Source of the DNA: a virus
Taxonomy: Duplodnaviria; Caudoviricetes
IMG/VR virus record: IMGVR_UViG_3300020541_000004
Span: 1-41,017 of that record
Length of the DNA stretch: 41,017 nt
Direction: 5' to 3' (one strand)
The position numbers were made by a program, and so were the translations under genes. How positions within the stretch are numbered: the stretch's first letter is position 1; every line of letters begins with the position of its first letter. Below the pieces are notes generated by a model that was not told the DNA's origin, did not search any database, and saw only the letters and a program-made list of their open reading frames with translations. Shown piece after piece: positions 1 to 41,017 of the stretch.

Positions 1-213
1 CTTACCAAAATTAATCCAAACAGGAGTTGAAAGACTATAGTAGCCTTTGGCCATATAGTCTTCAAACTTCTGTGCAAATCCAGAAATACCTAAATACTTC
101 TCTGCAGTTCTGGCAATGTCTTTAATTCTTTGCTCAGGTGATTCTGTGATGTATCCTCTTGACAGGAATGTACGGCTTTCATCATTTAGCCAGTAGTAAT
201 TAGAATAGGTCAT
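1..213 (-). CDS. nrdA: Ribonucleotide reductase alpha subunit, N-terminal part (runs off the window edge)
   Basis: Manual translation from the ATG at 213: MTYSNYYWLNDESRTFLSRGYITESPEQRIKDIA...GYYSLSTPVWINFGK. This resembles class I RNR alpha N-termini (STP motif). It overlaps the nrdB stop. Not in the ORF track. Confidence 0.85.
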   Translation of the reverse strand, partial: MTYSNYYWLNDESRTFLSRGYITESPEQRIKDIARTAEKYLGISGFAQKFEDYMAKGYYSLSTPVWINFGK

Positions 214-1180
214 CTTCTGTGATTGCTTTAGACTTTTTATTATAATCAATTTGTTTCTTGTAAAAGAAGTCACCTTCTTTAGTAGCTGTGATTTCTACAT
301 CAAACCAGTGAGTCTGCTCTAGTAAAGCATTATTTATATAGAACAATGGTTCCATGCCAATCTTTGCAAGAGAGTTATTAAACCTATTCATGATAAAGTG
401 TCTGATGTTTTCTTTAGGTAGAAAGTCAAGCTCGCCTTTTTCAAAGATCCAATCTAGAATATCACACTCCGCAATATAAGCTTTATTACAAGCAGAATAG
501 ATTAGTTCTTCAAACTCTTGATCAAACCATTCTGGATTTTCTTCTCTGATGATATTGATTAACTCAGCACCAAAGTTGCCATGGATATCCTCTTCTTTAG
601 AAGTTGCCTCTACTACATTAGAGATACCCTTGAATAGATTCTTCTCTTTATTAAAAGACATCATGATCAAGAACTGGCTAAACAAACTTACGTGCTCAAT
701 GAATAGAGAAAACAAAAGAACGCTCTTAGTGTACATTTTATTGTCCTTGCTACGAGATCCATCTAAATACTTTTTTAGATATTTGATTCTACCTTCAATA
801 GCTGGGATTTCAATAACAGTTCTAAACTCTTCTTCTAGACCAAGGATTCTAAGTAGTCTGGCATAGGCATCTTTGTGCCTTACCTCAGACTCTGCAAAGG
901 TCATACCTACATCACCTATCTCGGTAATAGGCATTCTCTTATACAAGTCAGCCCAGAAGGTTTTTACATTCACCTCTATCTGAGCAATGGCTAGCATTGT
1001 TCTTTTAATAACTTCTCTTTCTTCATCAGTCACCTTAACTCTAAAGTCATCAATATCAGTAGTAAAATTATACTCTGTATCAATCCAGTAGGAGTGACGG
1101 ATAGCATCTTTATATGCTAATAGCTGTGGATACTCATAGGGCAGGATGTTTGCTCTAGCCTCAAAGATGTTTCTTCTCAT
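200..1180 (-). CDS. nrdB: Ribonucleotide reductase beta subunit (class Id-like)
   Basis: Ferritin-like dimetal motifs E69...E99xxH102...E(HVSLFSQF)...EEDIH, with Tyr106 and Lys73; C-terminal DFF...DDLF tail; adjacent to nrdA. Confidence 0.95.
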   Translation of the reverse strand: MRRNIFEARANILPYEYPQLLAYKDAIRHSYWIDTEYNFTTDIDDFRVKVTDEEREVIKRTMLAIAQIEVNVKTFWADLYKRMPITEIGDVGMTFAESEVRHKDAYARLLRILGLEEEFRTVIEIPAIEGRIKYLKKYLDGSRSKDNKMYTKSVLLFSLFIEHVSLFSQFLIMMSFNKEKNLFKGISNVVEATSKEEDIHGNFGAELINIIREENPEWFDQEFEELIYSACNKAYIAECDILDWIFEKGELDFLPKENIRHFIMNRFNNSLAKIGMEPLFYINNALLEQTHWFDVEITATKEGDFFYKKQIDYNKKSKAITEDDLF

Positions 1181-1183
1181 TTT

Positions 1184-1585
1184 TTAATTAGTCTTTTCTG
1201 TATTATTATTTAGTAGTCTTTCACATTTTTTTTTCCAGCCATTACCCATTACATCAATCATAGGTACAGCACAACCTTCAGTTTTTTTACAAGCTGAAAA
1301 TTCTTGCTCATTGTCATCTAAATGCCATGCAAAGTGGGTACCTCTTAGATACCCAGCTTTCCATTCCATACAAGTAAATCTTACGCGCCATCTGGGAATC
1401 CCTAATCTGTCTACTACTTCCCAGAGGTCATCTAGTGTAGCATTCATAGGATACTTGTGCTTATGATTTTCATCCCAACGAGTAGTAACTACCCATACTT
1501 CTATGCCACGACCTATAAGCTCAGAAGCATACTCTTGTACATCGGCATGCTCTAGCGTGCCGTCAAAATCAAAGCTTACTTTCAT
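1184..1585 (-). CDS. HAD-superfamily phosphatase (small, capless)
   Basis: DFDGT motif I, VVTTR motif II, conserved K, and HLDD motif IV. Confidence 0.8.
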   Translation of the reverse strand: MKVSFDFDGTLEHADVQEYASELIGRGIEVWVVTTRWDENHKHKYPMNATLDDLWEVVDRLGIPRWRVRFTCMEWKAGYLRGTHFAWHLDDNEQEFSACKKTEGCAVPMIDVMGNGWKKKCERLLNNNTEKTN

Positions 1586-1586
1586 G

Positions 1587-1691
1587 TTAGTACGTTATTA
1601 AGGATAAGAAATTATAAAACAATAAAGAGCTTATAATTAAAACAATTATCCACGTTATAAGAGCGTGCCAATTTACGTTATTTAATTTCAT
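1587..1691 (-). CDS. Small membrane peptide (34 aa)
   Basis: Manual translation MKLNNVNWHALITWIIVLIISSLLFYNFLSLITY; fills the gap between its neighbours exactly. Confidence 0.4.
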   Translation of the reverse strand: MKLNNVNWHALITWIIVLIISSLLFYNFLSLITY

Positions 1692-1962
1692 TCCTCATAT
1701 ATTTTACAAAATTTTCAGCAGCTTTTGGATCATTTTTTTTTAAGCGTTCAAGAGCACCATTGTAGGTTGCATTTTCAACTTCTAATGAAAACTTTCTATC
1801 ATGTAAAATATCTGCTCTAACTATTACACTATCAAGTTTAAACTGTAAAACATCCACTTGTTTTACTTGAGTTTTTAAATCTATAATTGTATAAAATAAA
1901 ATAAGTATAGTGCCAATTTGTATAATGGCATGGATATACTTTCTAATTGTATCTTTCGTCAT
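1678..1962 (-). CDS. Hypothetical protein, N-terminal TM helix plus coiled coil
   Basis: Hydrophobic IIQIGTILILFYTII segment; tightly packed in the operon. Confidence 0.65.
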   Translation of the reverse strand: MTKDTIRKYIHAIIQIGTILILFYTIIDLKTQVKQVDVLQFKLDSVIVRADILHDRKFSLEVENATYNGALERLKKNDPKAAENFVKYMRNEIK

Positions 1963-2215
1963 GATTACTAACTTTTAGTCCACAGTATAGATCTAGATAG
2001 GCCATTTCTCTTTCGGCCATCTTTTTACTAAATCTTTTCTTTTTTAAATACTTAATTCCCCAATCTACCCACTCTTGCCTCTGGCTTTCAGTCATTGTGT
2101 ATTGTTGGAACCAGTTATCTTTTCTACCAATGATGTCATCATAGCAAAGCTCATGCTCGGCTATGATGAACATTTGGTTAATTAAATCCTTTAAAATAGT
2201 ATCATTTACTTTCAT
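1943..2215 (-). CDS. Hypothetical phage protein
   Basis: ORF track 1943..2248; the ATG at 2215 (MKVNDT) gives a typical short overlap with the upstream gene. Confidence 0.65.
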   Translation of the reverse strand: MKVNDTILKDLINQMFIIAEHELCYDDIIGRKDNWFQQYTMTESQRQEWVDWGIKYLKKKRFSKKMAEREMAYLDLYCGLKVSNHDERYN

Positions 2216-2429
2216 GATAGATCCTTCTAACTTTAGCACCAAGCTCACTATTGTTTGGCGTATTAATAATTGTAGCTTCTGGTATGAGAATAATATTGCG
2301 ATTAGTACCAGAGGTGTGGCACTTGCTGCATAGTTGACCTACGCCTTCTACGTATCCATTTCTCATGTCTATATGAGTAGATACTTCATATGCGGTTTCT
2401 GCACCGCAAGATACACAACGATCTTTCAT
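2202..2429 (-). CDS. Small Zn-finger-like protein
   Basis: CVSC...CSKC cysteine pairs. Confidence 0.65.
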   Translation of the reverse strand: MKDRCVSCGAETAYEVSTHIDMRNGYVEGVGQLCSKCHTSGTNRNIILIPEATIINTPNNSELGAKVRRIYHESK

Positions 2430-2449
2430 ATTTGATTTATTTTAAATAA

Positions 2450-2566
2450 TTAATCCATCCATTTACCATGCTTTCTGAGATGCCAAAACCTGTGTTTCAA
2501 TACCTCAATAATAAGCTGCCATAAAGTATCAGCTTCATAGCTTCCGTTTTTTACAATAAGTTTCAT
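2450..2566 (-). CDS. Small hypothetical protein (38 aa)
   Basis: Manual translation MKLIVKNGSYEADTLWQLIIEVLKHRFWHLRKHGKWMD; fills an intergenic gap. Confidence 0.5.
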   Translation of the reverse strand: MKLIVKNGSYEADTLWQLIIEVLKHRFWHLRKHGKWMD

Positions 2567-2576
2567 AATAAATTTA

Positions 2577-3266
2577 TTAAAGTTCTAGAATATTACCAAA
2601 AGAAGTTAAGCCTCTATCAAACTTACCATCGTCTACACAAGCTGCATTAGAAAAGACAGTTTGTGTCGCAGCAAACGTAGATATTCCTTGGTTTAAAACA
2701 CCATCCATGTTGTGAATATGACCAAAACACATAAACATTAATGTCTTCCTTAGAGTCATACATCTTTTTAGAAGTGCATTATCTCCACAGAATTCAAGGT
2801 TACCTTGTCTGTCATATGATAGATCTCGAATACCTTTAGGAGGACCGTGTACAATTAACACATCAGTGTCATCTGGTATAGCTTCCCAAACAAGATGAGT
2901 TTTTTCTCTTGCTTTCATAAACGCCCATTGACCAAATGTAGGTGTAATAGGCGTACCATAAAACTTAACACCATCTATAATTGTAGATTGGTTTTCTAAA
3001 TAGGTTATTCCCGCAGCTTTAAAATCTTCAGGAGTAATCTTTTTTCTTTCAATAGAAGTGTCATGATTACCCGCTACATATATCTTATGTTTAACAGGTA
3101 CTTTTTTGTACCACTCTATAAAATCAAGGACCTCGTGGTAGTTACGATAGGGGTCAAAGTAATTACTACAGTCACCACTATGCACTACTACATCAATGTC
3201 TTTGAATCTTTCATCTGGAAACTTAGCGTGAAACCCATGAGTATCACTAATGTGCAGTATTTTCAT
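2577..3266 (-). CDS. Calcineurin-like metallophosphoesterase
   Basis: SDTH, HSGD, GNHD, HGPP and FGHIH motifs. Confidence 0.92.
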   Translation of the reverse strand: MKILHISDTHGFHAKFPDERFKDIDVVVHSGDCSNYFDPYRNYHEVLDFIEWYKKVPVKHKIYVAGNHDTSIERKKITPEDFKAAGITYLENQSTIIDGVKFYGTPITPTFGQWAFMKAREKTHLVWEAIPDDTDVLIVHGPPKGIRDLSYDRQGNLEFCGDNALLKRCMTLRKTLMFMCFGHIHNMDGVLNQGISTFAATQTVFSNAACVDDGKFDRGLTSFGNILEL

Positions 3267-3268
3267 AG

Positions 3269-4123
3269 TTAAAATATATATCTGATGTTAGCTGGATCAA
3301 AAAACTCTGCATACAGATCTGTAAATTGATTAATCATCTGTTTTTTAAGCTGCCATTTGTACCTGATATTATCTGCAGCATACTGGGAATCTTTAGACTC
3401 TTGAATATCAGGACGCCAGATTAGATCACGTACTGGTTGTGCATTACGTTCATGTTGATGTACATTGTGAGTAAGGAATATACATTCACACTTAACATCT
3501 ACACCTACAAACTTAAGTTGTTGAAATAACTTACGGTATTCTTCTAGCCAACCGTCTGCATATATGATAGGACTAAAGTTAATATGTACTTCCATATATT
3601 CTTGTAGTCTAGGAATACTCCAAATACGTTCTTCTATAGTATCTGTATTTGGTTCTAGTACATCAGAGTATAGCTGAGGCATCAAGCTTACTCGGATGCG
3701 GTGCTTTTTTTTATCTAAGTCATAACCCCACATAGGCTCAAACATAGTAGGGTACTTTGTAGCAAATGTACTTTTAGACATTTCAGAATTGTTAAAGTAA
3801 TGAAATACTTTTTCCCAGTCATGATGCTTAGTCATTAAAGCCACATCTGTACTACAACCAATATCTATAACATAATACTTATCATCGCATTGGTTAGGTT
3901 TTTTAGGCCATTCTTGTTTATTTACCCATTGTGAGATAGACTGAAGAATTTCTTCAGTGTTTGTATTAACATACACTTTGTCAGGATTATATCTTCCCAC
4001 ATAACAATATGAGCTCATACAACCACCTAAACATCCATAGATAAAATTGGGAGAAACTGCATCTGAGCTTCTCCCATTATCTCTTGTAGTAAGTGTCTTA
4101 GTTTTTTGATGAATAATTTTCAT
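3269..4123 (-). CDS. Spore photoproduct lyase-family radical SAM protein
   Basis: GCLGGCMSSYCY cluster motif, DIGCSTD, FATK, RIRVSLMP, HINFSP and IFLTHN, in the order seen in SPL-family proteins. Confidence 0.8.
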   Translation of the reverse strand: MKIIHQKTKTLTTRDNGRSSDAVSPNFIYGCLGGCMSSYCYVGRYNPDKVYVNTNTEEILQSISQWVNKQEWPKKPNQCDDKYYVIDIGCSTDVALMTKHHDWEKVFHYFNNSEMSKSTFATKYPTMFEPMWGYDLDKKKHRIRVSLMPQLYSDVLEPNTDTIEERIWSIPRLQEYMEVHINFSPIIYADGWLEEYRKLFQQLKFVGVDVKCECIFLTHNVHQHERNAQPVRDLIWRPDIQESKDSQYAADNIRYKWQLKKQMINQFTDLYAEFFDPANIRYIF

Positions 4124-4132
4124 AAGATTAAG

Positions 4133-4858
4133 TTAAAGCATCTTACTTGCTTTTAATACTTTCTTAATTTTTTTAGTTAAGTCTGTTATAGATCCATCAT
4201 TAACTACTACATGATCAAAATTCCACTTATCTAAGCTAGTTTCAGAAGTATGTAAGTTTACCGGATCTATCCCTGGTCTTTCTATACGGATAATAATGCC
4301 CCCGGCTTTCTTAATAGCTTCTGCTTCATTAGGAAATCTAGTGTCTGTAATAATCCAGTTAGGATATATCAAGTCTTCTTCTCTAACATTTCTAACTTCG
4401 CCCTCTAGTAAAGTGTCACCTATTGGATTATAATCTGCCATAAGAGCATTAATCCAAGCATTTTCATGTAAGCCATCCCTAAGAGCACTAGTACCTAGTT
4501 TTTGTAAGAATTCTCTAACGCTCATTAAAGCATTAAATTGTACATCTTTAAAAGGCTCAATGTCATTAAGTGGATTAGTTGATACTGTGCCCCACTCAGG
4601 TCCTAGTAATGATTTTTTAAACTCTTGATCTTCAAACTTTTCTGTAGGTATACCTGTAAGCATAGAAGCTATTACTTTAAGCTTGCCTGCCCACTTTTTA
4701 ATTTCCCAACCTGATCTTTCTTCAAGCCACCATTCATGATGTTTTGGACTTTTTAGTACTACTTTTAGAGGGAGCTTAGTACTTGCTTTTAAGTATTGAA
4801 TTATAATACCTGCTGTGTCTTTTCCAGATCCGCTGTATCCACTTATTCCAATTATCAT
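4133..4858 (-). CDS. Deoxynucleoside monophosphate kinase (T4 gp1-like)
   Basis: P-loop GYSGSGKDT, REFLQKLGT, DTRFPNE and HTSE motifs. Confidence 0.88.
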   Translation of the reverse strand: MIIGISGYSGSGKDTAGIIIQYLKASTKLPLKVVLKSPKHHEWWLEERSGWEIKKWAGKLKVIASMLTGIPTEKFEDQEFKKSLLGPEWGTVSTNPLNDIEPFKDVQFNALMSVREFLQKLGTSALRDGLHENAWINALMADYNPIGDTLLEGEVRNVREEDLIYPNWIITDTRFPNEAEAIKKAGGIIIRIERPGIDPVNLHTSETSLDKWNFDHVVVNDGSITDLTKKIKKVLKASKML

Positions 4859-4863
4859 AATCT

Positions 4864-5007
4864 TTAGTTTTCTACATCTGCTGTAATAGTCCAGTTATCT
4901 AAAGTGCTGTCTGCTATTTCTGGATGTTGGTTATAAAATTCTTGCAATAACAATTGATATAATTCTTCTGATATTAAGTCTATATCTAAACTGATTGATT
5001 GATTCAT
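4864..5007 (-). CDS. Small acidic hypothetical protein (47 aa)
   Basis: Manual translation MNQSISLDIDLISEELYQLLLQEFYNQHPEIADSTLDNWTITADVEN; fills the gap. Confidence 0.5.
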   Translation of the reverse strand: MNQSISLDIDLISEELYQLLLQEFYNQHPEIADSTLDNWTITADVEN

Positions 5008-5010
5008 GTT

Positions 5011-5352
5011 TTAATCATTAAAATAAAAGTCTGGATCTTTTTCTTCTTCTAAAGCTCTAACTAAGTTATTGTGTCCTTCTAAAGCTTCATTATAGGTATG
5101 ATATCTACGTTGATATTCATTATTAACTCCACCAAAAATCATAGACTCAAATAGAACTGGCTTATGTAATTCTTCACTTCCTCCAAAGTTTAGACTATGA
5201 TCAAAGTGCAAGAAAACTGTAGATACTCTTTGTTTACCTATAAAGCTATTGCCAACATGTTTAATAGAATTTTTATAGTCACCAAGCTTAGGATATTCTC
5301 CATTAGGTACTGCTGTAACTGTTTTGTCCTCGTTTAATATATACCAAGTCAT
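5011..5352 (-). CDS. Conserved-looking phage hypothetical protein
   Basis: VSTVFLHFDH...LFESMIFGG...YQRRY..EALEGH pattern, recalled from small phage proteins. Confidence 0.7.
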   Translation of the reverse strand: MTWYILNEDKTVTAVPNGEYPKLGDYKNSIKHVGNSFIGKQRVSTVFLHFDHSLNFGGSEELHKPVLFESMIFGGVNNEYQRRYHTYNEALEGHNNLVRALEEEKDPDFYFND

Positions 5353-5366
5353 AATAGTTAAATTAT

Positions 5367-5390
5367 AGGGGGAGATTAAATTCTCCCCCT
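5367..5390 (-). terminator. Hairpin, probable terminator or processing site
   Basis: 9-bp stem agggggaga/tctccccct just downstream of the gene ending at 5396; weak U tract. Confidence 0.55.
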
Positions 5391-5395
5391 GGATT

Positions 5396-6208
5396 TTAGA
5401 GAAAGTTTACACCAAAGTCAGCCATCATCTTTTCTTCTTCAAGAGCAGGCTCTATGATCATTGGTTCTGCGACAGTATTTGTCGTTGATACAAGATTACC
5501 AAACTCGTTTACAAAGAATGTATGCACTCTTTGGTGATCTGATAGATATGACTTAGGGTGGGAATCTTTTAATGCTAAAGTGATATGATTATACATATCC
5601 CAAGCACTATTTGGATTACTACTATAACTATGAGTTGGTCTATCAATCTCACGCTTTACAATACCAACCTGAGTAAGCGTTAGTATTTCATCTTCTGCAA
5701 ATAGTCTACCAAGAATAGTACCCTTTTGTCTAGGAGTAAGTGATACGTCCTTGAGCATTTGTTTATCTTCTATAAGTTTATTGTAGTAAGCTGAAGCATT
5801 TCCTATTTGGTCTTGCATAAAAGAAGTTACGTCTGTCAAAGCAGTGCCGCTGTGTCTTCTTCTGTAAGTACCAAGGTCTCCAGAAACCATACCGTTTGAG
5901 CAAATAAATACATGAGCACCTATTGCACATTTAAACGCCATAGTTTTATTATAACTATTTGACCAAACAAACATTAGACCCATATCTGGGTCATTGCCTG
6001 CTTCTAAGTGATACATTCCTTGTGCTACATCACCGGTGTTAGTAGCTTTATAAAATTCTTTTTTGATTCTAAAGCCAGCTGCAGACAACTGGGCTCTAGC
6101 TTCATCTATAACACTTCCATGAGGAATAACTGCGTATGACTTTCCATAAGTAGGTAAAGGGCAGTTCCTTAAAAAGTTTTCTGATTGAAATATTGTTTTA
6201 ACTGGCAT
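5396..6208 (-). CDS. DUF932/DUF945-like phage protein
   Basis: NSYNKT...FICSNGM...RRHSG...AWDMYNHIT pattern typical of the family. Confidence 0.7.
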   Translation of the reverse strand: MPVKTIFQSENFLRNCPLPTYGKSYAVIPHGSVIDEARAQLSAAGFRIKKEFYKATNTGDVAQGMYHLEAGNDPDMGLMFVWSNSYNKTMAFKCAIGAHVFICSNGMVSGDLGTYRRRHSGTALTDVTSFMQDQIGNASAYYNKLIEDKQMLKDVSLTPRQKGTILGRLFAEDEILTLTQVGIVKREIDRPTHSYSSNPNSAWDMYNHITLALKDSHPKSYLSDHQRVHTFFVNEFGNLVSTTNTVAEPMIIEPALEEEKMMADFGVNFL

Positions 6209-6218
6209 AATTGTATTA

Positions 6219-8159
6219 TTAAAATAATGATAGTTGTGTGTATGATAAACTCTTTTCTTTTTCTATTTGATGGATCTCTTTATAAATCTGATCTAGATAG
6301 TAATTAGTGTTAATTCCATAAGACTCAAAAGGTATTGTTTCGTTTATTTCGTTTAGCGTAGTCTGTAACCACTGACCAGATTCTACCTGGATTAGTCTGC
6401 CATCATTGTGGCACTTGACAAGCTTACCTCCTCTAGAAGAAACATAATATCTAACAATCTTTTGTAGTTTAGTAGATACTAACTCACCTTCTTTTACTGC
6501 TCTCATCTCAAAATACCACCCGCTCTTAGCCTTGATTCCCGCACAGTAATCAAATATATTCTGATTAGCTGCTAAGAAATCTTCAGGATCTATCCCTTGT
6601 GTAAAATAAGCATAGATAGCTTTTGGTATGATGAGAAAGCTTTTGTTCTTATGAAATACTGCTACTTTCTTTTTGTCTAGATCTTCCCATTCAAATGCAC
6701 CTTTGCATTTTACTTTACCTGACTTCGATATAGCAATGTAATTGTTTACATCTCTGATGATCATTTTAGAATACTCATCATGCTCTAGTTCAAGCTTAGT
6801 CATTTGGCACCAACGTCCACAGATCTCATGATACTTTTCTACATAAGAGTTAGGTATCAATGTCTCAAGACCGTCAGTATTCTGCATAAGAGGCACAGCT
6901 TCTGGGATTTCTTCACAAATCATTTCGTAAAGCATACTTAGACTAAGCTGTCCGTTAATAGTGATCTGCATAGTCATCTTAGGATCATACAGAAAACTAT
7001 TCTCGTCACCTGTTAGACCGTATGTACTATTAAGAATAATCTTGTACACGTAGTTTTTAGGATCAGTCTTTGGTATTTTCTTACGCTCTTCAAAGAACCA
7101 TTCGTATAGCTCACAGAATTCTTCTTTAGGAAGATGTTCAGGATGAAATCCATTACGGATTGCTAGGTTTGGATAGAATGAAGTTACGTCACTAGTCATA
7201 ATAGTATAACCAGGCTTGGCTTCATAAACTCCTGCAGATTTAGCACCATGAATACCGCCTAGACCATAGTCAGTCTGCATACCTTTATAGTCTACAGTAT
7301 ACTTGAAACCGTTTTTAGTAGATATGATTACCTGAGTACGCAGATAGTCAAACATCTTTTGAAAAGGTTCAGTCTTAAAACTAATATAGGGAAGTATACA
7401 TTGACCTAGATATATTTCTCTATGATGGGTTCTAAGTGTTTTAATAGTCCCTTTATCCCATCCTAACTTCTGTGATAGAAAGTGTAAGAATAATTCCTTA
7501 GATATTCTTGGCTCAGAAGCTGAGTAGAGATCTATGCCATATTCTTTAGTAAGGGTTTGTCTAAGAACTATCTGTTCTTTAGAATGCTCAAGTATTTTCT
7601 TAGTACTAAGAACATCGTTAACACAATACAGAATTATATTCTGTAAAGTAGCATCATCTGTTACAGGTTTATAATGAGGATGAGGCATTTCTTCCACATT
7701 CTGCCAGTCCATAGAATACTGAATCCACTTAAGACTACTCATCTTTGCTCTATTGTCCCAGTGGTTCATCTTAAACAGATCAATCTGTCTAATCTTTAAC
7801 TTAGCTGGTGGATACTCAAGAAAGCTATTCTGATCTTTAAGAGATATGGTCTTTTGTGCAAATGCATATAGATGTGCAATTACTTCATGAGTAGGTAGTG
7901 ACAGTAATTGTCGCTGCTTATCAAGAATGAATTGACTTATCTGAGCATCAAAAGCTAAACCATTGTAGCTTATATGCCACTGGCTTTTGTCTTTACACTG
8001 ATTTAGAAATTCTACAAATTGGGGTAAGTCGTTACGACTACCATAAATTACAAAGGTCTTCCTGATGTTCTCATCTTTGTAATGCTGAAACACGCCAATA
8101 AAACAATTGACAAGAGTTTCATAATCCATTACCCAATGGGTAGGCATTTGTTGTTCCAT
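6219..8159 (-). CDS. polB: DNA polymerase family B with 3'-5' exonuclease
   Basis: ExoI DYET, ExoII YNGLAFD, ExoIII YCVNDV; polymerase motifs DVTSFYPN, KIILNSTYG and NTDG. Confidence 0.95.
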   Translation of the reverse strand: MEQQMPTHWVMDYETLVNCFIGVFQHYKDENIRKTFVIYGSRNDLPQFVEFLNQCKDKSQWHISYNGLAFDAQISQFILDKQRQLLSLPTHEVIAHLYAFAQKTISLKDQNSFLEYPPAKLKIRQIDLFKMNHWDNRAKMSSLKWIQYSMDWQNVEEMPHPHYKPVTDDATLQNIILYCVNDVLSTKKILEHSKEQIVLRQTLTKEYGIDLYSASEPRISKELFLHFLSQKLGWDKGTIKTLRTHHREIYLGQCILPYISFKTEPFQKMFDYLRTQVIISTKNGFKYTVDYKGMQTDYGLGGIHGAKSAGVYEAKPGYTIMTSDVTSFYPNLAIRNGFHPEHLPKEEFCELYEWFFEERKKIPKTDPKNYVYKIILNSTYGLTGDENSFLYDPKMTMQITINGQLSLSMLYEMICEEIPEAVPLMQNTDGLETLIPNSYVEKYHEICGRWCQMTKLELEHDEYSKMIIRDVNNYIAISKSGKVKCKGAFEWEDLDKKKVAVFHKNKSFLIIPKAIYAYFTQGIDPEDFLAANQNIFDYCAGIKAKSGWYFEMRAVKEGELVSTKLQKIVRYYVSSRGGKLVKCHNDGRLIQVESGQWLQTTLNEINETIPFESYGINTNYYLDQIYKEIHQIEKEKSLSYTQLSLF

Positions 8160-8198
8160 AATATTTATTCAGTTAAGCTGTTTCCCCTTTTTAGCCAC

Positions 8199-8222
8199 AA
8201 AAAAAGGCAGAATCTCTGCCTT
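8199..8222 (-). terminator. Rho-independent terminator
   Basis: aaggcaga/tctgcctt stem with a U tract on the minus strand. Confidence 0.65.
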
Positions 8223-8246
8223 AATTTTGTAATAAGGAAGGATTTA

Positions 8247-8654
8247 TTAGATACCAGTCAATAGACTAGATGGTTTTGCTTGTTCTACGGGCTTATTCAA
8301 GTATTGTTTATAATCATACTTATCCGCGTTTACAGCAAACAATTTAACAAATTCTTCAATCTCTTCAAGATGTTCTACATAATATTCGTAAAAAGTTTCA
8401 AGCATCTTTCTTTCTTCACTGTACTCTTTTCCGTTGGCTCTTTTTCCAACCTTAAGATATTGAACATCTCCAAGATCTGTTAGTCTAGGAAGCATGTGAA
8501 AAGACTCTTTCTTTTCTTTACCAATAACAGCAAGTACTTTACTAGATGCATCAAAGATACATTCATTGTAAGGACACTCTGATGAGATAGGTAACAGCTT
8601 AAATGTCTTATCGTTACCCCAGCTACTGGTAACTAACATCATTGAATTTTTCAT
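8247..8654 (-). CDS. Hypothetical protein
   Basis: 135-aa ORF co-oriented within the replication module. Confidence 0.7.
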   Translation of the reverse strand: MKNSMMLVTSSWGNDKTFKLLPISSECPYNECIFDASSKVLAVIGKEKKESFHMLPRLTDLGDVQYLKVGKRANGKEYSEERKMLETFYEYYVEHLEEIEEFVKLFAVNADKYDYKQYLNKPVEQAKPSSLLTGI

Positions 8655-8678
8655 GTGGTTTTTATTATTTACTCAAAA

Positions 8679-9239
8679 TTAACTACCTTTTTTCAATACT
8701 TCCAAATTTTCTACTGGAATCTTCAAGTTTTCTTTATCCATATCACACGGATTACATAACTCACCTATATCTTGTAAGGTTTTAAAGTCTACATCTAATA
8801 ACTTAGAGTAGATGCTAAAATACTTATGAGGATATAAGTAAGTTTCCATGTATTTATATTCATTTGATCTTTCTCCGTAGTAAGTTTTAATAGCTCTTTT
8901 TAAAGGAGAAGAAAACTTAGAATATTTACCTTCAAGAAAGTTAAACCAATCATCTTTAAATACTTGAAAGTCAAATACATATAGTTTATAACCCTGTATA
9001 GGAATAACTTCTAAAAACATTGGATTACTTAAAAGAAAATGTCTTTCAAATGTAACAAAGTCTTCAGAGTTATTATCAGGAAAACTGCAAATCAGCTTGA
9101 CATCATCGGTACTTACCAATCCTTCTACGGAAAGGTAAGTACCAGATGGTGCAAATTTACTAGAACGCTTTATACCCAAAGCTGGAAACAGAAATGCCCT
9201 AGATTTCTGAAAGTATTTTGTGTATAAGCTGTCGATCAT
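8679..9239 (-). CDS. Hypothetical protein
   Basis: 186-aa ORF immediately downstream of the PD-(D/E)XK nuclease gene. Confidence 0.7.
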   Translation of the reverse strand: MIDSLYTKYFQKSRAFLFPALGIKRSSKFAPSGTYLSVEGLVSTDDVKLICSFPDNNSEDFVTFERHFLLSNPMFLEVIPIQGYKLYVFDFQVFKDDWFNFLEGKYSKFSSPLKRAIKTYYGERSNEYKYMETYLYPHKYFSIYSKLLDVDFKTLQDIGELCNPCDMDKENLKIPVENLEVLKKGS

Positions 9240-9251
9240 TTTATAAATATA

Positions 9252-10280
9252 TTACAAAACTACAGTGCCTACTGCAAACTCATAAGGTAAGTCATATCTT
9301 CTATTGACATAGTGCCACTCAGCTGCTTTCAAAACATCAGTCATTCTATCTAACCAACTATTTAAAGTTTTTTCTGATACATAGAAAGGATAAGTTTGGA
9401 AAGATCTATCAATCACAATAAAATGAAACTTAAGCTGATAACCTGAGTCTAGTAGATCTTTGTACTTTACAGTAGCCAAAGTGCAGTACATTACGGCTTG
9501 TAGCCAGTAAGAGTAATACTCAATGGTTTCTTTAAAGTCTTTTAAATCTTTGCTTGTAGTCTTAATGTCATTAACAAAAATAATCTTTTTATTGTGATCA
9601 ACTACAAGATTATCAATAATTCCTTTAAGACCAAAAGGTAGATCGGAATGCTGGGTAGATAGCATAAGCTCATTATGAACTTCTTTGTTATCAAAATCAG
9701 TTAAGTTGCTACCGATTAGTTCACAAAGGGTTTTATTAGTCTTGATTTGATCTACAGCACTTTTACAGAAGTCATACGTTTCTTGATCAATAAGTGTCTT
9801 ATTACCTTTTGTCTTTAGAAAATCCCAATAGTTAATAGTTTCTGCAGATATGATTTTATCTAGACGTTGCTGATCTGTTTTTAAAGACTGATGATAGTTC
9901 ATGTCTTTCATTACATCAAGTACAGCTTGATCAAAATCTTCTAGTCTTGTTCTTAAATCACCGTTAGCTGATACTTCAATATAGTGATAAAATACTCTAT
10001 CTACTACAGTTTTAACCGAATCTCCTGGAAGTTTTCCTGGACTAATAATAAACTGATCGTTAAACTTATCTTCTTCTAATAATAAAGCATGTACAATTTT
10101 ACCCTGTACTAAATGAGCGTCTGTGCGCTCTTCTTTCATTCCTAATACATACATCTGATAGAACACAGATGGATTCCACATAAGCTTGTTAAGGCTACTA
10201 TAACTGAAGTAAAACTTTTTAGAATAAAAGTTTGTCTCTAAGGCTTGTGCAGATTCCTGCATGATGTCTTCTAATTGCAT
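9252..10280 (-). CDS. PD-(D/E)XK exonuclease (RecB/ExoVIII-like)
   Basis: FSYSSLN, GKIVHALL, E...KGIIDNL...NDIKTT and YWLQAVMY motifs. Confidence 0.85.
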   Translation of the reverse strand: MQLEDIMQESAQALETNFYSKKFYFSYSSLNKLMWNPSVFYQMYVLGMKEERTDAHLVQGKIVHALLLEEDKFNDQFIISPGKLPGDSVKTVVDRVFYHYIEVSANGDLRTRLEDFDQAVLDVMKDMNYHQSLKTDQQRLDKIISAETINYWDFLKTKGNKTLIDQETYDFCKSAVDQIKTNKTLCELIGSNLTDFDNKEVHNELMLSTQHSDLPFGLKGIIDNLVVDHNKKIIFVNDIKTTSKDLKDFKETIEYYSYWLQAVMYCTLATVKYKDLLDSGYQLKFHFIVIDRSFQTYPFYVSEKTLNSWLDRMTDVLKAAEWHYVNRRYDLPYEFAVGTVVL

Positions 10281-10675
10281 ATTGTTTTTCTTTGTTCTAA
10301 CTCTTGTGTCATGAGATCAAGTCTCCATTTTTCTAATCTTGGACCAATCTCTTTAATTACTGATTCTAATAGATCAGTATCCATTTCAGATACTGATACA
10401 TATTTTACAGGTTGTGATCCATCTTTACCATAATCTCCCCAAATAGGAGCCAGTCTACATTTTTCAAAACCGTCTGATAAATAAACTGTACCTGATAGAT
10501 CTACTAACCGAATATCTTTGCCTCCAAATCTTTGATATTCTAGTCCACCATCTAACATGGTTTTATTATCACAAGTACACATTACATAATCATGTCTGTA
10601 TCTTGATACTAGTACATCACCACATTTTTTACACGTAGCTGTACTATAAATAATTTGTTCTAAGCCTGTTGCCAT
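10271..10675 (-). CDS. Zn-binding phage protein
   Basis: CKKC...HDYVMCTC...DGG motif. Confidence 0.65.
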   Translation of the reverse strand: MATGLEQIIYSTATCKKCGDVLVSRYRHDYVMCTCDNKTMLDGGLEYQRFGGKDIRLVDLSGTVYLSDGFEKCRLAPIWGDYGKDGSQPVKYVSVSEMDTDLLESVIKEIGPRLEKWRLDLMTQELEQRKTICN

Positions 10676-10827
10676 ATACCTAGTTCAATAAGTTTAGTTC
10701 TAATACGCTCTTGCGTGGCATTATCAACTGTAATAGATTCTTCATACTCTAAGAATTTAATAAGTTCTTCAAGTTGACCTTCTATATCAGCAATACTAGA
10801 AGGACATGTTTTAACTTGTACATCCAT
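10660..10827 (-). CDS. Small hypothetical protein
   Basis: ORF track 10660..10842; ATG at 10827 (MDVQVK) preferred. Confidence 0.55.
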   Translation of the reverse strand: MDVQVKTCPSSIADIEGQLEELIKFLEYEESITVDNATQERIRTKLIELGIWQQA

Positions 10828-10831
10828 AAGT

Positions 10832-10987
10832 TTAGTTATCAAATTTTTGTGAAATTTCTTCTGGTAGATAAGCTAATAGGTTTTTTCTAGGTATAGAATC
10901 TAGAAGCTCATATAGAGCTGACTCATCATTCATTAAGAAATCTTCTTTAATCTGAGCAATAACAGCTTCAATAATAGGATCTTCCAT
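10832..10987 (-). CDS. Small acidic hypothetical protein (51 aa)
   Basis: Manual translation MEDPIIEAVIAQIKEDFLMNDESALYELLDSIPRKNLLAYLPEEISQKFDN; fills the gap exactly. Confidence 0.6.
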   Translation of the reverse strand: MEDPIIEAVIAQIKEDFLMNDESALYELLDSIPRKNLLAYLPEEISQKFDN

Positions 10988-10988
10988 A

Positions 10989-11378
10989 TCACTTTTCTTT
11001 TTCTAATTTTGTTTTTTTATCATGACATTCTGTACATAACACTTGTAGATTATCTTGTTCGCAGAAAAGTCTTTCTACAAATCCTGGAAGATCTGCAGCA
11101 CAGTTAAGACTGCCCGCACCAATTATATGATCCACATTGATCTGTTTTTCAGGAAACCATTTACTGCAAGAGTTACACTGATATTCATACTTCTGTCTCT
11201 TTAAAGGACCAGTGTATGGTCTACGAGCTTCCATCTTACATTGTGTAATTGGTTTCCACCATCTTGACTTCTGACGTAAAGCACTTCTTATAAAACTCCA
11301 GAATGCAGATTCTGACATAGTACCTGCATTTCTAGTTTTAGGAGTGGTCTTTCGTCTAACTACTTTCTTCTTCGTCAT
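10989..11378 (-). CDS. HNH endonuclease
   Basis: CNSC...VDHI...NLQVLCTECHDKKT. Confidence 0.85.
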   Translation of the reverse strand: MTKKKVVRRKTTPKTRNAGTMSESAFWSFIRSALRQKSRWWKPITQCKMEARRPYTGPLKRQKYEYQCNSCSKWFPEKQINVDHIIGAGSLNCAADLPGFVERLFCEQDNLQVLCTECHDKKTKLEKEK

Positions 11379-12360
11379 TTACTATTCTTTTATTAAGTAT
11401 AGGTACTAAACGTATGTATACTTCTTTTGGGCCAAAGTCCTTGATAGAATCTGATGGATCTTTGCTCATAGGTAGAACAGCGTACTCTATTTCTGGGTAT
11501 AACTCTTTATACCTTTCCATTGCTTTAATACCCGGCTCATCGTAATCAAACAATATAATTACTTTTTTATACTGGTTGATGTACTTTTCCATTAGCTCTT
11601 TACGGATAACCGTATTCTCAGAATCTGGAGCAATAATGTCTAAAGTTTTAATCTTTAGACTTTTTAAAGACATGACATCTTTTAGAGAAGATGTAATTAT
11701 AAGATAAGGTGCATTCTTTACTTGTTCAGATCCTTGTATGTAATCCTGAACTTTAATAAATTTTTTATCTAACGTCTTAGGCTGATATATTTTGTACAGC
11801 GTACCATCTTGGGTAAAGTAACCATATAAATAGTTACCTGTTATGGTTAGATCAATAGGACCATCTTCACAATCTTTATGCATAGTGTATTGCTGTAAAG
11901 GCTTTACATTATACTCACTAAGTAATTTAGATCCGATATTAAACTGGGTCCAAAAATACTGATCTTGTGTAGTCCAGGATCTGAAAACAAACTCACTTAC
12001 TTTGTATTTAGAAGCTTGTTTAAATTTCTGTACATCATATCCTCCGTTGTTATGAAGAACGTAATCATTATAATTCTCTACAATTAGTTCACAGGACTTG
12101 TGATAGTTTAATCCTGTTATGTCCTTTACTAAGTCTAAAGCAGAACCCCCTTTACCAGAGGAAAAGTCCTTGTATTTGTATATGTCTTTAGAAGAATCAT
12201 AATAAATGCACATACTAGGTGTGCGTTCTTTAGAATTAAATAGACTTTTAATTTTTATATCATGCCCGTTAAGCTTTTCATCAAGCTTGCAGAAGTGCTC
12301 AAATATCCATGATGTAGGAACTTGCTTTACATCATGCACCATATTTTTTATTGTAAACAT
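11356..12360 (-). CDS. DNA primase (Toprim domain)
   Basis: N-terminal ERTPS...YKDFSSGKGG (degenerate CHC2-like region); Toprim SSLKD, DSE, FDYDEPG and KDPSD motifs; located near the helicase gene. Confidence 0.82.
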   Translation of the reverse strand: MFTIKNMVHDVKQVPTSWIFEHFCKLDEKLNGHDIKIKSLFNSKERTPSMCIYYDSSKDIYKYKDFSSGKGGSALDLVKDITGLNYHKSCELIVENYNDYVLHNNGGYDVQKFKQASKYKVSEFVFRSWTTQDQYFWTQFNIGSKLLSEYNVKPLQQYTMHKDCEDGPIDLTITGNYLYGYFTQDGTLYKIYQPKTLDKKFIKVQDYIQGSEQVKNAPYLIITSSLKDVMSLKSLKIKTLDIIAPDSENTVIRKELMEKYINQYKKVIILFDYDEPGIKAMERYKELYPEIEYAVLPMSKDPSDSIKDFGPKEVYIRLVPILNKRIVNDEEESS

Positions 12361-12381
12361 GACACTGGGTTAAAATGAAGA

Positions 12382-12403
12382 AGGGGAGTAGTTACACTCC
12401 CCT
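12382..12403 (-). terminator. Hairpin downstream of the SSB-like gene
   Basis: aggggagt/actcccct stem followed by a pyrimidine-rich tract on the minus strand. Confidence 0.55.
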
Positions 12404-12423
12404 CTATCTTCTTGCAACAATAA

Positions 12424-13035
12424 TTACATATCAAAATCACTATTCACAGGCTCAAAGCTTGATACAGGCTTATTTTGCAATGCTTTATAGTGATACTGGT
12501 TGTTCTTATCAAAAGCATCTAGTTTGCTCTCATCTGCAGATACAAACTTGTACTTAGGAAGAGAAAGTTTAATGATAGTTTTACCATTGTACTCTTCTTC
12601 TGTACCTTTTAAGAACCAATATAGATTGTTGTATTTAAGCATAGAAATTGCTTTCTCAACCCATTCTTCTAGACTACTTGCTTGAATGTTATCAATCTGA
12701 TCTCTCATTCCAAGTTCAGATGCAATAATTGCAATCTTGTACATGATCTCATTCTTAGATACATTACTGTCATTAAACTGATCAGTCCAGATGGTTGCAG
12801 ATACTCTGCTAGATTGACCTGTAAACTTCAAACCTTCCGGGTTATCTTTGTCAATAGGCCATCCTTCAAAACCTTCAGATGCTGGACCTTCTAGAATTAA
12901 CTCTAGAGTCTTCTTGTCACCTCTATTAGAGGTTCTAACTTGCCCACTATAAATGTGTGCATAAACTACTCCTGCCTGTAGAGATTTAGCTGTACCTCCA
13001 CCTTGTTTGACTTCTTGTCCTTTTGTACTAAACAT
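12424..13035 (-). CDS. Putative single-stranded DNA-binding protein
   Basis: Lies between the AAA ATPase and primase; beta-rich N-terminus and acidic C-terminal tail (NSDFDM). Call is inferred from context. Confidence 0.5.
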   Translation of the reverse strand: MFSTKGQEVKQGGGTAKSLQAGVVYAHIYSGQVRTSNRGDKKTLELILEGPASEGFEGWPIDKDNPEGLKFTGQSSRVSATIWTDQFNDSNVSKNEIMYKIAIIASELGMRDQIDNIQASSLEEWVEKAISMLKYNNLYWFLKGTEEEYNGKTIIKLSLPKYKFVSADESKLDAFDKNNQYHYKALQNKPVSSFEPVNSDFDM

Positions 13036-13074
13036 ACTGTGTTAAATTTAATTGTTTGAATGAAAAATTGAGTA

Positions 13075-13758
13075 TTAGTTTTCGTAATCTATGATACTTT
13101 TTCTTACTAGAGCTAGGTCGTTTGTTATTTCAAAATCCTCAAACATACCTCTTGGAGCTTTACAGGTATTTTCACCGTTGTTTGCAGTCTCAAATACATA
13201 TCTGATGTTGCCATCTTTATCCTTCTTAACTTTACCAAACAAAACTATAGAAAATAATCCTTCTAACGTAAGCTTTTCGTCAACCATTTTACCGATTGTC
13301 TTAGCTTTGAACTTCTTTTTGCCTTCCATATCTGTAGATTCTTCAGCATGGGTCAAAATAAATACCATAAGGTCATCTCTTAAATCTTTAGGCATGCGTG
13401 CAATACGTGCCAGATTAGCACCGATCTGGGTAAATTTTTCATAACCCTTCTCGTCACTTCTGTCAAAGAACTCAAAAGAACTCATGTACTGAAAGTCATC
13501 AATAACTAAGTTCTTAATGTCTGGACGTTTTTCTGAAACATACTTAAGGCATGCTTCTATCTGTTGAGAGGAACTAGCAGAGTATAGATTACCTTTTGGA
13601 TTATCTTTAGTCCACTGAACGTACTTATTTCTCCACCCTTTGAAAGGAAGAGCTTTGTTTGCTACGTTTATGATAAATGTTTCTGCAGGATTTAGGTTCT
13701 CAATACTAGTAGATTTACCTGAACCTGACTCTGCAATAATTAAAATACCTTGTGCCAT
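13075..13758 (-). CDS. AAA_24/Sak4-like P-loop ATPase
   Basis: Walker A AESGSGKS, Walker B LVIDD, LTH and EGLFSIVL. Confidence 0.85.
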   Translation of the reverse strand: MAQGILIIAESGSGKSTSIENLNPAETFIINVANKALPFKGWRNKYVQWTKDNPKGNLYSASSSQQIEACLKYVSEKRPDIKNLVIDDFQYMSSFEFFDRSDEKGYEKFTQIGANLARIARMPKDLRDDLMVFILTHAEESTDMEGKKKFKAKTIGKMVDEKLTLEGLFSIVLFGKVKKDKDGNIRYVFETANNGENTCKAPRGMFEDFEITNDLALVRKSIIDYEN

Positions 13759-13761
13759 GTG

Positions 13762-14346
13762 TTATTTTGTAGATTTGATTAATTCGTTCAACCAAGTTTT
13801 AGAACTTATTGGCTTTCCAGATTGAATAGCGTAATAGTCTCTAATAGTCATTTCACTGTATGGTGCGTCTTCCATAGCAGCTGGTGCCTTATAAGCTTGC
13901 ATCGGAGCTTTACTTAAAGAAAATCCATTTACGGAATGTCTTTCTTCTTCAAGTCCAAATTTTGCTGTTTTTTTAATTGCTACAGAAGTAGGGTTTACAA
14001 CTCTTAGTTCTTCAAGCGGCACAAGATAAGAACCTTTTTCATTTAGTTCATACTCGTCCTCAAAAGAACTATTAAAAGGTACTCTGTAAACCTTACGTTC
14101 AGCATCTGCAGGTGTGAGATCTCTGGTTACAAGTTCAAAGAAAAAACCTTTTTCTTTCTTAAACTCTGAAGAGAAAATACCTACTACCATTCTTCCATGT
14201 TTGTCATAGAAGGGCATCTTCATATTAAAATCTGTACGAGGAATGTCTAAATCATCAATTAAGTCTTGATGAAAGTCTCTTACAGATTCAAGCTTAAGCT
14301 TCTTAAGCTCTTTAGGATCTGTTGTTTGTGAAGTGTAATTTGTCAT
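13762..14346 (-). CDS. Hypothetical protein
   Basis: ORF track starts at 14463; the ATG at 14346 (MTNYTS) avoids a long overlap with the helicase gene. C-terminal MTIRDYYAI motif. Confidence 0.7.
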   Translation of the reverse strand: MTNYTSQTTDPKELKKLKLESVRDFHQDLIDDLDIPRTDFNMKMPFYDKHGRMVVGIFSSEFKKEKGFFFELVTRDLTPADAERKVYRVPFNSSFEDEYELNEKGSYLVPLEELRVVNPTSVAIKKTAKFGLEEERHSVNGFSLSKAPMQAYKAPAAMEDAPYSEMTIRDYYAIQSGKPISSKTWLNELIKSTK

Positions 14347-14356
14347 ACTGTGTTTT

Positions 14357-15409
14357 TTATAATTCTTGTCCAACATCTGCAGATGGCTGCCTGTTATTTC
14401 TTGGTCCTCTAGGAGCCCATGTTTGTGGTTGTTGCTGAACGATTGGTGGAGGACCAGATTCAACCATTCTTTGTCTTTTAAAATCTGTTTCTAGAAAGAT
14501 AATGTTCTCATCTGTGGCACCATTACGAAGCTTTAGTAAATGTAAGAATACATTTTCTTTGTCAGCTTTGTAATGTTCTGGACCATAGTCTTCAATATTC
14601 AAAGTGAACGGTCTACTAATAGCAAGAACTAAATCTGAGCCTTGCATTAAAGCGTCACCACCAAATATATCAGATGAACTAGGATAGTTAGCAATCGTTC
14701 CAGGAGTTCTGCGAGCTACATCTTCCATAGTACGATTAAGCTGTGTTAGAATAATAATAATAACAGGCAGATCTCTCTTTACATCAATAAGCATATCTGC
14801 TATGTTGTAAAGGGTCTGTAGTTTTTCTCTCTCATCTGGAGCCTTTTTTACGAGCCAGCTGTGGTCAATGGTAATAATCATTGGTTTACCACCTAGCTCG
14901 TTAAAGTAATGATGAATTGCTTTTTTCATATCAGCAGAAGTAAGAGGCTTTTTGATACGTACTCGTTGTACCCCTTGCTTTTCTAACTCTTCTGCTTCTA
15001 TGAGATACTTTTCCATTTGCTGGAAAGCAAACTCATCAAGCTGTCTTTGTGATGAAAGAACAACATTGTAATCTAAAGCAACCTGTGCAGCAAACTCTCT
15101 TGCAGCATAGGATTCATCGCCCATCTCAAATTGAAACTCTAGAATAGAGAACTCTTGATCTGGGTTAAGTCTTTTAGATTCTCTTAGAATGTGACTAATA
15201 AACATAGTCTTGCCTGCGGCAGGTCTTGCACCAATTGTAACAAGACTACCCCATTCTATACCACCAATGGTTGCATTGTTAATAGCAGCCCAGGGTGTTT
15301 TTAAGGACTTAATTCGTCCTTTCCGTCTGTCATTAATGTATTTTAGACCTTTGCGTAAACCTTCTGCATGGGTTATGGCACCATATGGTCTTTCTATTTT
15401 TTGATCCAT
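14357..15409 (-). CDS. DnaB-like replicative helicase (SF4)
   Basis: GARPAAGKT, FEM, IDH, LTQLNR, SDIFGGDALMQGSD and KLRNG motifs. Confidence 0.9.
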   Translation of the reverse strand: MDQKIERPYGAITHAEGLRKGLKYINDRRKGRIKSLKTPWAAINNATIGGIEWGSLVTIGARPAAGKTMFISHILRESKRLNPDQEFSILEFQFEMGDESYAAREFAAQVALDYNVVLSSQRQLDEFAFQQMEKYLIEAEELEKQGVQRVRIKKPLTSADMKKAIHHYFNELGGKPMIITIDHSWLVKKAPDEREKLQTLYNIADMLIDVKRDLPVIIIILTQLNRTMEDVARRTPGTIANYPSSSDIFGGDALMQGSDLVLAISRPFTLNIEDYGPEHYKADKENVFLHLLKLRNGATDENIIFLETDFKRQRMVESGPPPIVQQQPQTWAPRGPRNNRQPSADVGQEL

Positions 15410-15421
15410 TAAAAATTAGTA

Positions 15422-15646
15422 TTATGAACCAAATGAACTTTTAGCAAATGTATCTGATACGATAGAGTTTGCATCTTGCAATGCACTTAGACCTCCTCGT
15501 AAATAGGCTTTAAGTTCAATCTGTGTTGCAATACTTTCTAAGATCTCATAGTTTATAGCACGTAAATCTTCTACTCTTGAATCTATCTGAGGTAGAGATT
15601 CAAATATTTGCTTTAAGCTTTGTGGGTTTTGAAGTTTGTTTTCCAT
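15422..15646 (-). CDS. Hypothetical protein
   Basis: 74-aa co-oriented ORF. Confidence 0.6.
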   Translation of the reverse strand: MENKLQNPQSLKQIFESLPQIDSRVEDLRAINYEILESIATQIELKAYLRGGLSALQDANSIVSDTFAKSSFGS

Positions 15647-15703
15647 GTTAAATTGTTTTATGTAGTTTAAAATTAATGCTTTTTCTCAAAATATCAAAAT
15701 GAT

Positions 15704-16330
15704 CTACTGAGAATTTTCAATCCAATCTTTATTTTGTATTTTGTAATCTTCTAGAGCAGGTCTTAAGATTTCTGGATTGTCAAGCAAGAACTGGCAATGA
15801 TCTGCTAGTTCAGACTTAGTAGTTTTACTGATGTTATCAGTCTTCTGTATAAAATAACTGCTGTTCATCATAAACTGATATCCCTTCTTTTCTTTTTCAA
15901 AGATATAATAGTCAGTGGCTAAATGAACTAAGGTCCAATTGTACTCTGGGTAAGTTTTAAAGAAAACAATAAACTTTTTCTTTAATTCTTCTACGGATTG
16001 TCTAGCCATAGAACCTGATGGCAATGACTTAGGTGGAAATAATTCCCTGTAATAAGCAATCTTTTCTAAGAACTTGTCTCCTAGTACTTCTGTAGCAACC
16101 TTCTTTTTAATTTTGATGAGGAAGGTTTCAAACTCATCTAGTATTACTATTGCTTTCTGTGTTAACTGACCATTTTCATCAATGTATCCTTTAGCTCTGC
16201 AGATGATTCCTTCAGCCTCTGGGTTTATAATTCCTGTGGGCTTAATTTTACTTCTGCAACAATCAAGGAAATAAATCTGATTAGGGCTGACGTTGTGTTT
16301 GATTAATGTGGTCCATAACTGGTGGCTCAT
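15704..16330 (-). CDS. Hypothetical replication-associated protein
   Basis: 208-aa ORF upstream of the helicase; possible winged-helix N-terminus (KGYIDENGQLTQKA). Confidence 0.65.
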   Translation of the reverse strand: MSHQLWTTLIKHNVSPNQIYFLDCCRSKIKPTGIINPEAEGIICRAKGYIDENGQLTQKAIVILDEFETFLIKIKKKVATEVLGDKFLEKIAYYRELFPPKSLPSGSMARQSVEELKKKFIVFFKTYPEYNWTLVHLATDYYIFEKEKKGYQFMMNSSYFIQKTDNISKTTKSELADHCQFLLDNPEILRPALEDYKIQNKDWIENSQ

Positions 16331-16760
16331 GCTGCTCTCTAATATATTTAAGGATGGTAAAATACTTTAAACGGAAACTATCATTCGTTTCTACTAAATC
16401 ATTGAATACCTTTATATTATATATAACGGTTGTATGATCTCTCTTTCCAAGAAACTCACCTATTTCGGAAAGATTATACCTCATAGTTCTTGCCATGTAG
16501 CAAAACATTGATCGTAATTCTACGATAGTTCTATCTCTCAGCTTAGATTCCAAAGGTATTACTTTCTTAAATTTTGTAGGAAGGAAAGGATCAAACATTT
16601 TTCTTAAACTTTCTAAACTCATGACAGGAATTAATTTTATTCCTTGCACTTTAGAAGTTGTCAATACTATAGGGTAATACCCCATTTTTTCATAGAATAA
16701 GTCTTTAAACTCTGAAATCAGCTTTTTTTCAAGCACAGCTTTATAAGAATTTGTATCCAT
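16281..16760 (-). CDS. Stand-alone DnaA C-terminal (domain IV) DNA-binding protein
   Basis: RSMFCYMAR...LSEIGEFLGKRDHTTVIY matches the DnaA signature IGxxFGGRDHTTV; no AAA+ domain. Confidence 0.85.
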   Translation of the reverse strand: MDTNSYKAVLEKKLISEFKDLFYEKMGYYPIVLTTSKVQGIKLIPVMSLESLRKMFDPFLPTKFKKVIPLESKLRDRTIVELRSMFCYMARTMRYNLSEIGEFLGKRDHTTVIYNIKVFNDLVETNDSFRLKYFTILKYIREQHEPPVMDHINQTQRQP

Positions 16761-16774
16761 AGTTTATTCTAGTT

Positions 16775-16789
16775 TTATTCACAAATCTA
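16775..16789. promoter_or_regulatory. DnaA-box-like TTATTCACA overlapping a minus-strand Bacteroidota -7 element (TAGATTTG)
   Basis: TTATTCACA at 16775-16783 fits TTWTNCACA; caaatcta at 16782-16789 reads TAGATTTG on the minus strand. Located in a divergent intergenic region. Confidence 0.5.
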
Positions 16790-16876
16790 GGTTAATTCCT
16801 GATTAATTGGTATATTATAATGTAGGGTTTGGTAAAAACCTACACTTCATACGTTTATTTATAAATAACTCATATC

Positions 16877-17152
16877 ATGGCTAAGAAATTTTATGCCCAG
16901 AAAGATGCTTTAGGCTTTCCAATTCCAGGAACTATGATGTCTGTTACTGCTCCAGCTAATATACCTGCAAGTTCTATTCTCATTCCTGCAGAAAATGTAT
17001 CACCAGGCGTTGGTCAAACAGTAGTAGCTCAACCTTCAGGACTACGTTATTTTGTACGTAAGGATTCTAAAGGTGCCATCATCCCTAATTCATTGATTAT
17101 CAGTTTAAAGAAACCAGCTGGTTCTGTTTACGAATTCAAACTTCTAAAATAG
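16877..17152 (+). CDS. Hypothetical protein with a two-fold internal repeat
   Basis: KFYAQKDALGFPIPGTM resembles RYFVRKDSKGAIIPNSL; first gene of the plus-strand island. Confidence 0.7.
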   Translation: MAKKFYAQKDALGFPIPGTMMSVTAPANIPASSILIPAENVSPGVGQTVVAQPSGLRYFVRKDSKGAIIPNSLIISLKKPAGSVYEFKLLK

Positions 17153-17159
17153 AATTAAG

Positions 17160-17447
17160 ATGCCTACGGAAAACGCTTCTATCACAGCTTTTAAGGTGTG
17201 GATATTTCCTTCACTAGTTTCTCTTGTAAGTCTACTTATATGGAACGATGTAAATGAAATAAAAGCAGATGTTAAATTACTTATGGCTCAGTCTAACATA
17301 GACAAAACTAGAATTGATAATATAGAACGTCAACTATTTAAAGGAACTTCTGTGCCTTTTACTCCTGTAAATGCTTTTCCAGAACGTCAGCAAATTCTAG
17401 CACTTCTTCCTGAAAATAAAATCAAGCTTGTAAAGTATGAATTTTAA
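17160..17447 (+). CDS. Single-TM coiled-coil protein (holin/antiholin candidate)
   Basis: TM segment VWIFPSLVSLVSLLIW followed by a coiled coil; located in the lysis cassette. Confidence 0.55.
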   Translation: MPTENASITAFKVWIFPSLVSLVSLLIWNDVNEIKADVKLLMAQSNIDKTRIDNIERQLFKGTSVPFTPVNAFPERQQILALLPENKIKLVKYEF

Positions 17448-17679
17448 GCAATGGGTTTTAGATCTTTTTAAAGATGAGCGTGGATCTACTTCTATTAAAC
17501 CAGTAGTAGGATTCATGTGTGCTTTATTTTTATGTCTTACCCTAACAGCTAATAGTTTTACTCATGGAGATATTAAACCTTCTGACGCTTTAGTAGATGC
17601 TGTAATGTACATCTGTATTGCAGCTTTGCTTGGAGATACTGGAGATAAGTTTTCACTTAATAAAAAGAAAGATGAATAA
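17437..17679 (+). CDS. Two-TM holin candidate
   Basis: Two hydrophobic helices and a charged C-terminus; upstream of the endolysin. Confidence 0.55.
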   Translation: MNFKQWVLDLFKDERGSTSIKPVVGFMCALFLCLTLTANSFTHGDIKPSDALVDAVMYICIAALLGDTGDKFSLNKKKDE

Positions 17680-18298
17680 GGTATACATGTTTATTATAGG
17701 AGTGTTAATAGTCTTTGTTCTTTTACAAAACAAGGGCTGTGTAGGTGGAGGAGAAAAGCCTACATCTGATACTCTTGTAGTACATGATACAACCTGGGTT
17801 CAAAAAGATAGTTTGATTTATGCTAAGCCTCTACCTGCTAAGATTATTTATGATAGTTTATACCTAGAAGGTAAAACTCAATATTTAGCTGATACTAATT
17901 ATGCTACTCTTAAAGTGCAGTTTGATAACTTAGTTAAGTTATACACTGCATTAGCTGTTTATGTAGATAGTGTAAAGCTTGATACTATTGGTTATGTAGT
18001 AGTTACTGATAGTATTAGAGAAAATAGAATTACAGGGCGTACTTGGAAATACGATTATAAAATACCGTATGTAACCACAACTACTACAATTACTAATACA
18101 AAAGGAAGTAAGACTCAACTATACGTTGGAGGTGGTGTCAATACAACTCAAACTTTAGGTCTAAACTCTGCAGAAGCAGGAGTAATTCTAAAGACTAAAT
18201 CAGATAAAATCTACGGACTTAAGGCCGGATCTGATATAAATGGTAATATTTCTTATGGCTTCCAGACATACTGGAAGATAGGTAAAAAAAATAAATAA
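17672..18298 (+). CDS. Membrane-anchored spanin-like candidate
   Basis: ATG at 17672 (MNKVYMFIIGVLIVFVLLQNKGC): hydrophobic anchor plus Cys, DTLVVHDT repeats and C-terminal amphipathic beta strands ending YWKIGKK. Confidence 0.55.
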   Translation: MNKVYMFIIGVLIVFVLLQNKGCVGGGEKPTSDTLVVHDTTWVQKDSLIYAKPLPAKIIYDSLYLEGKTQYLADTNYATLKVQFDNLVKLYTALAVYVDSVKLDTIGYVVVTDSIRENRITGRTWKYDYKIPYVTTTTTITNTKGSKTQLYVGGGVNTTQTLGLNSAEAGVILKTKSDKIYGLKAGSDINGNISYGFQTYWKIGKKNK

Positions 18299-18299
18299 T

Positions 18300-18437
18300 A
18301 TGAAAAAGATTATTGAATTAGTAAAGAAGTTTTTGTTTGGTACTAAAGTACAGAAAGCTGCAGCTGTTGCTGAAGCAGTAAAAGAAGTTAAAAAGGTTGC
18401 TCCTAGAAAACCTGTTACTAGAAGAAAGAAACAATAA
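18300..18437 (+). CDS. Small cationic amphipathic peptide (45 aa)
   Basis: Manual translation MKKIIELVKKFLFGTKVQKAAAVAEAVKEVKKVAPRKPVTRRKKQ; fills the gap before the endolysin exactly. Not in the ORF track. Confidence 0.7.
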   Translation: MKKIIELVKKFLFGTKVQKAAAVAEAVKEVKKVAPRKPVTRRKKQ

Positions 18438-18449
18438 ACGTTTATACAT

Positions 18450-19049
18450 ATGAACTTAGATAAACTTAAAGGACACATTCCTGACAATGTTATTGCTCAA
18501 ATTCCAAATGTTATGGAAAACTTTGGAATCAACACACCTCTTCGTCTAGCTCATTTCTTAGCTCAGTGTGGACATGAATCTGGTGGGTTTAGACTTACTC
18601 AAGAAAACCTTAACTATTCTGCAAAAGGTTTACTTGGAGTTTTTAAAAAATACTTTCCTACCCAAGCACTAGCAGATGCTTATGCTCGTAAGCCAGAGAA
18701 GATTGCTAACCGTGTGTATGGTAGCAGAATGGGCAATGGTGATGAGGCTTCAGGAGAAGGTTACAAATTTCGTGGAAGAGGATACATCCAGTTGACTGGT
18801 AAGCAAAACTACACTGCATTTGATGCTGCTGTAGAAGATAATATTCTTGCTAATCCTGATTTGGTTTCTAGCAAGCATGCTTTATCATCTGCTGCATGGT
18901 TCTGGAAAAAAAACGGCCTTAGTCTAATTGCTGATACAGGAAGTTCTACTGAAGTAGTAACTAAAATTACAAAGCGTGTAAATGGTGGTACTATTGGTCT
19001 TGCTGATCGTATTAAACACTTTAAAGAGTACCACGCATTACTTGCATAG
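18450..19049 (+). CDS. Endolysin, glycoside hydrolase family 19
   Basis: RLAHFLAQCGHESGG, ENLNYS, FRGRGYIQLTGKQNY, SAAWFW and ITKRVNGG. Confidence 0.93.
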   Translation: MNLDKLKGHIPDNVIAQIPNVMENFGINTPLRLAHFLAQCGHESGGFRLTQENLNYSAKGLLGVFKKYFPTQALADAYARKPEKIANRVYGSRMGNGDEASGEGYKFRGRGYIQLTGKQNYTAFDAAVEDNILANPDLVSSKHALSSAAWFWKKNGLSLIADTGSSTEVVTKITKRVNGGTIGLADRIKHFKEYHALLA

Positions 19050-19060
19050 ATTAAAATATT

Positions 19061-19195
19061 ATGGCAACAAAAGCTAAAACCAAACTTAGTGAATCTAGAA
19101 AGATCACTTTTGGTGTAAGAAGATGTGGAAAGCATGCTAAGTCAAGCGGACCTAAAGCAAGAAAAACAAGTAAATACAGAGGGCAAGGTAGGTAA
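19061..19195 (+). CDS. Small basic protein ending YRGQGR (44 aa)
   Basis: Manual translation MATKAKTKLSESRKITFGVRRCGKHAKSSGPKARKTSKYRGQGR. Not in the ORF track. Confidence 0.7.
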   Translation: MATKAKTKLSESRKITFGVRRCGKHAKSSGPKARKTSKYRGQGR

Positions 19196-19223
19196 TTAAC
19201 AGCTCTCTTTAAAAATTATAATC

Positions 19224-19868
19224 ATGAGAGCAGTTGTAATTAATTACACACATAAAATAGGGAACTTGATCATCAAGCTCCTTGCTACTTTAGCAACACT
19301 TTGGATAGTGTTTGCTTTATCTTTTCAAGTCTATATGACTTATTTACAATTTAGCGGTAATACAGAAACTACTGCTGAAATTGTAAGATGGCTTACTATA
19401 AAACTTGATGGAGGATGGTCCGATCATCCATCCAGTATTTGGTATCAAGAGCCTGAAAAAATAGATATTATATCTGTTACAAATAAAGTAGCTGTAGGAT
19501 CTCTTGCAGGTAATCGTAATCTAGAATTTGGTATAAAAAACATTCTTGAAGAAGCTCTTCAGGATAAAGATTATGAGTTAGACAAGAATGCTAATTTAAA
19601 ACTTGCGGTAGAGATTATTTATCTAGATGTACTAAAAACACAATCTAGTTTTTCTGTATTACATAATAATAAAGAATCAGTTGTTATTCGTTTACGCGGT
19701 CTTTTGTACAGAGACGGTAAGCTTGAAAAGAAAATTATGGTTGAGGAATCTGCAGATGAGATATCTATGTCTGCAGTTTTAATTGACGAAGGTGGTAAGT
19801 TTAATCAACAGAACTTAAGTTCTGCTTTAAAGAAAGCTTCTAACTCATTGATAACTAAACTTCTATAA
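19224..19868 (+). CDS. Membrane-anchored CsgG/LpoB-like fold protein
   Basis: N-terminal TM, then NLEFGIKNILEEAL...LAVEIIYLDV...VVIRLRGLLY...LSSALKKASNSLITKL alpha/beta pattern reminiscent of the CsgG/TolB-N family. Confidence 0.5.
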   Translation: MRAVVINYTHKIGNLIIKLLATLATLWIVFALSFQVYMTYLQFSGNTETTAEIVRWLTIKLDGGWSDHPSSIWYQEPEKIDIISVTNKVAVGSLAGNRNLEFGIKNILEEALQDKDYELDKNANLKLAVEIIYLDVLKTQSSFSVLHNNKESVVIRLRGLLYRDGKLEKKIMVEESADEISMSAVLIDEGGKFNQQNLSSALKKASNSLITKLL

Positions 19869-22000
19869 TGAAAAAGGTATTATTCTCTATTGTAGTTTTG
19901 TTAATCTTTTCTTTGCATTCTTATGCACAGATGAAATTTAAAGCTTCTACATCTGTAGGTGGTGCATCCCTTAATAGAGGAGATACTTTTGATTATATTA
20001 TTTATGGTAATGGTGTTAATAATAACACTACTCGTCAATTGCTATTTGATATTATGTATGACCAGGTAAACTTTGAATTAGTTTCCGTAAATCATACTGG
20101 CACTGGAGGCAATGGTGGTATTCTTCCTCAAAACTCTACTATTCAATTATCATTTAATAATTATCCAGATTATACCTGGAACTCAGTAACATCAGGTTCT
20201 GCAGCTAATAATACGAGTAATGGTACTACTAACTATCAATATTCTAGTTATACATATAATGGTGTAGGTGGGCCTAATGCTATTTTAAGAACAACACTCA
20301 CATGGTCTACTACATCACCTATGCCATATAATGGATATAGTGATTTTATTAAAATTAGATTTAGACTTAAAGCTGCTTCTACAGCTTATACTTTTAATCC
20401 TATTAGATTAAACTTTGTAGCTGCTTGGAATGGAACTGGTAACTGGGACAACACTGTAATGGAAGCCCCATTATCTACTAGTGTTTTAATGAATCAAAAC
20501 TTTGGTAAATATGTAACTGCAAAGATTGATTTAAACTCTAATCTTTTTAACGCTTCTCAGCTTAGAGTATCTTTTAGAGATACCGTTACTAATGTAGGTG
20601 TTTTGTTCCCTATTACTTCTACAGGAGAAGTTGATATCAATCAATCTCAGCTTAACTCCAATACCGTGTATGATGTATCCGTTATGCAAAATATGGATCA
20701 GTTGTATGCAGTATATAACAATGCAATTACTATTTCAGATTTTACATCAGCTCAGGGTGAATTTACTACTATGGGGTTAGATGGATCTAATGGACAAGTT
20801 CTTAATACTGGCCAATCTTCATTTGCTGCTGATATTAATAGGAATAAAAATATTGATGGTGGAGATCTTCCACAACTTTTGGCACAAGTAACTGGCTTAG
20901 ATACTCTTGTAATGCTTCCAAATGGATATACAACAGGAAGTAATGGTTGGATGAGTCTTCCTACATGGAGAGCGTCTGATGTAACTACAATTGCAGGTCA
21001 AGTAGAGTGGGGATATGTTTCTATAAATGGATATTCCAATGGTGTAAGTAGATTACATATTGACGCAAGAGAGTTTCCAAATGGAATTACTGCTGATCAA
21101 ATTAAATCTGTACAGTTATTTGACTTATACACAGGACCTGTAGAATTTGTAAGTAATGATGGAACATGGGCAATGTATAGAGTGCCTTCTTCTTTTACAA
21201 AGATTATAGATGGTTCTAGCACTTATGCTTCCTTTATAAGAAACATTTCTGGCTCAGATTATGGCTTTAGAGCAGAGTTTGAAATGAATGCCTCTGTAAA
21301 CAATTCATGGGGGGCTATTACTAAAAACAACTGGAAAAATATTACAACACCTCGTACTATATTTAAAACTGGTACACTTGGCACAAATGCCGTTTTAGAT
21401 CTTAAATATCTATTAAGAGGAGATGTAAATAGATCTCATTCTTCACAAGTAGTTACTATGAGTGGAGGAAATACATCAGTTTTGACAAATGCTGTCAATA
21501 GTTTATCTACTAATACAGCATTTAAGATGATGAGAACAGAAGCAATTGCTTCAGGAGTTTCTATGACTAATACTCCAAGTTTAAATACTATAGATGTAAA
21601 CCTAAATAATTTAACTGTTACATCTAACACTATCGAAATTCCAGTTAGTGTAGATGCAAAAGGACAATCTGTTACTGGATTACAATTTGAATTTACTTTT
21701 GATCCTTCTAAGATTAAGTTTGAAGAATTGCTAACTAATGTACCTAATACATGGTACGTATTTGCAAATACAAAAGATGGAAGAGTAAAGTTTGGAGCAT
21801 TAGATAAGAATAATTCAGAAGCTATTAAAGGAGTAACTATACCTTTTAAACTAAAATTTAGTACTATAGGTCAAGGTGTAGATATTATAACTTCTGTAAG
21901 AGTATCTCCTGTAATGGATGCTTCAGATGTTAAAGGAAACCAATTAGGAATTAATCTTAACTCAACACAAATTAAGTTAACTGGATATAATAATTTCTAA
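19868..22000 (+). CDS. Secreted protein with cohesin-like domains and dockerin-like Ca-binding loops
   Basis: Sec signal peptide (HSYA/Q); N-terminal QLLFDIMYDQVNFELVS and C-terminal IEIPVSVD...VTGLQFEFTFDPSKIKF cohesin-like segments; ADINRNKNIDGGDL and RGDVNRS dockerin-like motifs. Confidence 0.7.
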   Translation: MKKVLFSIVVLLIFSLHSYAQMKFKASTSVGGASLNRGDTFDYIIYGNGVNNNTTRQLLFDIMYDQVNFELVSVNHTGTGGNGGILPQNSTIQLSFNNYPDYTWNSVTSGSAANNTSNGTTNYQYSSYTYNGVGGPNAILRTTLTWSTTSPMPYNGYSDFIKIRFRLKAASTAYTFNPIRLNFVAAWNGTGNWDNTVMEAPLSTSVLMNQNFGKYVTAKIDLNSNLFNASQLRVSFRDTVTNVGVLFPITSTGEVDINQSQLNSNTVYDVSVMQNMDQLYAVYNNAITISDFTSAQGEFTTMGLDGSNGQVLNTGQSSFAADINRNKNIDGGDLPQLLAQVTGLDTLVMLPNGYTTGSNGWMSLPTWRASDVTTIAGQVEWGYVSINGYSNGVSRLHIDAREFPNGITADQIKSVQLFDLYTGPVEFVSNDGTWAMYRVPSSFTKIIDGSSTYASFIRNISGSDYGFRAEFEMNASVNNSWGAITKNNWKNITTPRTIFKTGTLGTNAVLDLKYLLRGDVNRSHSSQVVTMSGGNTSVLTNAVNSLSTNTAFKMMRTEAIASGVSMTNTPSLNTIDVNLNNLTVTSNTIEIPVSVDAKGQSVTGLQFEFTFDPSKIKFEELLTNVPNTWYVFANTKDGRVKFGALDKNNSEAIKGVTIPFKLKFSTIGQGVDIITSVRVSPVMDASDVKGNQLGINLNSTQIKLTGYNNF

Positions 22001-22001
22001 G

Positions 22002-22376
22002 ATGAAAGAGACCAATAAAATACTTGCTGTTTACCTTATGATTATGGGAATATTTGTTATATATTCTTGTAATAGAGAACTAGAAGAACCTAGACCTATT
22101 AATCTTGGTGTAGTGTCTATGTCCACTAACATAAAATCCTTTACTCAAAATGGTAATACTGTTGTAGTTGAGTTTGAAACTACAATTGGAGCTAAATACT
22201 CTGTGTTGATTATTCCTTTTGGTAAAGAAGAGCCAGTTAGAAAAGAAGGATTTACTGCTACAGAAGAAGTAACTAAAAAAGTATTTGATTTAAAAGAGCT
22301 ACCTAAACAAGATTATGATCTAATCTTTATAGATATAAATGGTAAAGAAGTAAAACATCCAATAATTATAAAATAG
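22002..22376 (+). CDS. Lipoprotein with a T9SS C-terminal-domain-like Ig fold
   Basis: Lipobox-like IYSC; C-terminus FDLKELPKQDYDLIFIDINGKEVKHPIIIK resembles the T9SS type A CTD pattern LxxGxY...KxxxK. Confidence 0.55.
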   Translation: MKETNKILAVYLMIMGIFVIYSCNRELEEPRPINLGVVSMSTNIKSFTQNGNTVVVEFETTIGAKYSVLIIPFGKEEPVRKEGFTATEEVTKKVFDLKELPKQDYDLIFIDINGKEVKHPIIIK

Positions 22377-22383
22377 TAAGATT

Positions 22384-22704
22384 ATGTCAGAGGAAACTGA
22401 AGAACACAACGATGGTACACTATCTGGATTGAAGAAAACAATCATTGGTGTATTAACTACTGCAGTGATGGGCTTAGGTACATGGGGTATTACCCAAATC
22501 ACTGGTGGAGGAGATGAACCAGCTGCTGTACAACAAGCACCTGCTCCAGTTATTAACATTACTAACTCTAACGAACAAGCTCAACAAGTTTCTGGAGGAA
22601 CTACAGTGATTAAAGAAAGAGTAGTAGAGAAAGCTGCAACACCTGCAGAAAAACCTAAGAAAAAAGAAGGTGATGAGTTTAAAGAAGCAGAACCTAAGTG
22701 GTAA
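22384..22704 (+). CDS. Single-TM protein with a Pro/Ala/Gln-rich tail
   Basis: TM segment IIGVLTTAVMGLGTWGI followed by a low-complexity linker. Confidence 0.7.
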   Translation: MSEETEEHNDGTLSGLKKTIIGVLTTAVMGLGTWGITQITGGGDEPAAVQQAPAPVINITNSNEQAQQVSGGTTVIKERVVEKAATPAEKPKKKEGDEFKEAEPKW

Positions 22705-22723
22705 CTAATTTAATTTAATTTAT

Positions 22724-23347
22724 ATGGAAAACAACATTCAACCAGGTGGTTTTAAAGACCTACTTAATTCAATGATGCTCAGACGCTGGTTTATTACAGC
22801 GTTAGTACTTGGATCTTTTATGCTTATTATAGCTGGCATTTTTACTGCTATTACTTATGGCACTGCAATCCAAGGTGAATGGAAAGAACTATTATTACTT
22901 TTACTAGGTGCCTTTATTGGTTCTTATGGTAAAATTATTGACTATTGGTTCTCTGATACAGACAAGGATAAGATGCTTGTACAGAAAATGGATGAAGAAG
23001 ATGGGGTTACTCTAAGTCATACTAACGATATGAAAGAGTCAGCTAAAGATCATACACCATTAGTAGATCCCGCATTTTTAGCTGCAGCTGATAGAGCTAA
23101 TGCACAAACACAAGCCAAAGCTCAAACAGAAATTATAGATGTTGTATCTGTTGAGATGCCAAAAGCTAAAGTGGGTGTAGAAGTTGATGAAGACGGAGAC
23201 GGTGTAATGGACGGTCTAGACTTCGATGGAGACGGTAAGATTGATGAGTATTTTGCACATCGTCAGTGTGAGCACGTTTGGGGTGACGCTGATGGAGACG
23301 GAGTAGAGGAATGTCTTAAATGTGGCAAGATAAAAGATATTGTGTAA
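22724..23347 (+). CDS. Two-TM protein with DxDxDG Ca-binding motifs and a C-terminal Cys/His cluster
   Basis: Two TM helices; DEDGDG, DFDGDG and DADGDG; CEHVW...CLKC. Confidence 0.75.
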   Translation: MENNIQPGGFKDLLNSMMLRRWFITALVLGSFMLIIAGIFTAITYGTAIQGEWKELLLLLLGAFIGSYGKIIDYWFSDTDKDKMLVQKMDEEDGVTLSHTNDMKESAKDHTPLVDPAFLAAADRANAQTQAKAQTEIIDVVSVEMPKAKVGVEVDEDGDGVMDGLDFDGDGKIDEYFAHRQCEHVWGDADGDGVEECLKCGKIKDIV

Positions 23348-23371
23348 CTTAATTAACTCCCATGGACGCTG

Positions 23372-23593
23372 ATGAACAAAAGGATAAAACTGAAGAGAGT
23401 AAACTCTCTGAGAGATATAAGTTTAATGCTAGCAATGTTCTTCTTGCCATTGGGATACGATCTTTTATTCAAGACTCTCTTAAACATTACTGGCAGCTTC
23501 TGGACCACAGATATCATATTTTATTGCTTATCAGGGGTATTTTGGCTGCTATATTGGGTTCTATCCAAGTATTCTAACAAATTGAGAACATGA
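23372..23593 (+). CDS. Small two-TM membrane protein
   Basis: Two hydrophobic segments; ATGA overlap with the next gene. Confidence 0.6.
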   Translation: MNKRIKLKRVNSLRDISLMLAMFFLPLGYDLLFKTLLNITGSFWTTDIIFYCLSGVFWLLYWVLSKYSNKLRT

Positions 23594-24321
23594 AAAAGAA
23601 ATATTTTGTTTGGTTTATGTTTTTTTCCGGCATGCTCCTCGTGGGGCATGCTGGTTTTTCTCAAATAGCTAAGACTAGCACTGAGAATTATAAAGCAGAC
23701 TTTGAAAAAGCTATTGACATTAGTCAGTTCCTTGATTATGAAGGCAAGCAGATTCCTATCCAAATTCTTAAGGCAGGTATTTCAGAAGAAATGTATGAGA
23801 TGTATCCTGAGCTTAAAGAAAAGCGGGTAGGTCTAGGTGTTGCTAATATTTCAATGGAATACCTAGAAAATCTAAACAGATTTAAGTTTACAGAAGATAA
23901 AACTGAGATTAAGAACCGTATGGTTAAACAGTTTCAAGCTTCTCAAGCGGGTATTTCTGAAAATCAGTTGGACGGACGCGGGAAGATTAATCTAGCAGAA
24001 TACTTTGTTACTATAGAATGCTATGATTATTCTATTTCTGAAGATGAATCTGTTTATATTAAAGGTGATACTAAACAACAGCTAGTAACTCGTATTGGTC
24101 TTCAAGTGAGATTTACTAATGCAGAAACTGGTACTGTTATATCTGGATCAGGATTAGGTGAAGCTACTACTACTAAAGAAACATCTGGAGTAACTGATGC
24201 TAGTTTAGATCCTGTTGCTTTTAATCAATCTTCTATTTCAATTGCTACTAAAAAAGCTCTAGACATTGCTTGTGCAAGAATCCTGGACCGAATGGTTAAA
24301 AAGGGAATCTTTGAAAAGTAA
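23590..24321 (+). CDS. CsgG/HfaB-family protein
   Basis: Signal peptide; GLGVANISMEYLENLNRFKFTE, GKINLAEYFVTIECYDY and IGLQVRFTNAETGTVI match the CsgG-family pattern (RFxxxER...G....A......G.I...LRLVDVxTGEV). Confidence 0.75.
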   Translation: MKKKYFVWFMFFSGMLLVGHAGFSQIAKTSTENYKADFEKAIDISQFLDYEGKQIPIQILKAGISEEMYEMYPELKEKRVGLGVANISMEYLENLNRFKFTEDKTEIKNRMVKQFQASQAGISENQLDGRGKINLAEYFVTIECYDYSISEDESVYIKGDTKQQLVTRIGLQVRFTNAETGTVISGSGLGEATTTKETSGVTDASLDPVAFNQSSISIATKKALDIACARILDRMVKKGIFEK

Positions 24322-25646
24322 TGAAAAAGTTTATTTTATCCTTAATAATAGTAGTATTACTACCTTTTTATGGATATACTCAAACACTGGTTCAAACATT
24401 TGTTGACCCATGTACAAAGGTTGTTTCCACCTTTGTTATCCCTCTTACTGGTAACACTGTTATTGTTTTTTATAACAAGTCTAAAATTTTTTCAGCTGCT
24501 GATGTACGTAGTGGCGCATTTAATAGTTGGCTTAATCAAGTTTATGAAGATTACAGGAAACTTTCTCCTTGTTCTGTGGCTCAGACTACAGCAACTACTA
24601 CTCAAATTACAGCAGGTGCTGTTTCTTCTGCTGTAAGTGCTGCAGCTTCTACAGCTGCTTCTGCTGCTGCATCTAGTGCAGCTTCTCAAGCCGCAAGTTC
24701 AGCGGCTTCTTCTGCTTCTAGCAGTGCAGCTTCGTCTGCTAGTTCTTCCGCAGCGAGCTCCGCTACTAGTTCTGGCTCTTCCTCACAGTCCTCAAATGGG
24801 TCAAGCACAGAATCTAGTAACAGTAACTCTAGCAGTAATGAAAGTTCTTCAGAGTCTAGTAGCTCTGAATCTGAATCAGGTGGTTCAGAAGAATCATCTT
24901 CTGAGTCAGAAGGTGAAAGTGAAGGTGGTGGAGATTCTAAATCTAAATCTAAAGGTGGGTCTAAAGGTGCTGCAAGAGTAAATCCTATATTGTTTAATAG
25001 TGATTTTACTGCAGGACAGTCACTTAATAATAGTTTTGCTGTAATCATGACTGGAGGAATATCCCAGTCATCTATGACAGGTCAGTCTTCTTGGGGAGTA
25101 ACTGCTATGGTATGGAGTAACTTCCAACAATTTGCTCTTAGTAGTAGATATACTGCTATGCATTTTGATGAAGGTAAACTTACAGGAATTTCTAATTTTG
25201 GTTTAACTGCAGCCTATGCTTTTGGTACAACATTTGGATTTGGTACCTATGCATATATTTATCCTATGGGTAAATGGGGTGTTGCAGGTGCTAACGTAAC
25301 TGTAGCTTTTGCTGGTGCGGAATATTTACCAGATCCTTCTAGTACTCCAGGAAAACAAATGAGCTTGACTAGCTCAATACTTTTATTCTACACTAAACCT
25401 TTTACAGTTAATCGTAGAATTACATTATCACCAGATGTTTATTTTTCTGGCAGCCCTTTAGTATATCTTACTAAAGAAGGTACTTTTACAGAGTCTAAAG
25501 AAGTAAATATTCTTACAGGACTAGGTGTTGACTACTCTTTTACAAGTAGATTTAAATTAAACATAGGCGTCAGAACTAGTATAAGCTCTAGTCCTGACAT
25601 ACCTATGTTATTTTTTGGTGTAATAGGTTCTAAAATTAATCTTTAG
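24321..25646 (+). CDS. Putative outer-membrane beta-barrel protein with a Ser/Ala-rich then Ser/Glu-rich linker
   Basis: Signal peptide, small two-Cys domain, ~130-aa low-complexity linker, then ~220 aa of alternating amphipathic strands ending FFGVIGSKINL. Confidence 0.65.
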   Translation: MKKFILSLIIVVLLPFYGYTQTLVQTFVDPCTKVVSTFVIPLTGNTVIVFYNKSKIFSAADVRSGAFNSWLNQVYEDYRKLSPCSVAQTTATTTQITAGAVSSAVSAAASTAASAAASSAASQAASSAASSASSSAASSASSSAASSATSSGSSSQSSNGSSTESSNSNSSSNESSSESSSSESESGGSEESSSESEGESEGGGDSKSKSKGGSKGAARVNPILFNSDFTAGQSLNNSFAVIMTGGISQSSMTGQSSWGVTAMVWSNFQQFALSSRYTAMHFDEGKLTGISNFGLTAAYAFGTTFGFGTYAYIYPMGKWGVAGANVTVAFAGAEYLPDPSSTPGKQMSLTSSILLFYTKPFTVNRRITLSPDVYFSGSPLVYLTKEGTFTESKEVNILTGLGVDYSFTSRFKLNIGVRTSISSSPDIPMLFFGVIGSKINL

Positions 25647-27154
25647 GCAATAGTTTTACCTTTCTCATTTACATTGTAAATCTTATGACCATCAAATACA
25701 ACAACTTGGTTATTTTCAGAATATTTTTTAATTACATCTGAATTAAAATGACCAAAATTTGATCCTCTAACACCAATAAAGAATGCTTTATCAGAATAGG
25801 TTCTACAAGTATCTTCTGCATCTGTAATAATTAAAGCATTTATGTCGTTTTTTGCAACAGAAACTACAGCTTTATCAATAGTTGTACCACCATCTACATC
25901 TAGCATTGCAATAGAAACAGGATCATTTCTAAACTTTTTAACAGAGTTGTTAAATAGATATACATCGTTTAACATGCCTAGTTCACTAAGTTTAATTGTA
26001 AAAGCTTTACAGAAATCAAGTTTAGTAATTCTATTTCCGTTTACATCTTCTAGACCAGAACCATCAGACATTGATCCAGAAATATCTATGTAGATATCCA
26101 CTTTACCAATTGACTTTTCATCTTTAATTAGAATATCTTCTACAAATATCTTTCTAAGTTTTGGATGTAACTCAATGTAGTCTTCTAGTCCACTGATATT
26201 GTCTGTATTAAACAAATCATCATAAGTAACTTCTTTTTTAGAACTGAAGTAAGAGGCGGATTTATCCATAAGCTTTTTAATCTTATCCTTAAGAGTACCT
26301 AAAGACATATTGATTTTTTCCATTTCTCTTGCCACCTTTCTAATGTAATCATTGCTTAGCTGTCCTGCTTGTTTACCTCCATCTTTAAGAACATCATTGA
26401 ACATTTTTTCTTGAGTTTCTTTATCTACTGAACCATCAAGATCTTTACATGTATCAGTTGCATTCTGCATGGCTTTTTCAAGCATTGACTTAGAATCATT
26501 ATCATCAAACATATTTTTCATTGCTTGATCTGTTTGAGTATTATCTCCTTCTCCACCTAAGCCATCTGTAAATTGTTTATGTGATTCAGGATCTAAGTAT
26601 TCCATCATTGCATATCTAATAGCAAAGTAAGCCATAATGTTTCTAGCAAATATTGCAGATTTAAGATTACTACCTTGTGTCATAATCTTTGATACTGGAT
26701 TATTTGCTTTCTCAAGAAGCTTAAACTTTGTATGATTAGCATCTGTTCGATCTTCAAATTCTAGCTGATCCATTTGGTGATAGAAAAGCTTATGAATATC
26801 TTTAGTTAGATGCCTAGGAAGTGCACGATAATGCTCTTTAACTTTCCTATGGAAAGTGTTTACATCAGGCTTATTACCAGGATCATCTTCAGTTGCTTCT
26901 GTAAAGTTTCCAGAACGGATTAGCTTTCTATAAGCATCTCCAATACAACCTTGATCATTTATATATGTATCAACTACTGTATCAACTTTACGCTCGTCAA
27001 TGTGATGCATATAAGGCTTAATCAAATCTGGTCTCTTGTAAAAATCAAGTTTTCCAAATAAGCCTTGGCTGTTGTTATAGTAAGACTGAATCTCACCTTT
27101 CTTTACTTTCTCAAGAATAGTATATACATTCTTGTATTGTTTGGAACCTGCCAT
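25643..27154 (-). CDS. VWA-domain protein (ViaA-like partner of a MoxR ATPase)
   Basis: MIDAS DISGSM, GGTT and IITDAED; adjacent to the MoxR-type ATPase. Confidence 0.85.
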   Translation of the reverse strand: MAGSKQYKNVYTILEKVKKGEIQSYYNNSQGLFGKLDFYKRPDLIKPYMHHIDERKVDTVVDTYINDQGCIGDAYRKLIRSGNFTEATEDDPGNKPDVNTFHRKVKEHYRALPRHLTKDIHKLFYHQMDQLEFEDRTDANHTKFKLLEKANNPVSKIMTQGSNLKSAIFARNIMAYFAIRYAMMEYLDPESHKQFTDGLGGEGDNTQTDQAMKNMFDDNDSKSMLEKAMQNATDTCKDLDGSVDKETQEKMFNDVLKDGGKQAGQLSNDYIRKVAREMEKINMSLGTLKDKIKKLMDKSASYFSSKKEVTYDDLFNTDNISGLEDYIELHPKLRKIFVEDILIKDEKSIGKVDIYIDISGSMSDGSGLEDVNGNRITKLDFCKAFTIKLSELGMLNDVYLFNNSVKKFRNDPVSIAMLDVDGGTTIDKAVVSVAKNDINALIITDAEDTCRTYSDKAFFIGVRGSNFGHFNSDVIKKYSENNQVVVFDGHKIYNVNEKGKTIA

Positions 27155-27180
27155 TTTTTCGTTTGTGGGTTATAAAATTA

Positions 27181-27214
27181 AGAGGAGACGCATCCAATAA
27201 GATGCATCTCCCCT
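27181..27214 (-). terminator. Intergenic hairpin between the ATPase and VWA genes
   Basis: ggagacgcatc/gatgcatctcc stem, with a G.U pair only on the minus strand. Confidence 0.5.
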
Positions 27215-27281
27215 TTGTTTAATACATAAACGTTTCCTTTATATGTATAAACATTTTCTGTTACATATTTATAACCCCATT

Positions 27282-28409
27282 TTAAAAAGGGTTTTCAGAT
27301 TCTGCAATTTGAGACATCATTTCTTCTAATTGACTATTATCTACATTATCAACACGTGCTGGATGATTTTGTAGAATATACTGCATAGAAATTTCAATCT
27401 CATTAATCTGACCAGAATCCATAATACCTCTAGTTGCATATGTATTAACTAGACCTTCGATTTCTGCAATAGCTAGTTCTAGCTGTTCGTTAGTTTGATA
27501 ACTATGAAGCATCTCAACCTTACTCATTACTGCTTTAACTTCTGGAGACATTAGTTTATTCTGTAGTTCAGAACCTGCAGTCTGATCAATCATGATCTGA
27601 GCTGTCTTTACAAGAGCTTTGTCTACTGAAATATCCCAGATGTACGATACGGCTTTAGAAAGTGTAGGTACAAATGTAAGAGTACGATCTGAACTGCTTC
27701 CATAACCAACTTCTAGATACTTTTCTAGCTTGTTTGCTGGGATTTCTACTTCATTGATTTCAGCTTTATTTGGAATACCAATTGAGAACTTCTCACGATA
27801 GTCACGACCACCTTTGTTGTAGTACTTAACCATTTCACCTGCAGACACTCTATTAACAGTATGCTTCAACATAAATCTGTCCCAGAATGGAGAACCTTTC
27901 TCTTCTTTAGGGATTTCATTACACGTAGCAACAAACAGTTTCCACTTACATGGAATCTTATGCTTACCGTTAAACAAGAATTTCTCGTTCATTACGCCCA
28001 ACATAGCGTTACGGATAGCTGAGCTAGCTTTGTCTACCTCGTTAATAATAACAATCTCAGCATCTGCAATTGGAGTGCTTAGTGAGTACTCATTATTTGT
28101 AAACAACTTACCTAGATCAGGCATACCCTTAATCTCTGATGCTTTGGTACCTTCATCAGTTTCTAAGATGTAAATCTTTTCAGCAAAATCTTTTGCTGTC
28201 ATTTTACCATCTTTATTCAACCATGCTTTAGCATAATCAACTACGGTCTTAGTCTTTGCTACACCTGGCTGACCAATCAATAGACATGGTAGTCCTGTTG
28301 CTTCTGCCAAAGCTAGCATTTTAAATACTTCCTCTTTGTTAATCAATGAGGTCTCAATCTGACGCACTTCCTGCGTAGTTTTCTTTGTAATAGATTTTAC
28401 TTTAGACAT
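27282..28409 (-). CDS. MoxR/RavA-like AAA+ ATPase
   Basis: GQPGVAKT Walker A, IINEVDK Walker B variant, NAMLGVMNE, ATCNEIP and FWDRF. Start moved to 28409 (MSKVKS) because the ORF-track extension overlaps 28447..28842. Confidence 0.88.
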   Translation of the reverse strand: MSKVKSITKKTTQEVRQIETSLINKEEVFKMLALAEATGLPCLLIGQPGVAKTKTVVDYAKAWLNKDGKMTAKDFAEKIYILETDEGTKASEIKGMPDLGKLFTNNEYSLSTPIADAEIVIINEVDKASSAIRNAMLGVMNEKFLFNGKHKIPCKWKLFVATCNEIPKEEKGSPFWDRFMLKHTVNRVSAGEMVKYYNKGGRDYREKFSIGIPNKAEINEVEIPANKLEKYLEVGYGSSSDRTLTFVPTLSKAVSYIWDISVDKALVKTAQIMIDQTAGSELQNKLMSPEVKAVMSKVEMLHSYQTNEQLELAIAEIEGLVNTYATRGIMDSGQINEIEISMQYILQNHPARVDNVDNSQLEEMMSQIAESENPF

Positions 28410-28446
28410 GTTAGTGTTAATTATAAAGTGTTTTTTTGTGGGTTGA

Positions 28447-28842
28447 TCAAAGGTTTGCAAATGCTGCGAACTCATCATCTGCTGTTTCTGCAGGTACGAA
28501 CTCATCTCGTTCGTCACTGTTTCCAGAAACGATGATTGGTATTGTGGATGTTGTTTCACTACTCTCAGATAAGTGTTCCACATTTCCTTCATTGCTGGGT
28601 CCGTCAGTGGATACGGTGGTATTTCTGTCATCTGTGTCATCAATAATGCTAAATATGATAATACTTGTTTCTGCGTCTTTAAGCTTAGGATGCTTGCGGA
28701 TTATAGCAATTTGCTGATCTTTAGCATTATACTTTTCTTGAATAGATCCATAACCTAGATCATCTTTCTTTAACCATGTAAGACCATTGTTTAGATCTTC
28801 TAGAACTTGAGATACATAGATCTCCACTTTGTTTACTGCCAT
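28447..28842 (-). CDS. Hypothetical protein with an acidic tail
   Basis: 131-aa co-oriented ORF. Confidence 0.7.
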   Translation of the reverse strand: MAVNKVEIYVSQVLEDLNNGLTWLKKDDLGYGSIQEKYNAKDQQIAIIRKHPKLKDAETSIIIFSIIDDTDDRNTTVSTDGPSNEGNVEHLSESSETTSTIPIIVSGNSDERDEFVPAETADDEFAAFANL

Positions 28843-28860
28843 TTTGTTAAATGTTTAGGG

Positions 28861-29574
28861 TTACCAATAAATAAATCCAGGCTCGTCTCCTTGTTTCAAA
28901 ATTTCATTAGTCTTAGTAAAAACATCGTTACAATCCCATTTACCACCGCTATATGCAGCAGAAGCAGGATGTGATGCTTTTAGTATGTAATGATTTTGAC
29001 CAAGTACGGCCTCTAGTTCTTGAGCCTTAGCTCCCAATAAAATAAATATCAAACCTGACCTTGTTAGATTAAGCATATCTAGCAAGTACATAATAAAGTC
29101 ATTCCATATATCGTAATGACTACCTACTTTGTCTATCTGACAAGTAAGAGCTGTATTAATTAGTAATACACCTTGGTTAGCCCATCGTTTTAAATCTGGA
29201 TCTTGATAGGTTGGCCAATCTTGGTATACTGTACGCTCTACTTCTTGAAATATAAACTTTAAACTAGGTTGCGGTTTACCTGTGCGACCACAACTAAACG
29301 CCATACCATCGGCTACATTCATGTGAGGATATGGATCTTGTCCAATAATAACAACCTTAAGGTCTTTTTCTGGACATTCTTCAAATGCTCTAAATACATC
29401 TTTTAGTGGAGGAGTAAAACGTTTTCCTTCCATTCTTTGTAAATAGAGAGTTTCTAAAATTTGATCAAAGTCACTAGATTGCATAAATCCTCGTAACTTT
29501 GTTGACCATCCTGACGGAAGAAGTCTTTCTATAAGTTTACACTTTATTTCTTCCAGGTTTATTTCTTGTGTCAT
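28861..29574 (-). CDS. ung: Uracil-DNA glycosylase, family 1
   Basis: VVIIGQDPYP, ADGMAFS, QPSL, WANQGVLLIN and SHPAS. Confidence 0.95.
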   Translation of the reverse strand: MTQEINLEEIKCKLIERLLPSGWSTKLRGFMQSSDFDQILETLYLQRMEGKRFTPPLKDVFRAFEECPEKDLKVVIIGQDPYPHMNVADGMAFSCGRTGKPQPSLKFIFQEVERTVYQDWPTYQDPDLKRWANQGVLLINTALTCQIDKVGSHYDIWNDFIMYLLDMLNLTRSGLIFILLGAKAQELEAVLGQNHYILKASHPASAAYSGGKWDCNDVFTKTNEILKQGDEPGFIYW

Positions 29575-29613
29575 AAACTTTTATATTTTTGTATAAAACA
29601 AAAACCATATAAT

Positions 29614-29892
29614 ATGTCAAATATTAAGATGATTAAGCAAGATGCTGCTATTCAAGTAGTCATTAGTTCCGGATTTCTTCAGAAAATTCAAGCCATTGTA
29701 GTTCATATGGTTAATGAGCGTACAGATGAAGAATTAGTTGAGTTTCAAAAACTAGCCATGGCTAAGGAAGATCTTACACTAGACTGGATGGAACATCTGT
29801 CTACCATGATGCTTTTAATGAATGAAATTGAAACTAAAGCAGAAGAACAAGGTTTTACTTATGATGCAGACATTAACCAATTGGACAGTTAA
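29614..29892 (+). CDS. Lone plus-strand hypothetical helical protein
   Basis: ORF track 29566..29892; the ATG at 29614 (MSNIKM) lies downstream of a TATTTTTG -7-like element at 29584-29591. Confidence 0.7.
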   Translation: MSNIKMIKQDAAIQVVISSGFLQKIQAIVVHMVNERTDEELVEFQKLAMAKEDLTLDWMEHLSTMMLLMNEIETKAEEQGFTYDADINQLDS

Positions 29893-30271
29893 CACTGATA
29901 CCAATATCTATTGCAGCTTGAATAGCAAGAGATAGTTCTTCTCTAGAACATTCTCCAAAACTTTTAGCAAGAAAGTATTCTTTGCCGCTTACTTCTCTAG
30001 ATAAGCATAAGCCTGCCTTATCTTTTATTAATAGTTTCATATCACTAAAAGGTTCTCCTACGTGTAGTGATAGTTCTCTTATCATTGCATGTAGTTTAGC
30101 TAGCTGAGGTAGTGTACCATCATCGTGCTGAACTTCAAAGAAGAATTCTACTATGGTACCATCAGGAACATCTGATACAAACTGTTCATGTTGTTTAGAA
30201 ATGGCAAGACTAGGAAACTCTAGTCTGCCATTTCTTTTAATAAACTTGCCATTAAAGGGTTGATGATTCAT
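29873..30271 (-). CDS. Hypothetical protein, possibly NinB/Orf-like
   Basis: QLAKLHAMIRELS and SFGECSREELSLAI resemble NinB-like motifs; weak match. Confidence 0.5.
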   Translation of the reverse strand: MNHQPFNGKFIKRNGRLEFPSLAISKQHEQFVSDVPDGTIVEFFFEVQHDDGTLPQLAKLHAMIRELSLHVGEPFSDMKLLIKDKAGLCLSREVSGKEYFLAKSFGECSREELSLAIQAAIDIGISVNCPIG

Positions 30272-31379
30272 ATGAAGATACGTTTACATCAAAGTATTTA
30301 ATTTTTTTAGGATCTAAATCTTTAAGAGCTTCAGTAACCCATCTTTCATCTACGCTGTCTTTGTAACATAGAATATGTATGTACGCAGTTTCAGTAGGAT
30401 TAAGTCTTAGTAATCGACCTATTCTTTGACTAGACTTGCGCTCATTACCGTATGCATGCATAATAATACCAGCTCTTAGATTGGGTATATTAATACCTTC
30501 ATTAAGTTGAAGCACACATGATAGCTCTGATATCTTTCCATCTTTAAATCTTTCCAAGTTATCTTCTGAATCTAGATTATTAGAATGATAAGAGTATTTA
30601 GATATTCTATCAGCTTGGTCTTGCGTATTGCAAAATATAATACACTTGTCTTCTATATCTGAAAGAAGCTTTTTTACATAAGACTCTTTAGTCTTAAAAT
30701 CCATTAGCACCCGCATTCTCATTACAGAAGCAATCTGCTCTTGTTTTTTGCTTATAGCTTGACCTATTCGTTTAGTCCAGTAGTCATAACTTTTACGTTC
30801 TGATGTATAAAACTCCATACCATTACTCTTCATCTTAACAGGAATACTGTTTACATTAGACAATGGCATTTTATGCACTATGATTCTATAGTCATTTAGA
30901 ATATCATCACTTACAGCATCATCAGTAATATATTTGTACTTAATAGGACAATACTGACTTACCATTTTACCCTTTTCAGATTGTTGATGCCTTGGTGGCG
31001 TGCCGGTTAGACCCAATACTTTACCATTAAACTGTCCAAGAAACAAATGATGAGATGTAAGTAAACTATGACACTCGTCAAGAATTACTATATCAAAATC
31101 TCCAGTGTTCTTTTTATTCAAAGACAAGTAAGTTGTAAACTCAGCGTCTTCAATATCTATATTGAATTTAGCTGCATCATTAAGCCAGCTATCAAAAATA
31201 GATATCTTAGGAGCTACAATCAAAACACGTGGTTTATTTTTCATAACTTTTTGAAAATGATCTATATACTGTAGGCCAATTAAAGTTTTACCTACACCCA
31301 TAGATATACCCAAACCACAACGTTTATTATTTATTGCAATATCAAGAGCTTCTTTTTGTATTTCTTCTCTCTTAGACAT
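30252..31379 (-). CDS. Superfamily 2 helicase (DExH)
   Basis: SMGVGKT, IVAP, DECH, GLTGTP, LNEGINIP and QRIGRLLR. Confidence 0.92.
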   Translation of the reverse strand: MSKREEIQKEALDIAINNKRCGLGISMGVGKTLIGLQYIDHFQKVMKNKPRVLIVAPKISIFDSWLNDAAKFNIDIEDAEFTTYLSLNKKNTGDFDIVILDECHSLLTSHHLFLGQFNGKVLGLTGTPPRHQQSEKGKMVSQYCPIKYKYITDDAVSDDILNDYRIIVHKMPLSNVNSIPVKMKSNGMEFYTSERKSYDYWTKRIGQAISKKQEQIASVMRMRVLMDFKTKESYVKKLLSDIEDKCIIFCNTQDQADRISKYSYHSNNLDSEDNLERFKDGKISELSCVLQLNEGINIPNLRAGIIMHAYGNERKSSQRIGRLLRLNPTETAYIHILCYKDSVDERWVTEALKDLDPKKIKYFDVNVSSYESSTL

Positions 31380-31650
31380 CTTGTTCTATTTCTACATAAC
31401 AATCATTTGCACATAGTGCAATTATTCTTAAATGCTTCATGCATTCTGCATCTGCCCTACTTACAGCTTTTCTAAGATTGTTATCTACCACAGCTTGTAC
31501 AAAACTACCGCCCTGTATAAGATTATCTCTAGTCATCATTACAGATATCATTATCTGTATGATGTGTTCGCTTACAGTTTCTTCGTAATCATTAAGAAAA
31601 CGAATTACTGCATCTCTATATTCTTGATATGTTTTATTCAATGCATTCAT
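31372..31650 (-). CDS. Hypothetical protein
   Basis: GGSFVQAVVDNNLRKAVSRAD motif; tight gene packing. Confidence 0.65.
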   Translation of the reverse strand: MNALNKTYQEYRDAVIRFLNDYEETVSEHIIQIMISVMMTRDNLIQGGSFVQAVVDNNLRKAVSRADAECMKHLRIIALCANDCYVEIEQDV

Positions 31651-31653
31651 GTT

Positions 31654-32037
31654 TTAAAGTCTTGTTTCTGATAAACCTAATTCTTTAGCTTCTTTAGGAT
31701 GAAGCTCTATCCATGTATGACATGTTCTGCATACAGCTAACCATGTAGCAATTTTTAGATGGTTTTCACCTCTACCTGCTTTATGATGCACATCTGTTGC
31801 TTGGCCCGTACATCCTTGAAGCCTTGCTTTACAGGAAGAATTTACTACAAGGTATGCAGTACGTAATTTAGAATACTGATCTACTGTTTCCTTCATCTTT
31901 TTAGAAATGGGAGCAATAGATTTAGGCTTCTCAATACTATACCAGCATTCCTTGCAGTATTTATCTTTTCCTTGAGACTTCCATATGTGTTTCATCTGGT
32001 TGCAACCAGCACATAATTTAAGTTTCGCTTGAATCAT
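31654..32037 (-). CDS. Zn-finger plus HNH-like nuclease
   Basis: CAGC...CKEC; CKARLQGC...DVHH...VCRTCH. Confidence 0.7.
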   Translation of the reverse strand: MIQAKLKLCAGCNQMKHIWKSQGKDKYCKECWYSIEKPKSIAPISKKMKETVDQYSKLRTAYLVVNSSCKARLQGCTGQATDVHHKAGRGENHLKIATWLAVCRTCHTWIELHPKEAKELGLSETRL

Positions 32038-32254
32038 AGTTATTACTTAGAGCCGGAGAACTAAGATTACTCTTACTTTTAATTACATAACTATCTGTTA
32101 CAGGCTTTCCTAAAATACTTACAGGCTGAGTAAGCTTTGTTACCTCTATAGAAGATAATCCATCAAGTGTTTTTTCTAGAAGCAATCTATCAAGCTCTGT
32201 TTCAGGAATAAGTACAAGTTGAACGACTCCGTTTACTACAAATGTGTAATTCAT
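32018..32254 (-). CDS. Hypothetical protein
   Basis: 78-aa co-oriented ORF. Confidence 0.6.
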   Translation of the reverse strand: MNYTFVVNGVVQLVLIPETELDRLLLEKTLDGLSSIEVTKLTQPVSILGKPVTDSYVIKSKSNLSSPALSNNYDSSET

Positions 32255-32257
32255 ATT

Positions 32258-32779
32258 TTAAGATAATTTAAAGAAGTTATAAGGTAATAATTTAGATTGT
32301 ATTAATTTTTCTGCAATAATTGTTTCACTAGTAATCCCCAAATCTCTAAGCGTTAATGTACATTCAAGATCTCGGTCGTAATATTCATTCTCTGAAAGAA
32401 ACTTAATAATTGGAGATCTAGGAAATAAAGAAATAAGTAGGCTGTCTACTTGTTTCCATATAATTTCTTGTTTCCATCTATTAAGCATACGCTGTACTCT
32501 TGTATAGAGCACCATGATACTTCTCTTTTTCTCTGCAGGCATTGCCTTAAGTTCTTCTGCAGTGTAAAAGTTTAAACCATATAAAGCCTCAGCATATAGC
32601 CTTTCTTGTATAGGGTTAAATCCTACTTGTTCAATCTTTTGATACTTCACTGTACCATAAAGTTGAATTTGCTCAACACCAGTTGGTTCATACTTTATGA
32701 ACTTATGTTTGTTGACATCTCCAAAAGATACAATTATACCTTTGGAGTTAGCGGATACTGTTTTGTGTGGATTGCGCAT
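32258..32779 (-). CDS. Hypothetical protein
   Basis: 173-aa co-oriented ORF. Confidence 0.7.
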   Translation of the reverse strand: MRNPHKTVSANSKGIIVSFGDVNKHKFIKYEPTGVEQIQLYGTVKYQKIEQVGFNPIQERLYAEALYGLNFYTAEELKAMPAEKKRSIMVLYTRVQRMLNRWKQEIIWKQVDSLLISLFPRSPIIKFLSENEYYDRDLECTLTLRDLGITSETIIAEKLIQSKLLPYNFFKLS

Positions 32780-32811
32780 GATTGATAAGGATTGTGATTA
32801 TGGAATGGAAT

Positions 32812-32844
32812 AAAAATAGAGAGCCCATTTCTGAGCTCTCTATT
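32812..32844 (-). terminator. Rho-independent terminator
   Basis: aatagagagc/gctctctatt 10-bp stem plus a minus-strand U tract. Confidence 0.7.
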
Positions 32845-32850
32845 GAGGCA

Positions 32851-33357
32851 TTAACCTAACTCTGTCTCTTCAATTAAGACTCTACGTCCTAAGTCTCTAA
32901 GACTATTGCTTTTTAAAGAAGTAATCTCTTTCTGTGCTCTTTGTACTTCACGGATCTCATTCGTATTATCATGAGTAATTAACTCATCATATGCTTCCTG
33001 ATTACTTGTGAAGAAAGTTTGACGATAAATTGGCTGATCGTCAATTGTACATACAACTCCTGTTTGTCCAGCAATCTTTAGATCTCTATCTGGATTCTCT
33101 GTGTTAAACGGAATAAGAGATTCTTTTACAATAATCTTACCTGAAAGCTCATGGCCTTCTACAAATCCAGCTTGTGCTAGATCTTCTACTTTACCTTTAA
33201 TTAACGCTGAACGCTTAACGGGTTTTAACCAACCAGCTTCGCTAATCTGTGTTACTGATTGTTCAACGCGTACATAACCGTACTCTGGATTGTTCAAGGA
33301 TACACCAATAACATTTCCATTTACATCTGCTGTTACTCTAACTTTACTTTGTTTCAT
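32851..33357 (-). CDS. Hypothetical beta-rich protein
   Basis: 168-aa ORF flanked by terminators on both sides. Confidence 0.75.
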   Translation of the reverse strand: MKQSKVRVTADVNGNVIGVSLNNPEYGYVRVEQSVTQISEAGWLKPVKRSALIKGKVEDLAQAGFVEGHELSGKIIVKESLIPFNTENPDRDLKIAGQTGVVCTIDDQPIYRQTFFTSNQEAYDELITHDNTNEIREVQRAQKEITSLKSNSLRDLGRRVLIEETELG

Positions 33358-33380
33358 TTGAACATTAATTTAACTTAAAT

Positions 33381-33407
33381 AAAAAACCCCTAGATTTCTC
33401 TAGGGGT
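33381..33407 (-). terminator. Rho-independent terminator
   Basis: acccctaga/tctaggggt stem plus a U6 tract on the minus strand. Confidence 0.75.
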
Positions 33408-33428
33408 CATAACTTTTAATTTTTAACT

Positions 33429-33701
33429 CTAATCTTCTTCAGGTTTATAATCTATATCCATGTAACTAATCTTGTCTTCATTTGTTACATCTGTTAGATC
33501 AGATGGCATTTCAAGAAAATCATCATCATCGTCTTCATCAAATACAGGAGATTTTTTCTGAATAACTGAACCAAACCATGGATCTTCTAATGTATCACCA
33601 TAGTTATATGCAATCAAATATTGAAGTTCTTCATCAGTCATTTCAAAGTACTGCTCCGTACTTATCTCAATTACCTTTCCATTAGGGAGTTGATAAAGCA
33701 T
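33429..33701 (-). CDS. Acidic hypothetical protein
   Basis: 90-aa ORF with an Asp-rich C-terminal half. Confidence 0.7.
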   Translation of the reverse strand: MLYQLPNGKVIEISTEQYFEMTDEELQYLIAYNYGDTLEDPWFGSVIQKKSPVFDEDDDDDFLEMPSDLTDVTNEDKISYMDIDYKPEED

Positions 33702-33791
33702 TATGCTATTAATTAGTTTATTATAAAACTAATTAATATAGTATAATTTACAAATGCTGTATAAACAATCTATGGATAATAGAGCTATAAG

Positions 33792-33974
33792 CTATGACTC
33801 TTTAGACTTTTTATTTTGATTGTAAACTCTTTTTTTCCAATAAGCATTAGTTTTATTAATAACTTCTTGCCTTTCGTTAAGCTTATCGTTTAAAACCTCA
33901 ATTTCATTTTCTAATTCTTTGACTTTCTTGTGGTTTGTAAACAAACCTTTTAACCAATTAATCATAATATACAC
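33792..33974 (-). CDS. Small coiled-coil protein
   Basis: 60-aa ORF with a heptad pattern. Confidence 0.55.
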   Translation of the reverse strand: MYIMINWLKGLFTNHKKVKELENEIEVLNDKLNERQEVINKTNAYWKKRVYNQNKKSKES

Positions 33975-33979
33975 TTTAT

Positions 33980-34510
33980 TTAAGAAGTAAACTTTTTATA
34001 CAGATCATTAAATCTACCATTACTGTTTGATATAGATGTTGATATATTCTCAAGTTCTACAAGTTCAATATTTTCTACTAAATCACCATTAGGTGAAACT
34101 GACATTCTAACTATTTCATAAGCATAGGCTTCAGATCCATCAACCATATCAATAGTAATAATTAAAATTTCTCTTTTAATAGGTATTTTTTTGTAGTCTT
34201 CAGGTTTATAATCATCTACTGGGATCTCACGAAGCCATGCTTCAGATGACCAACCAACAGCTTTTATGGTAAACTTTTGATTAACTTCAGCTGCTAATTT
34301 AGGAATTCCTTCATCAACAAACAACTGTTTGTTCTCATCAGAGTTTACTACTTCTTCAGGAAGAACTATTTGCAAAGCACATGGAGCATTAGTGTCTTTT
34401 AGATTGCCCATTATTGTAATAACAGGTTCTAAATTACCATTCTTTAGCAAAGTTTCTTTAGTACTTTCAATATAATAATCTTTAATTTCTTTAAATTCTT
34501 CTTTTGTCAT
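33980..34510 (-). CDS. Hypothetical protein
   Basis: 176-aa ORF with SEAW and KREILII motifs. Confidence 0.7.
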   Translation of the reverse strand: MTKEEFKEIKDYYIESTKETLLKNGNLEPVITIMGNLKDTNAPCALQIVLPEEVVNSDENKQLFVDEGIPKLAAEVNQKFTIKAVGWSSEAWLREIPVDDYKPEDYKKIPIKREILIITIDMVDGSEAYAYEIVRMSVSPNGDLVENIELVELENISTSISNSNGRFNDLYKKFTS

Positions 34511-34520
34511 AATAAATTAT

Positions 34521-35090
34521 TTAGTCCCACCATTCTTCAGAACGTCTCTTAAGGATCTCATAGATAAGATTATTACATTTTTCTTGACGTATGTAGCCCA
34601 TAAATAAAGAAATGGTTTCTTTATCATCTAAACGTGAATGTTTGCTATACTTTTTTAAGGCAGCTCGTTTAGCTCCTGGATATTTTGCAATGTATTCATC
34701 TAGATTTTCAGATTCTAAATCACCTAATATGTCTTCGCCAAGAACTACATACTCATATCGTTCCATATTATAATACTCTTCATGCTTGCGCTCTATAAGA
34801 TTTAATACAACAGTCATCCAGTAATTATCCCTTTGCACATTAGTGTGCCTATTAGATGTCACTAAATATTCACGTTGATACTCTATCTTTTTTTGCAGAA
34901 GCTTAGTAATATAATAATCATCCCAATCTCTATCTTTATAGATAGTTGGTGCCCATCTTATAATATTCCATATTCCAATAAAGAATGATCTAATACGCCA
35001 ATGTATAGTTCTTAAGATTTTATTTCTAAATCTGCCATGCTCCCATGCTGTTTTTTTAGATATGGGTAGTTTAGTATAATATTTCATCAT
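34521..35090 (-). CDS. Hypothetical phage protein
   Basis: 189-aa ORF with W.PTIYKDRDWD and C-terminal WWD motifs. Confidence 0.72.
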   Translation of the reverse strand: MMKYYTKLPISKKTAWEHGRFRNKILRTIHWRIRSFFIGIWNIIRWAPTIYKDRDWDDYYITKLLQKKIEYQREYLVTSNRHTNVQRDNYWMTVVLNLIERKHEEYYNMERYEYVVLGEDILGDLESENLDEYIAKYPGAKRAALKKYSKHSRLDDKETISLFMGYIRQEKCNNLIYEILKRRSEEWWD

Positions 35091-35107
35091 CTAATTATTT
35101 AGATATA

Positions 35108-35144
35108 AATAAAAGAGTGATGAGAACCAAATCTCACCACCCTT
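35108..35144 (-). terminator. Rho-independent terminator
   Basis: Minus-strand RNA AAGGGUGGUGAGA/UCUCAUCACUCUU 13-bp stem with two G.U pairs, followed by UUAUUU. Confidence 0.7.
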
Positions 35145-35590
35145 AATTCGTTAGTTTTGAGGTCAGGCTTGGAATAATTTACCATTTGTTTATCCTGTTT
35201 TTGCTACTGTACGATAAGTAGCTTCCAATACGTCAAGTTTAACTAACTGCTCCTAGATGTCCGGTTTTATAATGGCTCTCTACAGTGCAATACTGAGAGG
35301 ACATATCACGCAGTCGGTTTTATTAACTGCTGACTTCAATCTAGTAATGATATAAAAAGGTCTATCTCAGGGTTCCATAGTTCTTGTGTGACTAGACTTG
35401 TTCCGATCGTCTGTACTAAACAATTCTCTAAATTTCTTTAGATACTATGTGGTTCCTGATACTGCCCTGGCTAGTGTAGTTAATACGCCATGTAGCTCCT
35501 AAGATCAGACCTTTTATAATTAACTATTGCGTCAGATCAATGCGTGCGCGAGCATTTGTCTTACTTGATGTTAACACAATCAGTTAATGT
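35145..35590 (-). ncRNA. Candidate large multi-domain structured non-coding RNA
   Basis: ORF-free ~440 nt with three closed multi-stem domains (35150-35247, 35253-35344, 35351-35518), a minus-strand GAAA tetraloop (35427-35442) and a downstream terminator. Confidence 0.55.
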
Positions 35591-35592
35591 CT

Positions 35593-35880
35593 TTATTTCA
35601 ATATAATGGTCTTACGAGTTTTACCTTTACCCATATACTCCCTGGATATTATGCCCTTAGATTGAAGTGTTTCTATACTTCGTTTAATACTAGAAGGACT
35701 TGTACCACATTCATCTGCCATTCGGTAAACACTAACAATTAACTCATTAGATTGACTATTTGCAAACGTACACAAATATGCATACAAGCCTTTGTCCTTT
35801 AAAGACAACTCTGGGTCTCTCATTACTTCGCTAGAGACTTGACCAAAGCCCTTTATTAAACGTGGATTTATGCCTTTCAT
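35593..35880 (-). CDS. Winged helix-turn-helix protein (replication-initiator N-terminal-like)
   Basis: FGQVSSEVMRDPELSLKDKGLYAYL...SVYRMADECGTSPSSIKRSIETLQSKGII. Confidence 0.8.
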   Translation of the reverse strand: MKGINPRLIKGFGQVSSEVMRDPELSLKDKGLYAYLCTFANSQSNELIVSVYRMADECGTSPSSIKRSIETLQSKGIISREYMGKGKTRKTIILK

Positions 35881-35908
35881 GTATCATGTGGTTGATGTCA
35901 GTGTACAA

Positions 35909-35939
35909 CAAATCTACAAGGATAATTAGATTATACAAA
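35909..35939 (-). promoter_or_regulatory. Bacteroidota housekeeping-sigma-type promoter
   Basis: Minus strand TTTG (35939-35936)-N19-TAGATTTG (35916-35909), upstream of the HTH gene. Confidence 0.7.
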
Positions 35940-35973
35940 AAATGTAGAGGGAGCCAAAGACTCCCCCAACATT
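35937..35973 (-). terminator. Rho-independent terminator
   Basis: Minus-strand AAUGUUGGGGGAGUC/GGCUCCCUCUACAUU stem plus a U tract. Confidence 0.6.
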
Positions 35974-35992
35974 AAACATAAACCCAATGTAT

Positions 35993-36577
35993 CTATTTAA
36001 AGACATCCTTTAAGAAATCATCTATATCAAAATCTCCTGAGTTACCATTACCAAACTCTCTACTGAGTTGTTTTAGGTAGGTATCAAAGTTGTAATGTGA
36101 GGTTTTAACAATAGCTATTCTTTTAATAACTGAATTTACACTAAGATCATCAACACCTTCTTCATCGTCATTATCTTCTTTATTTCTAAGATCTTCTATA
36201 AGATTGATAATGCTAAGTTTTAGCTTATCTTCTTTAGTTTTCTCCTTAGAATTTAGATACTTATATCTACCATATGCTTCCATGGCTAGTTTTTGATATG
36301 ACATAAAGTTAAGTAGAGTAAACTCATACTCTAAATGACTATCAATCATTCTTAAGCATCTTTGAAGATCTCCTGTAACGGTAGACATTTCTTTTGGTGC
36401 ATCTTCTTCATCTTCAAATAGCTCTTCCCTTTGAAGAGCATTTGAAAATGATGAAAAGAAAATACGTTCTCTACACTTAGTTCTCATGTAGTCAGGAACT
36501 GTAAGAGCCTGATGAAATTGCTCTTTAGTATGGTCGAGTTCTCTTTCTTTTAATAGCATATTAGAAAGATTTTTCAA
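35993..36577 (-). CDS. Hypothetical protein
   Basis: 194-aa co-oriented ORF. Confidence 0.7.
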   Translation of the reverse strand: MKNLSNMLLKERELDHTKEQFHQALTVPDYMRTKCRERIFFSSFSNALQREELFEDEEDAPKEMSTVTGDLQRCLRMIDSHLEYEFTLLNFMSYQKLAMEAYGRYKYLNSKEKTKEDKLKLSIINLIEDLRNKEDNDDEEGVDDLSVNSVIKRIAIVKTSHYNFDTYLKQLSREFGNGNSGDFDIDDFLKDVFK

Positions 36578-36932
36578 ACTTTAATACTAAAGATGTACTT
36601 CCGTTATCAGTACGTAACTCAAAAGAGTTAATTGGGATGATAAACTCTCCATATTTAACAAGTGTGTCCTTATTAACTGTAAGTTTATCAACAGACTTGG
36701 TTAAATCTGTTTTAACTCTTTTCTTATACTTTCTAGTAACTCTGCCTAGTTGTTTGTAATTAGTTTTCTGCTTACGAACATAAGTGTAAACAGAATATGT
36801 AGTTCTAGACATTTCTGTTGCTAATTGCTTAGCTACTTGTGGATTGAATCTTAGTTCACCGCTGATATACGGCATAAGTTTACTGATTTCTTCATTATTG
36901 AAGAATTTGCTTGGTTTGGTTTTAGTAACCAT
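36561..36932 (-). CDS. Basic hypothetical protein, possible HTH
   Basis: AKQLATEMSRTTYSVYTYV is HTH-like; Lys/Arg-rich. Confidence 0.65.
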   Translation of the reverse strand: MVTKTKPSKFFNNEEISKLMPYISGELRFNPQVAKQLATEMSRTTYSVYTYVRKQKTNYKQLGRVTRKYKKRVKTDLTKSVDKLTVNKDTLVKYGEFIIPINSFELRTDNGSTSLVLKFEKSF

Positions 36933-36965
36933 TGTTTAAATTGTTTAGGATTAATAAATAAATTG

Positions 36966-37427
36966 TTACGCGTTTTCAATAAGAGGTAATAAATCAAGAG
37001 CTTCTTCATAACTATCAGCCCATATGCGATAATCTTTAATGATCCACATGGACTTACCAGTTTTGACATTAATTTCATCAGGTGGAGGACTCATAGGAAT
37101 ACCTTTAGTAGATTTTCCCCACATAGATTCATCATTAACTGTTGCTACAGGAAACCACACGTGACCTGCATGTACACCTTGCATTGTAGGTGTAACTATG
37201 TTGTTTCTAATTAGAAACTCAAGCATACCTTCGTTCTCAGAATAATCTTTAACAAGAACTTCGTTATCCTCTAGCAAAACATTAGGCATGTTTACTGTAG
37301 CAGTAGCATAAGGCATACCATCAGAAACATCAGTTAACTGTATTGCTGTTCTATCATTGTCATACTTTGATAGTTTTACAGACACATCATATGTATTACC
37401 GTGAGCATTTAATTTAAATGTTTTCAT
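36966..37427 (-). CDS. DUF4313-like protein
   Basis: YDNDRTAIQL...GMPYATATVN...VKDYSENEGMLEFL pattern. Confidence 0.6.
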   Translation of the reverse strand: MKTFKLNAHGNTYDVSVKLSKYDNDRTAIQLTDVSDGMPYATATVNMPNVLLEDNEVLVKDYSENEGMLEFLIRNNIVTPTMQGVHAGHVWFPVATVNDESMWGKSTKGIPMSPPPDEINVKTGKSMWIIKDYRIWADSYEEALDLLPLIENA

Positions 37428-37504
37428 TTGAAATGAATTTAGGATGTTAATGGTTAGAACAGTTCCCCTTTGAAGTTATCGCCAGGGCCACCATCCATAT
37501 TTCT

Positions 37505-37627
37505 TTACCAGATTATAATATATTCATGAACCTCTATAAAATGGTTCCACCAGATTGCAAGTGCAGTAACTATTAGTCCAAGTCCTACAACTATTCCTAT
37601 TGTTTCTAATGCTTCAAGCTTTTTCAT
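37505..37627 (-). CDS. Small TM peptide (40 aa)
   Basis: Manual translation MKKLEALETIGIVVGLGLIVTALAIWWNHFIEVHEYIIIW; ATGA overlap with the upstream gene. Confidence 0.5.
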   Translation of the reverse strand: MKKLEALETIGIVVGLGLIVTALAIWWNHFIEVHEYIIIW

Positions 37628-37848
37628 TTTTTTAATGAAATTGAGTATTTAAATGCAGCATCATCAATAGCCTTATAGATAGGTTCTTTAATTGACTTAT
37701 CACTAAAGGCTAGTTCAAGTATTTTATATGCTTCTTTCTTTTTACAGTTATACACCAAGGTGATTACTTTAGTGTTCCATGGGATATCTACAAAGTACCC
37801 CCGCTTTCTTAAAGCTTTCTTTGCTTTCTTTTCAGTAATTTTTTTCAT
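37624..37848 (-). CDS. Small basic hypothetical protein
   Basis: 74-aa ORF directly downstream of the ribozyme array. Confidence 0.6.
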   Translation of the reverse strand: MKKITEKKAKKALRKRGYFVDIPWNTKVITLVYNCKKKEAYKILELAFSDKSIKEPIYKAIDDAAFKYSISLKK

Positions 37849-37884
37849 TTGATTTATTGATTGAGATGGATTTATTAATTATTA

Positions 37885-38134
37885 TCCCTCTGCACTCAGT
37901 TGTAGCATAATGAGGTTTAAATGATATCTATGTAAAAGCCATTCTCTTCATACATAAATATCATCTCATTACGCTACAACTGCTCACCCTTGGGAGCTGA
38001 TTAATTGACGCTGATTTAAGGGTACAGCCAAACCTTAAAATTAATCAGGTGGTTTCACATCTTAGCCTGCAACTACTATCTTGCTCTACATCGTACTAAG
38101 AAGTCTTTATATCCACGTGAGTTGTGGTGCATTA
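37885..38134 (-). ncRNA. Twister-type ribozyme, copy A (120-nt insertion at the P4/L4 junction)
   Basis: U|AA UGCA CC ACAA CUCAC [insert] C UCCCAAGG GUGAG CAGUUGUA...UACAACUG AG UGCA GA GGG A. P2, P4, P5, T1 (CCC/GGG), T2 (CC/GG), A1 and the catalytic G are all present. Confidence 0.7.
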
Positions 38135-38279
38135 TCCCTCTGCACTCAATTGTAATACATTCAAGAACTATGTAATGAACATAGACCATCCTTAGCTACG
38201 TCACACTCTGTACACAAGTGCTTTGGCCCATATGGATATTACAACTGCTCATCCTTGGGAAATGAGTTATGGTGCATTA
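38135..38279 (-). ncRNA. Twister-type ribozyme, copy B
   Basis: U|AA UGCA CC AUAA CUCAU U UCCCAAGG AUGAG CAGUUGUAAU...AUUACAAUUG AG UGCA GA GGG A; predicted cut between 38279 and 38278. Confidence 0.85.
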
Positions 38280-38333
38280 AATAGTAGAGTTTCACTTCGC
38301 ATTATATCTCTACTAAACCCCGCTTCTAGGGTT

Positions 38334-38473
38334 TCCCTCTGCGTTCAGTTGTAATTACTCACACTTGGGGTCTTATTTCCAGAGATGAGGATGCTTACGA
38401 TCTCCTAGTATCTTATGACACTAGTTAGTTTATTACAACTGCCTGTTCTTGGGAAACAGGTTATGACGCATTA
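38334..38473 (-). ncRNA. Twister-type ribozyme, copy C
   Basis: U|AA UGCG UC AUAA CCUGU U UCCCAAGA ACAGG CAGUUGUAAU...AUUACAACUG AA CGCA GA GGG A; compensatory changes relative to B in P2, P4 and T2. Confidence 0.85.
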
Positions 38474-38548
38474 ATTTGTATGTCCATCCTACATGCTTTC
38501 GCATGCATCACGGATGGATTAAGGCACTACGCGGCCACATACAGTTTA

Positions 38549-38818
38549 TTAATACATATCGTGGTAAGGAGTATGATATGTAATTTGGTCTGAACCAGGT
38601 ATATACTTTTCAAACGTTACATCCGTACTCCTAAAGATAGACTTGCCTGTATATTTGTAGACAAGTTTAACCAACCACATAGGATAATCCCATACTCTCC
38701 AACCATTATACATGTATTGTAGTTTGAGGAATAGTAAAGAATAAGTATCTCTAGTGGTAATCCATTCGTAACTAGTGTACGTTGACACTATGTAAGTAGT
38801 CTTTCTGAATATCTTCAT
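38549..38818 (-). CDS. Hypothetical aromatic-rich protein
   Basis: 89-aa ORF upstream of the ribozyme array. Confidence 0.55.
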   Translation of the reverse strand: MKIFRKTTYIVSTYTSYEWITTRDTYSLLFLKLQYMYNGWRVWDYPMWLVKLVYKYTGKSIFRSTDVTFEKYIPGSDQITYHTPYHDMY

Positions 38819-38839
38819 GACGATCTAATTTGGTTTTAA

Positions 38840-38921
38840 TGAGGTCAAATATGACCCCTCCTTAACATAGTAATAAGTATACTATATAGTATCTATGTTA
38901 AAGGGGTCAAATATGACCTCA
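38840..38921. repeat. 82-bp imperfect inverted repeat with two GGTCAAATATGACC sites
   Basis: Identical 14-mers at 38843-38856 and 38905-38918, inner arms ttaacatag/ctatgttaa, and a perfect palindrome atactatatagtat at 38879-38892. Confidence 0.85.
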
Positions 38922-39140
38922 CTAGAAAACTTTATCAAAATACTGTTCATTGTGAACGTAGTATTCACGAGCCGGGAAACTAGCCATCCACCAACCTATA
39001 AATACAGAGTATCCTATGAACCAACCCGGAGTTTGGATAATAACACTGTAAGGATGAAAGAGTAAACCTATGGTGGATAGTAATAGGTAAAACAGAACGA
39101 ATGCACCTACATAGATGCTGATAAGAATGATTGATTTCAT
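38922..39140 (-). CDS. Small two-TM membrane protein
   Basis: Hydrophobic ORF; ATG at 39140 (MKSIIL) preferred. Confidence 0.6.
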   Translation of the reverse strand: MKSIILISIYVGAFVLFYLLLSTIGLLFHPYSVIIQTPGWFIGYSVFIGWWMASFPAREYYVHNEQYFDKVF

Positions 39141-39285
39141 ATGTTTTTGAATGAGGATGGAAAACAAGCACGTAGTTTATGTAAAATGGCCCATCTTGCT
39201 TAAGGATTGGGTTGAAAACTGCCACTCTTACGAGCAGGCTAGAGATACCTTCTGTTGCCAGGCTGGTATTGAGCCCCGATCTTAA

Positions 39286-39627
39286 TCAAATTCCTGCACT
39301 TATCCAGTTGGTTACGGCTTGTGACATGCTAATATTCCTTTGAGAAAGATTCTGTATCTCCTCAAGAGTCATAACATGTACGTCTCCGTATGTATAAATA
39401 CCATGGTCAGGATTAGTAGTGTAGACATCTACAATACCATTATCACCATAGTACTCATCACAGAGTTCCTGAACAAAAAACTTATTGGTGTAAGTTTTAT
39501 AGTTCAGAGAACCGTAACAACGTAAGCATGTAAGATAGAAAAATCCATCTTTATGCTCACGCAACTGGGAACGCAGGTTGAAGATCTTTTCCTCTAAGGA
39601 TTGTATCTCCTGGATCAACTGTTCCAT
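39286..39627 (-). CDS. Hypothetical protein
   Basis: 113-aa ORF with an N-terminal coiled coil. Confidence 0.65.
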   Translation of the reverse strand: MEQLIQEIQSLEEKIFNLRSQLREHKDGFFYLTCLRCYGSLNYKTYTNKFFVQELCDEYYGDNGIVDVYTTNPDHGIYTYGDVHVMTLEEIQNLSQRNISMSQAVTNWISAGI

Positions 39628-39815
39628 TTGTTTTAATAATGTACCTATATGTATGTATATAGGATTACAAGACTTTGCTCAGAGCGCTTGTTATACTGTT
39701 CACCACTGAGGGCTTATTGCAAATGTGACCCGTTACATACCACGTGCTGGTTAGGCTAAGTCTAATAGATAGCATGAACCACATACTAAATCCAACCACA
39801 TCGTGCACAACGTGG

Positions 39816-40043
39816 TTAGTACGCAATTGTATTCATGAACATCTCTTTCTCTTTTTCCCACTGTTCTATGACTACTGAGATGACATCATTGATAGCAGAC
39901 AACTCATCCTCACTTACGTCAGGATCATGTATTACTATGTTGCTAAATGATGTAAGACTAACCTCAAGACCTATAGAGGTAAGTCTTTTTATAATCTCAG
40001 GTGTTACACTGTGATTGTCTGGATGTATTTTGATTACATGCAT
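39816..40043 (-). CDS. Hypothetical protein
   Basis: ORF track starts at 40136; ATG at 40043 (MHVIKI) preferred. Confidence 0.55.
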   Translation of the reverse strand: MHVIKIHPDNHSVTPEIIKRLTSIGLEVSLTSFSNIVIHDPDVSEDELSAINDVISVVIEQWEKEKEMFMNTIAY

Positions 40044-40143
40044 AGTATATAGCCATATTATCCGCGGCAAACGGTTGGAAAAGTGAGGAACAAGACAAGA
40101 TAAAGAATGTAAGGGAGGTGGTCCTACCCCCCTCACACTCAGT

Positions 40144-40296
40144 CTAATAACTAATTACAACCAGCACTTTCTGGTTTAATCCTGGCATAATTCTAGCCAA
40201 TCTAAGTTTCAGGTTAATGAAACGTAGTTTAATGTATGCATACCAATTACGGAATACTTCCCAGGTAGCAAACATTAGTGTCTTAGATCTTTTCAT
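40144..40296 (-). CDS. Small basic hypothetical protein (50 aa)
   Basis: Manual translation MKRSKTLMFATWEVFRNWYAYIKLRFINLKLRLARIMPGLNQKVLVVISY. Confidence 0.4.
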   Translation of the reverse strand: MKRSKTLMFATWEVFRNWYAYIKLRFINLKLRLARIMPGLNQKVLVVISY

Positions 40297-40498
40297 GGGA
40301 TCATAAGTTTAAATTGATGGATTAAACAAATTAAGTTTTTCCTTTACTACACCCAGTAGGGTTACAGGTTGACAAGTGCCCACCTGTCAACTCCTGTTAT
40401 TACATACTCTCACACCTATTACGCTACTGCTATCACCTAGAGCGTAAGCCTGCTTTGTGCAGGTACATCGAATATGTAATAAAGGGAAGGCTCCCTAA

Positions 40499-40765
40499 TT
40501 AAAGGGATGCCTTCGTGGTGAGAGGGCTAGTGCCGTCTCCGCTCGTGTTGACTAAACACGCATCTTCCAAGACTCCGTCAGGAATAAGGAAGGCCATCCG
40601 CCCGTCAGCGTCTATGTTCTGCTGGCAACGGAAAAACTCGCCATCACCTGTGAGGACGGAGAGTTTGTTGGTCTTAGCATTATGCACGATCTCTAGAGAG
40701 GAAGTACCGATTGCTTTCTTAAATTGTGCAATGCTAAGGAAGGTTACTGTTAAGGACTTTTTCAT
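40499..40765 (-). CDS. Hypothetical protein, first gene of the minus-strand arm; GC-rich
   Basis: ATG at 40765 (MKKSLT); FLSIAQFK...LEIVHNAKTNKLSV...DACLVN. Confidence 0.65.
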   Translation of the reverse strand: MKKSLTVTFLSIAQFKKAIGTSSLEIVHNAKTNKLSVLTGDGEFFRCQQNIDADGRMAFLIPDGVLEDACLVNTSGDGTSPLTTKASL

Positions 40766-40926
40766 GATGCGAAAAGGTTTAAGTTTGTAAAATAATTTCA
40801 ACTGCTGACCATAAGGGGGTAGGCGGCAGCTTCAGAAGAGGGTGGGGTTCCTTCACGGTGTATCCCTTACAACCTCTATTATAATAACTATGGGGGGTGT
40901 AAATTAGGTGGGTAAAAAAAATAAAT

Positions 40927-40958
40927 TTTGCTTGGTTGAATTTTTATAAATAAATTTG
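40927..40958 (+). promoter_or_regulatory. Bacteroidota-type promoter pointing out of the window
   Basis: TTTG (40927-40930)-N20-TAAATTTG (40951-40958) matches the -33/-7 consensus. Confidence 0.7.
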
Positions 40959-41017
40959 TTAAGTTTAAACCTGATAACCTACTTATACTAATTATGATAC
41001 ACACATGTAATATACAT

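Follow-up and report, generated by a model that had tools for sequence, protein, structure and literature searches.

The window analyzed here is a single stretch of 41,017 bases that makes up a whole virus record and is 31% complete. It encodes a set of phage replication genes (DNA polymerase, primase, DnaB, a Sak4-like annealing protein, ribonucleotide reductase, and an SNF2-type helicase) together with an endolysin, and its minus strand carries long ORFs from position 25643 to the end of the window. Also encoded on the minus strand, within the replication arm, are a spore photoproduct lyase-like protein (3269-4123) and a protein with a DnaA C-terminal helix-turn-helix (16281-16760). A search with the DNA polymerase gave no placement of the phage, but the DnaB search did. 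The best annotated matches of this DnaB fall among “uncultured phage cr” records at ~30% identity, and it matches proteins in 18 of the 26 genomes that carry the ribozyme family described below, with identity up to 54%. Because the window itself has no capsid gene, the label “crAss-like” rests on relatives, and the Crass_capsid family is present in all five near-complete carrier phages tested. Judged from these sequences, the record likely represents an uncultured crAss-like phage.

The region of interest lies between two minus-strand ORFs that belong to no known family. An 89-amino-acid ORF (38549-38818) is located directly upstream of the cassette, and a 74-amino-acid ORF (37624-37848) follows 37 nt after its last element. 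When positions 37800-38600 were compared with annotated phages by blastn, only four matches were returned, all short and weak. ARAGORN finds neither tRNAs nor tmRNAs in the window. Scans for sigma-70 promoters (18 versus 15.9) and for terminators (4 versus 2.0) stayed at chance level, and a Bacteroidota promoter octamer has no minus-strand match upstream.

The original prediction held that this cassette contains three twister self-cleaving ribozymes. A descriptor search covered both strands of the whole window for UAA, a 4-bp P2, a 2-bp T2, a P4 of at least 4 bp, CCCAA, and GAGGG. Exactly three matches were found, all on the minus strand, compared to none in 200 dinucleotide shuffles regardless of whether a long L4 insertion was allowed. 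Three twister cores are thus present on the early-gene strand, in the sense orientation of the early genes. The letters of P2, P4, and T2 in every copy are as had been written. All three copies also have UAA (the scissile N|A followed by a second A, with the general acid at +1), the T1 pseudoknot CCC/GGG, and the general-base G after P2'. We consider the twister fold of these copies nearly certain.

Copy 1 (38335-38473, minus strand) has a plain L4. Its parts, as defined by the descriptor and by family pair counts, are U(-1) at 38473, A(+1) at 38472, P2 at 38470-38466/38344-38340, CCC at 38453, P4' at 38446-38442, a GAGGG whose general-base G is at 38339, and GGG at 38337-38335. Alignment places its P5 at 38346-38441, enclosing insert 1 (about 38356-38431; fold z -2.0). 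Copy 2 (38136-38279, minus strand), likewise with a plain L4, has U(-1) at 38279, CCC at 38259, GAGGG with its general-base G at 38140, and a P5 at 38147-38247 that holds insert 2 (fold z -0.06). A linker of a single nucleotide (38135) separates the GAGGG of copy 2 from the U(-1) of copy 3. Copy 3 (37886-38134, minus strand) has U(-1) at 38134, P4 at 38121-38117/37987-37983, CCC at 37994, GAGGG with its general-base G at 37890, and a P5 (37897-37982) that forms a long hairpin. Across the three copies, P5 spans 86-101 nt. Copy 3 departs from the template proposed for all copies by a 120-nt insertion on the 5' side of L4.

Cleavage had been predicted at 38473|38472, 38279|38278, and 38134|38133, and these positions agree with ours by homology to the twister class. 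The pieces between the predicted cuts measure 194 and 145 nt, again as proposed. P1 was expected to comprise at most one pair, and we counted 1, 1, and 0 bp in copies 1, 2, and 3; the assumption that a missing P1 is tolerated agrees with the available text of two studies (PMC5408937 and PMC11662667). By analogy with the class, copies 1 and 2 are very probably able to cleave, and copy 3 is a reasonably likely candidate.

The Rfam twister models that had been suggested as a check give no twister match in the window, either at the gathering threshold or at E≤10, and the type-P5 model RF02684 likewise has no match there. Matches in the window to miRNA and snoRNA models are sub-threshold hairpin noise. 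Seven loci with short members of the family also yield no Rfam match at gathering. For the shortest member (L001, 57 nt), twister-P1 is the only Rfam match at E≤10, with a score (18.8 bits, E 0.055) that is far below the 67.2-bit gathering score of RF03160. The elements resemble type-P1 twisters but differ from them in the P1 stem and the Rfam score, and we file them as a variant of the class. They share with RF03160, as far as its available description goes, the order U|AA-P2-T2-P4-L4-P5-P2'-G-A-GGG (with T2 as a possible pairing), the CCC/GGG pseudoknot, the general-acid A, the general-base G, and the optional nature of P0 and P5. In contrast to that type, P1 in the window copies comprises 0-1 bp, and P5 reaches 86-101 nt and holds inserts that can be exchanged. 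P2 gains a fifth covarying pair in competition with T2, and the L4 of copy 3 carries the conserved 120-nt arm. The auxiliary stems named in the available text of PMC5408937 and PMC11662667 are P0, P3, and P5 only.

Two other ways of reading the array were rejected. A permuted type-P5 arrangement across neighboring copies fails because P2' of copy 1 (CGCA) mismatches P2 of copy 2 (UGCA), and between copies 2 and 3 only one nucleotide is left to close P1. A CRISPR-like array does not fit periods of 194 and 145 nt, the predominance of single elements among related loci (see below), or the recurrence of inserts between phages. The longest match of any insert elsewhere in the window is 10-12 nt.

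The first two copies are each preceded by a folded module. We call the first of these UP, a free-standing three-way junction (38476-38545, minus strand; fold z -3.9) that ends 2-3 nt before cut 1. Among 8 sequences, 8 of its 21 consensus pairs show two-sided change. UP serves as a twister P5 insert in 4 of 12 loci and is found elsewhere in the other 8. The second module, SP, is made of two hairpins between copies 1 and 2 (38281-38333, minus strand), ends 1-2 nt before cut 2, and occurs in 22 viral loci. Two-sided change was seen at 8 of 16 consensus pairs in 15 SP sequences. A twister or twister-like element comes immediately after SP in 8 of the 22 loci, which include some near-identical strains. 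More generally, the 70 nt upstream of twisters fold with z below -2 in 43 of 132 cases, compared to 19 of 98 control stretches (P=0.015), and these upstream folds mostly end 0-6 nt before U(-1).

Several further elements were observed in the neighborhood and in relatives. A third conserved noncoding module lies at 39740-39630 (minus strand); in L096 and L146, 1 nt separates its end from a following twister, and in L064 the gap is 99 nt. At 39241-39295 on the minus strand, the end of the alphaproteobacterial tmRNA model gives a weak match (21.3 bits, gathering score 50; E 0.0023). RNA contigs cover this stretch, ARAGORN finds nothing in it, and the same short motif lies ~480 nt before SP and a twister in L198. 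A block of ~50 nt (39172-39223, minus strand) is common to relatives in two RNA runs (X2 and X3, introduced below) that have different flanks, and is likely another RNA module. A long imperfect inverted repeat at 38835-38925 (-41.9 kcal/mol as RNA) is nearly identical in L177 and could be a DNA-level element. Finally, an element in L192 and L211 (minus strand, 1175-1254 and 711-790, respectively) keeps P2, P5-like ends, and GAGGG and has lost the L4 core, with UP located 10 nt after.

The insertion in copy 3 (37997-38116, minus strand) is located between the 5' strand of P4 and UCCCAAGG. It forms an arm of two stems on the 5' side of L4, with a variable loop on each stem, and 49 viral loci in IMG/VR match the pattern for this arm-bearing form. 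In the 32 members that could be parsed, the first five inner positions of stem 1 are paired in 27-32 members and the first eight positions of stem 2 in 29-32, the two parts range from 24 to 87 nt and from 14 to 105 nt (stems included), and the bulged core of the arm is nearly invariant. The first arm stem of copy 3 is 93-94% identical to those of L168 and L142, and the arm as a whole has a fold z of -0.74. The same bulged motif is found at the base of the second hairpin of SP (38281-38309) and of the first stem of the arm (38048-38116), which raises the possibility that the arm evolved from a free-standing module. A search for this motif gave 42 matches in arms, 6 in SP, and 0 in any other setting.

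Pattern scans of IMG/VR recovered 13 loci with a first pattern and at least 121 in a further scan, from which we estimate ~380 stretches. GTDB genomes gave 19 matches, all in metagenome-assembled contigs, and the core is intact in 11 of these by a loose descriptor and in 10 by a stricter one. The taxonomic labels of these contigs mix Bacteroidota with unrelated taxa, which suggests that they are binned phage contigs. The ribozyme family is large, is missed by Rfam, and is found almost only in phage contigs. Without de-duplication, 148 of 157 plain and 39 of 45 arm-bearing elements have an intact core, and 15 of the 202 retain P2 and P5 although the core is broken. In 99 of 107 loci, the strand with the ribozyme is also the one with more ORF coverage.

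To count base pairs, we used members that were found by the 5' half alone. There are 179 of these, and in 143 a complementary P2' and GAGGG occur exactly where P5 places them; the remaining 36 (truncated loci, true variants, or cases in which the P5 search was mis-anchored) were excluded from pair counting. All counts refer to sequences rather than to independent events. Positions 3 and 4 of P2 switch between C-G and U-A and between A-U and G-C, respectively, across the family. Four P4 positions that were free in the search are paired in 110-111 of 111 plain members, with three to four Watson-Crick types each, and P4 is paired in 30-32 of 32 arm-bearing members. GAGGG, which contains the general-base G and GGG, is kept in the 143 members even though they were located without requiring it. 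Two parts of the core fall outside this support: CCC/GGG is invariant and so gives no covariation evidence for T1, and the search patterns fixed the UAA letters, so family counts do not test them.

P1 has at least 4 bp in 37 of 134 family members, compared to ~7.6 expected, and 0-1 bp in 70 of the 134, a set that includes two false descriptor hits in L084; these two belong to five odd rows that were otherwise set aside. P1 is thus optional in the family.

The change of T2 between CC/GG and UC/GA had been taken as covariation of the pseudoknot. This change is real among the three copies, but it is atypical of the family, and a fifth P2 pair explains it better. Among the 143 intact members, the outer T2 base, which directly follows the 4-bp P2, changes strictly in step with the base preceding P2' (C-G in 122, U-A in 21), which gives P2 a fifth covarying pair, whereas the T2 partner of the outer base is G in 20 of the 21 cases with U. 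T2 is still possible by wobble: it can pair in all 143 members, 20 of them by U-G, although its register is ambiguous, and the Rfam alignment of L001 puts the outer base in T2, as the original prediction did. The last L4 base can also pair with the first, in all 111 plain members (U-G in 110, U-A in 1) and as C-G in 31 of 32 arm-bearing members. Two folds are therefore conserved together.

A survey of copy number in relatives, which had been proposed as a check, indicates that the array is not a conserved layout. In 112 de-duplicated loci of at least 2.5 kb, one element is present in 94, two in 14, and three in 4. The 1-nt gap found between copies 2 and 3 recurs in 3 of 24 tandem junctions. 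The cassette had been described as repeats that alternate with variable cargo; variable parts are indeed real, but they are located inside P5 and the L4 arm rather than between the repeats.

Close relatives illustrate how the parts are rearranged. Locus L177 is 95.8% identical to the window over 39800-38337, and its counterpart of copy 3 is 98.8% identical, but it lacks copy 2 and has ~210 extra nt. At the position of copy 1 it carries a core with a broken T1 in which a homologous insert 1 is kept, so cutting is not always needed. A noncoding block of ~210 nt occurs in L177 (about 1735-1945) and between the two twisters of L190, and is absent between copy 1 and SP in the window. L190 has the core type of copy 1 with another insert and has insert 1 in another core. 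The first hairpin of insert 1 is kept despite sequence change. In addition, an L4-expanded twister in L135 has a 3' half that matches that of copy 2 (38260-38134) at 96% identity.

The inserts are highly diverse, with 100 clusters among 115, and thus most have no relative against which they can be compared. Of the 13 inserts that are shared, 11 are carried by different cores and 6 by both plain and arm-bearing cores. Exchange at the conserved stems appears to be the simplest account of this sharing. Where homologous inserts differ on both sides of a pair, the pairing is preserved in 32 of 39 cases, against ~4 in 9 expected by enumeration; each pair of inserts was scored both ways, and so about half of these cases are independent. 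When only one side has changed, pairing is lost in 36 of 65 cases. As a class, the inserts have at most a slight folding advantage over control stretches (mean z -1.03 for n=100 versus -0.72 for n=71; below -2 in 17 of 100 versus 13 of 71). A pattern scan with insert 1 listed 105 loci that are chance matches except for a known relative, and a three-sequence profile of insert 1, when applied to every locus, picked up L177, L190, the window, and one weak match. Similarly, 9 loci were obtained in a scan with insert 2, and homology is confined to the L135 contig.

Three freshwater RNA runs (X1, X2, and X3) hold small shares of the region. Contigs over copy 3 span 37881-38223 in X1 (5 differences), 37881-38134 in X3, and 37904-38103 in X2, and there are more pieces upstream. 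The X1 contig (depth 18.6) extends across site 3, with 89 letters on one side and 253 on the other, so uncut RNA, or DNA, exists there. This contig counts against complete cleavage at site 3 unless it comes from DNA or from a precursor. The contigs carry no information on ends, strand, or level, and they may originate from RNA or DNA. One relative in X3 has UP 7 letters after the 3' end of a twister, which is another arrangement of the same parts. A control stretch (16500-36499) has two short low-complexity matches in X1 and scattered pieces in X2 and X3. Contig depth in X2 and X3 is high within 24504-25170, around 24630-24685, in what looks like a low-complexity match from other organisms.

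With moderate confidence, we lean toward the reading that the cassette consists of self-processing ribozyme scaffolds that carry exchangeable folded RNAs. It builds on what can be seen directly in the sequences: the fold, its conservation and covariation in the family, the L4 arm, the location of the ribozymes immediately after conserved RNA modules, and the trading of inserts between cores. Each of the three copies would cut the early transcript at its own 5' end; the likely products are two small folded RNAs (194 and 145 nt) and an mRNA that starts with a folded leader. Going by the chemistry of the class, each cut should give the upstream piece a 2',3'-cyclic phosphate end and the downstream piece a 5'-OH end, and ends of this kind may slow RNA decay. 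The module in front of the cut (UP or SP) would thereby receive a defined, blocked 3' end, and SP would form the 3' end of the 194-nt product. The ribozyme fold that remains on the 3' product may protect and display the insert in P5 or the arm, and the ribozyme would then act as both nuclease and carrier. Cut 3 would start the mRNA of the 74-amino-acid ORF, with a folded leader of 285 nt. As a guess, the inserts might be protein-binding decoys that act early in infection.

For the scaffold reading, the conserved P5 stem of 9-10 bp and the core blocks would be crossover points, probably for the Sak4-like annealing protein. Recombination at these points would make copy number and content differ between strains, and the three-copy array may be one outcome of this process rather than a fixed system. 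Rates of cleavage could also differ between copies. The available text of PMC11662667 reports that natural twisters tolerate P1 defects and that every tested P5-bearing member, in a small sample, cleaved to more than 0.80, whereas T2 defects and L4 insertions lowered cleavage and an upstream P0 hairpin lowered it from 0.85 to 0.40. Given these penalties, slow cutting is possible for copy 3 and for the copies that follow UP and SP.

Perhaps the ribozymes only punctuate the early message, with the inserts as passengers and the array as a by-product of repeat recombination, and we regard this as possible but doubtful. The preponderance of single-copy loci (94 of 112), the differences in array content between near-identical strains, and the weak average folding of the inserts relative to controls are all consistent with punctuation. 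The 3' flank of copy 3 repeats the first letters of the core, and a short-homology duplication there would give a 1-nt junction. There is also precedent in clustered prophage hammerheads, according to the available text of PMC3088659. However, no protein gene lies between the three copies, where the longest ATG frame has 18 codons. Pairs kept through two-sided changes in homologous inserts (32 of 39), a module that is conserved both free-standing and as an insert, and the near invariance of the bulged arm core in 32 members also argue against it.

The two conserved folds raise another idea, that the arm or the inserts gate cleavage, with a ligand (protein or small molecule) shifting the RNA between an inactive fold in which P2 and P4 are extended and an active fold in which T2 is closed; the copies would then be natural allosteric twisters. 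The outer T2 base can pair with the base before P2' in all 143 members, the L4 ends can pair as described above, and an RNA contig bridges site 3. We nevertheless consider gating unlikely, since 115 inserts in 100 clusters show more diversity than a single ligand could account for and no association with a downstream metabolic gene was seen in the window.

RtcB uses 2',3'-cyclic phosphate and 5'-OH ends as substrates, and so the pieces between cuts might be ligated into functional circles by host RtcB or by the ribozyme itself. The predicted ends would suit this enzyme, which our search finds in a Bacteroides control genome, and in the 145-nt piece the two ends would be separated in sequence by one nucleotide, a gap seen in 3 of 24 junctions. 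Yet the same search finds RtcB in 0 of 26 carrier genomes, and an RNA_ligase family protein occurs in only one (G006:C1:80138-80716, in the record of L036). A lone copy, which is what most loci hold, offers no way to make a circle. The 16 RNA contigs contain no back-joints, although contigs drop rare forms, and clustered hammerheads gave no spliced or circular products in the available text of PMC3088659. We judge circles to be very unlikely. Lastly, we consider it very unlikely that the folds no longer cut and serve only as scaffolds for inserts or as DNA-level recombination cassettes: broken cores that keep P2 and P5 (15 of 202 elements, including the counterpart of copy 1 in L177) and the contig that bridges site 3 would fit, but all three window copies are intact, and 143 members have kept the general-base G and GGG although neither was required to locate them.

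Clustered self-cleaving ribozymes in phages are already known. According to the available text of Perreault et al. 2011 (PMC3088659), clustered hammerheads in prophages were described and tested in 2011, with all sites active in three tested arrangements. As in the window, several self-cleaving ribozymes lie close together on a phage transcript and were proposed to cut long transcripts; unlike the window pieces, which are predicted to be noncoding and to consist of a ribozyme fold with an insert, those hammerheads flank protein genes. Theta (HDV-like) ribozymes of gut phages, as presented in the available text of PMC10879173, similarly lie directly 3' of a structured RNA, are postulated to make its 3' end, and have hosts that include Bacteroidota. 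They belong to another ribozyme class and their partner is a tRNA, whereas the window has uncatalogued modules and inserts inside the ribozyme. In retrozymes (PMC6765202, available text) and in the engineered Tornado system, ribozyme repeats flank a variable RNA and leave ends fit for ligation, but the window family is mostly single-copy, has no sign of circles or retro-mobility, and has no RtcB in the 26 carrier genomes.

In the papers searched, we found nothing on this twister family, its L4 arm, or its inserts, although subscription papers, Roth et al. 2014, and the CHiTA supplement may hold short members; the words “ribozyme,” “twister,” and “crass” are absent from the main text of PMC10690425. 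What is added is that long exchangeable P5 inserts, the L4 arm, and the fifth P2 pair widen the known twister architecture. The natural sites at which a twister tolerates large insertions should be useful for aptazyme design.

The available text of PMC10085705 and PMC6765202 reports that ribozymes are enriched near one another and near phage genes, and PMC6765202 treats the biological role of bacterial and phage self-cleaving ribozymes as an open question. The cassette offers a usable test case for what these ribozymes do in phages. Plain, abutting, and L4-expanded copies occur together on one 690-nt template, and near-identical strains provide natural deletions as well as a broken copy, which allows direct tests of cleavage, end protection, and insert function. 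More tentatively, crAss-like phages may run a modular small-RNA system in which the twister is both processing enzyme and protective carrier. Dozens of unrelated folded RNA effectors, placed in P5 or the arm and traded between phages by recombination at the conserved stems, would be released early in infection to act on host proteins such as those of defense systems, and some tandem units might be circularized by host RtcB.
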